Shown: positions 1 through 64,000 of the stretch, one piece after another | Position numbering within the stretch: the first letter of the stretch is position 1 | Layout of the letters: each line of letters starts with the position of its first letter | Assembly: GCA_963662715.1 (NCBI GenBank) | Contig: OY759724.1 | Coordinates: 1,178,662-1,242,661, forward strand | Direction: 5' to 3' | From: Candidatus Omnitrophota bacterium | GTDB lineage: Bacteria; Omnitrophota; Gorgyraeia; Zapsychrales; JANLHA01 | DNA: 64,000 bases | Made by a program: the position numbers and the translations under genes | Notes under the pieces: model-generated | Told to the model about the DNA's origin: nothing | Database searches by the model: none | Seen by the model: only the letters and a program-made list of their open reading frames with translations

Positions 1-3000
1 TATTCTCCCTTAAGGATTCGAACAACCTCATATTAATTTCCCGGTCTTCGAAGAATTTAAAACTGTGCAGCATATAAATGATGTAGATATCCGGGACCAT
101 GGCGGCGGCAAATTCTCTCTTTTCGATAAATTGTGTGTCCCTGGAGCTTATTAATAACGCCCCCAGCCCAGCGGAGAATCCGAACCTGAAGAAATAACGT
201 CTGGACATCTCTGCCTTCCGCGGCATATCGAGAATGGCAGAGAAGGCGCTTCTCTGCTCCGTTGTTCGAGTTTCTTTCTCTTCTTTCACCGGACTGGATG
301 AAGATGACGGACGGGCCTGTTCCGGCCAGATCGGCTGGTCGTTATAATCCCGCACCAACCGGATCGTTGACTGCGCCAGCCGGTAATAAATAGAGTCCGC
401 GGCAAAGACACTGCCCAGTTTAGGCATTTCGGACCCGGTGTAGGCAGAATATTTTTTATTCATCGGCTTAAGCTTTGTCTTCACCGCAGCCTGATAAAGC
501 CGGCTGTCTGCCGACGATCCCTGTAAAATGCTTTCCACATCAATCAGAATCACGACAGCGTTTATAAGATTATGGATATTCTGCATAGCCGCATCGCGGG
601 CCGGATTAACGATATACCAAATATGCAGCAGGAGGCCGATGGCGCCATCCCTGATTTCTCCCTCTCCCCGGCCTAAGATGACGCGCAACAAGAACGGTAA
701 AGCAGCGAACAGATTCTTTCTCAATTCTTCAGAATGCCGAATGTTCTCGATTCTTCTGCCTTGCTGCCAATCTGACAAGCCGGCAAGGTCGGCGAAGTAT
801 TGGCGCATGGTCCCGACTTTTTCTTGCCAGGCAGCGCCTTCTATCTGTTCCAGGCGGTCGGCTACACCCAGTAATTCTGCGCGGGCAGCCTCTGATTGCT
901 TTTCGACTTGATCCTTCAATGCCCGAGCCGCAATAAGTTCGGAAGAGTCCTCCGGCTGACCTTCCCGATCTTGCTCCGGCATTTGAGCCGGCTCAACTGT
1001 CGGAACAACCTCTGTTGTTTCAGGAGAAAGGGCCTGTTCACTCACAAACAATTCTGGAATCTTTAAGGCCACCGTATGATATACGGCTTTGACATTGTTT
1101 TCTGTGCGGTGTTGCATTTGCAGGTGTTCGGCCGGATAGCCGGCGGCATTCAACCCGATCATCATCAACTCGGCTGTCATATCATCTGAATTAAAGTAAA
1201 AAGCTTCTTTTAAAGCCGCGCGGGCTTCTTTACGCAGCCGGGAAATTGTTTCTTTAACTTTCGGTACGGCTCTCTTGCTTTCGTGGTAACGCGCTAAAGT
1301 TCGCTTTTCTTCTGCTTCAATCAGCTCTAATGCTTGAATAACCGAATCAAAACTCTCGTTAAACGCACGATCCAAAGCATCGAGCCATTCCACAAGGACT
1401 TTTAGCGTCCGGCTGCGAACGAATAATTTTCTGAGCAATGCTGTGTTCGCAAATACTTTAATCTTTCTGTAAGTCTTTAAGGTCTTCACACAATGTTTGT
1501 GAATAGAAAACATCGGTTTCTGAACAGTCCGGTTACCAGACCGGTAACGTTCGATTTCAACGTTCATCATCAAGGATTCGGTGGAAATTCGATCTCCGCG
1601 GAGCCTGGCCTGCAGAATAACGGAATGACTGAGAATCAGAATGGAGTCCTCTTCCGCTAATCTATCTCTCAATAAGGCCGCGAAAGACTCCGGAGACCAG
1701 GTTTCGAAGGTATGAACATGTACGATAACACAATCAACATGACCGGCCGTATCGTCTGCGGTGAATTCATCTGCCTGATCATAGGATATGACTTCTGCTT
1801 GTCCCCACAGCATTTTCTGTAGCTGCCAAACCGCTGCCCGGGAATATCCGATCGTTGCGATAACAGGTTTCCCGGCCGTCTCTTTATCAAGCAGATGCCG
1901 CATATAAACATTAGCAAATTCTTCGGTAAAATCTGGCCCGCTGAAGTACCGGTAGCCGGCTGCGGCCGACCGCTTCGCCGTCACGTCTCCAACAGCGAAT
2001 TCCCGGACAATGATGCCGGTCAAATTAACGGCAGGGTTATGAAGAACGGCTTTTTCGATATAAAGGGCATATTCTTCCCGGGCATAATATGCGCCAAAGG
2101 TTGCTTCCGGAGACTCTATGAATATAACCTGCGGCGGGCCGCGGATGACGCTTTCATGTTTAGCCCCGGCTAAGAAATCCAGCGCTTCCGCCATATGCCA
2201 CCTGGCAAATTTCAAATCATCGCCTTCAGCGGAGCGGGTCAGGAGCGCCACCTTGTATTGACGGACCATTTCTTCTTTTTGCTCCGCGGTGTAATCATCG
2301 CTCTTTCGCACAGGGGAGGAAGTCATTTCTACAAACATCCCGTCCTGAACTTTGTAAAGAATTCTCTGCTTCTGCGGCAGGGACGTCCACAGGCGGCCAA
2401 GCATTGTGAGCTCTTGACGCCCATAGGCCAAAACAAATCCTTGCTCCGTCATCATCATGGCCCGTAACCCGGCCCCCTGCACCAAAATAATCTGCGTGGG
2501 GAATCCTCGTCTTCGGCTGAAATGGACAAGGATGTTTTCAATCTCTTCAACCTGTTCCCGCATGCCTTGTTCGTATCCAATGATCAGAACAGGCTTGGCG
2601 TCACCCGCCTGCGTCAACATCTGCATGATGTCTGTAAGACGCTTTCTTTGAACATCATAATAATTGTACGGCCTTCTTCCGGCCCAGTTCTTCCGGTCAG
2701 AGTCCGCATCTTCCGAAGGAATGACCTCTTCCTGAATGATAAACACCCAGGGATTCTGCTGCCCGTCTCCGCGCACAGCATTGTAATCAACACCGTTGAT
2801 CGTAAACGATCCCGTTGACACCGGCCGGCCCAGATTAACGGCCCCGATTCCAATCTGACGGTCTCTGAGCCATGTCCCGTGGATAATATCTTTTCTGGTC
2901 GGGAATATGATCATATCAGCCCCGGCTTTGATAACACGCAGATATTTACCCTCAACCTGCTCGATCGTGCCGGGCACAGCCGCGCGCACAAACAGTTCAG

Positions 3001-3040
3001 CGTCGGAAATCAGCCCCCGAACGTTATCTTCCTCGCTGAC
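1..3040 (-). other. Further SSP-delimited modules of unknown function; the giant ORF runs on past coordinate 1
   Basis: Stop-free translation, codon-checked at 1076 to 1141 and continuing to position 1. Junction motifs at about 2310 (MTSSPV) and about 289 (SSSSSPV). Confidence 0.5.
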
Positions 3041-6000
3041 CGGAGAAGAGCTGCCGCCGTTTCCTTCCGTTTCCTTTTTGACGATATGCTGATTCACAAA
3101 TTCGGCAAACTTCAAGGACGGCCCGACCATTAACAAGTCGCCGGCCAAATCGATATCGCTTTCCGATAAAGCAATCGCAAACCGTTTCGCCCAGATATCT
3201 TCCCCGGTATCAAGTTCATGGAACGCTATCCGGGCGAATTCAGGCCGCAAGAATTCCTTTAAGTCTTCAAGCTCGGACAACAATTCCCAGCCTTCTTTGA
3301 CGGATTTTCTGTTTAACCTTGGCAAATGACGTTTTTCTAATATTTTCCGCCTGATGTGGACAATGTTCTTGACGGACCGGACACCCCTGCCGGCTTTTGT
3401 CGTCACAAAGATATCCTTGGGCGTCAACGTCTCCGGCGGAATTTCCTGAGGAGCGACTTTTCTTCTCTTTTTGGTCTTCTTAACCGGGAGGTCTAATCCC
3501 TTATCTTTCAGGGCCGTCCTGACAGCAAACTCAATGGCGAATTTCAAGACCTGATACGGCATGGTCGGGCGGTTTCCGTGACGGACGTTCGTGTATTTGC
3601 TCATAACAGGCAGGTATTCATTTGTGACAGGAGCCCATCTCAAGAACCGGTCAATAGCGTATCCCCATGGCGTAACAACGATCTTGCCCATGGCTGTGGC
3701 GGCATGCATCGTATAGGTGTCCGGCGTCACGACGACATCGGCAGAATTGATAAGCTTGTTCAACCCTTCCAGATCATGCTGATATGTTTCCATGATCACA
3801 AGCCGGCTATCCGGGCCCTGCACTCTTCTGTAGGATCCGATCTTTCTGTTTATCTCTGACCAGGCCTCTCCGGCGATGTCATGTTTTCGGGCTGTTTCAC
3901 CGCTGTCAACAAGCACGGCCAACCGTCCCCCGTAACCGAGGATAATTTCCGAAACGATCTTGTTCATCAACCCGTAATGGTAGTCTTTTCGTTCAGTAGA
4001 GCTGAAATAATTAAATAAGACAACCACCCGTTCCGGGTAACTCAGCTTCAGGCCGGAAGTCATTGTGTAACGCACGGGCTGATCCTGTCCGACCAAACCT
4101 GCAACTTCGGCATAATGCCTTTCCTGGGAATACACGTTAAGGATATGCGCATGTTCGTCCTTAACCTTGAACAGTTGCGTCCCGTCAAAGTAAATGATAT
4201 GTTTTCCTAAAAGAAGGCTTTCCGCATTCTCCACGACTTCCACGTCCCGGCGAAGGGTGTACATGACAGACCGCTGTTGACTTCTCTGTATAGCCCGGAG
4301 GACTTCGTGGCTGGATCTTTTGTCAATGAGGAATTGGGCTAAAACCAGATCATACTGCTGCTCTTTGAGATACTTTGTCAACTTGCGGTGATGATAGGAA
4401 TAAACAACTTTTTCCTGATCCGTGATATCAAAAGTGAAAAGATCGATCTCGTCAAAACCAAACACACGGCCGGCCCATTTCGTTTCCCGGCCTTTCCAGA
4501 TGGTCTTCTTGTTCGGGTGAGTCACCACCGTTACTTCTTCAATGTTCGGATGAACCGCCAGGATGTTCATAACGCCGCTTTCAATAAGCTCAACACCATA
4601 ATCCCGTTTGGTCGGGCTTAAAATAAGCACGCGTTTTACGGACGGCATAATATCTTTCAGCGGCTGTTCAATCAGCGGCAGCTGTGACAGCTCCACAGGC
4701 GAAGACGCAGAGAAACTCCGTGCTTCTTCCGTTCCCCGGCCATTTTGTGCCGGGCTGAAAACCGATATTGGGCGATATATTACTTCCTGCTGAGAAGGCT
4801 TGTTGAGGCTGCCGGTAGGCGGGCCGCGGTTGATCACAGAGTATTTTAAGGATTCCTGAACATATTGATGCTCATGCCCTGCGCTAAACATCACGTACAG
4901 ATGTTTGATCAAAGCCCATGCTTGGACGGCTGTATAAGCTACGGCCTTTCCGGCTTTCATAAATGAAAGCCCTGTTTGCAGTGTTACGGCCAAGCCGGAA
5001 GCTCCGCCCTGCGGCAATCCCGAATCCGGTTGTTCCTGACCTTTTCTCAACGGCCAGCTTTGGGTCTTCCCGGCAGCTCCCAACCACAGGCCCGGCATGA
5101 ATACCGGAGCATACGGACCGATACCGACCGGGGAACTGACAGGTTTTTGTAGGGCCGGAGCAGCCTCGACCGGGATGTTCACCGCTTCATGACGAATATC
5201 TTTTGCGCTATCCGTCTTATCCGTCTCCTGCCGTAACACCGGCGAAGATCCGTTATTCGAAGAACCATTTTCAGCAGAACTATTAAAGGTCTCATCCTGC
5301 GCCAAACGAGCGGCGGCCTGCCATTCGGCGTCCATCCAAAAATATTGCGCTTGACGGATATCTATCCCGAAACGGCGGATGAGTTCCGCCTTTGATGCCA
5401 ATGTCAACCAATTAAGATTTAACGGCCCGCCAATTTCTTTCTTAACCAATGACTCCAAGACCAAGGTATAAACATCTTCAGCTTTCATGGGATAGCGGTT
5501 CTCTGTCAGCAGATCCCGGGCCTTGAACTCCAGGATAACAGGGGCAAATTTCTCTTCATCCGGTCTGGCTTGCTCCTCGGTAGACATGAAGGAGTTCATC
5601 TCTTTCAAAGAAAGCGTCGGGCGATAGTCATCATCCGAAACAAATTGTCCGGGAACACGGTTCTGCTGCATAGCCCAGAATTCTGCCGTCCTGCGCTGTC
5701 CGGTGACTGAGTTCTCCCATGGATGGCCGGCCTTGGTTCCGTCACCAGCCAACCACGTGCGGACCAGTCCGGCAAGGGTGCCGTGATAAAGGACCAAATC
5801 TTTTTCCTCACTCACAATGGGGGAAGAACTGCTTTGGGCCGAATTAGCAAGGGTCAACTCAACACCTTCAGCGTTATCTTCTATAGTTTTAGCGGATTCA
5901 AGCGGGCTGGAAGACATAAAATGTTTATTATTCAAGAATGCGCGGATTCCATTCACCTGTTTCTTCTGACCTTCATAGAAGAGGATCAGATCCCTTAAAT

Positions 6001-9000
6001 GATCTTTACGTTTAAAGAAATCAATAGCCTGTCTGCTGTAGAACGCCTCGGCTTCGTCATCGTTCATGGATTCAACTGTCCTGTGCGAGCTTGCCACCCA
6101 TCCCTGATACACCTGAATCATCGACTGCAGCAGGGTTGCTCGCAGGTACTGCTGGTTAAATTTCATGGCAGCGGCATACTTGAACACAAATTGTGTCCAC
6201 AATTCCTGCGGCATCTTGAACCCTTCGAAATGATGTTTGGCCAAAGCCTTCAGTTCGGCAAAAATATCCAGCTCCCCGGGCAGGACTGGCTTCAGAACAT
6301 CCTGGTAAATCTCCCAGTATTCTATATATCGGCCTAACTCCTCAATACCGGCAACATCGCTGACATGAAATTCATTCAGCACGACATTCCGGCGGCTGAG
6401 CTCATCCTGCAACCGACTCATCGCCGTCCTGATTCCCTGTTCGATATCTTCTCTTGCCCCGGAATCTTCTCCCTTTAACGCCTTCATCCTGCCCGCCGCT
6501 TCCTTCACTTCAACAACAAGCTGCTTCACCTTGCCGATATCCTGCGCCTTAGCGGCCACTTCCTCTTCGACCTCCATGACCTTCCGGAAATGCTTCACGT
6601 AAGCCTCGTACTTCGCCAGGGCATTATGCCCTAACACATCGGCTTTCATCTCTTTAACCGCAGGATCATTCAGGGTCAATATCTGCTTAATGGTCTTCAC
6701 CCGCCGCCATTTCTTTCCGTTCTCACTCGCCGTCAAGATCGCAGGTTCGGCCACTTCCTGGAACATCAGCTCCAGGGCGCTTAAAATCTGATCACCCAAC
6801 TGATACACTTTGTCGCTGTCGTTATGCCACTTCGCCCAGAAGTTCGCCTGTAAAATCTTCATCGGCCGGGAAATGCCCAGCGGTCTGAACAGATATCTGT
6901 CAAGTCTCGTATCGCTTCCGGTAGATAACGCAGTCAATGTCCATAAAATGTCTATCTGCCACGCTCCGTTAGTGTATATGCCGATCGGGTCGTACAGGAA
7001 GATACGTCTCATCTCCGGCCCGACCCCGAATTCGCCTCCGATCGGCTGCCCGATATCCACGCCAAACATCTGACTAAACGGCCGGGCGATACTGTGGGTG
7101 ATCGTCGCGTCATATTTGCTCCTTGTATAATACGGGGCAACGAAACTCCGCGGACTCAACACCCAGTCCAGCCACACGAGCGCCCTTAACGGATAAATTT
7201 CTTTTCTGGCCGTCCGGATATATTTCCATAATCCCATACGTTTTCTTACGCCTTTCCAGCCCGTCATTAACGGCCATAGATGATCCCGCACCCAGCCCGG
7301 CTGGATACTGCGCAAATCAGCATCATATGTCGCAAACAAACCGTTCTTTCTGCCTAAGTCCTCCATAACGCCCAGACCCAAATGCAGGCTGAAGCCCTTT
7401 CCTCTGACAACTTCCGGTTTCAGCATCACAAGCACCTTCAAATCTTCCGAAAGCTTGCTTAAGCGTTCTTCATATGTCCTCTCGGCCACTCTCGCCGGAT
7501 GTCCTTCCTGCCAGATAATAGCTTTCAGCACATCCTCCAGCCCGGCACCATCCCTTTCCGCCAGCTCTGCCTCGGCTCTCTGCACAAAATCATCCCAGGC
7601 CGCCAGTGTTTTCACGGAGTAGGCCAGCCCTTCCGGATATCCTCGTCCGGCCACGAGGGATTCCTCCAGAGCCTGCAGTGTCGTCTGCCGGTTTCTTTCC
7701 GTCAATATCGCCCCGCGAGCCTCGGCCACCAGCTGTTTATAAAGCTTCATATAATCCTGCAGGAATTTATATCCAAAACTTCTGGCTACCTGGATTCTGG
7801 CTTCCTTGACGAATTGTTTTCGTTTGGCCTTTTGATCGCTCTCCGAGAGTCCGGTCAGCAGGTGTTCCTGCCCCTGAACGATGTCCTGCACAGCTTCTTC
7901 AAACCTCATTCTTTCTTCAACGACCTTCTTCTTATCCCCTTCACGCGTCACCTCCGGCCAATCGCTCATTAACTTGTCGGTGATGGCAACATATGCTTCT
8001 ACCCCTTTCTTCTCCCAATACTCAAACAGCGTGCCCTCATTCATGTTGCTTTCATGTTCCCCGACAGCCATGACAACCGTTCTTTCCCCTCTTAAATACC
8101 GGTCATGCCCCAGGACAATGGCCTCCAAGACATTATCAATGGTATCCCCTTCACTATAGAACGGAACTGTCACAACAACATCCAGGTCTCCCTCCCACGG
8201 CTGCAGCGCTTCCGGAATTTCTTTATCTATCTTCTTTCTCGCCCAGATTCGATATCCGATAATATCCTGCTCCCGGCTGCCGTTGCCGATGATCCGCAAG
8301 AATTGCGCTTCCAGCACCTCTATTAATTCCTTATACCCGGTTCTTTCGCGTTTTATCTTCTCTGTTTGAATGCCGTTGGCTTTCACCTCAACCTGATAAA
8401 TCTCTGCCAAGGCTTTCAGCTCGGCCACGATCTGCCTTAAAACTCCTGGATATTGAAGTCCGATCTCTCCCGCACCGCTCATCATCAGTTCTTCCGTAAT
8501 AGCCCTGACCCTCTCCCGGTTCGACCTCGTGAACGCCTCCCAGGAATCCCTCTGTTTTGTCAGGTCATAAATGGCTTTCAGATCCCCATATCTCCCGATA
8601 ATCGTTTTATCTTTCTCTGTTGATTGATACCGCCCGAAGAAATCATGCGATAAAGAAGAATCCGTTATCGGGCTGGAAACGTATTGTTTTTTCGCTTCTT
8701 GGAACACGGACAGGACTGCCGGTTCACGGCCCCACGTCTCTTCCACCAAAACATCAACCTGCTTACGGACATTTTCACTGATGCGGAAATAATTATGCGC
8801 GACTCTTTGGTAAAGGGCTTTTCTGCTCTGGCCTTTCTTTTGATTTCTTTCAATGAAAGGTTTAATGGTCGTCCCGAAGAATGCGGCCGAATCGGCGTCC
8901 GAGAGAACTCTCAGATCTTCATAATAAGGCTCTTCTGCGGAAACAGCGCCCAGGATAATCTGTCCTTTGAATAGAACGGCATGAACCCCGGCGTCATGAT

Positions 9001-12000
9001 GTCTGATCAGAAACGCCACCTTGGCTCTCTCCTGTTCCGTGAAGATGCCTAACTGCTCGAGAAGTTTATCAACAATGCGGGCGCTGTTAAGCGGATGTGA
9101 CACTTTCTTTCTGATATTTTCATCAAAAGGCGCTTTAAGTTTTTGGACTTTCAATCCCGGCAGATAACGTTCAATGTCATGCCCCATAGCTGCTATCTGC
9201 AAACTGAGATCAGCTTGCGGCTTGATTTTCCTCGCCCATTCTAAGACTTCATCGAAATGACGGAAATCGGTCTGCGCTGTATACTCGTCTTCCGGATCGA
9301 TTTCCCGGTATATCCGCAGGATGAGTTCGCGGATATAACCAAACCGTTTTTCAGATTCAGAAGCGCTTGAGATCCGGTCCCGCTTTATCGCCTTTTGGAT
9401 TTCTGTTACGATCCCGCGGACTTTTTCCGGCAAGAGAACCGGTCTCGTGCTGACGAGTTGTATTTGCCGCTCAGCCTCAAGCATAGCATCCCGGTCTTCC
9501 GTTTCTTTTTCCTGCACCGGCGATGATGAATCTCGTTCCGTGGCATCTAAGATAACCTGCGCTACTGAAAGCAGGTTGGATTGTGCCGTTTTATCTTCTA
9601 TCGCGTTTTCCTTGAAGAACTGAACAACGTGCGGACTGGTGAGTTTGACCTTTTCCGTTAAATGATAACTTCGGAACGAATAGTAAGTAAGATAATCTTG
9701 GATTTCCTGACGGATATCATCATCACTGGCTGTCTGCTGGCGTATCTGGGCAACCATGTTCCGGGCTAATTGTATTTCGTCCTGAATCGGGGAAGAAGGA
9801 TCACGTGGGCTTTGCTTCCTGTCCCTTTCCTGCCATTCATAGAAGGTAACATGATTGATGCCCCAGTTGTTCAGGTAGCGCAACACACGCTGCCGCGGGG
9901 CATGCGTCCGGACCTGCAGGAGGTCTATCACTTCTTCATACAGTTTCACGTCTCCGCCCTTCACCGCCTCTACCACCAAGTCCCGGTTCTCTTCAAATAT
10001 CTTCCGCTCCTGCTCATTCACGATAACGCTGTCCCTCGCCGGCATCAGTTCTTCCGTCGGCTTCAGATGCCGTTCCACAGCGTTGATCACAGGCTTAAGC
10101 TCCCCTTCCGACACCTCGCTCACTTCCGCCACCGTCAGGGCTGACAGCTGCGCCAATCGCGGAACCGTCACGTTAATCCCTTCCTTCTTCAGCCGGATAT
10201 ACGCCGCTATGATACTCTGGGCTTTCGCCGACAATCCTATCGCGTCCCCGTAATACGCCAGGTCCTTCGCCGTCCTGATCGCCTTCTCTGCCACCAGCTC
10301 CTGCAGCACGTCCGCCTTCCTGATCCTTCTTTCCACCGGGCTCGAGCTCAGGTCCATCCGGGAAACCGGAAGTTCTTCACTCGAGAGTTCGACCATCAGG
10401 TCCCAGAAGTCCGGCATGATCCCTTCATAATCCGGATGGTCTGTCTGCAGCGTCTCATACGCCTCTTCCCCGATCTCCCGGAAATCCTTCATATCCTCCG
10501 CATCCAAACGGTTCACGTCAAACCATCTCTGACCTATGTACCCCCGGCTCTTCACGTCATAGCCCAGGATCCCCGCCAAGGTAATCTTCGCCTCTCGCGC
10601 CTTCTTCTCCCCGCGCGGGTCCGCGTTCCACATCCGGCTCAATAACTCTCCGCTCTCCAGCACGCTCTTCGCGTCCTTCGGCGTCAACAATGTCAGATAC
10701 AACCCTTCATTCCCTTCAAAATATTCATGCAGTTTCCTCGCATACTCCCCTTCCTTCGTCTGCGCCTTCCTCTCCGCTTCCGTGTACGAATAGTGCAGGT
10801 GCACATACCCCAGCTCCTGATTCGCCTGCTGGTTCGCAAACATCTGGTTCGCCACATACAGCGGCGACGGATACGCATGCCGCGGCGTCCCAAACAGCTC
10901 GATGTTGATCGGCGCCCGCAGATACTTCACATCCGCCAGCTTCGGCTCCGGCTTGTAATACACGCTTCGTCTGAACATCGTCTCGATCGGCGTTGTCCGC
11001 ACCTTATCCCACAGCTCCTCATCCGTGATCCCGCCCTCCGGTACATTCAACGCCTTGCGCCAGTACAACGCATTTGTTGGCTCATCATACAGGTAATCCA
11101 CAACACTCCGACCTTCCGGCAGCACCAGCTGATGCGTCGGAATCCAGATATACCGACTCGCACTGCTCCGCTCATCAAACGTGAACCGCACCGATGACTG
11201 CAGCTGCAGCCCCAGCTCTTCCCTGCGCTCTTCTCCGAAACCTCTTTCTTTCAACCCGGCATCCGTATAGGTCTTCAGGCCCGGGAACGCGAACGTCCAG
11301 CCCTTGTACCACCAATCCAGCGGCTTGACATCCATCCCCAGGATATGCGGCATGATAAAATGCGTGAACTGGTCACCCTTCTTTTTGGCGATGATATACG
11401 CCCCGAACTGGATCGATTTGGCAAATCCTTTCACCTTGCGGCTGAACACTTCTTCGATCTCATTGAGCCGGTGCGGCCCGTTCCACGGCCGCGGACTAGT
11501 CTCCCTCTCTTCAAGCGGCGAAGAGCCCGATTCTTCACTGCCTCTTTCGATCTGGCCCTGGCTCTCTGCGGACGTCTGACCTTCTTCTTTCTCTAACAGC
11601 CGCCGTGCTTCTTCACTAATCGTAACGGTATCCGTTAATTTTTCTTCCGAACCGGCCTTGGTTTTCTTCCTGGACGATTTCTGATCCTGCTGCGGCCGGC
11701 GGTTATTCTCAGACTTCACAATTGGATGTATCGGCTCAACTTTACGCTCGACCTTTTTCACCGGGCTGGATGTCGCTGAATAATCCTTGATTTGTTCACT
11801 TCCGTAAGATTGATACTCTTCAAAACTAAGCGGTGAAGAGGACATCACTGTCACAGCCCCAACGTTTGATGAAATCTCTGCTGTCCGGCTTTGTGTTTGC
11901 TTCCAGGCCAAATATTCTTCCGGTGTCAGAGGTGAAGATGAGACCATCGTCACCGCGCCCACCGGAGAAGAGACCTTTTCGGCAGCCTGGGCCTGTTTCC

Positions 12001-15000
12001 ATGCCGTATACTCTTCCTGAGTCAGCGGGGTAGAGGACATCATCGTTGACGCGCCCACCGGAGAGGACACTCTTTCAGCGGACTGGACCTGCTTCCATGC
12101 CGTGTATTCTTCCTGAGTCAGCGGGGTAGAGGACATCATCGTTGACGCGCCCACCGGAGAAGAGACCTCTTCGGCAGCCTGGGCCTGTTTCCATGCCGTA
12201 TACTCTTCCTGGGTCAGCGGGGTAGAGGACATCATCGTTGACGCGCCCACCGGCAGCTGTCTCCTAACTTTTCTGTTAACGTCTGTTGTCCCGATCATTC
12301 TCACGACCGAAATATTTCGTGATGACTCATTTGCCCGATATTTCATATTCTCGATTCTATTCTTTAAGAACTCTTCTGTAACAACATAATACCCAAACAA
12401 CCGTTGGGCCATGGCAACAAACCATCGCCAGAGCCTGAGCAATGATTCGAGCAATGAACCTGGCCGGAGAATATTTTCAACAGGGATGTATATTGTCAGA
12501 GAGTTGTCCTCCTCGTCTTCCACCGGAACAAATCTCAATGTCACTTCTTCTTTCGGCACATAAGATGAAAGCATAAACGGAACGATCATCATCGAAGACG
12601 TCATGTTGGATCGTACGATAAGTTCCCGAGACATATCAACCGGGCTGGAAGATATCTCTTTACGGGCATCCTGAATATAAGCAAACCTCACCCGGAAAAC
12701 CTTCAAGGCCTTTACGATAAATTTTTTATCCATCCGGCGTCTGGCAAATTCTTCCTCTATCTTTTCAAGGGTTTGTTCTATTTTTCTTATGACATAATCC
12801 ACCTGCTCGCCAAGAATTTCGGCAACGGCCTCTTGACTGTCAAACTCCACACCCGCCAGCACTTCTTCTATAAGCCATTGCTCCAGGAAGGCCAAGTATT
12901 CCCGGGCATGATTTTGCATGCTGGCTTTCTTCGTGTCTAAAATCGTCATTTCATAGAACGGCTTAAGCGGATTCTCCTCTTTGGTAAATACCTGACCAGC
13001 CCCAACGCCAACAGTGGCATTGACAATATGCCATAATAATCTGACAATCAAAGTGTTCTCTATCTCCGTGCCCTTAATCTCCTTATAGACACGGATAATA
13101 TCTTCCGCGGTGATTTGTTCTCCCCAGGCAACAGGCAAGACTTCACTTAAACTGTCCACTGTCCTTAATTGATCCATTAAAATTTCTGTGTCCCATTTTG
13201 CTTCAATCGGACTGGAAACGTTTTCTTCATAAAGTTCACCGAAGCTTCCCTTGACGGAACGTCCGGCGGCAGCCGCATCCCCTGTCTCACCCTTTAATAA
13301 CACGGCTGCCACCGTATAAGTTCCTTGTCCCTTCACCCTTTCGTTGTTTGTTCCTGCCTCGGCCACCGGCGAGGACACCTCTCCGGCCTCTGAAAGCAGG
13401 TCTGTTGTTTTTGTTCTATTTCCTGCGATTCTCTCGCTCAACTCGCTTCTTTCTTCCCGGACTCCGGAGGAACGTCCGGCGGCAACCGCATCCCCTGTCT
13501 CACCCTTTAATAACACGGCTGCCACCGTATAAGTTCCTTGTCCCTTCACCCTTTCGTTGTTTGTTCCTGCCCCGGCCACCGGCGAAGACACCTCTCCGGC
13601 CTCTGAAAGCAGGTCTGTTGTTTTTGTTCTATTTCCTGCGATTCTCTCGCTTAACTCGCTTCTTTCTTCCCGGACTCCGGAGGAACGTCCGGCGGCAACC
13701 GCATCCCCTGTCTCACCCTTTAATAACACGGCTGCCACCGTATAAGTTCCTTGTCCCTTCACCCTTTCGTTGTTTGTTCCTGCCCCGGCCACCGGCGAGG
13801 ACACCTCTCCGGCCCCTGAAGACAGGGTTATTGTTTGTTGACTGACCTCTATAGCCTGATCGATCACCGCAGCTTGATCCGGCGTGATCTTCAAGATAAG
13901 GTCTAACTTAGTTCCCTGATCAATATCAATACGTTCAATGCTGTGTTCTCTTTCATCCCCCTTCTGCCAATAATACCCCCGGCCTTCTCCGGTGCTGTGC
14001 GTCTCAATGGAAATATTTTCTGCATTTTCGACCGTCAGCGTTAATCCATGTCCGAAATTACCGCCTTTATCCAAACGATTCCCCTCGACCACAGCTTCTT
14101 CAATACGGACATGTTCACCGTTCTGGTTAATAAATCCCTTCCCTTGATCCAAGACGATCACATGAATCGCGTCTTCGCCCTCTTCTGTCTCTGTTCTTTC
14201 AAGCAGGATCAAACCAAAACCGCTGCCATGCTGAGCGATATTCTGATTTATATATCTAAATGTCTGCTCCGCAGATCTGTAATGAGACAGGACAAACGAA
14301 CTAAGCCCGAAAAGTTTTAATACAGACCAATCCAGAACATTGGAATATCCCGAGAAACTCAAAACTCCTTCTTTTTTCATTGTTTCCAGAATCACTCTGA
14401 AGCGGTCCTTAACGGCTTGTTCCTCCCCGGTCAATTCCTTCTCGTACCAAGCATCCAAAGCTCTGATCCCCGGCAACAACTTCCACAACTCATTGACCGC
14501 TTCTCTCTGAATAGGACTTGAACTCGGGCCTTCAGGAAGATCCATTCTCGAATGCGCTCTTAATGCCGTCAGCAGCGCCTCGGCCTGAGACATGCTTGCC
14601 TTCCCGTTTCGAATCGCATTGATGCCGGCCATGCCGATCTCTTCATTTTCTAGGAGTCTGAGGAACACCTCCTGAACCTCCGGAGTTCCTTGGCGGGTCG
14701 CTCTGGACAACACATACTTCACTAACCTGCGGACGGCTTCTGCGGCTTGCTCATACCCTGTCTCTCTCTCATACCCTATCAGGAAGTCGCCCACATAATA
14801 CTGATAACTCCGGTATCTCTGGAACACCACCACGTTCACCAGCGCCTTCAGCGTCAGCTCGAGAGCTCCCTTCTGCTTGCTGAAATCGTTCTCCTTAAGG
14901 AACCCGATCACCTCTTTGATCAATCCTTCCGCCTCTTCCGACCGCTCTATCTGCTCGCGCCCCTGCGCTCCTTTTAACCGGTACACTCTTGATACATATT

Positions 15001-18000
15001 CTTCTGCCTGCTCAAACAACTCAACAACCGGCTCCGGAGCTGCTTCAACCCGGACCACTCTCATATCAACCTTGCCCGATTTGTACACCCGTATATCGAC
15101 GATCATCTCCGATTTGTCCTTCATCTCGATCCGCACTCTCTTCGCCTTCGGGGCATTATGGTAAATCGCCCACACCCGGCCGGCCTTCATCGCGTCAAAA
15201 TCATCCTGAGGATATCTGTTCCTCAGCCAGTCCCTCATATCTTCCGTGCGGGTTAACGTCATCTCATAACCCTGCATCCAGACAGCATCAATCTCTGCCA
15301 TACGAAGGTCCTTGCCCAACCGTGCTTTATAAGCCGCCTGCAGTTGATCAAACTTCTCTATGACAGCCGTGACAATCTCGTCGCGCACCGGGCCAAACGC
15401 CATCACTCTGCTTCGGATATTCTTGCGGATTTGTCCCTTCGTCGGCCCGAACAGGCTCAGCTGATCTTCATCCTCTTCACCCTTCGCTATCGGGCTGGAG
15501 GAACCTGAAGAAGCTTTCTGCTGCTTAATATTCTCTTTTAAGAATTCTCTTATAATTCGTCGTGTTTGCTCATAAAAGACGACATTGGCGTGCGGATTCT
15601 CTCCTTCTTTAGGTAATATGATATATTCCTCTGGATTACCCAATCCCCGTTTAAAGCCCTCAATAAATTCTTTTAAGGCGCGACCGGGTTCCTTATTTTC
15701 CAAGTCCGGAGAATGTATATCCTCTTCGACCATAATAGTCATCTTAGGACCTAAATAATCTCTCAAGGCATCAACTGTCTTCTCGCTGTATAAGTCTCGC
15801 ATCAATTCCCCGTAAGGATTGTTATCCTTCATTAAGGCATACCGGCCGCCGGAAAAGATATTACTGAAGAATGGATAGAACGGTAATAAATCAAAGCCCC
15901 TCTGTCGGCCGGCCAGTTCGGATCCAGCCAACGGCGTAGCAATCTCGAGGAAAGAGACGCCTTTGAACAAAGAGTGTCCTCTGTCTTTGTCGGTCTTAGC
16001 CGCCAACCTGAAGATAGTCCCGCCATTGGAATGCGTGACAACTCCCCCAAGGCGGGCCGCAGGATTTCTTAACTGAAATTCCGTCCATTTTTCCGATAAT
16101 TTTTGCATATTTTCTTTTACCGGCAGGAAGTAATCATAAAGGAAGAAGGCAATATTATATTTTCTTCTGAGCTCTTTGAAAGAAAGGGCAAAGGTATTAA
16201 ACGCGCCCCGGCCATTGCCGTGGATAAAGAGGATCACCGGCCTGTTATCCACGGTTTCAAGGGTGTGGATATCGGACAGCCCTTCCAAAATACGCATAAT
16301 TTCCTGTGATCTCGCATCATTCTTAGGCAATGTTTCTTTTAAAATCCGGGCAATATGGCCAATGACAATATCTTTACGTTCTGAAATTTCTATGTTTATT
16401 TGATTTAAGGCATCCTCGAAACCGGAACCCGATGTCGCCTTGTTGCTATCTTTAATCGCTTTTTCTAATGCGTTCATAAGCGGTGCAATAATTCCTTCGA
16501 ACCCGATTTTAATTTGGCCATTTTCTGATAACGCTTCGCCTTCTTCCTTTAATAAACCTTCATTCTTTACAAGTGTTGCGAATGCTTTCTCTGGATTCCG
16601 GGCTAATGCCATCATCGTTGCCAACGCAATGATGAATTCCCGGCGAGTTATAGTTACCGGGGAGGAACTGGAAATATCTTTTCCGACCCCGGTCTCCACC
16701 TCTTCCTTCATCATATGGACAGTTCTTTGATTCTCTCCTCTGCGCTTAGAGCTTGATGCCGGTTTCCTGGCGATGACATATTCATGCTTATCGCTACGAA
16801 ACGCCACTTCTTCATCCTTAAAACCCTTCTGTTTCATGACAGTAACGAGCTTAGCGCCCATCAACCCGGGCGCTTGTCCTTTCAAGAAATCAGTAGTTGC
16901 TTTAACTATAATTATTCCATCAGCCTGCAGCACGAAATAAGATTGCTCAATAATTTTCTCTAAAACATCAACAAAGAAGAATGGATTAATCAACTCACCC
17001 TCTCCAGCGGTGGCTAAAGCCTCACCGTATCTACTGATTCGTGCGTCCCTAAGGACATATAACAGACTGTCATTATGGACAACGACTCCCAGGGTTCCTC
17101 CGTTAAATTCAGCTGACAAATCTGTCGCGTCGCCATAGACTTGCGTGAGCACTGCCTTCTCCTCTATGTCGACTTTCTTTTGTCGTGCAACATCCAACAT
17201 GAACATCCTCTTAAGACCACCGTCTATTAAGCCTTGGGAAGGATTACGATTTGACGATGCGGCAACATCGATGCCTATCCGGCCTCCTAAATGATATCTA
17301 TGCGCAAGTTTTTCATATATTGTGCGTTCCTCATTAACAACTATCTGAACCGGGGAACTGGCCGGGTCATCATCAATTTCAGGACGATCCATCCTTGAAT
17401 GCACTCTGAATGCCGTCAGCATCGCTTCCGCCTGTTCCAGCGTCGCTGCGCCGAACCGGATCGCATTGATGCCGGCCATGCCGATCTTTTCGTTTTCTAA
17501 GAGTCCGAAGAACACATCCTGGACCTCTGGAGTCATTCGGCGGGTTGCTCTGCTTAAGACATACTTCACTAACCTGCGGACGCTTTCTTCTGCCTGTTCA
17601 TATCCGGTCTCCCTGGCATATCCTATCAGGAAGTCGCCCACATAATACTGATACCGGCGGTACTGCTGGAACACCACCACGTTCACCAGCGCCTTTAACG
17701 CCAGCTCAAGAGCTCCCTTCTGCTTGCTGAAATCGTTCTCCCTAAGGAACCCGGTCACCTCTTTTATCAACTCTTCCGCTTCACTTGACCGTTCAACCTG
17801 TTGGCGGCCATACGCGCTCTCCATCCGGTATCCTTTCGATACAAACCGATCGGCCGGAGTGAACAGGTCCATCTCAGATTCCAGGGCCGCGTCCACCCGG
17901 ACCACTCTCATATCCACCCTGCCTGACTTGAACACCCGCACATCCACGACCATCCGGGACCGGTCTTCCGTGTCGATCCGCAATCTCTTCGCCTTCGGGG

Positions 18001-21000
18001 CATTATGGTAAATCGCCCACACCCGTACGGCCTTCATCGCGTCAAAATCATCCTGCGGATATCTGTTCTTCAGCCAGCCCCTCATATCCTCCGTGCGGTC
18101 TAACGTCATCTCATAACCCTGCATCCAGACAGTATCAATATCTGCCATACGAAGGTCTTTGCCCAGCCGTGCTTTATAAGCCGCCTGCAGTTGATCAAAC
18201 TTCTCTATGACAGCCGTGACAATCTCGTCACGCACCGGACCAAACGCCATCACTCTGCTTCGGATATCCTTGCGGATTTGTCCCTTCGTCGGCCCGAACA
18301 GGCTCAGCTGATCTTCATCTTCTTCGCCCTTCGCTATCGGTGAGGATGTCTGATCCTTAGACGCCTCCGCCCCCAGAGAGCGGACGGCCTCTTTCACATC
18401 CAACGTCATATCACTTCCGGCCAGATCGCGGATATCGGCTGCGCTTAATGTCTCACCCTGAATAATCCTTGACCGGTAGAGTGTCATCCAGCGGCGATGA
18501 ACGGTCTTATCATTAAATGTAAAACCGAACTTCAGGTAGAAAACCACGGCACCTGAATCTAATGCATAGTCATTATCAATCTGTGACCGCATCAGATGAA
18601 CCTGCTTCACGTCAAAATGACTGTGGATGCTCTTAATCAGGGCAGCAAACATGTCTTTGCTCTTTTGGCCTTCATGCCGGAATTCATCAAACAAGCGGTA
18701 GACAAGATGAGCGCCGTTTCTGTCCGTGATGACCGTGCCGTAGGCCAGGACCTGATCTTTTTCAACAACAGCAAGATAATAACCGCTGTCAATCCCCAAA
18801 CGAGCCAGGAAGACAACCCGCACCCCATCCATAATTGGGCCGGCATAAACCTCATATTCATTCACATCGTCTGCCTGTCCTCCGCCGATCCAGACATCTT
18901 TTGCTTCAAAGGCTTCCTGCAGCCAGGCGGCATATAAATGAGCTTCCTGCAATGTTGCTCTAAAAAGTCGTGTGGTTTCGGTCAGCTGTCTTACTTGCGG
19001 ATAAAGGAGGTGTCCCGCACGAACCGGGGAACTGGACGGCGTTCTGCCGGATTCGGAATCCGGAGTCTTCATCGGAATAATAATGTCAAACCGGGCTCCC
19101 AGGATCTTCCCTGTCTGGCCTTTAATGTTCCGTGCTGTAATCGTGCCGTCAAAACATTCCTCAATGATCTTACGGCTCAGGTATAAGCCTAACCCGTGGG
19201 CTTCGTCTTCTGCGAAACGCCGGCTGAACCATTCCTTGAAAATCAGGTTGATCAGGTCTTCTTCGCCGGCGAACGTGGCCCTTGCCTTGTTCCAGACATT
19301 CAGTTCAACGGCCTTGCTTCTGAGAATATCCGGCTGGAATCCCTGTCCGTTATCCCTGAAGCTGATTTTTAAATAACCGTCTTCATAGCCCATGTCCATT
19401 TTCAGCCGGACTTTTAAGAAACCGATCCCGGCATGACTGTAAGCATTGCTGATCAAATTCTTCAGCACATAGAAGAGCCCGTCCTTATAAACCGGCATAA
19501 ACACCTGCGGCGTCCCGGGATGAATGACCACCTCGATACCTCCGGTCCGCATCCAGGTCCGCCCATGGAAATCATCCAATGCCAATGTCTCCAAAAGAAT
19601 ACCGTTACGGACGATATCGATTCTCCTGGCGAATTCTTCAATGCTTCGAGCAAAATTCTTCTTAACCAACGCCCATGTGTCCTGATGGTCCGCTATCTCT
19701 GCGAGGTTGATGCCCTGTTGCTTTCTGTAATCCTCAATTAAGTACTCCAACCCTTCACACATTTTCTGGATACTTTTAGCTTTTATCTCTGCCTGCGGTT
19801 TTTTCAGCAAGGCCGAGAAAGCCGCAAAAATAGCGTCAATTCTCCTGTACAGGTCCAGATAGATCCTGACCAGGGCGAGGTTGTCCTCTTGTCCTTCATA
19901 ATACATATCCAGAACCTGCAGGTTGCCTAATACGGCAAACAGCAATGAACGTAAGTCATGCGTCAAGATGCCGAAGGACAGTAAAGCTCTTTGCTGAATA
20001 TTAATACCCAATGACTGTCCGGTACGGACGGCCCGTTCTATCTGATCTTTCTTAAACAGCAATTTATAATGATCCGGCTGATCTCTTCTCAGGACCCCTC
20101 TTCTGACCAGAAGATCGAGGGCCATGTTCAGAGCTCGGGTGCTCTTGATATCCAAGAGGCCCGGGGCTCCCTGAGTTGCGGCCAAATAGATAACCGGCGT
20201 CAGCTGACCATCCTGGGCAAAGGCGTAAAGTCCGCGTGTTTCCAGAATAGTTCTTAACACTTCTTCCTCGGCATGATCTTTCCAGGCTTCCACCGGAGAA
20301 CTGGCCTTTTGAACCGTTAAGACTTCGGCGTTTAATTTCGTTGAAATGTTCATGGAAGCAGAAAATCCTAGGCTTTCCAGAGCAGGAATCGCCTCTCTTG
20401 AATTCTGATAATTGTGAATCACGACGGCATCCCGATTTAAGACCGGGTTAAGGCTCTTCATGTGTTCAAGATATTCCGCCTGCTTAAGATGTTTAAGGCC
20501 CATGAAGCTCACGATGAAATCAATCTGTTCCGGAGCGAAGTAATAAGGCAAGTTTTCTGCGACATCCAGAATAAACGTAATCGACGGGTGGAGGTTCTGC
20601 CACTTGACGGCCTGGCATTCATCCCCAAAGCCGAACAATTGAATCCTCCCGAGATCTCCTTCTTCAAGCGTTCCCTGCCTGACCTGTTCTTCCAAATCTT
20701 TGGCTATTGTGTTTACGGCCACGCCTTCCCCTGTTCCCCAGCAAACATAAGTGACCTTTCTGTCCGGCACGGCGCTTCTCTTCACCCTGCGGACCCTCTC
20801 AACGATCATCCGTACGATATCGATACCAAATTCTCTGTTGATATCCACCAGCCTTGTGTCCGTAAATATCGACCTTCTGACTTCGGTAAAGCCGTCAAGC
20901 AGACCGGTCTGGCTGTTCAAATAAACACGGCCGTTATAGAAATAATCAATGTCTTTAATCTTATCAACAGGAAGCGTGGTCAGCAGTCTCGGTCCGGCCG

Positions 21001-24000
21001 GGAAGAAAGTTTCTTTGATCGACATCTCTTCTGATACGGATCTGATAACACTGCCCGGCGCCATTTTGCGTATCGGGGAGGAACTGGTCTTGGGGCCGGA
21101 TGACTCTGTCGTTGTTGGGCGCTCTTTGTTTTGCGATGTTCCGGCCCGTCCGCCGATATACTGGCCGATAATCGCTAAAGATTTCTCTATTTGCCCCCGG
21201 CCCCGTTCGACAACCTCATAAGCTCTTTGTCCTAACGCATCCGCCAGATCATCATTTTCAAATACCCGGATCAGTTCACGCCCTAACTCCGAGGTTTTCT
21301 TCAATTGAATGATCGCATCGTGAGAGATAAAATCTCCCATCATATCTTCAAAGTTTTCTGTATATGGACCGACAATGACAGGTTTGGCAAAATTGGCAGG
21401 TTCCAGAGGATTGTGTCCGCCTAACGTATACCAGAAACTTCCGGCAACAACGACGACACTGGCAATGGAATAGAGGGATTTTAATTCACCATACGTATCC
21501 AGCATAATCACCTGAGGAGGTCCGCGAGGATCTATGGAACTCAAAGCAGATTTGCGTATCGCCGGAATACCCTGCAACTCCAAATACCGCATAAATCCGT
21601 CAACATCAGCAAGATTGCGCGGAGCAAATATCAGTTTCACATTTTCCAATCCCGGACGGATAATCAATTCTTTATAGGCCTTGACCAATTCAACTTCTTC
21701 ACGTTCATGAACACTTCCGTAAACAAGAATCTTATCTGTTCGGTTTAATCCCAAATGTTTTAATAACTCTGTTCTTTCATCTTCCGATAAAGTAATCAGG
21801 GATGTGTCATATTTAATATTTCCAATAATGGAAATCCTGTCGTCTCCGACCCCTCTCTGCTGCAGGAATTCTCTTGCAAGTTCAGAAACGGCACCGAAAT
21901 GATCCGTCAATTCCACGAGTTTACGGCCGTAGAACCGATATTTTACCCGAAGGACTTCACCAAGAGACTGGTCGTCCGACAAGAAAGAGTTGATCACGAC
22001 CGTAGCCGCCCCATATTTTTCTTTGGCAATTCTAACGAATTTAGGCCCTAACCCTATAAACGATTCCTGGACGACGACATGAACCGGCCTGATAACTCTG
22101 AACAGCCGATTAACAGCGGACTTCATATCAAAGACATACGGAAGAACAACGATATCCTTATCAGCTAAACTCGCCATGTCTTTGACATTTTGGGTGCTGT
22201 TTGTCAGCAGGACAATACGATAATCCGGATAAGTCTGCTGCAGAGCTTCTATCAGGGATATGGAATTAATAACTTCCCCGACACCGCAGGCGGAGACCAC
22301 GATGGATTTCCTGTCGTCTTTGAATGTGGCCTTAATGTCTCGCGGGATATACCCAAAGCCTGCCGGAATATCGCTCCAGTGACGATGCTGCTTGATAAGA
22401 TGTCGCACAAAATTCATGCTGTACAACGGGGCAAAAAGCAGGTCTTTAACGAAGAAGGTCAGCCTTGAGTCTCTTTCAAGCCATTTGGAACCCGTAACCG
22501 ATACAATAACAGCCGCACATGCACTTCTGCCGGATTTCTTAATCATCTTGTAGGAATGATACATTCCCAAACGCAGGAGGGCATAGAAAGATTTTCTTTC
22601 TTGTCCGTTATCCTTCCCCTGCTTGACCGGGCTGGAAACCTTGTTTTCCGGAGACTTAACGCGATAGTTGTACATTTCCGGAACATCATCCTGATCAATC
22701 CTTTCAAAAGAGTATCCTTCAGCCAGCATGGAGCCCAACAAGACACCTTGTTCACCCCGGTCTTCCAGTAATTCGTTTTCAACGTAAAAGGTCACCTCTC
22801 CGTCTATGGAGAAATTGAGATAGATATTACCGAACGCTCTGTTAACATTGCCGTACGCATCCCACATCGGCAATGTCTCGATATCAAATTTCCGGCGAAT
22901 AGTGTCCGCCTGCCCTTTGGTCCACTCGACAGCCCATTCCCAGACATTCTCATCCGGGATGCCGGTCTCTTCCTGGACAGCCTTCCAAATCCTGGACTGC
23001 AAGTCGTTAATAAGCGTGACGGTCTCCATTCCGTCATAAACGTAGCGGATCACCAGATCTTTGTTCTGTAAGGTCCGGATGACATTGACGAACTCTTCCT
23101 GATACTTGGCCGTGACACGGGCTATCCTTTGCCGGCCGGCTTCTCTGTCAATATCCGCTTCGGACGAATACACCGCTTTGAAGGCATCATGATGCCAAAC
23201 ATGGAAACTCAGGTTGACCTGCAAATCAAACGGCAGGGTCGCCAGCCGTTCGGCCGCCTGCTGGGCCCGGCGGTCGTTCACCCTCCAGCCGTGTGTCACC
23301 AGCCAGACATCAAAGCCCCGTTTATGAATGGCATCCACGACATCGGCGATATCCTTGCCCGAAGCCTCATCATAATAGTTCATCGGTTCAAGGTCCTGGC
23401 ACACGGAAACACCTCGGACCAGACTGGCTCTCACCCAGTTCAGGAATTCCTCTTGCTGAGGCCCGGACAGAAGATCTTGCATCGCCTCTCTGATCACCGA
23501 ATGCATGGCGATGTATGGATTCTGGTCACTTAATAAACGCGTCTGCCGGTATGTGCTGGCCTGTTCGATAAAGTCGGCAAACAGCTGCTGATAACGCTCA
23601 TCAGTCTCCTCTAATAAGTAATCTATAAGCCATTCCTGGGTTTCCTGAGTCCAGCGGGCTTTCCTGAATTCCGCAATAAATTCTTCCCGGACATTGACAA
23701 TAGAATCCAACACTTTTTCGATCTGTTCAAACGGCATCACCCGTCCGTTCTTGGAGCTGCCGAAGAGACAGATCAGACAGCCGCGGTTACATCCCGACAT
23801 AATCTGAATGACCGGAATACGCTTGCGGTAGAAACGGTCCAGGCGCCCGCCGAACATGATGTAGCCCTGCGGCGGCGTAAAGTAAACCTGGCGGATGGTC
23901 CTCTCCCAGACGTCTCCATTAACCGGGCTGGAGGACATGTTTTCGTTCTCTGACTGTTTCAAAGACAGCAGGACAAATATGCCGTCATCCGATAAATAGA

Positions 24001-27000
24001 AATCACTGTTGTCCGCTTCTTGCGTCTTCAGAGATTCTATTAATTCCCACACGGCAATATGAATAAGATAGAAGTGATCCATGGAGATATCTGCCGGGAA
24101 CATAACTTTTGAGGTTTCTGCCCAATATCGCTCATAGACTTCTGGGAAGCGTTCCTTCAAATGACCCCTTGTGGCAAAGACCGGAACAAGGCCTTCAACG
24201 CCAATTTGATCGGCTGTATAATCAAGAATCATTTCTTCGGTATCCCCATTCTCCTGGACAACCAGCATGGATAAATAATAATGTCCGGCCCTGCGGCTGA
24301 AAAGCACCCGGGCATCGATACCGTCTTCTGCCAGGGATTCTCCCGCCAAGATGGACATGCTTTCACATCCTTTAGGATATACCGGGAAGTCCTCATGATA
24401 ATAAGCGCGTTTGAAGTAAGCATGGCGCTGGATAAAATCTTGCATGCTTTCAATAGACACCGGTTGAATGGTTGCGGGCAGGACTCTCCCGCTGCTGACC
24501 GGGGAACTTGCGGCCGCAGAAAGCATAAATGCCTCTACGGTCTCTTGAAGGACGGTCTTGCTGTAGAAAGCCGTCAGGCTAAGACGGACCGTATTGCCTT
24601 CACGGATAAACAGTTTTTCAGGATCTTCGGCAAAATGAACGATTCTTATCTGCAGGTCACCGAGGCTCAATCCCTTTCTCTCGACAACATTGCTGACAAA
24701 ACCGGTCAGCAGCTTAAGTTCTTCCTGCGACACATAAGGTTTCCGGCTGGCAAGTTTATACGGATATTGACGTGACGGATTATAATCAACGACATGATGC
24801 GTAAACCCGGCTTTGTCCCGGATATGAGCCAGCAGGGCATAAGCGCTGTCGTCCTGAGCCAACATGCGGATTCCTTTCCGGTCAATAACAGTTCTTAAAA
24901 CGGCTTCCGTATCGTCATTTTCAATATCTGAAACGATAATGGTGTTGACCGGCAAGTCCATCATATCCAAGAGCACGCTGTAAATACCCCGCCCGGCAAC
25001 GTCGTTCAAATAAACCCAGGCATACAAAGCATTCATGCCGTTTTCGGAATAAATGCTGAATCTTGCCTCACCCGGGGCAACGCCGTAAACGCCTTCTCCG
25101 ACATAAACCCTTAATTCATAATTATCCGATTCGGCGCGCACCGGATAATCAAAATCATCTTTTCCGACGACATATTCTTCTTCGTTCAGGACATCGGCCA
25201 TTTCATCAATGTCAATAACCCTCGGCTTACCCCGGACCTGATACTGTGTTGTCCACGCGCTGTTTTCAAGGCTTAAGACCGCAATATCCCTGTCTTTCCG
25301 CTCTGCCGGCATATTGTTTTTCCGGATGACCGGGCTGGAAGAGCCGGAAGACTCTCTTAAAATCTGTTCGGATAACATAACAGCCGGAGCTTCGACGCGG
25401 ATAATCAGAGACTCGATTTCCTGTGCGGCGACCAATCCCTCCTTACTGCGCTGCTTGACGGAGAAGACCTCGTATTCTGTCACGGCCGGCAAGACCGTCT
25501 GACGTTCTTCCATGACTTTTCTTACAATATTGGCTGCTGTCGTAACGTTCTTAACGGCCAGGTAAGCCGTATCCCTTATTGATGCCTCCTCATGAATATA
25601 ATCCTGAACCGTCTGAATATATCTTAAAGCGCCTTTGGCGGCTGTCGTCTGCCGGTGAACTGTATCCAGGAGGCTCCTGTGATAAGCCGTTGTGCCGGGC
25701 TGAATATTGAGCAGGTTCCAGGCCCGGGCAAGCGTCCCTTCCGATGTGTTATAAATCTCTGTGCCCTCGGCAAAAATCGTAGAGAGCGCCAGCATAATGC
25801 CGCCTTTATCTTCGACAGAGACGTCCCTGCCCCCGACATTAATAACCTGGTACTGAATACGGCCTATGCGGGTTTCCATAGAACCCGTCATCAGGGCCGG
25901 ATCCAGGGAGGAGGCATCGGCCACGATCACCACATCAATATCGTTCGGCTCTGTTGACCAGAGGCTGCTGCCAAAAGCATAGACCAGACGGATATAAGGA
26001 ACCGCGGCCGCAAACGTTTCATGGACCATAATCTCTGCTGCTAACCAGGCCGAATCAATCGTCGCTCCGGCAGGAGTATGGATCATCACTTCGGTATTCA
26101 CAACCGGGCTGCTGGCGGGTTCTCCACCCTCTTCCTGGCTGAGCAGAGCTTTTCTTTTTTCCGCTTCTTCAAGAATATTTTCCAGCAACTCGTGCAGACG
26201 ACCGTATCCGAAATTGCGGGACGCCATATGATAGGCGGTCTTAACCATCGGCAGGGCTCTAACACGTCTGATCCGCTCCTCCTGGCTTTCCGCGTCTATG
26301 GCATTAACCAGCTGGATGACTTTCTGAACCGTCTGCCGGAACGCTAAATAATATTCCAGAGAATACTTCACATACTGCTCTATTTTTTCTTGAGACACTC
26401 CGTTAAATGACTGAAGGAAAAGCTTCTGCTTTTCAATCTCCTTCTCCGGGAAAAGAGGAAGTTCAAGGAAATGCTGCAAATCGACGGCTTTAACCTGATT
26501 AGGATTAATATTATATTCCATAAGAAATTCATCACTGAGCTGAGGATACTCAATAGCCTGGCCTTTCATCTGTTTCTTGATAAACACAGTATAAATTTGA
26601 TACGGATACACGATAACCGGACGCTGGGCCGCAATTCCTTCGATCAGACCATTTCCAAAAGCTTCAAAGGTGGATGAATAACTGACAAAATCCAAATTGG
26701 CATAAACGTCTTCCAGAGAATAGACCTTATTGCCTTTTTTATCTTCTTTACGGCCGGCGTTAACCTGGACTCCCCTGCCTTCCAGCCAGGTCACGACCGC
26801 GACATCCTCCCCACCCCCATGACGCAACTCTAATCTGTCAATAAACCTCGCAAGTTTATCCTCATACGCATAATCCTTGCCGTTGAGTTGTCCTGTGATC
26901 AAAAGCTTGTAGCGGGCTGCCCGCGCCGGATCCATTTCCTTGATAAGCTTAAGAAGAAGAACCGGCAGTTCGAGGCTCTTCCTTTCAATAATTCTGATAA

Positions 27001-30000
27001 CCGCTCCGATCACAATGTCATTCTCTTTCAATCCTAACCGGGCACGGAAATCACTATTAAAACTGTCTAATTCCGGAATGCCGGAGGCGAAGTTCCAGAC
27101 ATTCGGAACAATATGGTTTTGCTGCACAACGCGTTCAACGTGTTTGATCAGTTGTTCCGACAATTGGTCCTTCCTGGCAGTCTTGTAAATCTTGGCCATG
27201 TTTGTCCAGCGGTCGATCAGCATCTTTCGGGCAATCGGATTGATAAAGACCTGAATCACATTATCACCGTAAAGCGGGAAGGCCGTGTCCAGATAATCGC
27301 CAATAACGTCATTCAAACGGTTTTCCGGCTGATATCTCCGGCGTTCAAACCAGAAATCATGATTATGGTTAACAAAAAGGATGTCTTTTCTCTTGGCCGC
27401 AAGCTTGGCTGTTGCCACGCCTAACGGGATCTGCATCGGGATCGTATTGGCATTTTCAATCACCACCATGGATAATTGGTTGCGGTCAATCCATTTCTCC
27501 ATGGCTGCCGCGATACGGTCGGAATAAGCTTCCACCAGTTCGGCCACAACCAGGTTGATCTTCTGGCGGATCAGGCGGAGGACTTTCTTGTTCTGAACAG
27601 TTTGTGTGTTTGCCTTAAGGTCACCCTGCTTCTCTATAACATCAATGGCCTGCAGGATATCTTCTTTTTCACCCGACGCGAACAGATATTTCTCATTTTC
27701 AAGCACGTATTCAAGATCCGCTTTAACCTCGTCCATTGTTCCGAAATTGGCAAAGCTCAATCTTGTAATAATTAAATTAATCTTATTTTCATAAATGATA
27801 TCCGGGTTAACGGAATAGTCGATATCCTTAATCCAGGAATCCCCTCCGCCTATATAGGCATAAACACTCTTATGCATTTCCAGAAGAACATCGATCCACT
27901 TCTTGGTCTCTAAGGACACCCCGTCAAGGTTCCCCATGCGGTGTAACACAAAACCGACGCGGTCATGGGAGGCTGGACCAGCTGACTGTGTCACCGGACT
28001 TGAGCCAGAACCTTCTTTATCAGAAGAGACCCTATAAGCTCTCCATTCATGCCGCTTCAGGTTCCGCCAGGCATTGGTTGGTTCTATTCCTTCAGCGGAA
28101 ACGGATAAAGCATAACCCTGTTGCTCAAGATGCTGTAACTGGGTTAAGGTTCTTTCCTGCTCAACGCGTCTCTTGGCTTCATCAAAGGCGAACCAGCCGA
28201 CCAGGAGCGTCGCTCCCTCGCGCAGCATGTCACCGGCCTTCCGGACCATCTGTTTCTTAACAGCGTCAGACAACCCGGGATAAGACAGCACTGACATCAT
28301 GATCACCACATCGATCGAATCCCGTTCGATCTGCGCGTGTTCAAATAACGCACGGTCAATGGTCGGAACTTCAATACGGTATCCCTTTGCAAGGCTCTGT
28401 TGTGAAGCGAACGTCCTCCAGGTCTTGTTGACTTTTTTGTCCGGTTCATAAATAACAAGCTGTGCACCGGCAGACAGGAACATATGCTCCCACGGAACCC
28501 AGAATGTCTCGACATGATGCGCTCCCTTCAAGCTGATCGCATAATCACCCGGCCCCACAGAAACAACCCGGCTTTCCGGACCGATATTCAACTCTGTCAC
28601 CAGTCTTCTCGCCTGCTCGATATGAATCAAGCGGCTGTCATCTTCTTCCTCGTTCTTTACCGGAGAAGAGGTAACCAGCACTCCCGGCACAACCAGCGCA
28701 GCAACACCTGTCGCTTTGCCGTGCCCGGCCGGGAGCAAAACGGATAGAATCACACGTCCAGACACACCCCTGAGTGATACACTTCGATCCTTCTCAAAGA
28801 TGTTCCTTAAGACACTCTCTTCACTGTAAGCGATACGGCTTGTATTCCTGTCCGCTGTCATGCGGAAGACTTGCGCAACAACCTCTGTTAAGACGGCATA
28901 CCATAACGGCTGCGGAGGACTTAAGCCGGTATGCATATAGTTCTTCCCGGAAGCCTTTACGGCTTCGAACATGTCCTTAAAGCGTCCCGCCAACATGCCG
29001 TAATCCAGGCTCGGAACGGCTGAGAGGAGCCCTGTCAGCAGGCGGCTGTAATCTATGAAAGCCAGTCCTTTGGGCAGGATATCGGTTGATGTTGTCACCG
29101 GAACAAACGGCTGGCCTTGCGGTGTTGAGCGGGCGGTCCGTTTCTGATTGATCGGTTGAACCGGAGCCTGCATCAGCTGCGGCCAAACAGCCGGAGATAT
29201 CCAGGTCGGGACCAGAGGCATGATATCTTCTAACGGGATTTCGATAACCGTCGGCAAGGCCGGCTGGTTATGGAGTTCTAAAATCGGCGAGGAAGCCGCG
29301 CCATCATCGGCTTTCTTTTCTGCCCCTTCAGTTGATCTTTTCGCTTCGGTCTCTTCATACAACCTGCGGGCTTCCTCACTGATTGTCACTTTATCCTGTA
29401 TAGGCTCTATCTTCCGGCTCTTCTTGTCTTTTCGCTGCTGATCCTCTCGCTGTTTACGGTCTTTGTCCGTTCTGACGGTCTTATGCACCGGCTCGACTTT
29501 ACGCTCAACCTTTTCAACCGGGCTGCTGGAATCTGCTTTATTTTCGCTGTCCAGATCAGCTTCCCGTAATTCATAAAAGGTGTCAGGATTGATGCCCCAG
29601 TTGTTCAGGTAGCGCAACACACGCTGCCGCGGGGCATGCGTCCGGACCTGCAGGAGGTCTATCACTTCTTCATACAGTTTCACTTCTCCGCCCTTCACCG
29701 CCTCTACCACCAAGTCCCGGTTCTCTTCAAATATCTTCCGCTCCTGCTCATTCACGATAACGCTGTCCCTCACCGGCATCAGTTCTTCCGTCGGCTTCAG
29801 ATGCCGTTCCACAGCGTTGATCACAGGCTTAAGCTCCCCTTCCGACACCTCGCTCACTTCCGCCACCGTCAGGGCTGACAGCTGCGCCAATCGCGGAACC
29901 GTCACGTTAATCCCTTCCTTCTTCAGCCGGATATACGCCGCTATGATACTCTGGGCTTTCGCCGACAATCCTATCGCGTCCCCGTAATACGCCAGGTCCT

Positions 30001-33000
30001 TCGCCGTCCTGATCGCGTTCTCTTCCACCAGCTCCTGCAGCACGTCCGCCTTCCTGATCCTTCTTTCCACCGGGCTCGAGCTCAGGTCCATCCGGGAAAC
30101 CGGAAGTTCTTCACTCGAGAGTTCGACCATCAGGTCCCAGAAGTCCGGCATGATCCCTTCATAATCCGGATGGTCTGTCTGCAGCGTCTCATACGCCTCT
30201 TCCCCGATCTCCCGGAAATCCTTCATATCCTCCGCATCCAAACGGTTCACGTCAAACCATCTCTGACCTATGTACCCCCGGCTCTTCACGTCATAGCCCA
30301 GGATCCCCGCCAAGGTGATCTTCGCCTCTCGCGCCTTCTTCTCCCCGCGCGGATCCGCGTTCCACATCCGGCTCAATAACTCTCCGCTCTCCAGCACGCT
30401 CTTCGCGTCCTTCGGCGTCAGCAATGTCAGATACAGCCCTTCATTCCCTTCAAAATATTCATGCAGTTTCCTCGCATACTCCCCTTCCTTCGTCTGCGCC
30501 TTCCGCTCTGCTTTCGTGTACGAATAGTGCAGGTGCACATACCCCAGCTCCTGATTCGCCTGCTGGTTCGCAAACATCTGGTTCGCCACATACAGCGGCG
30601 ACGGATACGCATGCCGCGGCGTCCCAAACAGCTCAATATTGATCGGCGCCCGCAGATACTTCACATCCGCCAGCTTCGGCTCCGGCTTGTAATACACGCT
30701 TCGTCTGAACATCGTCTCGATCGGCGTTGTCCGCACCTTATCCCACAGCTCCTCATCCGTGATCCCGCCCTCCGGTACATTCAACGCCTTGCGCCAGTAC
30801 AACGCATTTGTTGGCTCATCATACAGGTAATCCACAACACTCCGACCTTCCGGCAGCACCAGCTGATGCGTCGGAATCCAGATATACCGGCTCGCACTGC
30901 TCCGCTCATCAAACGTGAACCGCACCGATGACTGCAGCTGCAGCCCCAGCTCTTCCCTGCGCTCTTCTCCGAAACCTCTTTCTTTCAACCCGGCATCCGT
31001 ATAGGTCTTCAGGCCCGGGAACGCGAACGTCCAGCCCTTGTACCACCAATCCAGCGGCTTGACATCCATCCCCAGGATATGCGGCATGATAAAATGCGTG
31101 AACTGGTCACCCTTCTTTTTGGCGATGATATACGCCCCGAACTGGATCGGTTTGGCAAATCCTTTCACCTTGCGGCTGAACACTTCTTCGATCTCATTGA
31201 GCCGGTGCGGCCCGTTCCACGGCCGCGGACTAGTCTCCCTCTCTTCGATCGGCGAAGAAGTATGATTGTTCATCAAACTCTCTTGGAAGATCGGATTGAT
31301 CCTCATCAGTTCTGCCCTAACCGCTTGATGCTTCATCTTAAACGGTATCTGCAGTAAGATATCAATAAAATCAGGTCTCAGAAAATATTGCCAAACGGCC
31401 GAATGATACTTCCCGGGGCTTTCATGAATTTGCAGGATAAAATCCCTCCAAGGAACAAATTGCATGCCGTTGACTTCTGCCGTTTCCACCCCTCTATTCA
31501 GCAGGGCTTCCTCTTCTTCAGTGATAATGTAAGAATATAAGAATGAGGTTTCTCTATTCATTCCTTTTGCCGATTCATAATAGAAAACATCTCCTTCATA
31601 TTTCTGCGTCTGTTCGTATTGACGGCTTCCGATCTTATAGAACAGCTTATAAATCCTGTATAGCCGCAGGAAATCCAACGGCATAACGCCAAGTTCTTCC
31701 TGGAATTCACGCTGAATCGCCTTGATTCCAGCTTCCCCTATCCGGGGATGTCCTGTGACAAACAAGCCTAAACGTCCCTGATAATCCTTTTCTTTGCGCT
31801 CCTGCAGGGCCAGGCGCTGTCCGTCTTCTGTAATGCCGAGGATGTGATCCGTTCGATGATGTGTGCCGTCTTGGTGCATAGACCTTAATGTCTTTGCGAC
31901 GCCCGTGGTTTTCAACCCTGTCGGTTCAAGGACATCAGAAACTTCACCGATAACAGGGCGGAGGGCCAGGATCAGCTTCGTTAAACTGGATGTCCTGATT
32001 CCCAGCTTCCTCGCCAAATGACGCAAAACAACAGCATCCTGTTGACCAAATGCCTGAATAATTTGTCTCTTTAACTCAGCATCCGCCTTGACAGGACTTG
32101 AAATAGACTCTCTATTCAGGGCCAGAGCATCCCGTTTATTATCCGTCATAGCGCTGCTTACGGCTTCTCTTCGATATCCGATATACGCTGCCGGTTCGCC
32201 GTCCACGTTAGACATCTTCAGGGCTTTTCTTAATATCCGGTCCATCTGAGTGGCGGATGTCACCCCGACCTCCCTGATAACCTGAGGTGTTACGCGGACA
32301 ACTCGCCCTCTTTCTCCCTGCGTTTCTCTTTCAACCCATTTCAAGACCTCACGTTCCCGGGCACCCAAAACCTGACCTTCCGGCTTCTTGGCTATCAGCT
32401 TTAACGCGTTCAGTTCAACGCCGTTGGTCACATCTTCCACCAATAAAGCGCCTTCTTCCGGCAGGAGATACAGGACGGTGTTTTGATCCAGCTGCGCTAA
32501 GGCCTCTTCCTTCGTTAAGAGACGGGCATCAGTGTTCCGGTAAATGTTGCCCTTTAATCCGGCTAAAATCACCCGCGCTTCATAATGGCGCAAACCTTCT
32601 TCCGGCTCAATGCCGCGGGCCCATAAGATTTCATTCAATGTCTGCCCTTTCTTCAAGGCATGAATCAGCTCCCGGTGAACAATCCCCTCTGTTCCTTCCC
32701 CAATCACCGAAGCGTCCTTGCGCATGCCAATGTCAGAAAGAGCATTTTCCGGATCATAATTATCACCGAGCACCAGGACCTCCTCAGGCCGGATATCAGA
32801 GAACCGGCGGTCGACATAATCCCATACCCGGGCTTTCGAGAGATGTTGCGCCACCACCCGTAAACGGTATGTGCCGTTGGTCACAACCTCGACAGGCAGG
32901 TCAGCCTCGGCAAAAGCCGTTCTCAGGACGTCGATAGCCATGTCTCTTTGAAGTTCGCTGTCGTAATAAAGGGTGAAAATGCCGTCTTCTCTGTTTCCGA

Positions 33001-36000
33001 TATGGCTCGGCCTTATCGTATCTAATTCCCAAATGATTTCCTGAACAACCTCGGCCTGTTCTTCCGTCAGAAGAGGTTCATAATCCGTCAATGGTTCCGT
33101 GCGGATTCCCCGGGCATCCGCCACGAGGCGGTAAGCCGTGTGCCCGGAAGCGGCGAAGAAGTAAATATTGTTTAATACAGATGTATCGATATCCTCAGCC
33201 GTTAAGTACTGGCGGATAGGCTCTAAGAAAAAGTATTCAATTTCTTCAATGTTCTGCTGGGTCACCAGGCCGAAAATCACGCCGTTTAATAACTGCTCGA
33301 CAACGGCCCGGATGACCTTGAAGCGAAGCGGCGTTAAGGTAGCGGCTAATGTGCCGTCGTAATCCGAGAGAATCATGCGCACCACCGGACGGGCCATGTG
33401 ATACAGTTCAAAATATCTGCCGTTCAAAACATCGGCCACGCGGTCCGGATTCGTATGCATGACATAAGGTCCGGCGACCGGCTTTTGGCCATTCTCGCGT
33501 AAATATCTCTCAATGCGTTGACTGAGCAGTATTCGAAGGACATACTCCGTTCTTTCTTCAAGGATGTCTTCATTCATTAAATGCGCTGCGAGATCCGCCG
33601 CCCACTCATCAATGAGATTGTGTCTGAAAATACGGTCGGTGACATCGGCGATAATGGTATGTTCGGCTTTTCTGATAATATCCTGTTCACCGGATGAGCG
33701 CCGGTTCAGCGCCAATTCGAATAAGGTCCTGATGCGCGCAGGGTGAAGAGTTTTCTGAACCGTTTGAATACCCTGAGCAAAGTCCCCGAACACTCCGCCT
33801 ACCTGCACTTCCCTGGTAACGCCGTCTTTCGCCGGTGATTCACTCAAGGCGAGAATAATGACCCTCTTGGCTCCGGCATTGAGGAGCAGATACTGCAGTT
33901 CAAGTAATGTCAGACGGCTGCCGGCATGGTCATCGAGGACCACGACGGTCTTGTCTTTGACATCTTCCGGCCGTTCCACGGCATAAGACTGAACAACATT
34001 AAGAGCCTTGCCCGGCAGACTCTTGACTTTCTTTTGCTTTTGAGCTGCTGTCAATTTCGTTGCGACATCGTTGCGGACAGGCGCCCCTAATGTCTCGGCT
34101 AGAGTTTCTGCCAGCGGAAGGAGCTGATTATACTGTCCTTTCATCTTCGGCACCGGAACGATATAATCCACCTGATCCGGCCGTACGCCGTGGGCAACGA
34201 TCACCTCGGCCAGTTCTTCGGCATATTCCCGGCCTAACTGCGCCATGGCAGAATCATCTTTTTTCGCCTCAAAGTATCTGTTGGACACCTCATCAACAGG
34301 GTATAACGGATGGCTGCGGGGATACAGGCGCATAGGTGCGACGGAAGATCTTTCCGTTTCTTTTCCGCTCATTAATCCGGCAGAGCTGTCTAACAGGGCA
34401 ATACCTTTTTCGATCAACTCGGTTGTCCAGTAGAACCAGGTGTCGGCCGTTAACTGATTCATATACGTCGAATCCGGGGTGTCCGCCCCGTTCTGCTGAA
34501 CTGTTAAAGCATTAAAAACACCGGCTTTGACAAGGTCATCGTTGGTCGCTATCGATATTCTCCGGATAAGCGTTATAAACGGCGCGAGTCTCCTGGCCTG
34601 AGCTGCAGATACACCGGCTTGCGTTTCATGCAGAATATTCTTGAGGATTCTTATCTGCTCTCTGAGAGGACGTCCGGGATATAATTCATCCAGGGTACGT
34701 CTATACAATGCGCCTAATTCCCCTTCCTGATAAACCCGTTGTTTGAAGACTTCAAAAGCCAAAGCTAGGCCGAGCCATGTGCCCGCAAATTCCCGCTGAG
34801 CTCTTTGTCCGGCGGTGCGATAAGCCGCTTCCGTGACCTGCTTGATGCGTCCTCTGGTCTCGCTCCAGCGGAAGAACGGCCCGTCTTCTTCCAACAATCT
34901 TCGATCCACCTGGGTTTCTCCCCGAAGGATATCGGCAGAGTTTCCTGTCGTTTCAAACGAAGCTATCAGCTCTTCTGTTGTGACCGGGCTGAATCTCGGG
35001 CCGGCCGGAGTCTGGATGACCCGGACCAATCCTTGCCGCCGCGACACAATCCATTCACCGTCCTGAATATCCGAAAGAAGGACTTCTCCCGACGAAGCGG
35101 ACGGCTGTTCGGGGGCCAATGTCCGGTCACCGTTAAAATTCTCCAGGAGATTTAATCTCTCATCGAGAAGGGTTCGCAGTTCTTCGCGGTCGCCCAATCC
35201 GAATTCATCTTCCACGGTGAGTTGCTGTCTGAAAGACATATTACGCCGGATAGCCGTCCAGCTTTCCAAGGCTCTCCACAAACTCCCGACCGTCTGCTCC
35301 CGGGACTCTTTCCGGGCGTTCAGGTCAGATAACATCTGATACACTTTTGCCGCAACCAGGTATTCTTCATCCGTTGCTGTGCGCAGCTCCCCTTCCAGCG
35401 TCGCGGCATACGGGCCGGAAAGCCATTCAAGGAGGCGGGCGAGCTGTTCTTGCGATTCAAGAGACGGCATAAGGTTGAATTTCAGCATCTGTTCAACGAC
35501 GCTCGGTAAGATAAAGTCTGCTTCACCGATAATATGCGCCCGATGCGCGAGCAAGTCCTGATAACCGTTAAATGGATCCTGCAGAATAGGATCATCGGAT
35601 TTGTCGTCGAAAACAAGCATCATCCGGTTTATCGTCAAATCAGAAGCCTCAAAATTGTAATCGCTGACCTTGCCGAAATTCCTTACCGGGATATCCAGCT
35701 TTGCCTGTAATGCCTGATGGAAACGGCTGAGTGTTTCCGGTTTCACGTCCTCAGACATGAGATAACCCAAATGCTCCGGTCTTTCGCCTCTTAAAAGATC
35801 CCTGACCATCCAGCCGTAGAGGAAGACGCTTCCTTTCACGCCTTCTTCGGCCACGGTCTCAATAAATGTCCTGATCTCACGAATTTCGATGGTATCTGTA
35901 TCAAGCCTTGTTAATCCATATTTATCCCGGTAAACTTCCACCGGAGAACTGACCGGCGCCAACACATCTTTAATATTTATGGTCTGATAATGCTCATCCA

Positions 36001-39000
36001 CATTGACCGGGACAGCCGACATGATGGAAACAGCGCCGCGCGTTGTGCTTTCAAATTTCCGGATTGAGCCGGCCGTGGACCGCGCCTGCTCCGCCAGATA
36101 AGCCCGGTATTCTTCCTCGCTTAACGGTGAGGAAGACATATACGTTAAAGCGCCGACCGGTGAAGAGGTTATCTTAACGGCAGATGTTTCCACGGACTGA
36201 GCCGCTTTCCAGGCTGCATATTCTTCAGCCGTGAGCGGTGAAGAACTCATGAGCGTCGAAGCGCCGACCGGAAAATCTTTTTCCGCGGTTCTTATCACCA
36301 AGTTTGGTTCAATCATCCTTAATGTTGACGGGGACTCATTGACGCGAGATGCGTTCTGTTTCCATTGACCGGCTTTCCGGACGAAAGACTGCTCTAACTC
36401 GGTATATTCTCCGAAGAAGGCCTTAACCATCGCGACAAATTGATTCCAAAGCCTTAACAAGGATTCGAGGAACGAGCCCTCCCGCATGATATCAGCGATA
36501 GAAATAACAACGGTTTCTTTTGTCTCCTCCTCATCTTCCACCGGGACAAATCTCAAAGCCACTTCCGCTTTACCTGTTATGTAAGCTTTTGCCAACGGAA
36601 CTTCTGTGATCGATGAAAGGGACAGTCCCCGTTCAGGGACAGGCCTTGTTAATTCTGTTGTATTCTTTTCCAGCGGGCTGGAAGAATCGTTTCTTTGATT
36701 CCGCTCAATAGAGATAGGATCGTCAAGGCCAAATCTATTGAGCATTTGGGATGCCATACGATCACGATATATAGAATTCTTCTGGGCTCTTCGATGCAAT
36801 TTAAATAACAGGATAAATGTACCCAATAATGCTAATATGCCTGGGATCTCAAACATCAACCTTGTATACTGTCCAGAAAAATCAATCTGCTTCAAATCTA
36901 TATCGTATTCTCGAGCAACTTGCTGTGCTGATTCTTCAACCGTCTTCCCTTCAAAGATATTTCTTATAAATTTCCACCCACTCCCTTCCTCCAACTGCTC
37001 AAACTGAATGGCAATCACGGCCCTTTGATAGCCAGTTTCTCTCGGGGTTCCTTGTAAATCTTCTGAAATAATTCGTAGTAATTGATTATAAATTGACTCG
37101 TCAATACCCAATTCAAAATGCCGCAAATAATCTATAGCATAAACAATTTTGTGTTCCACAAATCCGAGACCTCTTGACAGAGGATACAGATTGTGTGCTG
37201 TCTCATGGGCAACCAAAGCCCTGAAAGCTTGCTCCGAAGGAAGATCTTTCTGTCTTAAGAAACCGATGTGATTGTCATTACCATGCCCGTGCGTCACAAA
37301 ATTCTTTGCTATAGGAGATGTTATCTCATGAACCCTATCCCTTTGCTCTTCAGATAAGTATGGAGCGACCTTGGATATTAACGATCTCTGTTCTTCAACG
37401 ACTATGGCAGCTTCCTCTCTATCAAAACCTCTGGACACGAGTCCTTCCACAGAAGATGATGTGTCATTGGCAAAGGTTCGGGAGAATCCGAACAACACCA
37501 TGACAAACGTTGATATCATCAACAGCGTCTTCAAAACCTTCTTAATACCAGAAGAAGACAGTTCCCGTTCAGGGACAGGCCTTGTTAATTCCTTTAAGGA
37601 ACTGCCGGTGGTAACCGCATCCCCTGTCTCACCCTTTAACGCAGTTACCACCGCATATGTTCCTTGTCCCTTCACCCTTTCGTTGTTTGTTGATGAAAGG
37701 GACAGTCCCTGTTCGGGGACAGTCCCTGTTAATTCTGTTAATTCCTGATTCTCTATCGGACTGGAAGACGCGTCTCCAATGATTTTTCCGAGTAATTTTC
37801 TTGCATACGCAATTGCCTCGTCCTGGTCAATAAATTCAGGGCTGGTCGCAATCGTAATAATGGAAGCTCTTCTAGCGAGCTGAGCAAAATAATCCACCGC
37901 CACATCTTTTTTCTGAGCACTTAATCCTCTTAAGACATCAAGATCGACATCCAGCACGTTAAAGTCAAGTTCAGCCGCGTCAATATTTGCCCCTTCTTTG
38001 ATCTTATATCTTAGTTCGTCACGGACCATCAAATGGGCTTTACGGTTTTCTGCGTTGTACATAAAATGCCATTCCGTGAAGAAGCCATTTTCCATAAGCG
38101 GAGCGATAAAGCCCTCGATTCCCATGACATCCTGTGAGTGTCGGTCAATTGTCGCTAAATCTAAATCGGTCTTATAGAACAAATCTTCCTGAGACTCGCG
38201 GTACCGCCGGGTCATCTCGGCATCGGCGTGAGCGTCGATGTGCAGAATTTTGTTGGCCTTTGCCTTGATACGTCCTTCCTGAAGCATGAGCCACCAGAAG
38301 GAATAAGCATAATTATGATAATCCATCACCATCACAACACGGTTATCCGGCAGGGTCATAACCACCTTATTTTTCATGCCAATCGTTTCGATGTGTTTGG
38401 CCGGCAAGTTCGGATCTTTCGGACTGCGGTAAATATCCGGCTGAACATCATCGAGGGTGCCGTTAAAGACCCATCCTTCCGCCTGCCATTTCTGGTCCAC
38501 CGGGCTGGAAGATGCTTCCGGTGCTGCCGGCTTCAGGCTTCCTTCAGGTGTGAAGCTGAATTCTGCCGGAATGAAATCAATATCCTTACGGTTCAGATCG
38601 ACCCGGGAAGCATACCGGGCAGCAAAAGACTCCTGCGTCAGGCTCCACAATTCAACCAGTTCCGGATTCGTCCGGAAGAACTCCGGACCGTTAAAGATCA
38701 CTTCTCCCCGGTTGTTATAAAGAATGGCTTTTTCCAGCTTGGAGCGGGATATCGATATCTGTCCTTTGTACATCCTGACGATCTCCGGCTTATCAAAATA
38801 CACATGGTAGAATTCTTTTCTGATATACTCTTCAATCGTGTTTCTGCCGCCCCGGATGACTTTGGCCGGGATCTTGTTATATTCATCCGTAAAGACAACA
38901 TACTTGGTGTTTTCCTGGCCGTCGGCAAGGTTAATAATGACGTCCTTGGCAAAGAGGAACCCGAATCTGTCCTGTGATGACAATTGTTTGAGCCCTCTCA

Positions 39001-42000
39001 GCGCAAGCCCTTCCGGCATGCCTTTCGTCTGCACCAGGACTTTAAATCCGAGGTTCGTTGCAATATCATGCTCGGCCCAGTCGGAAAGATGGACCAGATC
39101 TTCATCGAGATTCCACAGCCAGTCTCGCTGATACGTGAAGCCTAAGGAATCCAGGCCATGCTGTTCTCCGTGCCGGGCCACATCATAGAAGTTCACCATG
39201 GCGGTTATATTAACCTGGCCTGCCTGCGCATAAATATCCTCTATCGGCAGATGCTCCTCTTTTCCGCTCCAAACTGAATATTCCCGGCCTTCGATATTTT
39301 CTTCAACTTTCCCGCCGTAATCGATAGTGACCACAAACCCTCTCTTCAATGACCTTGATATGATCTGCTGCCATGCCTCAATAGCCGGCTGGACAAAAAC
39401 TTCGGTTCCTTCCGGCAGAGTAACGCCCAAACGGTCCACGTAATCTTCGAGTTGTCTGCTGGACAGTTCGCCGATTTCATCCCGATAAGTGCCGTCCTGC
39501 TCAACCGTGTAGATTTCTTTAAATTCTCCCTCAACGGCTTTCAGCCGATGACCCGGCAGGTCATCGATCAACTCGTTGGACAGGAACACGCCTTCGATAT
39601 CGTGAAGATCTTCTTCGGTGACATCAAGCACGGACTTCTCAATCCAGCGGACTTTACCGGCGAATTCGGCTAATTTTTCTCGCTGATTTGTCCTTAAGTT
39701 AGAACTGAATTCCACAATGACATATTCCAGAGCCTGGAATAACTGCGGCTGATATTCCTTGAGATAGCTCATGATATTCAAGGCATATGTTCCGTTCCCG
39801 GCACCCATCTCCACAACGCTGAACTTGGCCGGCCGGCCCATCTTGTTCCACATTTCGCTAAGCTGATACCCTGTAGAATATCCGAAATATTTCGCTGTTT
39901 TGCGGTCTTCAACATAGGTGTCAAAATCTTTTCCGCGTCCGATCTGCGCGATCCGGCCGTAATATTCTGTCTGGGCCTGCGACATAAACTCGGCAAATGT
40001 TTTTCTGTTCTCAATCGGTGAAGAAGATTTCTTGCCGGAACCTCGATTGCCTTTTAATGTCTTGACCGCGACCATGGATCCGGGGATCCTTTTTTCCAGA
40101 GCGTCGACAATCGTCTGATTCTGGCCTACCGGGGTGAGCACCTTAATCTTCCACTCCGTAAAGCCGTCTTCGATCTCCCGGCTCTCGATCTCTTTGATGG
40201 ACATATTCATCTCGGCGATCCGCTCAGAAACGAGACTTTCCATGCCCGGCCACGGCTCGGTCACAATCGTAATCAGGCGCGGGATCGTCGGCATAGCCTT
40301 AGCGCCCTTAACCTTGAGGATGGCCTGCACATCGTCCTTCATTCCGTTAATCTCTTCAGCCGGGATATCCATATCGATCACCAGGTTATCCCCTTCCACT
40401 TTCTGTTCATGAACGTTGCCGAGATGCTGCGTGATGACCGCCACGATATCTTTAAGCAGACCGATACGGTCATACGGCAGATGCAGGGTCATCTTGCCAT
40501 AGGTCTCTTTTGCCTTGCCTTTTTCGTAATACACGTCAACGACATCAAATTTGACATGTCCTTCTTTAAAGTCCAATTTGGCCAATTTAACATTATCATT
40601 ACCGACAAGCTGGAAGAACTCATCCTGTTCTTCCAGGAGGCCCCAGCGGAGGTACAGGCTGCGCACAAGACCAGCGTTCTGCAAACCTAAGCCTAAGGCC
40701 GACAGGGAATCCCGTCCTTTTTGCGCGGCATTGAAATCAAATTTCTCCAGCAGAAGCACTGTTCTTAGATTCATAGCGTTACGCAGGATAAAGCGGCGGT
40801 TTCTCTCCAGATAACTTCTGCTGTCTCCCGGTTTACCCGGACGGACCGGAGTCAGCGGATTAATGCCAACAATATCCCCGTTCTGCAGCTCATACTTCTC
40901 GCTTCTTATTTGACGGCCCCTGATTTCATAGGCGTCAAAATCATTGCGGATTCTTAAAGTTTCAACCCCTAAATATTCGTCATCCAGTTTATGAATATCT
41001 TTTCTGGCAGCGATGTCCGCCGGGATACTGCCTTTCTTGAGTCTCAAAGTCTTGAAAGAATATTCGTGTCTGCCTTTACGGGTCGGCGGTTCATGGACCT
41101 GGACATAAACCCAGTCGCGAATGGATTCCAGCAAGCGTTCAAAATCAGCATCAAAGTCACCGGCGATATCAACCTGGCGGAAATTAAATTCCTGGTTAGG
41201 ATACATTTCAACCATCTTGTAGAACCAGTGGGCCGCTTTGTTCCCGAAGCGCATAAGATTCAGGTTCGTCTCGTTCATAATCTTAATCTCAAGCGGCACG
41301 CCCTTGACCTTTGTCCATGATTTTGCCGGCAGCATAAGGCCCATATGCAGACTGTCATAACGGTCGAATTTCGCAATCATGCGGTGCTTGGTCCGTTTAG
41401 GAATGATGCTTCCGATGTCGACAAAAATTTCATCGCTATATTCATCAATAAGCGTCAAGGCCTCCCAATAATCCTGGATCTCCCCTTTCACGACCACATG
41501 CAAACCTAACAGGTCATAGAGAGGATCATCCTTGGCCTTCCTCTCCTGCCGTTCGAATTTCTCCGCGATAGAGTAAACGCTCTTGACGCGGGAGCTCATC
41601 GAGAACTTCACTCCGCTTTCTCCAAAAATCTCTTTCAGCCGTTGCTGGAGCTTTCTCTTAACCTCCAGCAACGTCCCCCTGGCTTCTTCATACGTCATGC
41701 CGAGCAGTTCCTCTTCGATCTTCCGCTTCATCTGAACATATTCCTGAGGATGGGCGACCATATAAATTTCATTACGCAGCATGGAGGAGAGATCATCCCG
41801 GCCGAGACGTTCGGCTAACGGTGCGAAAACGTCTTCAACGACCTCTTCAAAATATTTCAATTGTTCCTGCGCCGCCTTATCAATTTTCCTGCCCCGGAAC
41901 TTCTGAATGGTGCTGTAAACTTCCTTGAAGATCTGCGACATGCCCTTAGCGGAACCGGCCAACTGGACGATCATCTCCATATAATTCTGAATGGAGTCGC

Positions 42001-45000
42001 CGCGCTGATACACAGGGATGTCGGTAATGCTCGGGACCCGCGCTAAGCCCTTCTTCACCGCCTTCTTCTTGATCGGCGAAGAGGAATGTTGCTCTCCATA
42101 GAATTCATCCAAAGTTATCATCCTGTCTGTCGGAACCTGTGCCGGCCGCCAGGCCACAATGACAGGAGTCATGATCCCCGGAGTCGTCGGCAGGTAGCCC
42201 CGCAATTCTTCAAAGACGCGTATTTCGGTCAAGCCTATACTGCGCAGATAATCTTTGTAGCGCTGATAACTGGAGACCGCCATGTCATCGTGTTGGATGC
42301 GGACAAAAACCATGGCCGGGCCTTTGACCGGAAGCAGTTCGGGCAACGACCTCTTGATCTCATCAAACACACCTTCGGCAAAGAACGGCTCATTCAAAGT
42401 GATGACGTTGAATTGATGCCGCAATTCTTTCTCAAAACCGGCCTCTTGAGCTGACAGGCCATAAAATTCCGCCTCTCCCTCGTCCGGACTGGTCAACGGG
42501 TCAATGCCGGTCACTCTCTTCAACAGCTCCATAGCTTTGCTGCTGGCGGCTATGGTATTGGCAAACGCATTATCACCCGCTCCGATATCAAGGAGGGCGG
42601 CATCTTTTCCAACATATTGTTCGATCAACCTTAAGAACGTTGTGTCTCCTTGGGTCCACTCTTCGCCGCTTAACCGGGCCTCAGCAAGAACCCCTTGCAT
42701 CCTCTGATCAAAACTTGCGTTCCCTGAGGAGCGGTTGAGCATCGGAGAACTGACAGCGCCCGTTTGAGTTTCACTAGAAGCAATAGAATCGTCTCCTGAA
42801 GCAATTTTTGCTTCAATTGTCCGGGTCATCGTTTCAACAAAATATTCATTCATATCCAACGGAGTTGAGCTCATCAACGTGGAAGCGCCGACGCTGCTCT
42901 TGACAACTGACTTGATACTGCTGCTGACGGTATCGGCTTCTTTGCTTGCCAGGTAAGCCGCATATTCTTCGGCGCTTAACGGCGCAGAGCTCATTAACGT
43001 GGAAGCGCCGACGGTACTCTTCGCTGCTTCCTTGATACTGCTGCTGACGGTATCGGCTTCTTTGCTCGCCAGGTAAGCCGCATATTCTTCGGCGCTTAAT
43101 GGCGAAGAGCTCATTAACGTGGAAGCGCCAACCGATGTTTTTCTCTCAACCGGCTGAACCTGGACTTCATCAATCAATCGTAAGCTGCTTCCCTGGGCCA
43201 CCCGGGCAGCCGGGGTAACAACCTTGGTGTAGACATGGCTCAGAGCCCCGAACGCTCTCATAAGGAACCTCACCAGGAAGTCCAACAAGAACCTCAACAG
43301 CATGGCCATTCTCTTCATCAGGGATGCCATGGTGATATAAATCACTTCCTTTTGCTCAACTGTTTCATCGACAGCCGGGAAGACCAGGCTTATCTCGGCA
43401 TTATCCCGAACCGCGTCTTTTCTGCCCGGGACAATGATCAGGGCTTTCTGCCAGGCAGCAAGGCCTTCATAGGCACGGCGGCCGGCTGAGAGAAGACCGG
43501 TTTCCACCACGTGGCTCTGATGAGAAGAAACCGGCGAAGAAACTTCTTCCAGGACCGGGGAAGAAGAAGCCTTAGGAGCAACCTTGTAAGGTGTGAGCGT
43601 CCAGATAACAGCATTAATTCTTTCCTCATTACCATAAACTAATTTCAGCAATTCTTTTTCTTCATCCGTGAAGCTGATCTTTCCGGCTAATTCTTTGATT
43701 AGAGCATCCCTTTTCTTTGCGCTGGTTTCGGCGGCCGTCGCAATAATTTCCTCTAAATCCTGGGCCAAGGCAGCTGAATTCTCTTTGATCTTCTTCTCAA
43801 TCAAGGCAAGCGCCTCTTCCTTCTTGGCTGCCAGGAAGGCTTCTGTCAGAGCCTTCTCCAACATCTTTTTGGCCTCCTCTTCATCATTACCGTTTAGATC
43901 CTCTAAGGCAGTTCTCAATTCTGCGCTTAAGCGGTTCTGCCAGATATCGTCCTTCTTTTCCGCGATATCTGATTGATTCTCAATCTTCGCTTTTCTCAAC
44001 AATTCATCCGCATCCAATAATTTCTCTACGGCTTTCTCCTGCTCATCTTTATTCTGCTTCTCCATTTCCCCGTACAATGCTTGTCTGGCCTTAGCTCTGT
44101 CATTATCGCGGGTATCTTCCAAAGCTGCCCGGAAGGTCTTCGGAGATTTATACCAGACATCCTCTGTGACTACGTCCGTGACACCGCCCTTGGCTTTCCG
44201 GACTCCACGGAATTTATCCAAAAGACGCTTTAATAATTTCTCCGCCATCTTTTTCAACCCTGTTTTCTTGTTGTCCAGAACTGTTTTCTGTTGATCCTTT
44301 TGGGCTTTATCAATGTCAGCAAACAGCTTTTCTTTGAATTTATCCACATTGTTTTCACTCACATCCAGCAGGGCCTGTCTCAGTTCACGATCCAAATCAA
44401 AGACTTCCAACACTGTCCTGCTGACAAATTCTTTCTTAAGCTGGGAAATTTTGTCTCCTTTTTCCGTCTTTGCTATTCTTGCCCGGGTTTCGCGCAGAGC
44501 TTCAACAACCTCCGGATTTCGGCTGATGGCTTTGATATATCCGTCATAGTTCTTATCTTCTATGACCTTTTGAGCAGCCTCTTCGGCTTTCTTCTTAATC
44601 TGCCCGAAGAGTTTTTCTGCGGCCTTCTGGTGAGTTACGTTGCTCAACTCTCTACGAACCTGGGATAACAGTATCTCCGAAATGCTCTCGACATATGAAT
44701 CCGAACTGACAAACAGTCTGTCAACGCTTTTCAGTAATGCATCTTCCATGCAACCGTCCTTGGCCTTTTCAAAAATCCCTTCTATTTCTGCCAACAATTT
44801 ATATTCTTCAGAATCTCTGTCAACGGAATCAAAGGCCTTTCGGATAACAGCAATAAATTCATCCGCTGTCGTTCTGGCTTCCATGTATTCGAGTAGTATC
44901 GTAATATTACTGAATAACTGTTCTTTAACCGTGCCGGCATAAATCGGCCCAAATTTAATTCTAATCTGCCTTAACCATTCTTCTCTCTTATTGGTTTCTA

Positions 45001-48000
45001 AGACTTCTTTATATTTGCTTACTAAGGCTTCTTGGGAAGCGTCCGGGCCTAAAGCTCTTAATGCGTTCTTCACCCTCTGGAACAAGACATCATGTGATTT
45101 CAGCTCCAGTCCGGTTAAAGACATATACAACTGAACTAACTTTCTGAAGTCTACGCTTGATTCCGAACTCATCAGCATATTGATAAATCTTCTCTGTTCC
45201 GTCCCGTCTTTTTTCAATTCAATCTGCCTGAAGGCGTTTACAGCGGCCGGGTTCTTCAAAACCTGACCGGCCACATATCCGGTGTCGCTGGCCTGGGCAA
45301 ACATCATTTCGAACAGGAACTCCTGGGCTCTTTCTGCATAAACATTAGTCTCCTCCTTAATCTCGGCATCTTTTTCATCCCCGCCCTTTAATATCACCAG
45401 GGCCTTTCTCAGGTCTTCACTTAACAACTCTTCTCTTTTCCAAACAAAATTATTAATAAATTCAAGGCGTCGCGATTCCTTTTCGTCTTCTTCCTCGGTA
45501 GCGCTGATCTTTTCCACGGCTTGCTGGAACAATTTAATTGTTTGCTTCAAAATATGATCCACGGCTTCGCTTAAATTATCCTCAATAAATTTCTCGCTGG
45601 ACACCTGATCAGTAACATTTTTCCCTAAATCACCGCGGATCTCTTCAGCCCGCTTGACTTTTTCCTTGGTCCCGGTGAACAAGCCGCTAAAGAAAGATCC
45701 GGCAAAAATACCTGCGCCGGCAAAAGCGAATAAACCGAGGAAGCCGGACGGAAGGAGAGGCAACAGGAACGAACTGATCAGCCACATGCTCACTCCGGCT
45801 CCTGCGAACCAGCCGAAGACCTTGACCTTAGGATTATCTAATCCGCGTCCTGAACCCGAGCCTCCTTTACCGCCGTTCTGAGGATTATCTGATCCTTGTC
45901 CCTGGCTTGAGCCCGAGTCTCCGTTATCGTTGTTCTGAGGAGCCGGCCCGCGGGTATCGTCTCCCGGGAACATCTTTCTTAACTGTCCGCCGATCCAACG
46001 CGGCACGTTGACAATCAAGCCCAGGATCAGGCCAAGGACCGTCAGTGTCGACATGACCAGAGTTCCTGTCATGTAGAGATTCATATGATCTCTTAAGTCC
46101 TGAAGCTTGAACTTGTTCGTCTTCATAAGCGGATAAACGATGATATAAAGCATCAGCGGGATATACGGGTAACCGCCCATAAGCAGGGATAGGCCGACGA
46201 TAACTGCGGTGGTTAAGGCCCATTTCTTGAATCCGATCTTCTTGAAGAACTGCGGATAATGGGCTGTGAAGTGAACCTTGGCCCAGGTCTTGAATCCGAC
46301 TGTTGTCGGAGTTGAACCCGGATTCAGGAGGAACGGCGCAAACATCGAAGCAAAGGCCATCAAGCTCGGGAACAGCGACCATATGGAACCAGGATTCATC
46401 CAGAGGATCGTACCGCTGATGACAAAGAGGATGCTCGGGATGACCCAGCCGTAGCCTAATAAGTTCACCTGTGCGTACAAGTCGCCCTGAGTAAATAATT
46501 TTTTCGAATCAAAGCCCTTCGTCGGTTTAAACGGTACGACAGTGTCGCGGCCTGGCCGACGTCCGGTAGCGATATAATCCGCCCGGTTCACCAAGGCCTT
46601 CTTCACACCGACCGAGAACGCGTTATAAACCAGGGACATGTAGGTGATCGCCAGAAGCGGGAACAGTTTCAGGAACTTCACTGTACCGCGGACCAGACCT
46701 TTCTCCAGAACTGTCTGCAGATAACCGGATGAGGTGATGGCCTGCGATAAGAAGAAGCCGACCAAACCGAAGATAAGCTCGCTCGGGAACCCGGCAAACA
46801 AGCTCATACCGAACAATACGATGGTTAACAGGTATGTGGTATTGGAAATCACGACAAAAGGCTTGCGCAAGAAGTAGCCGATCGAAGCGACGAAGTGGCC
46901 CAGGGAGCGGCTGAAGCCGACGACCTTGGATTTGTTGTGCTGCCGCAGCATATGACCAATGGCCTGTTCAGCGGCACCAGCCCCGAATTTCTCGGAAATA
47001 CCGACCAAACCAACGTAGACCGCTTCACGGCCTTTACCGGCCTGCATCAATTCCGTGTTCGACACTCTTTCACCCATGAGCGTGGCTTTGTAGGCGCCGA
47101 AGATATCTTCATTGACCCACGGAGCGCTGAAGAGACCTAATTGTCTGAACGATCTGCCCCGGACAAAGTCAGGGTGACCGTAATGGTAGCGGATGCCCAT
47201 GAAGTTCAGCACTCTCTGGACCATGGTAACGAACGTATGGTCACCGAAAGCGTGCACCGCACCGGCCGGAGAGAATTCGTCAGTAAAGATATCTTCCGGA
47301 ACACCGACGATCGCGACCTGATCATCCCGGCGGAACTGTTCCATGACGTTCGGAGCCTTAAAGGTTTCTTCAAGGTAAAGATCCTGGTTCATGTCCATGA
47401 CCATGACGATCTGGCCGCGGGTGAAGCGCAGGATATTATTCTGGTTCATCGGTTTACCCTGACCGGCAAACGGATGGCTGTGCAGGCGGATCGGGTTGAG
47501 GCGGACCACGCGGCCGATGGTGTTGCCGTCCCGCTCAAATTTATGCATAACATCCTCACCGTCCTGTACTTCTCCTGCGCGGTACTCAACCAAGGCACCG
47601 GCAAAACCGTTGATCCTATTGTCCGGATTGTGCAGGTAAGCCATTCTCATGGACGGGTATTTCTTCAGGAGCAAGTGAATATCCTGTATCAATAAATGGG
47701 CTTTAGCACTGTCTTCTTGCAGCAAGTCACCGTAAGGCTGGTCACCGGCGACAAACTCAAACTTCTCGTCAACTTTTGCGAGGATCTTTGCTTTGTAATC
47801 ATATGCGTTATGGAGTTTCTCCTGTTGGCCTTCCAGTTCCTTTCTCAATTTTTCAAGTCCGGCGCGGCGCTCAGCCTTGGCTTCCTCATCTTCCGCAGCC
47901 TCTAATTCCTCTTCTGCCGTGGCGATCTTTTCATATTGACTGAATATGTCATTTAGGACTTCTGTTAAGGCAGCCACAGCCTCTATTTCAGCTTTAAGAG

Positions 48001-51000
48001 CTTCTATTTTCTCCTTCTGCTCTTCAATCTGCTGTTCTACAGCGGCGATCTGGATATTTAACAGCTGCTTTTCTTGCGACTCGCTGTCTTTCTTCGCGTT
48101 CATCTTTGCTATTAACTCTTTCAATCCGTCTTCCTGTTCTTCCAGGATTAATTTTTCATGGCCCATTTCCGCTTCGGCTTTCGCTTTCCGGCTCTCCTGG
48201 TCTGCCAGCAGCAAGCCTTCCAGAGTCGGGAAGTTGACCTTGGCCAAGAATTCATACATTTCTCTGTAGCGCATAATACCGCGGACCGAACGGGACAGCG
48301 GCTGGTAGCGGTAAGACACCCATAACCGGACTTCAAACTGCATATCTTCATCGTTGATATCGAGTTTCTGGCCGTAAGTCAATTGGTCCATGTTCTTGAT
48401 ATCATGCATCTTCCTCTCAAATTCCTGCTTCGAGATATTTTTAGCCGCATAATCGGCTTTCACTTCATTTTCCATTCTCTGAACAAAATTCTTCCATTCG
48501 TGCGGGGCTTTGCTGATGATATACGTCAAGAAAGTGGCATTGGTCAGATATCTTTCGTTGATGGCATCATATTCATCAAATGTCTTGTCGCTGAACGGAT
48601 ACACAATGGTTTCAAACAGGAACGGCAGGGCCACACTCATGGTATACATTTTCTCCCAGATCGGAGTCTGATCCATATCCATGAACAAGCTGGAGAGGAA
48701 GTATTTGATACGGGCCTGCACCCTTTCCGTTTCCGGAACGGCTGAGAAGTCAGGCCGTCCTGTAACCTCACCCGTTAAGAAGTTATATTTTTCTTTGTGT
48801 TTTATGTCGTACCGCAATTTATCGGCTTGGTCGTCACTGAGTAAATCATCCTCTCTCAGGGCATTGATGATCATGTTCCAGGCCTCGGCCCAGGCAATCG
48901 TCTTCTGTTCGTCTGTCAGATCCACACGGGACATCACCCAGGTATCCTTGCCCTCTTCATCTTTAACCTTCCTGGCGCTGACGTGGGAGGCCGGCAAGTT
49001 CTTGTTCTTGAACTCTTCGGCGGCGCTTTCCAGGATATCATCAACCGAATCTCCGCCGATCTTCTCCAAGCCGTAATGAGCTAAGATCACGTTCAGGAGC
49101 TTTAAGGCAAGCATTCCGCCCAGGATGATGCCCAAAGCCGGCCAGCTGATGAATCCGAGCGCGGCCGTCGGCCAGAGGAGTTTAACGGCTGTGAACCCGG
49201 CCAGAACATAAAAGGCTTTCGGAACATAATCTTTTAAGGTTTCTGTGAGGGCGGCTCCGACTTTGCCCGTGATGCTGTCTTTTGCCTTGACCTTGCCTTT
49301 GATGCCGGACCAGGTGAGCACGCGGTTGTTACCGTTCCATTTGGCGATGATGTAGCCGAGCGCGCTTTCAATGAGGTAGAAGTAAGCGAAGATATCCAGC
49401 AAGAAGATCATGAAGAACACGGAGAAGGCCCCGGCCAGGAGAATGACATTCCCGAACGGCAGGACAGCGGTTCCCAAGCCCGGCAGCATCCAGGAGCTCT
49501 TGAACACAATACTGAGCGGCACAGCGAGCCATTTCCAGATATACAGGTTGAAGACAAACTTGGCGAGGAAGGACAAGCCCATGACGATACCGGCACGGAT
49601 CTTTCTTCCGGTGTTTCCGTGCAGTTTCTTCGGATTAATTCCGGCATCCAGCGGCTGGATATCCCACTCATCATGATCCAGGGTCTTCTTCTGCGAATAA
49701 ATCTTATCGATCTTCTTGATACCGAAGTACACCAAGATTGCCAGTCCGACAACGATGCCTACACCCGTCAGCCAGGACACTAAGGAGGCGCCGGCCAGGG
49801 CCGGGACCTTCCAGACCCCGCTCCAAATCAGACCGTAAGAGGAGGCAACGATCGTGCCGAGCAGGGTGGCAATGATCTTGTTGAAGTTGATGACGATCTT
49901 GAACCAGCCCAGGAGACCGAACTTGCTGGTCTGCACATCCGGATAAACTTTCCTGATATAGTCGTTGACGCAGATGGCCTTGGCCCCTGGCCCTGCCGGC
50001 AACTTATTGACATTAGCCGTGCGCATAAATTCAAAGGCTTCCTCAACATTTCTGTCAGCTGTCTTGTCCTTCTTTACATCCCTATAAATTCCAACAATAT
50101 CCTTTCTCACCTGCTCTTCGATCAGGTCGCGTCCGGTCTGGCCGTTTTCATCCGGCGTCTCATACCAGGTAATGAACTTCGGTGAACGGAAGTACATTTC
50201 AACTTCGTCGTGCTGAATGACATCGGCGTTAGTGCGACCGCCCTTGGCTTTAGCGACTCTCTGGTGCAGGGACAGGATGACAGACCAGAGCCGGGCCTCC
50301 TGCTTCTCAATGACCTCGCCGATCTTCTTTTGACCGTAGCGTCTGAGTCTCAAGGCTTTATAGAATCGGTAGAAATCAACGGCAGATGTGACGTGCGCTG
50401 TCTTATCAGATGCCAAATTCACGAGATAGTAGAGATACATTTCTTCAAGACCGAAGTGATTGTCGATCTGGTCGAGTTCATACTTCAGGACTTCTGCATC
50501 AAGCGCTTTGCCCATGATCCTCTCGAACCAGTCCCGGTAGCGCTTGAAGAATTCCTTGATAAACTCTTCTTCGGAAACACCGCTGTACAGGTCATTCTTC
50601 ATTTCGCTGGTCAGCATGGTCTTGGCCATCAGGGCCACAGATTCCTGGAAGCCGTAAGCCGGCAGGTATTTGATCTTCGCCAGGATTTCTTCAATATTCT
50701 TAATACCCTTCCGGTCCAGTTTCACTTCTTCCGATTGAGGTGCAGGCTTCTTGTCCTTCTTCAGCCCTTTCTTCCGTAATATCTGGCTGATCCAGGCAAC
50801 GATCTTTCCGATGATCAAGATACCCAAGAGGTAGGCTCCGCCCAAGCCGCCGACGACCTTCCATGACCGGCCTTCTTCAAGCCATTTCTGGAACAGTTTC
50901 GGACGGGCCTTATCGATCAGGTCATCATCGTTATAGGTATATTCCTGTTCATAAATCTGTCCTGGAGATTCATCGTCTTTGACCAACCGGTAATTTTCCG

Positions 51001-54000
51001 GTTTGAACTGGCCGGGAGCCACGCCTTCGGCTTCGTCAACCAGAATGCGTGTTCCCTGCAGGTAGGTCTGCTGACCTTCGGACTGGCCGTTTTCAGATTC
51101 TTCATCCTGAACAGCAAAGAATTCCAGGTCGCGGTAAACCTTGATCACATGGCCTTCATCGGTAATGGCGGCCCACGGTTTTCTGTATGGAGACTGCGTA
51201 TCATAAAGAACCGTCTCTTCACCCTTTGTGGCCACCCCGAGCATCTGCAGCATGATCTGCATGGTCACATGAGCATAATTTTCGGTCAACAACTGTCCGG
51301 CCGGTGTATAAACGATTTCACGCTGGAACGGAGCGTCCAAGACGAAGTATTCATAACCGCGGACCTGGCTGAGCGTCTTGCCGTCGTTATAAGAATACTG
51401 CAGGACAGGCAAGACCTTATCGGCGTCTGTTCCGAACACTTCGGCGATGCTTGACTTGATATCCTCCGGATTGACAATCAGGCGGATCTCTGTTTCATCG
51501 GTATACGGCTCGGCCCAGCCTCTCGCCAGCAATTTCTCTGAAATTTCTTCCCAGTCAAGGCCTTCTTCTCTCTCGACCTGCTGCTGTGTCAGGACCTGCG
51601 GATCGACGATCTTGACCGTCATCTGCTCACCTCTTCCGCCGGTCAGGATGAACTTCCGGCCGTCATTGCCCAGGACATCTCTCCGGTAATAATCTTCCTC
51701 CTCGGTCGGAGAACGGAAAACCCGGACTTCTTTCAAGCCGTTGCCGTCCTTGAACACGATCGTTCCCGGATTGATTCCGACTCTCAGATCAACTTCAATA
51801 TCTTCCCCGTTATTGACCTTGAGCTTGTGTCCTTCCAGCCACAGGACATTAATACCGAAATCTTTGTTGGCATAAAGCGTGGCGATATCGCGGCCGCGGC
51901 TGTCATTCGGAGTCAGGTAATGGTAAAGCTGCTTACCTGTCTTGTCCGGATTATATCGCGGCCGGCCCAGCAGAGGCAGGAGCGTCTTGGCATCCGCACC
52001 GAACACTTCCGTCATCTCCGCTCTCACGTCATTCAGGTTGACGATCAGGTGAATCTCCTCAAGGCCTGTGCGCTGAGCCCACCCGTTGTGGAGCAGTTTT
52101 TCGGAGACATCGCTCCAGTCAAGCTCGGCTCTCTCGATCTGATTTTTGGTCAGATAACCGTTCTCAAGGATAACCGGTGTTTCCTCAACGATATCAAACA
52201 ATGTCGCGCGGGAAATACCCATCTTGGCCAGATGCTGCCAGAGATAAGCATTTTCAAGTCCGAAGCGGACGAGCGCTGTTCTGTTGTAGGATCTTTCCAT
52301 TTCCTCATTAAACAACGCCTCTGCCTGTACCTTCAGGCCAAGCGCTTCAGCCTCTTCAATACTTAACGTTCTGAAGAATGTTTCTATCTGATATTCAACC
52401 CGCTCTTCCGCTTTCTCTCCCGCAGGCCCTTCAATTCTGGTAATCACGTCATCGAGCTTCACGGACCGTTTCACTTCACCCGTTCTCTCATCAAACTCAA
52501 GACCCACGATAATTTCCACCAGGTCTCTTTCAAGATTATCCGGGTTCTGGGCCGGGACAGCTTCTTCCCTGACCGTAATGATCTTTCTCTTCACCGGATC
52601 ATGCGGGATTCGGTATGTCGTGGTTCGGACATTGTCAACCGTTGTCTCTGTCGAAACCTCAAAGATCAGATCCGACAAATCATCCACTTTACTGAACCGG
52701 GACATATCAAGGTTCAGCAAGGCTTCTCTGACCAAATCATGCTGGATAAGAGCGGCGAAATCGATCTGCTGAATATCTCCGGCCCTGACACGGCCCCTAT
52801 TTTCCGTATCCCAGACTTTGACCCAGCCTGAACCGTTCGCGCGGATCTCAACCTCGCTGGTCTCATGCTTGCCTGTCGGAGAATATTCTTTTCTTTCCTG
52901 GATTCTGAAGATGCTCTTTTCACCCGCCCGCTCACCAAGCTGTTCGTTTTTGTCAGAATCCTTAACCAAGGCGAAGAGCTGTTCCTGATTTTCAAAGTTC
53001 TCCGGAATCTGGATAGACCCGATCTGTTCTACCATAATCTTGCCCTTAACGATTTCTCTGCGTGTGACAAGAGCGCTTCCGCCGAGTTTCTCCTGGTCTC
53101 TCAGGTTAATGAATGTCTGGACGCGGTTCTCCCTGGTTCCGGTATAGCTGTAAACTCCCGTGACATTTTCGACTTCAACCTCTGTGCCGTCTGCCTGACG
53201 GACCGTTACGGTGAGACCTGTCTCTTTCTTGTAATCCGTGGAATAAAGCTCTTCGCCCGTTTCCGGATCAAAATAACGGATCTCTTCGCGCTCAGGATCT
53301 GTGCTCTGCAGCAGTTCGCCCTGGGCATTGTACACGTCATATCTTTCCGTATCAGCCGCGAAATCTCTGACCGTGACATATCTGTTGCCTTCGGCGTCAA
53401 CACGAGTTGTCAGAGATTCTCCGATGACCGGGCCTGTTATGTCGACTGTTCCGTCAGCATTGACCTCATAGTCATCCAGCCAGTAAACCTTGCCGACGTT
53501 TTCGGAATCAAAGATTTCAATCTTCGACTCTTCCTGATCCACGGCCAGGTACAAGCGGGCGCCCCTGTTTCCTGGGAGGGTAACGTCAAGCACGCCGAAC
53601 TTGTTCACGTATCTTGCGTTCCAGCGGGCCTTTTCATAATTGGCGACATCCATCAATTCATCCATGGTCATGGACATGGCCGTGTTATCCTGATCCGTGA
53701 AGAAGAATTCCGTCTGCTGTCTCTCTGCCACCATGTCTTCGCCGGCAAAGCTGTAGTCCACAATACCTCTCGTCATGATGTCAGCATCTTTCATCGATTC
53801 GATTCTTTCGCTCAAACCGCTCAACCGCTCTTCGGAAGCCCCTCTCTGTGTTTCTGCGACACGCTTACGTTCTTCTAAGACTTTCTTCTGCAATTCAAGC
53901 GCCGTATCTCCTCGATCCTCTTCCGGCGAATTATACGGATCAACAAAGAGGCTGATAATCCATTCAATGAAGTCCATGAAGCGGTCCAGCAGGGACGGAT

Positions 54001-57000
54001 TCCTGTCTACGGCGGCTGCTTCTGCGGCAAGCCGTTCTTCCGTTTCTTTCGCGATCCGCTCTTCGATCTCGGCGATTTCGGCTTCCAGTTCGCGGATTCT
54101 TTCAGTATATTCCTCAATTTCTTTCTGGGCTTCTTCCGCCTGTGCCGTCAAGACCGGCAACATATCAATGACCACCGTTGACTTCAGAGCCCTGAGCTCT
54201 TCACTGATATATCCGTCTTCCTGTGAATAGTACTGGATGGTTTCTGATTCCAGACGGCCTTCATACTGACCGGTCAGATATTGCGGTGAATAATACGGAT
54301 AACCTGCGCCTTCATACTCAAGGTGCTGATCTGTCGTTCTGTATCTGTCAGAGTGATCCAGCGTCATCAGTCTTTCATATCTCTCATTGCTGATGATCTG
54401 GTAATCGAACAAGGTGCCCTGCCGCAGGATTCTCACCCAGTTGCCGCTCAACCGGAACTGTTTGACTTCGTCTTTATAATCCTGGCTCAGTTCGATGACA
54501 ATGCGTCGGTTGCCGGCGATATCGACAAACGTGTCGGCCTCGCGGGTATCCGGCGTTGCCAGACGTGACAGCATGCGCGGTCCGCCGAACCTGGACAAGG
54601 ACCACTGCAAAGTCCACTTAGACCCGTATTTATCCATGAACGATGTCAACCGCTCCTTGATTTCCCCGGCCGATAAGTCAACGGCTTTGTCTTCGCCGGC
54701 CTCACGGAGGAGTTCGCTCAAGAAGCTTATGGTCTCGGCATTGAAGGACACCGTCTCGATATAGGAGGCGATGTTCTCGCGGTCAACCGCAAAGATATCT
54801 TTCAGCATCTCGACCTGGTCTTTTGCCGCGAAGAGCGTTCCGTGACCGTTGCCCATCGGAATACCGAATTTATCTGAAGAAATTTCTTCGAACAGATCTT
54901 TTCCGGAAACATCTTCGCTGCTCCTTGCCGCCCCGAACTCGATGATAGCGCCGTCATATTCTCCGCCGACAACCACAAGTTTGCGCAATTCTTTACCGTC
55001 TTCGTCATAACGTCCTAACGGAACGAAATCTATGGTTCCGTTAGCCAGGTTGGAATCCGTTAACTCAAGCAGCGTTGCCAACGTTAAGCTGAACGAACCT
55101 GTTCCTTTTAACCGTAATGCGCCAATGTTGCCTTCGATGACGGCCCCGTCATAAATTCCGCCTCTCACGACCGTTCTGGTTACGCTTTCTCCGTTAACCG
55201 TAACGCTCTCGGTCTCAAGATAGCCGTTGCTCTTATCCCCATCCGCCAGGATTTCCAGGATGTCCTTCGTCAATCTCACCGGCTCGGCATTCTCCAGCAT
55301 CAACATATGAGAACTGCTTAACAATTCGAGCTCTCTCCTCATCGTCATTAAGTTGTCGTCCACAAACACGGCCTGGTTGTATCCTTCCGGCATCTCATTT
55401 CTCGTGTCTTCGCTGAGATCTTCGAAGTCTTGCGGCAATATGACGCGGGCCTTGCCCTCTTTCAGGTCAACCTTATACTCTACTGTCTCGCCGGCTCCGT
55501 TGACGTAGGTCGCCTTCATGTAGAAGGTCACCTGCTCTGTCTCTTCATTGATCGTACGGAAAATACCCACAGCATTAAACTGTTCTCTATAGTCTTCATA
55601 AGTGTCTCTGATGGACAAGCCGTAAGAGAGATCTGCTTCTGGGATGGCAAACAGCGGCGTACCGTCCACTAATTTTGCAACGCCGCCGAGGGTTTCCGCC
55701 GTAAAGGCCTCGATACCGCGGTCGACCAGATCAGCGCTCGGGATCACCACATCGCCTTGCGGAGTAATGGAAAGGAGGATATTGCTGTACACCGACTTCC
55801 GGCTCTTGATCAATATCCCTTCGATTTCTTCGAATTGATCCTCTTCCAGACCCGGGAACCATGCCTTGAATTCCGCATCCAGCTCTTCGAATTCCGGAGC
55901 CACCCGCATGGCTTCCGATACATAGCCTTTCTCGATGAGTCTCGGAATAATCGTTGCCGCATCAAGCCCGGCTCTTTCAAACGGCTGGGCTGTCAGGATG
56001 CCGCGGCCGGAGCTCAAGGTCATCTCACCCGTGCCGTTGAGGTAGCTGCCGAAGATCTCTTCATCATCCTCGTTGAATCCGGTGGCCACGCCCAGCAACC
56101 GTTTATTTTCTTTATCCTGATCTTCAATATCCTTGCCTTTGATGAGCCGTCTTAACTGCTCCCAGGCGACAGAAACAAAATCATATTTAAGGTTGGCAGA
56201 CGGCTCACCGGTTGTGGAATATCGCGCTTCATATTCAAGTTCTTTCGTAATGTTTCTCCGGACACTGGCGGTCGCGCCGTAATCGCCGTACTGGTTCACG
56301 AAGGCTCCAAGGCTGATGCCCTTCTTGCTATACTGCACGCCATATGTTTCAAGATCATTTTCCCTCTGGTAGTAACCGGAGAACGGCCCGACGTTGCTTC
56401 TCAGGCTTAACCGGTCAGAATCGCCGAAGGCCTGATCCACGGACATGCTGAAAGTCTTCCAGCTGTATGTGGCCCCTAAGAGCGCGTAATACCGAGTGTA
56501 ATCCTCCCAGAGGTCATGGACGAAACCGTCGCTTTCTTCCCTGACCCCGGAAACGCGTACGCTGAACTGATGTGCGCTATTCTCATTTGTCAAAGCCTGC
56601 TCGATTGTGATCTTCTGGTAATTGACCTTGTCATCAACGCCGAACGTGAGATCTTGTTCATCGATCGCCGTTTGCCCGGTCAGCGGATCAACGATATAAA
56701 CATCTCCCACCTCGGCTCTGTATCCATCTATGTACCCGGCTTCGGCGCTGATGGTCGTCTTGTTTATCTTGACTTCGACATACCCTTCGACACCTTTGGT
56801 TTCCATCTCTTCGCCTTCAACATTGAATTTCCAGAACGGAGCGAGACCGGCATAGACTTCCGCGTCGCCGACTTCCGTACGGTAAGCCAGGACGTCCACC
56901 AGGAGGATAGCGGATTCTTCCTGATCCTCACCGTCATCCGGGTCGGCGGCGTTCTGCAGGTAACGGTAAGATTCTGTATAACCGACGGAGAGGTTATGGC

Positions 57001-60000
57001 TAAACGTCGTATTGTCTGCGCCGGAGAGGTCAACGCTCGCCCGGACGTAGCGGTTTTCAGGAGCGTTTTCGTTCTGAGCCTGGAAGGTTCCGGCTTCCAA
57101 ATCTACGCCCGGAACGGCATTATGAACCGAGAACTGCTGGAAGGTGACGGTGGCTTCACCGTTGAGGTTGACCACGTCAATCGTGCCGGACTGAATCACC
57201 GGCTGGCCGTTGACCATGGCCACGCGGCCGTAAAGTTTCTTGTTCACGAACACTTCATCGCCAATCTTGATCACCGGCGGCGGTGAACGCGTCATGCGGG
57301 CGATGAAGTTGTTGATGGCTCTAACATGTATTTCTTTGTCTTCAACGCTCTCTGAACTCTCTTCAACAGCTTTGATTAGGTACTGTCTCAAGGCGACCAA
57401 TTGATCGTTATAGTCATTCGCCGCATCGGCAACGGCATTAACCTGCCTCTTCGCGTCGAGTTTAAGCTGTTCATAATCCTCCTCAGCCTCCGCCAGCTTG
57501 TTGGCTTCTCTGAGATTGGTGATCTCAGCCTGAATCATCGGCAGCAAGCCGGCCGTCATCATATCAAAGGCAGGATCGCGTCCTTCTCCTGTTCTCTCAT
57601 CAACAGCTTTTAACGAAGCCAGGGCGTTCTCGGCTTCTCTGTCCAGGACATCGCCGATTTCCTCACCGGCGCCTTCCTTGAAGTACTGGCCATTAGCGAT
57701 TAACGTGTTGATCTCTTCTACGATCCTCAACCGCTCCGTCAAGATAGCCTGGTTCGCTTCAAAGAAGGCGATCTTGCGCTCAATAATCTGATCCACCGTC
57801 TCACTGGACCGACCTTCCTGCAGGGCCAGATCTCTTTCGACCTGTCTGTGAACACCGTAGTCCGGATTGTCATGGAAAGCTCTTTCCTGGGACAAGGTCG
57901 GGATAAACTCGTTCACGAATTGTGTGGTGGCTTCGCTGAGAGGCCCGGGTCCGCGGTCGCCGTTGTAAGCCACGACTGTTGACAAGTATGTCTCTGCTTC
58001 CGCCGTACGGCTGTATCGGCCCATGGTCTCTTTGGCCCGCGGCTGGTCATCATCAATATGCCAGTATGTCTTAACTTCCTCAATCGTCTTGACCTTTTCA
58101 GGATCTTGTCCTGCCTTGCGCTTAATCGGGATAATGAAGAATTCATCGGTGAAATCAACGACATTCAGTTCGATCGACCTCCGGAGCAGGGATTGTTTTT
58201 CTCTGAGGAGGCCAGCTTCTGTTTCCGCTAATTCACGGCGGCGGTCTAACATGCTGGTGACTGTTTCGGCGGCAATATTTCCTCCCTGATCGCTGATCTC
58301 ATAAAGTCTCTGATAGTAGCGCAGTTCTTGCAGGTTCCGGTTGGCTAAGACCAGCTCTCTGCGGGTGGCGGACAACCAATCATTGATCAGCGCATTATAA
58401 TCGCTTTGGCCTCTCGTATCCCGCTCTAAGCTTTCCAGCTGCTCGATACCTTCTTCCAGGCGCTGGATATACCCCATTCTCTCAATGTCATCCTTGCCAT
58501 GAGCTCTATCATATAAGCCGTCATCGCCGGTAATGCCTTTGGATCTGTCTCCGTAATACTGGATGCCTTCCCAAATTTCTTCGCGTTTCGGCAAGAGGTT
58601 CTCGAAATCTCTTTCATCCCACAAGGCCTCTATGGCAACCAGACGGCCGGGTTTCGGATTGCCTTCGTCGTCATATTCGATTTCTCCCGTGATAGGATCT
58701 AACTCATACGGCCCTTCAATGGACTGAATCTGATAGCCCGCTCGTGTAATGGACAGGTTAACAGCCGCTTTCCAGCCTTCTGTGTCACCTTCCTCCGGCA
58801 GGTTGCCTTCGGAATCTCTTTCTCCCAACCCTAAGCCCTGGGCGGCCAAGACCATGTTCTCGGAAACGCCGTTCTGCAAGTTGCGCAAAGTCGTCAAAGC
58901 ATCGGCGATATCAGCCAAATCTGTTCTTAAATCTTCAGCCGTTTCTACGCCGAACAGCGAGCCTGTGCCTCGCTCACGGTATTCGTTGATCACATCCGTC
59001 AAGACCTTAACCACATCACCGTCTTCTTCCTCGATCTTTTCTCTTAATTCGGCAAAGTATTTCTCACCGCTGACGTCGTTAGGATCTTCGGAAAGGGCGA
59101 TCATTCTCAAATATTTCTCCAAGGCTGTCCCTTCAATCAGCTTGAAGTCTTGTTCCGCTCCGCTCTGCAGGAAGCTCTTCCAGGCGGCTAACCGCTGCTG
59201 GACAACGTCATCGTCTCTTTCAACCATTTGTTTCTCAAGCTCCTGCAGTTCATTGTCCAGCGTCCCCAACATGGCATTCAGTTCATCGACCAGGCCTTCC
59301 TGGCTGTCTCTGGCCTCGGTGAGCTTCGCTATGATCTCATTCAGAGCCGTATCCTCGCTATCGAGTTTTAACAGGGTCGCCAGTCTCTGGATGTTCTGAA
59401 TATCGGCCTGAGAATACTTCACCTGGTCAAAAGCGGATAACTCTGTATTCACTTCCGGTTCGGAAACCGGCAGTTCAACGCCGTCTTCGACATCCATGAT
59501 CGGAGTGCGGTCTGTATACTGATATGTTCCATCGGCATTCTGGACAGCGACCAGGTTGCCTCTGTCAGCCAGTTCATTGTAAACCTTGGTGAATCCTGGA
59601 CCGTATTCGAATACGCTGACGTTTCCTGTACGGCGGTTGATCAGCAGGGTGTTCGGCAGCACGTCGTCCGCCTGGTACTCGATAATCTTTCTGGCCACTT
59701 CTGTCTGGCCGTCCTGCTTGGTCCACTGCATCAGCAGAGACATATATTCATCCTGCTCGCGGCTGATATAGTCGTTGACGATTTCCTGTTCGTTGAAGAT
59801 ATAGCGTGAACCTTCTCTCGGGTTGGATACCGAATGAACCATGCCCACCGGAACGCCTCTTTCCGGTCTCAAGAAGAGGACGCCGACCTCACCCTTGATG
59901 GTTCTCTTATCCTGTAATGTCCAGTATTGTGTGCTGACTCTGTCTTCCTCTTCCCTCAAGGAGACGACCTCGTTGTCAAGCTGGGCACCGCCGATAACCA

Positions 60001-63000
60001 GTTTTCTGTACGGCGGCAGGCGGGTCTTCTTCACAACCTCGTCCGCCGCATACTTAATGGCGCCCTTCTCTAAGTTCGTTAATATCGACTCGTTGGTGAC
60101 TGTGCTTTCCGGAATAGCGATCAACATTTCCGAGAACTCTTTATCACGCACAATCAGAATGGTCTGATTCTCTGAGGCCTCAACGATCTCGGAAGAGTTT
60201 TCAATTCTTAACGGATCGGTTACGCGGACGTTAACGATACGGGCCGGTTCCGTCATTTGGTCCGTCGGATCAAAGACCACCATATCGATGCGTTCGCCGA
60301 TTTCGGCCGGGATACGACCTAAGATGGCATCGACTTCCCTGCGGCTTAAGTCGGCGGCATTGTACTGGATTCTTTCACCCCGGTTGTTCAGATATCCGCT
60401 TTCTTCGATCTCGTTCAAAATGGTGTTGTAGATGATCTTGGTCTGTCCGTTCACATCGGCTGTGAGCGTTCCTTCTTCAATATCCAGGAGTTGATCCTGC
60501 GTCAGCTGGTCTGTCCTCAGATAATTTCCTTCGGTGTCATAAACAGCCATCAAGGCCGCAATATCATCTGCCGGATTCGTATGCATCCAGAGGTTCAGTT
60601 CAGCCGGCTCGGCTCCGAAGATCACGATCGGATGGACATAGCGGACTTCTTTTTCTCCATTATCTCCGCCTTCACCGCCGTCCGAACCGCCGATTTCGTT
60701 GATGATAAAGTGCGGATCAATTGCGACTTCAACCGGGTTGCGGCCTAAGTAGTAGGTCATGCCGTCACGCTCAAACAGTTTGTTCGGCAGCACGGCCGGC
60801 AGGTTCTCTTCGAAATAATGCTCGGCAATGATTTCCAGTGTCACCGGGTTGATGCTGACAGCCACCGGACGGGTCTCTTTGTTCTTGCCGAACATCGCCT
60901 CAAAGAGTCTCTGGTTAAAGACCTCGGACGGCAAGACATACATTTCGCCTTGCTCTCTGTACGGGAAGCGGTTGACCGGATCTTCCATGAAGGCTTTCGT
61001 GACCGGGGTCTTCGCTTCCTTCAGAGCCGCGGATGTCTCTTGCAGGGTTTCTTCCAGCTCTGCCCTTTCAGTCTCATCTGTTGTCTGGCTCAACTGGGCC
61101 TGTATCTGGACAATCTCTTCCTGCAATTCTTCAACGGCTTCGATGTTATACCAGTAGCGGAGCGTGATGAATACCGTTTCTTTTCTGTCTTCCGGATCCT
61201 CGGCTCTCAAATTGTATCGATACCCGAAATCAAACCAGTCTGCCGGATAAACATTGTCCTCTATTTCAATTGTTTCTCCTTCTTTTCCTCTCTGAACAGC
61301 ATAGATAATGCTCGGGTCTGTGTTCTTTTTAGCCTCTAAGGTATAATCGACTTCCCGTCGGCCGATGAACGGTACGGCCGGATATTTATGGCCTTCGTAA
61401 ACTGAATCCTTATCAGGATCACCAAAGATGCTCCATACGCGGCCGAAAACTTCCTGGACAAAGTCGCCGATCAAGTGCGACAACGGGATGTCAGCTTTGC
61501 GGCCCGTGCGGATATCAGAGAACTTGGCTTCCGTGCCTTCATCGTTAAGCGGAATAATTTCCGGACTGGCCTTAAGCTCTGTTGTCAGATCCACGAACGG
61601 CCGCAAGACGTCCAGGGCTCCGCGGGTCTTATCCAGTCTCCAGAAAGGATGTTCTCTCTGAACCGCGATACCGCCCACGCCTTCCATGTTGAGGTAAACC
61701 TTCTCCATGCCTTCGTTATAAATTTCTGATGCGGCCTGAGCCCAAGCGACATAAGTGAAGGCTTGGGTAGCGATGGAAGCATCTGCAATGCTTTCCGCCC
61801 CGGTGGCCATATTGATAATCTGGGCATATTTATTGAGCGGTGTATCGAGCCCGATCATGAAATCAAGCGTGCCGTCTTCCCAAAGCTGGATGGAATGCCC
61901 GAAAAGCTTGTTGCCCGGATTCCAGTTGATACCGATTCCGGCGAAGAGGCTGGCCACCTTCTGCTGATCCTGCTGGGTCAATCCATTGGCGAAGTTTTGC
62001 GGCGTGGAGGTGAGAACCTGGTTATAAACGTCAAAGACCTGATATAAGGCTTCCTGCCGTCTGCGTTCATCGTTACGGGCATCGCCTTCTGTCTTCATCT
62101 GGATCTGTCTCAGCAGTTGTCTGGCCTTAAGGATATCTTCTTCTAATTCCTGAATACCTTCGCGGACATCTTCTAATCTGTCTTCCGGTGTCACTTCTTC
62201 CGGAGCGTATCTGCCGGCTTCAACGTTAAAGAGTCTTCTCTGTTCACGATCTATCTGCTGGCGGATCTTCTCTGTCTGGACTTTCGTCGTTTCGCCCCGT
62301 TCGCTTAAGACCTGAAGTTCATCTTCTTCCAGGTACGGATTCATGAGCGACAAGGTCTCATCATTAATCTTCAGCTTAAAGACATATTCGGACTGGGCTG
62401 TTGTCTCGGTTCTAAACGTGCCCGCCAAGCCCAGGATCGTGCCGGCCTTGATCTCCTGGCCGACCAAGTTAACGTTGGTGCCTGTGAGATGACCGAAGAT
62501 CTGCTGGACTTTGACTGTCTTGCCTGACCCTTCTTCCACTGTTTCGGATTCAATGATAATTTCTTCACCGAACGGACCAGGCTCAACGCTAATCACCGTA
62601 CCATCCATATAGCTCCGGACTGTGCTCTGTTCCGGCACAATATGCTTCACAAACAGGCCTTGTGCTCTGATCTGATATTCAGTATTCACAATCAAGCCTT
62701 CCGTCGCCGCTGTTGTTTCCGGAGTTTCTGACGGCACAACGCGGCCGGCAAGTTCTGAGGCTACAAATCTCGGAGTATCAATATTATCGAATTCATCAAC
62801 CAAGGCGTAAATTGGGTTCTTGCTGGCAAACCACAGCATCGTTTGCATACGGTCGACCTCGGCAACTTCAACCGCCTGTCTGAACAATCGGTAGACAATC
62901 TGGTTCAGCTCTTCTCTCGTCTTGAACTTGTCTTCCTGCGAAACAATGAAGACCATACCTTGTTTCGGTCCGACCGGCTCATCGGTAAAGGATTCCTCGT

Positions 63001-64000
63001 CCAAGATAGCGTTAATGTCTGTTATATCTGATTCAGTTAAGTTTGTTAACGGCTCAACGCCATCTGTTGTGATCTTCATCAAGCCGGCGCCGGTTCGGTA
63101 AATCAGGTACGGATCCTGCTGATCCGGAGTGGCGACGCCGGCGCCTTCTGTTCTGAACTGTGCGTGATCATCGATTCTCAGGATCGACATGACCGGCAAG
63201 GCTTCCTTCAGCTCAAAGTTCTGCTTAGCAATCTCCATTCTCTCTCTCAAGCTCAAGTTCGCAATAACGTCATGCTGTTCGACTTTGGCATCCGCCTCCG
63301 TTTCGCTCATAAACCAGATGCCTTCTTCTCTATAAGATTCGTCAATCGCTTTGAATTCACCGTCAAGTCTGCCTAACCGGGTCGGGACCGTTACCTCTTG
63401 TCCGCTGGTCAACCGTGTTCTTAACCGGCCAAGATTATCCACATCAAGATTTTCGAAATAGTTCATAATTGTTCTGACATACTTCGGTGTTTCCTGGTTC
63501 TTGGAGACATCACCCTTAATAACTCTCGGGTAATACCCGGCAGAATACCCCGGTCCGGCGTTGTATCCGGCCAAGGTGTACTGCAGAAGCTCTCTTAACG
63601 TAAGGTCTTTGTTCTCATACTTGCTGTTCAACATGGTATCCATAACCTTGGCCACATAAGCGACGCCAACGGTGATATTCTTCTCGCGGTCGAACGCTTC
63701 ACCATAGGACCATCTGCTGTCGATAAGGCCTCGGCTGTAAAGCGTGTTAACCATGGAAGACCAGGTGCCCGGCATGATCTGCATAATGCCTGTTGCGCCG
63801 GCCCGGCTGACAGCTCTCGGTTTGAAGCGGCTTTCCTGATACATCATGGAAATAATGAATTTCTCCAATTCGTCCTTTGTAAATAACGGCTGGCCGTTGT
63901 TGTCTTCAAATTCTTCGGCGACCTGTTTAAAGATCGGGTAGTTCTTCCAGGCATCTTCGAGGATATCATCGAGTTCACGGATATCATGGCTAACCGGTGT
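1..64000 (-). CDS. Internal fragment (about 21,333 codons) of a giant multidomain membrane protein; neither start nor stop codon lies in the window
   Basis: Minus-strand frame with codon low coordinates = 2 mod 3. Hand translation at about 45 checkpoints (for example 1076, 4682, 11762, 13322, 22316, 30002, 36722 to 36976, 40034, 47162 to 47490, 50876, 63962) gave coherent, stop-free protein in this same frame every time. None of the minus-strand ORFs in the supplied track is in this frame, which is expected if the frame has no internal stops, since the track only lists complete Met-to-stop ORFs. Recognisable enzyme motifs occur throughout, all in this frame. Confidence 0.85.
3060..4690 (-). 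other. GT9-family glycosyltransferase domain (LPS heptosyltransferase-like)
   Basis: C-terminal signature KLINSADVVVTPDTYTMHAATAMGKIVVTPWG (compare L-I-x-N-D-S-G-x-M-H-L-A-A-A-L-G-x-P-x-V-x-L-F-G; checked at 3605 to 3770). N-terminal RVLILSPTKRDYGVELIES Rossmann-like start. Confidence 0.5.
7250..8210 (-). other. Possible GT-A-fold glycosyltransferase-like segment inside a large unassigned module (5830 to 8660)
   Basis: GDLDVVVTVPFYSEGDTIDNVLEAI (checked at 8101 to 8200) resembles the GT2 N-terminus. An ATYDADL acidic motif lies about 270 aa downstream, which is further than usual for a DxD motif. Confidence 0.25.
8680..9520 (-). other. HD-domain phosphohydrolase
   Basis: LSLQIAAMGHDIERY (H…HD, checked at 9178 to 9215) and downstream VAFLIRHHDAG (checked at about 8990 to 9040). 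Confidence 0.55.
9854..11525 (-). repeat. Copy A of the 1.67 kb near-identical direct duplication (modules X and Y), 19,733 nt away from copy B
   Basis: As above. Its high-coordinate (N-terminal) edge coincides with an SSP[LI] junction (GSSPLEERETSPRPWNG against TSSPIEERETSPRPWNG). Confidence 0.9.
11830..12260 (-). repeat. 4 to 5 in-frame tandem copies of a unit of about 96 nt / 32 aa (VGASTMMSSTPLTQEEYTAWKQAQAAEEVSSP). A related VGAST(L/M)MSSSPL-EEY-AW unit recurs at about 36130 to 36290 and 42868 to 43230
   Basis: gacatcatcgttgacgcgcccaccgg recurs at 12036, 12132 and 12228; diverged copies at about 11842 and 11943. Confidence 0.8.
13290..13850 (-). repeat. About three in-frame tandem copies of a 213 nt / 71 aa unit (…GEVSSPVAGAGTNNERVKGQGTYTVAAVLLKGETGDAVAAGRSSGVREERSELSERIAGNRTKTTDLLSEA…)
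   Basis: Codon-checked at 13322 to 13381. The plus-strand artefact ORFs at 13344..13532 and 13557..13745 are identical to each other (213 nt offset). A diverged single copy lies at about 37600 to 37700. Confidence 0.85.
13850..14510 (-). other. GHKL-type ATPase domain (HATPase_c-like, anti-sigma-kinase-like)
   Basis: NIAQHGSGFGLILLE … IHVIVLDQGKGF … GGNFGHGLTLT (N-box, DxGxG and GxGL boxes; the last checked at 14041 to 14070). Confidence 0.45.
14520..15490 (-). repeat. Paralogous module copy 2 (diverged duplicate of 17370 to 18340)
   Basis: As above. Both copies begin right after an SSP[IV] junction and end at one. Confidence 0.8.
15500..16650 (-). other. Alpha/beta-hydrolase-fold domain (esterase/lipase-like)
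   Basis: Oxyanion-hole-like PVILFIHGNGRG and nucleophile elbow GVVTHSNGGTIF (x-H-S-x-G, checked at 15961 to 16060). Confidence 0.5.
17370..18340 (-). repeat. Paralogous module copy 1 (about 325 aa, unknown function; AKGEEDEDQLSLFGPTKGQIRK…MAGINAIR…)
   Basis: About 85 % identical at the amino-acid level to 14520 to 15490. The antisense ORFs in the track (14877..15164 and 17724..18011) are also similar to each other. Confidence 0.8.
19040..20280 (-). other. Histidine kinase core (HisKA-type H-box + HATPase_c)
   Basis: H-box ILTHDLRSLLFAV (checked at 19921 to 19980); N/G boxes LKNLISNAYSHAG, ISFRDNGQGF, EDEAHGLGLYLSRKIIEE (checked at 19141 to 19220). Confidence 0.65.
21180..22430 (-). other. 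GT30-family glycosyltransferase domain, KdtA/WaaA (Kdo transferase)-like
   Basis: RKSIVVSACGVGEVINSISLIEALQQTYPDYRIVLLTNST (compare IWxHAASVGE…P…ILLTT in KdtA; checked at 22205 to 22325) and the C-terminal LGGHNPLEPANFAKPVIVGPYTENF (compare GGHNxLEPAA…P…GPH; checked at 21361 to 21440). Confidence 0.6.
22900..23900 (-). other. Radical SAM domain
   Basis: PVIQIMSGCNRGCLICLFG, a canonical CX3CX2C cluster (checked at about 23785 to 23830). Confidence 0.6.
25750..26090 (-). other. Minimal nucleotidyltransferase (Pol-beta superfamily) domain
   Basis: RLVYAFGSSLWSTEPNDIDVVIVAD (G-S-x(9-13)-D-x-D signature, checked at 25865 to 25990). Confidence 0.45.
26400..27960 (-). other. GT4-family (GT-B fold) glycosyltransferase domain
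   Basis: YSSTFEAFGNGLIEGIAAQRPVIVYP (E-x-F-G-x-x-x-x-E-x-x-A motif, checked at 26585 to 26690) plus an N-terminal Rossmann-like half. Confidence 0.6.
28020..28640 (-). other. Class I SAM-dependent methyltransferase-like domain
   Basis: PESRVVSVGPGDYAISLKGAHHVETF (G-x-G-x-G-like motif I, checked at 28501 to 28580) and DVVIMMSVLSYPG. Confidence 0.35.
29587..31258 (-). repeat. Copy B of a 1.67 kb near-identical direct duplication (about 98 to 99 % nt identity with 9854 to 11525); encodes unknown module X (about 390 aa) + SSSPV + most of unknown module Y (about 160 aa)
   Basis: Direct nucleotide comparison. The plus-strand artefact ORFs in the track are near-identical pairwise (9770/29636, 10436/30170, 10690/30424, 10727/30461, 11304/31038, 11345/31079). 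Identity begins at gattgatgccccagttgttcagg and ends at gactagtctccctctcttc. Confidence 0.9.
31380..32080 (-). other. Nudix hydrolase domain preceded by a winged-helix-like segment
   Basis: Perfect Nudix box GHPRIGEAGIKAIQREFQEELGV (Gx5Ex7REUxEExGU, checked at 31685 to 31780). Upstream IIQAFGQQDAVVLRHLARKLGIRTSSLTKLI looks like an HTH. Confidence 0.7.
32620..33400 (-). other. HAD-superfamily phosphatase domain (sugar-phosphate phosphatase-like)
   Basis: Motif I RMILSDYDGTLAA (DxDGT, checked at 33352 to 33400) and motif IV VLVLGDNYDPENALSDIGM (GDxxND-like, checked at 32701 to 32780). Confidence 0.6.
33780..34450 (-). other. Type I phosphoribosyltransferase-like domain
   Basis: KDKTVVVLDDHAGSRLTLLELQYLLLNAGAKRVIILAL (checked at 33901 to 33960): hydrophobic x4, then D-D, then a small-residue loop, as in the PRPP-binding motif. 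Confidence 0.45.
34700..35930 (-). other. Nucleotidyltransferase domain, CCA-adding / poly(A) polymerase head type
   Basis: VKGSVFLYGWMVRDLLRGERPEHLGYLMSED … DLTINRM (checked at 35765 to 35845) matches the G-G-x-V-R-D…D-D/E-D and RDFTIN motifs of PolyA_pol-type nucleotidyltransferases. Confidence 0.5.
36690..37760 (-). other. Module with two predicted TM helices flanking a zinc-metallopeptidase-type HExxH motif (H-E-T-A-H at 37193 to 37207)
   Basis: VLKTLLMISTFVMVLFGFS (about 37480 to 37540), then ALVAHETAHNLYPLSRGLGFVEH, then MFEIPGILALLGTFILLFKL (36797 to 36856, translated codon by codon). The module also holds a diverged copy of the NNERVKGQGTY repeat (about 37620 to 37700). Confidence 0.4.
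37790..38500 (-). other. Arginase/deacetylase-fold domain (UPF0489-like), putative
   Basis: KILHIDAHADAEMTRRY (DAHxD motif, checked at 38161 to 38260) and a downstream FNVLDVDLDVLRGL acidic motif. Confidence 0.3.
38960..39980 (-). other. SAM-dependent methyltransferase, MidA/DUF185-like
   Basis: AKFSVVEMGAGNGTYALNIMSYLKEYQPQLFQALEYVIVEFSSNL (checked at 39781 to 39830): E-x-G-A/P-G-x-G-T-L/Y motif followed by IVE-S. Family assignment is tentative. Confidence 0.4.
40290..40520 (-). other. ACT regulatory domain
   Basis: GKMTLHLPYDRIGLLKDIVAVITQHLGNVHEQKVEGDNLVIDMDI (checked at 40385 to 40510). It matches the D-R-x-G-L-L-x-D-I pattern at the C-terminus of RelA/SpoT homologs. Confidence 0.5.
40780..40990 (-). 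other. TGS domain, as found after RelA/SpoT synthetase domains
   Basis: IRGRQIRSEKYELQNGDIVGINPLTP (codon-checked at 40861 to 40920). It lies between the synthetase and ACT domains in the usual order. Confidence 0.45.
41000..42060 (-). other. RelA/SpoT-family (p)ppGpp synthetase domain (NT_RelSpo-like); no HD hydrolase motif seen upstream
   Basis: ESGVKFSMSSRVKSVYSIAEKFERQEKRAKDDPLYDLLGLHVVVKGEIQDYWEALTLIDE matches the synthetase signature GRxKxxxSIxxKMxRK…IxDLxGxRxI. Checked at about 41540 to 41600. Confidence 0.6.
42100..42790 (-). other. Class I SAM-dependent methyltransferase domain
   Basis: Motif I peptide AALLDIGAGDNAFANTIAA, codon-checked at about 42560 to 42610. Bounded by SSP junctions at 42085 and the repeats at 42868. 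Confidence 0.55.
42868..43230 (-). repeat. Three in-frame tandem copies of a 120 nt / 40 aa unit (VGASTLMSSSPLSAEEYAAYLASKEADTVSSSIKEAAKST)
   Basis: Exact 120 nt periodicity: gagctcatcaacgtggaagcgccg at 42867, 42987 and 43107. Confidence 0.85.
43600..45650 (-). other. Long K/E-rich alpha-helical or coiled-coil region; no enzyme motif found
   Basis: Translation is dominated by E, K, L and A with heptad-like spacing. It ends at the tandem junction motifs KASSSPVLEEVSSPV (43535 to 43580). Confidence 0.4.
45680..46940 (-). other. C-terminal transmembrane bundle of the glucan-synthase module, plus a G/S/N/Q-rich low-complexity loop (about 45830 to 45960)
   Basis: FVASIGYFLRKPFVVISNTTYLLTIVLFGMSLFAGF, LFPLLAITYMSLVYNAFSV, GWVIPSILFVISGTILWM, LFPSLMALASMFAPFLL, ALTTAVIVGLSLLMGGYPYIPLMLYIIVYPL, LVMSTLTVLGLILGLIVNV. 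Then PQNNDNGDSGSSQGQGSDNPQNGGKGGSGSG, then GWFAGAGVSMWLISSFLLPLLPSGFLGLFAFAGAGIFAGSFF. Confidence 0.6.
46950..49060 (-). other. GT48-type 1,3-beta-glucan synthase catalytic domain (FKS1 / callose-synthase-like)
   Basis: Codon-checked peptide at 47162 to 47490: GQGKPMNQNNILRFTRGQIVMVMDMNQDLYLEE…IVGVPEDIFTDEFSPAGAVHAFGDHTFVT…RYHYGHPDF…NEDIFGAY…QAGKGRE…KFGAGAAEQ. It is colinear with the FKS1 hallmarks GKPENQNHAIIFTRGEY-Q-ID-NQDNYLEE / ILGAREYIFSE / AAGKEQTFGT / KLHYGHPDF / NEDIYAG / QCGKGRDLGF / KIGAGMGEQ. It sits between two TM bundles, as in FKS proteins. Confidence 0.75.
49080..50870 (-). other. N-terminal transmembrane bundle of the glucan-synthase module (at least 6 predicted helices)
   Basis: Hydrophobic segments of 20 to 25 residues: VVGGLGGAYLLGILIIGKIVAWI, ATLLGTIVASSYGLIWSGVW, LAGASLVSWLTGVGIVVGLAILVYF, IVMGLSFLAKFVFNLYIW, LPFGNVILLAGAFSVFFMIFLLDIFAYFYLI, FISWPALGIILGGMLALKLLNVILA. 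Confidence 0.6.
50900..62330 (-). other. Large region without the SSP junction motif, probably extracytoplasmic: coiled coils, beta-rich stretches, diverged internal repeats; no enzyme family recognised
   Basis: Translation has long heptad-like E/K/L/Q runs (about 58300 to 59400, 61050 to 61200) and alternating hydrophobic/polar beta-like stretches (about 56500 to 57300). There are no SSP[VIL] junctions, unlike the downstream part of the protein. Confidence 0.4.
51380..52250 (-). repeat. Two diverged copies of a unit of about 70 aa (…WSDVSEKLLHNGWAQRTGLEEIHLIVNLNDVRAEMTEVFGADAKTLLPLLG… / …WEEISEKLLARGWAEPYTDETEIRLIVNPEDIKSSIAEVFGTDADKVLPVLQ…)
   Basis: Visible both at nucleotide level (51400 to 51600 against 51960 to 52170) and in the translation. 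Confidence 0.5.
62340..62690 (-). other. Degenerate LytM / peptidase M23-like domain; the catalytic HxH is replaced, so probably non-catalytic (EnvC/NlpD-like)
   Basis: SYMDGTVISVEPGPFGEEIIIE ... IFGHLTGTNVNLVGQEIKAGTILGLAGTFRTETTAQSEYVFKLKINDETLSLMNPY lines up with the M23 core (xHL..v.VkvGq.VkaGq.IG.vGsTG.stGPHLHFE). The HLHFE position reads SEYVFKL instead. Confidence 0.55.
63480..63970 (-). other. Lytic transglycosylase domain (SLT / GH23 family)
   Basis: Translated peptide MMYQESRFKPRAVSRAGATGIMQIMPGTW (catalytic Glu in ES-RF; AxSxxGAxGLMQ-like core) followed by LAGYNAGPGY (AYNAG motif). Checked codon by codon at 63541 to 63840. Confidence 0.8.

What the first reader, a model, noticed from the sequence alone, without database searches (positions are those of the whole stretch)
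45660..50880. A eukaryote-type GT48 (FKS1/callose-synthase-like) beta-1,3-glucan synthase module sits inside a prokaryotic giant protein
The codon-checked catalytic-core peptides match FKS1 hallmark motifs in order: GKPMNQNNILRFTRGQ…MDMNQDLYLEE, IVGVPEDIFTDE, RYHYGHPDF, NEDIFGAY, QAGKGRE, KFGAGAAEQ. Multi-helix TM bundles lie on both sides, the same topology as fungal and plant FKS proteins. GT48 is essentially a eukaryotic family, so a bacterial, intron-free, fused version coupled to peptidoglycan-lytic and LPS-type glycosyltransferase domains is unexpected. It could mark a novel exopolysaccharide or envelope glucan pathway, or an ancient horizontal transfer.
Basis: partly seen in the sequence, partly recalled or inferred. 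Interest (0 to 1): 0.85.

Follow-up and report, generated by a model that had tools for sequence, protein, structure and literature searches.

The report
Bacterial FKS-type glucan synthase in giant gene

Summary
The whole 64-kb window is one stop-free minus-strand reading frame (21,333 codons, open at both ends). All seven quoted peptides occur in order at aa 5515-5679.

The segment matches Pfam Glucan_synthase (E 4.5e-68) and yeast FKS1 (E 8.5e-33). Two AlphaFold models (pLDDT 85 and 80) have Fks1/Fks2 cryo-EM structures as their top 13 PDB hits. The module keeps the full FKS layout:
- an N-terminal domain homologous to the N-terminal cytosolic region of eukaryotic callose synthases;
- a bundle of about six TM helices;
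- a GT-A domain with most catalytic and substrate-binding residues conserved;
- a C-terminal TM bundle.

It is not contamination. Codon usage is continuous. The closest relatives are Omnitrophota. One restrictive scan found 44 loci in bacterial species genomes labelled Omnitrophota, Planctomycetales/Planctomycetia or Elusimicrobiota, including a closed chromosome, and nearly all lie in multi-thousand-codon ORFs.

The bacterial sequences form their own clan, separated from eukaryotes with 100/100 NJ bootstrap, so this is not a recent transfer. The catalytic and channel region is under strong purifying selection (dN/dS about 0.07).

Most likely it is an active, processive UDP-glucose beta-glucan synthase and exporter that also anchors the giant protein in the membrane. 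The product and its linkage are inferred, not shown. I found no paper describing bacterial GT48.

The parts
1..64000 (-). One uninterrupted reading frame (21,333 codons; codon 1 starts at window 64000), open at both ends: part of a giant multi-enzyme ORF of the Omnitrophota 'Archaeovorin' type
   Evidence: 0 stops in this frame, 510-1325 in the others; domain content; description of the class.
45677..50845 (-). Complete FKS/CalS-like (GT48) module, aa 4386-6108
   Evidence: Conservation among bacterial homologs reaches upstream to about aa 4400, more weakly to about aa 4200, and ends near aa 6130.
50777..50845 (-). Single TM helix (TM0, aa 4386-4408), followed by the K/R-rich stretch RKKGLKKDKKP
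   Evidence: (hydropathy 1.99) and the sequence. The orientation (upstream part outside, downstream part inside) is inferred from the positive-inside rule.
50153..50662 (-). Helical N-terminal domain (aa 4447-4616) homologous to the N-terminal cytosolic region of eukaryotic callose synthases. Sharing the motifs I recall for FKS1 'domain 1' (PF14288).
   Evidence: hhalign, bacterial against eukaryote profiles: Prob 97.1, E 4.9e-11, 155 columns, with FGFQ, NY..W and YDD..E.F motifs. All-helical with pLDDT about 87-95. Not seen by Pfam hmmscan alone.
49076..49897 (-). N-terminal TM bundle, about 6 helices (aa 4702-4975), the counterpart of FKS1 TM1-6
   Evidence: Conserved in bacterial homologs.
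46901..49003 (-). Cytoplasmic GT-A glycosyltransferase domain (aa about 5000-5700)
   Evidence: Pfam PF02364. FKS1 residues 747-985 and 1067-1318 aligned. Model pLDDT mostly above 90.
47804..48223 (-). Coiled-coil insertion inside the GT domain (aa 5260-5399). It is lineage-variable: absent from homolog L002 and only 37% identical to the closest homolog.
   Evidence: (helices 461-600 of the model).
46964..47458 (-). Catalytic motif block (aa 5515-5679):
- GQGK5516-PMNQN, matching FKS1 K1082 and N1085
- D5536-M-N5538, matching the FKS1 'DAN' motif D1102/N1104
- PE5569D
- YG5608H5609PD
- NE5631D5632, matching the FKS1 ED motif E1221/D1222
- GK5656GR5658E
- K5671FGAG, probably matching FKS1 K1261 (numbering from my own recall)
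   Evidence: These residues are kept in 49-51 of 51 bacterial-clan sequences and 37-38 of 38 eukaryote-clan sequences.
45989..46864 (-). C-terminal TM bundle (aa 5713-6004) with the conserved cytosolic YIATGR loop and the FAPFLLNP motif. It is the presumed glucan channel.
   Evidence: 87-90% identical to the closest homolog; dN 0.09.
45821..45988 (-). G/S/N/Q-rich low-complexity linker (aa 6005-6060)
   Evidence: Sequence.
45677..45817 (-). Terminal pair of hydrophobic helices (aa 6062-6108), conserved in the close homologs P0001, P0002 and P0036
63548..63865 (-). SLT lytic transglycosylase domain (aa 46-151) in the same ORF, upstream of TM0
   Evidence: PF01464, E 3.9e-16.
21215..22330 (-). 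Kdo-transferase-type Glycos_transf_N plus Glycos_transf_1 (aa 13891-14262) in the same ORF
   Evidence: E 3.7e-18 and 2.1e-9.
3596..3775 (-). GT9 (heptosyltransferase-type) partial match (aa 20076-20135) in the same ORF
   Evidence: E 1.9e-5, 24.6 bits against a cut-off of 22.

Best explanation
Window 45677-50845 (minus strand, aa 4386-6108 of the window ORF) encodes a complete, probably active, FKS/callose-synthase-type (GT48) polysaccharide synthase module. It is embedded in a giant multi-enzyme ORF of an Omnitrophota-like bacterium.

Shown here:
- It is homologous to fungal FKS1 and plant CalS along the whole enzyme: the N-terminal helical domain, a bundle of about six TM helices, a GT-A catalytic domain and a C-terminal TM bundle.
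- Most residues that FKS1 structural work ties to UDP-glucose binding and catalysis are conserved. The exception is the FKS1 Y849 position.
- Against its closest homolog, the catalytic and channel part is by far the most conserved stretch of the alignable region around the module (aa 4544-6982).
- It belongs to a deep bacterial GT48 clan that recurs in Omnitrophota and Elusimicrobiota, almost always inside ORFs of many thousands of codons.

Inferred mechanism:
- The GT domain lies on the cytoplasmic face and takes UDP-glucose. It adds glucose processively with inversion, most likely forming a beta-1,3-glucan, and threads the growing chain through the channel formed by its own TM helices to the outside of the inner membrane.
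- The module holds nearly all TM helices in this 21,333-aa stretch, so it also anchors the giant protein in the membrane.
- The K/R-rich flank after the single upstream TM helix suggests an orientation. The 4,385 or more residues upstream, which include the SLT peptidoglycan lytic transglycosylase, would be extracytoplasmic. The downstream nucleotide- and SAM-using enzyme domains would be cytoplasmic.

The biological role is speculation: a glucan coat, a matrix, or an attachment polymer of these ultra-small, host-associated bacteria.

Confidence by layer: real bacterial GT48 homolog about 0.95; active processive synthase/exporter about 0.65; beta-1,3 linkage about 0.45. The overall figure given is for the composite statement.
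For: - **Profile and sequence.** PF02364 E 4.5e-68, 230.7 bits against GA 37.2. FKS1 and GSC2 chains are the only PDB sequence hits, E 8.5e-33, covering FKS1 747-985 and 1067-1318, plus the YI(S/A)TGR and FAPF..NP motifs in the TM region.
- **Fold.** AF2 model of aa 4800-5999: pLDDT 84.9, pTM 0.85. Its 13 best Foldseek PDB hits are all Fks1/Fks2 (E 2.9e-25 to 4e-16, TM-score up to 0.51 on query length, 1146-1346 aligned columns). BcsA, HAS, CesA and Chs follow at E 5e-9 or weaker. The model of aa 4380-5579 (pLDDT 79.5) again hits only Fks1/Fks2 at E up to 0.001.
- **N-terminal domain.** hhalign against the eukaryote N-terminal region: Prob 97.1, E 4.9e-11.
- **Catalytic residues.** The K1082, N1085, D1102/N1104, E1221/D1222 and E851 equivalents named in the FKS1 review, plus the GKGRE and KFGAG lysines, are conserved. 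They are invariant or nearly so in 51 bacterial-type and 38 eukaryote sequences.
- **Constraint.** Identity to the closest homolog is 87-90% across aa 5500-5899, against 32-43% just outside the module and 37% in the coiled-coil insert. dN is 0.09 and dS about 1.3 for aa 5400-5899, against dN 0.58 for the flank.
- **Bacterial origin.** One continuous ORF. No codon or GC break. Nearest relatives are labelled Candidatus Omnitrophota. 44 loci in GTDB species genomes include a closed Endomicrobiaceae chromosome, and in 35 of 42 loci the ORF is open at both ends of the fetched locus.
- **Separate clan.** The bacterial | eukaryote split has 100/100 NJ bootstrap, with taxon labels.
- **Topology.** TM-like segments are confined to this module plus one hairpin at aa 8819-9066.
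Against: - No biochemical evidence exists for any bacterial GT48. Donor sugar, linkage and processivity are extrapolated from enzymes about 27% identical in the core.
- The FKS1 uracil-site tyrosine Y849 is not conserved. It is Leu5128 here and Gly in L002.
- A 140-residue coiled coil is inserted in the GT domain.
- The eukaryotic activator Rho1 has no bacterial counterpart, so regulation must differ.
- The TM count after the GT domain is ambiguous (about 7-9), so the proposed in/out topology of the rest of the giant protein is not established. West-Roberts et al. also found TM predictions on these proteins unreliable.
- Whether the giant ORF is translated whole or processed is unknown.
- The tree is a distance tree on 364 columns, unrooted (midpoint only), and many leaves carry no taxon label.
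Confidence: 0.65

Rival explanations
1. The GT48 segment is eukaryotic DNA wrongly joined to bacterial sequence, through contamination or assembly chimerism.
For: GT48 is known almost only from eukaryotes (general knowledge).
Against: - The frame is stop-free for 64 kb across both borders.
- GC, GC3 and synonymous codon usage in the segment lie within the range of the rest of the ORF.
- There are no introns.
- The closest relatives are bacterial MAG and SAG sequences at 45-72% identity, while eukaryotes are about 27% identical in the core.
- The same module sits in long ORFs in 44 independent bacterial genomes, including a closed 1.84-Mb chromosome.
- The domain carries the bacterial-clan diagnostic residues.
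Confidence: 0.01
2. The module is a relic. It serves only as a multi-pass membrane anchor or scaffold for the giant protein and no longer makes polysaccharide.
For: It holds nearly all the TM helices of this 21,333-aa stretch. A large coiled coil is inserted in the GT domain. The Y849 equivalent is lost.
Against: - The other catalytic and substrate-binding residues named for FKS1 are kept, and they are invariant or nearly so across 51 divergent bacterial sequences.
- The cytoplasmic catalytic core, not only the TM helices, is the most conserved part (87-90% identity; dN/dS about 0.07).
Confidence: 0.1
3. It is an active processive synthase, but its product is not a beta-1,3-glucan. It may use another UDP-sugar or form another linkage, or make a mixed or short primer glycan for the other glycosyltransferase domains of the giant protein.
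For: - Core identity to characterised enzymes is only about 27%.
- Clan-specific substitutions lie next to catalytic residues (5570 D against H, 5659 E against D, 5654 A against V), and Y849 is lost.
- The structurally related GT2 synthases make cellulose, chitin and hyaluronan with the same fold.
- The same ORF carries GT30-, GT4/GT1- and GT9-type domains.
Against: All characterised GT48 members make beta-1,3-glucan (general knowledge; for diatoms, where the paper's text says beta-1,4, probably an error). The glucose-binding ED and K/N motifs are unchanged.
Confidence: 0.2
4. It was recently acquired from a eukaryote, for example a host or prey protist or fungus, by an Omnitrophota lineage.
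For: The whole eukaryotic architecture, including the N-terminal domain, is present. Omnitrophota and Endomicrobiia include host-associated forms (general knowledge).
Against: - Bacterial sequences are a separate clan with 100/100 bootstrap, not nested in any eukaryotic group.
- Diversity within the clan (mean 36%, minimum 22% identity) is at least as large as among eukaryotes (mean 47%).
- Codon usage is fully native.
Confidence: 0.04

Closest known systems
Fungal FKS1/FKS2 (GSC2) beta-1,3-glucan synthase, CAZy GT48 (cryo-EM structures 7xe4, 8jzn, 8wla, 9wzs and others)
   Same: - Same order of parts: N-terminal cytosolic helical domain, six TM helices, GT-A domain, C-terminal TM bundle.
- Same catalytic motifs: GxGK..NQN, DxN, ED, GKGR(D/E), K.G.G..Q, and the YxxTGR and PFxxNP motifs in the TM part.
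- It is the best and only strong PDB match by both sequence and fold.
   Different: - About 16% identity over the structural alignment and about 27% in the core.
- Y849 equivalent not conserved.
- 140-aa coiled-coil insert in the GT domain.
- An extra upstream TM helix and a terminal TM hairpin after a low-complexity linker.
- No Rho1 partner is possible.
- It is a module inside an ORF of at least 21,333 codons rather than a 1,876-aa protein.
- It falls in a separate phylogenetic clan.
Plant callose synthases (CalS/GSL), GT48
   Same: The N-terminal domain aligns best with this group (hhalign template P0109, Populus). Catalytic motifs are shared.
   Different: Plants have SED where most bacterial sequences have NED, and GKGRD against GK(A/G)RE. 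Plant-specific N-terminal extensions are absent.
Omnitrophota 'Archaeovorin'-type and 'multi-enzyme metabolic cluster' giant proteins (West-Roberts et al. 2023, bioRxiv 10.1101/2023.11.21.568195; 2026 preprint 10.64898/2026.06.07.730766)
   Same: - A very long single ORF.
- A mix of glycosyltransferase, methyltransferase, NUDIX, SLT, radical-SAM and HATPase_c domains.
- Many TM helices.
- Omnitrophota affiliation of the nearest homologs.
   Different: Neither paper mentions Glucan_synthase, GT48, FKS or callose in its main text. The window shows no SecA-DEAD or C39 domain, but it covers only part of the gene.
Bacterial processive GT2 synthases (BcsA cellulose synthase; CrdS curdlan synthase)
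   Same: Same general mechanism and fold class: a cytoplasmic GT-A domain fused to a TM channel. BcsA is the next-best structural hit after Fks (E 5.5e-9). From general knowledge, CrdS makes bacterial beta-1,3-glucan.
   Different: A different CAZy family. This module has the metal-independent DxN motif of FKS1 rather than DxD. It has no PilZ/c-di-GMP domain. The match covers only about 400-500 of 1200 residues.

Membership tests
CAZy GT48 / Pfam PF02364 Glucan_synthase (FKS/CalS) | Profile match above the curated threshold | tested here: met
   230.7 bits against GA 37.2, E 4.5e-68, profile positions 168-509 of 819 in the best stretch. 235.3 bits when the whole module is scanned.
CAZy GT48 / Pfam PF02364 Glucan_synthase (FKS/CalS) | Catalytic and substrate-binding residues of FKS1: K1082, N1085, DAN motif D1102/N1104, ED motif E1221/D1222, E851, Y849 | tested here: met
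   K5516, N5519, D5536/N5538, E5631/D5632 and E5130 are all present and invariant or nearly so in both clans. The exception is Y849, which is Leu5128 here.
CAZy GT48 / Pfam PF02364 Glucan_synthase (FKS/CalS) | GT-A domain inserted between an N-terminal bundle of about six TM helices and a larger C-terminal TM bundle | tested here: met
   Hydropathy. AF2 secondary structure. Near full-length Foldseek alignments to Fks1/Fks2.
CAZy GT48 / Pfam PF02364 Glucan_synthase (FKS/CalS) | N-terminal cytosolic accessory domain (FKS1 'domain 1', PF14288) | tested here: inconclusive
   Profile-profile hhalign against the eukaryote N-terminal regions gives Prob 97.1 and E 4.9e-11, with shared FGFQ, NY..W and YDD..E.F motifs. 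No Pfam hit appears by hmmscan even at E up to 10. The residue-level structural superposition was not inspected.
CAZy GT48 / Pfam PF02364 Glucan_synthase (FKS/CalS) | UDP-glucose:beta-1,3-glucan synthase activity | not testable with these tools
   Needs an enzyme assay and product linkage analysis.
CAZy GT48 / Pfam PF02364 Glucan_synthase (FKS/CalS) | Activation by a Rho-family GTPase (fungal holoenzyme) | not testable with these tools
   No small-GTPase domain was found in the window. This feature defines the fungal holoenzyme, not the CAZy family.
Omnitrophota giant 'Archaeovorin'-type protein (West-Roberts et al. 2023) | Single ORF of tens of thousands of codons | tested here: inconclusive
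   At least 21,333 codons with neither end in the window. The paper's set used genes longer than 90,000 bp, and the full length here is unknown.
Omnitrophota giant 'Archaeovorin'-type protein (West-Roberts et al. 2023) | Domain repertoire: glycosyltransferases, methyltransferases, NUDIX, glycosyl hydrolase/SLT, peptidases | tested here: met
   SLT, GT48, Methyltransf_28, NUDIX, GT30/GT1-type and GT9-type domains, plus RelA_SpoT, PRTase and HATPase_c. No peptidase was seen in the window.
Omnitrophota giant 'Archaeovorin'-type protein (West-Roberts et al. 2023) | SecA-DEAD-like domain and N-terminal C39/S8 peptidase | tested here: not met
   No such Pfam hit in the 21,333 aa covered. The gene's N-terminus lies outside the window, so this is weak evidence.
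Omnitrophota giant 'Archaeovorin'-type protein (West-Roberts et al. 2023) | Omnitrophota origin | tested here: inconclusive
   The nearest homologs are labelled Candidatus Omnitrophota (72% identity over 1420 aa). The window's own genome was not identified: no exact match in metagenome contigs, and the best genome contigs identity is 63-64%.

The most novel reading that the evidence does not exclude
GT48 is not a eukaryotic invention. Under this reading, a deep, diverse bacterial clan with the complete FKS architecture (N-terminal domain, both TM bundles, catalytic domain) is either the source of the eukaryotic beta-1,3-glucan/callose synthase, acquired before the last eukaryotic common ancestor, or its sister from a very ancient exchange. 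In these bacteria the synthase works as one station of a membrane-anchored giant polyprotein that couples glucan export with peptidoglycan cleavage outside the cell and nucleotide-sugar chemistry inside.
Probability: 0.25. Interest if true: 0.85.

Novelty: new variant of a known kind. Interest (0 to 1): 0.7.

Why it matters
Beta-1,3-glucan synthase is the target of the echinocandin and triterpenoid antifungals, and it is the enzyme behind plant callose. It is treated as a hallmark eukaryotic cell-wall enzyme, and I found no discussion of a prokaryotic relative.

A well-conserved bacterial clan would matter in four ways:
- It gives an outgroup or a possible donor for the origin of eukaryotic glucan walls.
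- It offers compact, intron-free, cysteine-free bacterial versions for structural and mechanistic work. Some sit in bounded ORFs of about 2,500 aa.
- It assigns a concrete, testable activity and a membrane topology to part of the otherwise enigmatic Omnitrophota giant proteins.
- It predicts an unrecognised beta-glucan in the envelope or matrix of Omnitrophota and Endomicrobiia.

Tried and rejected
- **The ORF listing.** It showed no long ORF. This is a tool convention, because ORFs that run off the ends are not listed. A six-frame stop count resolved it.
- **The search for related loci with a single protein on genome contigs.** Found nothing.
- **The search for related loci with the 37-sequence alignment.** A 10-sequence alignment worked, but it used only two very specific peptide patterns, so 44 loci is a lower bound.
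- **The search for homologous proteins.** The word-indexed search returned only 1, 5 and 10 hits. It is insensitive for this family. The exhaustive representative search was needed.
- **Exact 58-mer search of metagenome contigs.** No hit, so the source contig was not identified.
- **Fold search against afdb50.** The library was not available.
- **Pfam scan of the N-terminal domain at E up to 10.** No FKS1_dom1 hit. Only profile-profile comparison detects it.
- **Literature.** No paper links GT48, glucan synthase or FKS with Omnitrophota or Elusimicrobiota. One search was badly specified (min_terms 1). It showed only that no top-ranked paper holds both 'Velamenicoccus archaeovorus' and 'glucan synthase'.
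- **Second GT48 copy in the window.** None.
- **Exact in/out topology from TM counting.** Left open. The FKS1 papers themselves count 15 or 17 TM helices, and I could not read the model coordinates.

Full report
**1. What is in the window**

A six-frame stop count shows that minus-strand frame 0 has no stop codon anywhere in the 64,000 bases (21,333 codons). The other five frames have 510-1325 stops each. The ORF listing reported no long ORF only because it omits ORFs that run off the ends. The window is therefore an internal piece of a single giant gene.

**2. Is the segment a GT48 enzyme?**

*Profile and sequence.* Pfam Glucan_synthase (PF02364) matches at E 4.5e-68, with 230.7 bits against a gathering score of 37.2. 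A phmmer search of all PDB sequences returns only S. cerevisiae FKS1 and GSC2/FKS2 chains (E 8.5e-33). The alignment covers FKS1 747-985 and 1067-1318, and the conserved YI(S/A)TGR and FAPF..NP motifs of the TM region are recognisable further on.

*Fold.* An AlphaFold2 model of aa 4800-5999, built on a 40-sequence alignment, is confident (mean pLDDT 84.9, pTM 0.85).
- Its 13 best Foldseek matches in the PDB are all Fks1/Fks2 cryo-EM structures (E 2.9e-25 to 4e-16).
- TM-scores reach 0.51 over 1146-1346 aligned columns.
- Bacterial BcsA, hyaluronan, cellulose and chitin synthases follow at E 5e-9 or weaker and cover only about 400-700 columns.
- A second model of aa 4380-5579 (pLDDT 79.5, pTM 0.81) again matches only Fks1/Fks2 at E up to 0.001.

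*Catalytic residues.* A recent review names the FKS1 catalytic and UDP-glucose-binding residues: the ED motif E1221/D1222, then K1082, N1085, Y849, E851, and the metal-independent DAN motif. The window has GQGK5516-PMN5519QN, D5536-M-N5538, E5130 and NE5631D5632.

I aligned the window core with 36 diverse bacterial and eukaryotic representatives. D5536, E5569, G5608, H5609, E5631, D5632, K5656, R5658 and K5671 are invariant, and K5516 and N5538 are at least 90% conserved. Across 51 bacterial-type and 38 eukaryote-type sequences the counts are 49-51 of 51 and 37-38 of 38. The one exception is Y849, which aligns to Leu5128 here and to Gly in another bacterial homolog.

*Architecture.* Hydropathy places TM-like segments at aa 4386-4408 (one helix), aa 4702-4975 (about six) and aa 5713-6108 (about seven to nine). 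In the rest of the 21,333 aa there is only a hairpin at aa 8819-9066 and two marginal segments. The GT domain thus sits between two TM bundles, as in FKS1.

*N-terminal domain.* The roughly 300 residues between the single helix and the first bundle are conserved and colinear in bacterial homologs and are all-helical with high confidence.
- A profile-profile comparison with the N-terminal cytosolic region of eukaryotic callose synthases gives Prob 97.1%, E 4.9e-11 over 155 columns.
- The shared motifs (FGFQ, F.NY..W, LYLLIWGE-like, YDD.NE.FW-like) are ones I recall as the FKS1 'domain 1' signature; that attribution is from memory and was not tested here.
- Pfam hmmscan alone does not detect the domain.

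*Differences from FKS1.*
- A 140-residue coiled-coil insertion in the GT domain (aa 5260-5399). It is missing from homolog L002 and is only 37% identical to the closest homolog.
- A low-complexity G/S/N/Q linker followed by a terminal hydrophobic hairpin.
- The extra upstream TM helix.

**3. Is it bacterial, and is it a chimera?**

GC, GC1-3 and synonymous codon usage in the module lie within the range of the rest of the ORF, and the frame is continuous across both borders.

*Nearest relatives.* They are partial proteins from 'Candidatus Omnitrophota' MAGs. P0001 is 72% identical over 1420 aa and occupies its whole 6.4-kb contig. P0002-P0004 are also close.

*Exhaustive search.* A HMMER search of 1.84 billion representatives finds 898 relatives at E up to 1e-3 and 200 at E up to 1e-30. 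The best roughly 75 are mostly fragments of very long proteins (up to 7,886 aa) with the GT48 part deep inside. Typical 1.7-2.3-kaa eukaryotic FKS/CalS follow at E about 1e-44 and weaker.

*Genome scan.* A scan of one genome per GTDB species used only two strict peptide patterns. It found 44 loci:
- 28 labelled Candidatus Omnitrophota or Omnitrophica;
- 10 labelled 'Planctomycetales/Planctomycetia' (9 'uncultured' binchicken TPA assemblies and 1 ordinary MAG), which I did not re-classify;
- 2 labelled only 'bacterium';
- Ca. Zapsychrus exili;
- a closed 1.84-Mb Endomicrobiaceae chromosome;
- Ca. Proruminimicrobium;
- Ca. Endomicrobium embiratermitis;
- an Elusimicrobiota SAG.

In 35 of 42 loci the ORF holding the match is open at both ends of the fetched locus, often more than 7,000 codons. 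Two loci have bounded ORFs of about 2,470 and 2,776 codons between stop codons (2,462 and 2,761 aa from the first start codon). One of these is followed by a sugar ABC transporter. Contamination or chimerism is therefore excluded as far as sequence can tell.

**4. Relationship to eukaryotic GT48**

A neighbour-joining tree of 89 sequences on 364 trimmed columns splits into two clans, with 100/100 bootstrap support.

*Bacterial clan.* Named members are Omnitrophota, Endomicrobiia and Elusimicrobiota.

*Eukaryote clan.* Named members are Populus, Lagenidium, Protostelium, Planoprotostelium and Cyanophora.

*Divergence.* Mean identity is 36% within the bacterial clan (minimum 22%), 47% within the eukaryotic clan and 27% between them. 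Several positions next to catalytic residues are clan-diagnostic: 5659 E against D, 5570 D against H, 5654 A against V.

*Placement of Elusimicrobiota.* These sequences form a subclade next to the window's Omnitrophota subclade, which suggests transfer between the two phyla.

*Caveats.* The tree is unrooted apart from midpoint rooting and is distance-based. It argues against a recent eukaryote-to-bacterium transfer but does not give a direction for an ancient one. Two short contigs in the bacterial clan are labelled Dehalococcoidia and Njordarchaeales. I treat these labels as unverified binning.

**5. Is it functional?**

Against the closest homolog, identity is 87-90% across aa 5500-5899 (catalytic half plus channel helices) and 60-85% in the rest of the module. 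It falls to 37% in the coiled-coil insert and to 32-43% just downstream of the module.

Nei-Gojobori estimates give dN 0.09 and dS about 1.3 (near saturation) for aa 5400-5899, so omega is about 0.07. The downstream flank has dN 0.58. Together with the conserved catalytic residues, this favours an active enzyme over a relic.

**6. Mechanism (inferred)**

By homology with FKS1 and the structurally related BcsA-type synthases, the cytoplasmic GT-A domain should bind UDP-glucose. It should add residues with inversion through the ED general base, without a metal (DxN rather than DxD). The polymer should pass through the channel formed by the adjacent TM helices.

The product is most likely a beta-1,3-glucan. 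This rests only on family membership.

The helix at aa 4386-4408 is followed directly by RKKGLKKDKKP. By the positive-inside rule, the N-terminal domain and the GT domain lie in the cytoplasm, as the chemistry requires. The 4,385 or more residues upstream, including the SLT lytic transglycosylase, then lie outside, where peptidoglycan is.

The downstream domains use nucleotides or SAM: RelA_SpoT, Methyltransf_28, PRTase, NUDIX, a radical-SAM-like CX3CX2C, a Kdo-transferase-like GT, HATPase_c and GT9. They would need to be cytoplasmic, which requires an even number of TM passes after the GT domain. I could not verify this count.

The module would then be both the glucan exporter and the main membrane anchor that separates an external arm from an internal enzyme array. 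The biological role is speculation: a coat, a matrix, or attachment to host or prey.

**7. Comparison with the literature**

The gene fits the 'Archaeovorin' / 'multi-enzyme metabolic cluster' class of Omnitrophota giant proteins. Neither paper on these proteins mentions glucan synthase, GT48, FKS or callose in its main text.

Searches of 8 million open-access papers and preprints gave the following:
- GT48 with Omnitroph*: no paper.
- GT48 with Elusimicrobi*: no paper.
- 'glucan synthase' with Omnitroph*: one hit, apparently unrelated (a hypersaline-lake metagenome survey), judged from its title and abstract.
- GT48 with prokaryot*: none of the 15 listed titles and abstracts (of 31 hits) looked relevant.

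FKS reviews compare the enzyme only with GT2 bacterial synthases. The sequences are public, and the protein collection searched here carries precomputed PF02364 hits for them. As far as I can see, the bacterial clan has not been described. I could not consult CAZy or InterPro taxonomy tables.

**8. Verdict**

The module belongs to a recurrent, ancient bacterial GT48 clan, so it is not a one-off. It is eukaryote-like in design but not recently eukaryotic in origin.

I class it as a new variant of a known kind. Interest is 0.7, and the open points are enzymatic activity, product, and the direction of the ancient transfer.

Noticed in passing
window 1-64000 (-); Cys codons at aa 4677, 6417, 13212, 13404, 13408, 13411, 13534, 13828, 13905, 14420, 14462, 14748, 14949, 20757, 20837: Extreme cysteine avoidance: 15 Cys in 21,333 residues (0.07%), and none in the GT48 module itself (aa 4386-6108). 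Bacterial-clan GT48 proteins have 0-0.6% Cys, against 0.7-1.6% in eukaryotic ones.
   Followed up: partly
window 23768-23791 (-), aa 13404-13411: Three of the 15 cysteines form a CX3CX2C motif exactly inside the weak Radical_SAM Pfam hit (E 2.2e-4, below threshold). This suggests a real radical-SAM domain in the giant protein.
   Followed up: partly
window 39134-41593 (-), aa 7470-8289: A RelA_SpoT (p)ppGpp-synthetase-type domain (E 1.4e-9), a weak ACT hit, and a strong Methyltransf_28 domain (E 1.9e-50) lie downstream of the GT48 module in the same ORF. UPF0489, PRTase, NUDIX, HATPase_c and DUF4202 hits lie further on.
   Followed up: no
window 36800-37545 (-), aa 8819-9066: This is the only other clear TM pair in the 21,333 aa: two hydrophobic helices about 200 residues apart. 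It may be a membrane hairpin that re-anchors the cytoplasmic enzyme array.
   Followed up: no
L002 2067-2083 (GCA_040960175.1, JBFOMP010011251.1): In this homolog the GT48 module is split in mid-GT-domain by a TAA stop plus a frame change, giving ORFs of 688 and 923 aa. It also lacks the coiled-coil insert. This is either an assembly or sequencing error or a genuine split or pseudogene.
   Followed up: partly
L016 6416-13804 and L014 7895-16180: Two Omnitrophota genomes (SAG AM-311-J02 and Ca. Zapsychrus exili) carry the GT48 module in bounded ORFs of 2,462 and 2,761 aa rather than in an open giant ORF. In L016 a CUT1-type sugar ABC transporter (SBP_bac_1/8, BPD_transp_1) follows downstream. 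These are good candidates for expression.
   Followed up: partly
P0091 (MHA1676782.1, 2.9-kb contig) and P0080 (TRZ47878.1, 11.8-kb contig): Bacterial-clan GT48 fragments are deposited under 'Candidatus Njordarchaeales archaeon' (Asgard) and 'Dehalococcoidia bacterium'. This is probably mis-binning of short contigs. An Asgard GT48 would matter for eukaryogenesis, so it deserves a check.
   Followed up: no
P0141 (MCA9395530.1, Omnitrophota, 3,412 aa): GT48 core at residues 64-450 of a protein annotated as glycogen/starch synthase. This suggests beta- and alpha-glucan synthase domains in one polypeptide. The 2026 preprint lists starch-synthase catalytic domains as the commonest sugar-module Pfam in long Omnitrophota proteins.
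   Followed up: no
L003 / L026 (Ca. Endomicrobium embiratermitis, contig Ga0123356_10000011, 212 kb): The GT48-bearing ORF here is 5,737 aa and its only Pfam hit is Glucan_synthase. ORFs of 1,859 aa and more than 1,569 aa without any Pfam hit follow it. This is a termite-gut Endomicrobium version of the same theme.
   Followed up: no
window-wide composition: GC skew and AT skew are negative in essentially every 2-kb bin of the + strand. This is consistent with one coding strand throughout. The only near-zero bin (46001-48000) is the GT48 catalytic region.
   Followed up: no

Follow-up and report, generated by a model that had tools for sequence, protein, structure and literature searches.

A putative wall-remodeling module, combining a lytic transglycosylase domain and a degenerate LytM-fold domain, inside a giant multi-enzyme protein of Omnitrophota

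Within a giant protein encoded by a 64-kb stretch of DNA (the whole of the sequence analyzed, hereafter the window), we found a conserved module that joins an apparently competent SLT domain to a LytM-fold domain whose metal site is lost. Our preferred reading, to which we give a probability of roughly 0.45, is that the module is an extracytoplasmic wall-remodeling unit, in which an active SLT domain works with a noncatalytic LytM regulator or binder, likely to open the producer's own wall. The SLT domain would cleave the glycan strands of murein. Its LytM-fold partner could hold the wall, tune the SLT domain in cis in the manner of PrgK, or provide a docking site for another autolysin, the mode of DipM, EnvC, and NlpD. 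The module is internal to a membrane-anchored multi-enzyme chain that exceeds 21,333 residues, and the producer's sacculus would be opened locally for a very long external segment to pass through the wall or settle in it. Dedicated transglycosylases open the wall locally in type III and type IV secretion systems and in flagella.

Results

One stop-free minus-strand frame fills the window (2..64000; 21,333 codons, open at both ends), and its Pfam tiling and transmembrane clusters mark it as a portion of a giant membrane protein with many enzyme domains, whose gene is the only one that the window contains. Residues are numbered along this frame from window base 64000, and all features given below lie on the minus strand. 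Tiling with Pfam returned ∼15 distinct enzyme families. The domains include SLT, M23-like, FKS-like GT48, RelA/SpoT, Methyltransf_28, PRTase, NUDIX, GT1, radical SAM, GT30, HATPase_c, HD, and GT9; neither a SecA-like helicase nor HEAT repeats were detected in the window. With at least 21,333 residues, membrane anchoring, and many enzyme Pfams, the protein resembles the Omnitrophota giants (>10,000 residues, membrane-anchored, many enzyme Pfams), which have been described as "Archaeovorins" (10.1101/2023.11.21.568195) and as "multi-enzyme metabolic cluster" proteins (10.64898/2026.06.07.730766). It shares with them methyltransferase, NUDIX, GT1, radical SAM, and HATPase domains, and SLT domains occur in them occasionally. 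Both papers mention SLT only and no M23/LytM domain, and the degenerate LytM domain reported here is an addition to the domain list of these proteins. A complete murein pathway is kept in Omnitrophota (10.64898/2026.06.07.730766).

The SLT domain, a family-1 lytic transglycosylase domain, spans residues 44–185 (63446..63871). It was identified by Pfam (PF01464 at residues 46–151; E 6.5e-17; 61.6 bits, cut-off 21.3), by PDB matches to MltC and Slt70, and by transglycosylase matches in NCBIfam and PHROG. A preliminary description of this DNA had reported an intact catalytic ES motif, and the alignment check bears this out: E56-S57 (codons GAA AGC, 63830..63835) is invariant in nine of nine family sequences, and E56 aligns with the catalytic E478 of Escherichia coli Slt70 and also with MltC, so the catalytic Glu is not substituted. 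GIMQ (residues 71–74) and AGYNAG (residues 144–149) are present as well and are conserved across the family. Since every family-1 catalytic motif is in place, the MurNAc-GlcNAc bond of murein is the most likely site of cleavage. On these motifs, the domain appears competent as a lytic transglycosylase, although it may act instead as a muramidase, as the SLT domain of PrgK does.

The preliminary description had called the two domains adjacent. In fact a stretch of ∼260 residues, itself conserved, separates them, and the LytM-fold domain comes ∼300 residues after the SLT domain. Alignment A1 delimits this family-specific linker to residues 186–445 (62666..63445), with a conserved α/β core (residues ∼245–395; motif PYLIYR-GAGLMKIT). 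The AlphaFold model of the linker is weak (mean pLDDT 54.6), and a Foldseek search of the PDB with this low-to-moderate-confidence model gave no fold match better than E 0.8.

Downstream of the linker, residues ∼446–555 (62336..62665) are predicted to adopt the M23/LytM β-sheet core. Pfam searches, which detected the SLT domain above its cut-off, scored Peptidase_M23 below threshold in the window's own protein (E 5.9e-5; 23.6 bits against 28.7), whereas the orthologous domain at locus L005 passes at 32.6 bits. PHROG returned a metallo-endopeptidase match (E 2.7e-4), and an hhalign comparison of the family with canonical M23 sequences gave a probability of 95.3% (E 2.3e-8). A profile search of the PDB with the linker and LytM alignment A1 gave only marginal M23 matches (E ∼0.1). 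The AlphaFold core of the domain reaches a pLDDT of ∼80–88, and the best eight PDB structures retrieved by Foldseek all belong to M23/LytM proteins (EnpA, gp13, lysostaphin, ShyA, SpoIIQ, and Csd1-Csd2); in a viral structure library, the top matches of the predicted fold are consistently M23 peptidases. Beyond the domain comes a charged stretch with helical propensity (residues ∼575–700).

The hhalign mapping places the lost HxxxD site at Q447 to K452 (62645..62662) and the lost HxH site at E538-Y539-V540 (62381..62389), where SEYVFKL stands in place of the expected PHLHFE. This confirms the loss of HxH noted in the preliminary description, and the HxxxD ligands are gone too. In the canonical template alignment, the lysostaphin sequence was entered by hand and the other three sequences were taken from a database, so the residue mapping does not hinge on lysostaphin. 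All three zinc ligands are replaced (Q447, K452, and V540), as is one catalytic His (E538), while H504, the His of the "xHL" motif, is retained. The second His of HxH is Val or Leu in seven of seven family sequences that cover the region, and the HxxxD Asp, like the zinc ligand of HxH, is missing from every lineage compared. Because the HxxxD and HxH ligands are replaced, the domain is not expected to bind zinc or to cut peptides, and it does not belong with the catalytic M23 members. An invariant SLT E-S together with a LytM site that is incomplete in every lineage points to a retained noncatalytic domain and not to recent decay.

The module has relatives in metagenome-assembled genomes titled "Candidatus Omnitrophota bacterium" or "uncultured Planctomycetales bacterium," at 23–35% identity. 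Searches with tblastn revealed a colinear block shared with giant genes of these genomes (residues 13–2610; 56171..63964), at the start of which lies the SLT/LytM module. Alignment of the giant protein to L005 covers 2,772 columns at 29.6% identity (E 0), and colinear pieces of the ∼2,600-residue block are found in three further loci (L001, L006, and L007). Relatives have other wall modules at the same spot: L005 carries a PG_binding_1 domain and P0008 (locus L003) a GH24-like lysozyme. A stand-alone form also exists: P0013 (locus L002) has 606 residues and a hydrophobic anchor at its N-terminus, and a Shine-Dalgarno-like site accompanies its gene. Maintenance of invariant SLT motifs and of the LytM fold at 21–35% identity across lineages indicates long purifying selection.

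A genome scan with the three-sequence alignment A5 found these titled relatives; the four-sequence alignment A4 was too divergent. Other searches found little more. Scans with single proteins returned no relatives from GTDB genomes or from IMG/VR viral contigs, a profile search with the linker and LytM alignment A1 gave no matches, a word-index protein search yielded three weak generic SLT matches and nothing else, and JGI metagenome contigs had no exact match to a 50-mer taken at the edge of the window.

These data bear on whether the module is a relic that the giant gene captured, either from a conjugation hydrolase or from a lysin of the phage tail or tape-measure kind, in which the LytM domain has decayed to a functionless state and the SLT domain has perhaps done so too. 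The best PHROG match of the SLT domain is a 1,946-position "endolysin" profile, its others are tail and internal virion lysins, and SLT and M23 domains commonly occur together in phage virion proteins. However, no relatives turned up in viral contigs, a PHROG scan of residues 1–7,750 matched the SLT and M23-like domains and otherwise gave one weak match of unknown function, the SLT motifs do not vary and the LytM fold persists across lineages, and the chromosomal gene hisD adjoins the related gene in L001. We regard a relic as very improbable. On the same PHROG (residues 1–7,750) and viral-contig evidence, we rejected the idea that the entire gene came from a phage or a polyvalent protein.

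The preliminary description had made the module the N-terminal head of the protein, a placement that the relatives overturn. Upstream of the module, the frame stays open to window base 64000, and the lone start-like codon, a TTG at codon 45, falls inside the conserved region. At three related loci, the frame is open for at least 2,700 residues before the module, a stretch that includes multi-pass transmembrane blocks. We therefore now read the region, from these frames, as an internal module that would sit deep in the protein and not at its start. A candidate N-terminus in L001, where an in-frame stop lies ∼30 codons before the SLT domain, was rejected because frameshifts abound in L001 and, at L005, the frame of the same lineage continues without a stop for another 2,700 codons.

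Downstream, the module-bearing segment runs for at least 4,380 residues and is closed by the first transmembrane helix in the window (residues 4380–4405; 50786..50863), found by hydropathy scan and flank inspection, which has a strongly basic C-terminal flank (RKKGLKKDKK). Residues 1–4380 contain no nucleotide-dependent enzyme domains. About six helices separate this first helix from the FKS-like catalytic domain, the count in the block at residues 4702–4973 being ambiguous, and cytoplasmic-type enzymes come after. Hydropathy scanning together with the positive-inside rule, applied to a chain that enters the window without its true N-terminus, suggests that the module is probably outside the cytoplasm.

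Discussion

The pairing of an SLT domain with a dead LytM domain is already known from secretion machines. PrgK, from the pCF10 type IV secretion system of Enterococcus faecalis, carries a degenerate LytM domain and an SLT domain on one chain (PMC11323569). Its LytM domain lacks HxxxD and HxH, is metal-free in the crystal, and damps the SLT domain, which is the sole active hydrolase and a muramidase (PMC11323569). The family described here likewise has a membrane anchor, a degenerate LytM domain, and an SLT domain on one chain, the anchor being represented by the transmembrane blocks of the relatives and the hydrophobic N-terminus of P0013. PrgK serves to open the wall locally for an envelope-spanning machine, and we propose the same purpose for this module. 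The domain order differs (LytM-SLT-CHAP in PrgK; SLT-linker-LytM here), and unlike PrgK, the module stands thousands of residues inside a giant protein, with no CHAP domain in any Pfam tile of the frame and no type IV secretion genes found. Sequence similarity to PrgK was not detected beyond the level of Pfam domains.

Dead LytM folds also act as regulators in DipM, EnvC, and NlpD. In Caulobacter crescentus, DipM binds and stimulates soluble lytic transglycosylases, and several autolysins can rely on its single dead LytM domain (PMC10336132). These regulators are separate proteins that act in trans and bear LysM or coiled-coil accessories, whereas here the LytM-like domain and the SLT domain are joined in cis. 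The preliminary description had likened the module to EnvC and NlpD; that likeness is sound for the degenerate LytM fold, and Pfam turned up no amidase partner, coiled coil, or accessory LysM domain. We treat it as an analogy, with PrgK and DipM offering the closer precedents.

The resemblance to EnvC, NlpD, and DipM, and DipM's service to several autolysins, would suit a LytM-like domain that activates a separate amidase in trans, with the SLT domain acting independently beside it. Pfam tiling of the 21,333 residues gave no amidase domain, though, and it detected neither an EnvC-like coiled coil nor an NlpD-like LysM domain next to the LytM-like domain. In addition, the LytM-SLT linkage is fixed in all lineages, including the 606-residue stand-alone form, which suggests that the SLT domain is the LytM-like domain's partner. 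Activation of an amidase seems to us improbable.

A rival reading is a use against prey or host cells. Published work on Omnitrophota giants favors an anti-prey role: West-Roberts et al. proposed wall degradation in predation and noted SLT domains (10.1101/2023.11.21.568195). Archaeal pseudomurein has also been the subject of published speculation as a target. By this account, a surface-exposed or delivered SLT domain would breach the peptidoglycan of bacterial prey, or archaeal pseudomurein, with the dead LytM domain serving to grip the wall. The predicted LytM fold does match wall-piercing phage lysins, including phi29 gp13, long SLT and M23 proteins of cyanophages, and SPbeta YomI. SLT enzymes are not known to cut pseudomurein, and the module is flanked by transmembrane blocks in a chain that seems to be anchored in the inner membrane, from which reaching a prey wall would require export across the outer membrane. 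Moreover, phage wall-piercing modules usually have an active M23 domain, an activity that is lost here in all lineages. We consider a weapon less probable than remodeling of the producer's own wall, which we favor.

The comparison with phage virion lysins extends to architecture, with a glycan-strand cleaver and an M23 fold on one long chain, as in phi29 gp13 (PDB ID code 3csq), SPbeta YomI/CwlP, and a 1,034-residue protein of cyanophage S-CBP4. Those lysins are parts of virions, whereas here the metal site is lost and no phage context was detected in the first 7,750 residues or in viral contigs. The M23 domains of phages are generally active endopeptidases.

A broader, speculative reading that we would not put high takes the whole conserved block as a self-contained wall-crossing chassis of Omnitrophota-like giants, which would act in cis to cut and thread a chain tens of thousands of residues long through the producer's sacculus, or would pierce a prey wall. 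Such a chassis may combine a multi-pass stretch of membrane helices with a domain that binds the wall or acts as a lysozyme, the SLT domain, a new α/β domain, the dead LytM domain, and ∼2,000 residues in which no domain is recognized, with variable enzyme cargo appended downstream; in the prey variant, tape measure-like piercing may bring the train of enzymes along.

To the question of how polypeptides of 20,000–150,000 residues are placed in or across a bacterial envelope, a conserved putative wall-cutting unit, paired with a dead peptidase and found directly after membrane blocks, offers one concrete piece. At ∼600 residues, the unit is small enough to express, and a stand-alone gene for it exists.

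The SLT Domain and Its LytM-Like Partner

A single stop-free frame of 21,333 codons occupies the minus strand (window 2-64000) and runs past both window ends; residues are numbered by its codons, residue i lying at window position 64000-3(i-1). The interval 62340-63970, in which the preliminary description had placed an SLT domain joined to a degenerate LytM domain, corresponds to codons ~11-554. Pfam SLT matched aa 46-151 (E 6.5e-17; 61.6 bits vs. a cut-off of 21.3). The same stretch was matched by NCBIfam Slt70, MltC, MltF, and flagellar transglycosylase models and by PHROG endolysin and tail-lysin families, and aa 46-130 could be aligned to the solved structures of MltC and Slt70. E56, within MYQESRF, aligned to the catalytic acid of Slt70, E478 (E56-S57 codons GAA AGC checked at 63830-63835, minus strand), and the remaining family-1 motifs (GIMQ, AGYNAGPG, and the ETPKYV helix) were found. 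The domain thus passes the Pfam search with its catalytic Glu unsubstituted, and the E-S pair is kept as originally proposed.

For the partner domain, Pfam Peptidase_M23 matched aa 455-546 (E 5.9e-5) at 23.6 bits, under the 28.7-bit cut-off, and a PHROG metallo-endopeptidase family matched aa 456-578 (E 2.7e-4). Because the Pfam match was marginal, we aligned the few relatives and compared this family alignment with canonical M23 sequences using hhalign (probability 95.3%, E 2.3e-8). An AlphaFold2 model of aa 420-575, built from four family sequences without canonical M23, had a confident beta core (aa ~449-549, pLDDT ~80-88). Its best eight Foldseek matches in the PDB were all M23/LytM (probability 1.00 each), namely EnpA, phi29 gp13, lysostaphin, ShyA, the degenerate SpoIIQ, and Csd1-Csd2. 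A viral structure library returned M23 peptidases down the list, long SLT+M23 virion proteins among them, and the orthologous domain of the related locus L005 scored 32.6 bits, over the Pfam cut-off. Together, these results make the predicted M23/LytM fold a sound assignment.

Active-site positions were mapped by hhalign and then verified on the sequence. The His and Asp of HxxxD, both zinc ligands, correspond to Q447 and K452, and HxH, whose second His is a ligand, corresponds to E538-Y-V540; the His of the "xHL" motif is retained as H504. By this mapping all three zinc ligands are lost: SEYVFKL does stand in place of PHLHFE, as first described, and HxxxD is gone too. An EnvC/NlpD-like LytM domain would activate an amidase in trans, a role that we consider unlikely here, with no partner visible.

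Conservation and Relatives

The SLT E-S is invariant in nine of nine sequences; G-[LI]-x-Q and A-Y-N-A-G show almost no variation. We compared the LytM-like region in seven sequences from five independent lineages (21-35% identical overall). In all seven, V or L takes the place of the second His of HxH, and the Asp of HxxxD is replaced by K, E, F, or Y. Judged from these sequences, the degeneracy is old and the fold kept, which points to a non-catalytic function rather than recent decay. The same pattern contradicts the idea that the module is a functionless relic, which we regard as very improbable.

Public data hold few copies of the module: only 11 matches below 1e-10 came out of an exhaustive phmmer search with aa 1-600 against 1.84 billion representative proteins. 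Two of these, P0004 and P0005, are pieces of L001, a frameshift-ridden long-read contig. Among the informative matches, which also include P0011, the SLT lies at residue 1499 in P0006, 619 in P0007, and 2557 in P0008. P0013 is a complete 606-residue gene (179-1999 of a 2.1-kb contig, L002, from run SRR13374099) preceded by a Shine-Dalgarno-like AGGAAGG; it joins a hydrophobic N-terminal segment to the SLT domain, the same linker (aa 186-445 in the window protein), and the degenerate LytM-like domain. Scanning GTDB genomes with a pattern from three aligned sequences (aa 601-1000) gave three loci: L005 and L006, from MAGs titled "uncultured Planctomycetales bacterium," and L007, titled "Candidatus Omnitrophota bacterium." L005 is colinear with the window protein across aa 13-2610 (29.6% identity, E 0); L001, L006, and L007 are colinear piecewise. 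L001 (ENA ERZ1286166 contig_433) is of the same lineage as L005. Frameshifts, which probably arose as errors of long-read assembly, break its giant gene up into many short called ORFs, and a histidinol dehydrogenase gene lies ~2.5 kb beyond the last homologous piece.

Internal Position of the Module

L005 and L007 are each a single open frame over the full 21 kb (~7,000 codons, no stop), and L006 is likewise open, except that the frame changes close to a stretch of 100 N. The SLT E-S occurs at codon 2733 of the L005 locus and at codon 2884 of both L006 and L007, so at least 2,700 residues lie upstream of the SLT. Hydrophobic clusters occur in this upstream part (at aa 962-1839 of L005 and aa 2192-2570 of L007), as does a conserved FHMWLISMEIG motif. 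P0006, P0008, and P0011 have the same arrangement. Ahead of the SLT the window offers just one start-like codon, TTG at codon 45 and within the conserved region, and homology to relatives extends to codon 2-13. The reading of the module as an N-terminal head therefore finds no support. An apparent stop in L001 ~30 codons ahead of the SLT was rejected as a true N terminus and attributed to assembly error, because L005, a short-read assembly of the same lineage, is open there.

Further wall modules occupy this same position, just ahead of the SLT, in two relatives: a PG_binding_1 match in L005 (codons ~2615-2646; 23.9 bits vs. a cut-off of 23), ~90 residues before it, and a weak GH24-like Phage_lysozyme stretch in P0008 of locus L003 (E 6.6e-4; YQDTKGYNTIGWGFNL), ~200 residues before it. 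Their site in the giant gene here falls past the window edge. Residues 1-1900 of P0008, ahead of its transmembrane block, include near-identical tandem repeats of ~190 residues each and Ser/Val-rich low-complexity sequence.

Predicted Topology and Setting of the Giant Protein

Pfam tiling across all 21,333 residues found no further domain in aa 556-4380. Hydropathy peaks are grouped at aa 4380-4973, 5716-6108, and 8819-9066. RKKGLKKDKK follows the first helix (aa 4380-4405), so by the positive-inside rule the C-terminal side of this helix would be cytoplasmic and aa 1-4380 would lie outside the cytoplasm, although the helix count is not certain. About six helices, a number subject to the same uncertainty, then come before an FKS-type catalytic domain (Pfam Glucan_synthase, E 4.8e-50, profile positions 3-509 of 819; aa ~5090-5730, window ~46810-48730, minus strand). 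The corresponding domain of fungal FKS1 faces the cytoplasm, and the nucleotide- and SAM-dependent domains farther along the chain are likewise of cytoplasmic types. This eukaryote-type 1,3-beta-glucan (FKS/callose) synthase domain has a transmembrane cluster on each side and is, to our knowledge, unusual in a bacterial protein.

A RelA/SpoT synthetase-like domain follows (aa ~7470-7600, window ~41200-41600, minus strand; Pfam 2.6e-10, TIGR00691 1.7e-17), then ACT and Methyltransf_28 (E 3.4e-51). Further along the same minus-strand chain, the tiling gave UPF0489, phosphoribosyltransferase, NUDIX, GT1, radical SAM, Kdo-transferase-like GT30, HATPase_c, HD, and GT9. Weak matches to DFRP_C, Plus-3, VPg, and SHOCT at aa ~17,250-17,370 (window ~11900-12250, minus strand) were dismissed as spurious hits to a charged low-complexity stretch. 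Cysteine makes up only 0.1% of residues. The sole other long ORF, 337 residues antisense within the giant frame (52865-53878, plus strand), is probably spurious.

Proposed Role

The evidence best supports a wall-remodeling unit, in which a competent SLT would be paired with a catalytically dead LytM domain, both in a segment that would lie outside the cytoplasm. We tentatively favor action on the producer's own wall (probability roughly 45%), because the chain seems to have an inner-membrane anchor, because Omnitrophota retain a full murein pathway (10.64898/2026.06.07.730766), and because the sacculus has to accommodate, or be crossed by, a segment of >4,000 residues. A less likely possibility is that the module attacks the wall of prey, as has been hypothesized in print for Omnitrophota giants; phage lysins that share both folds supply the analogy. 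Two published systems illustrate how a pair of this kind operates. PrgK, from the type IV secretion system of pCF10, offers a close likeness, with one membrane-anchored chain that carries an SLT and a degenerate LytM domain devoid of metal; the PrgK SLT, a muramidase, is the sole active domain and is damped by the LytM and CHAP domains (PMC11323569). DipM is a LytM factor that controls transglycosylases: itself catalytically dead, it binds soluble lytic transglycosylases and stimulates them (PMC10336132).

The pairing is thus a known kind of module. The giant gene is remarkable, yet its class is already described: in composition the protein agrees with the membrane-anchored Omnitrophota giants classed as "multi-enzyme metabolic cluster" (10.64898/2026.06.07.730766) and with the earlier "Archaeovorins," for which SLT domains are on record as "less common" (10.1101/2023.11.21.568195). 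Neither study mentions M23 or LytM. What is new is the degenerate LytM partner in these giants, the family-specific linker domain, for whose weak AlphaFold model (mean pLDDT 54.6) Foldseek retrieved nothing better than E 0.8 from the PDB, and a constant internal location for the module, which opens a conserved ~2,600-residue block.
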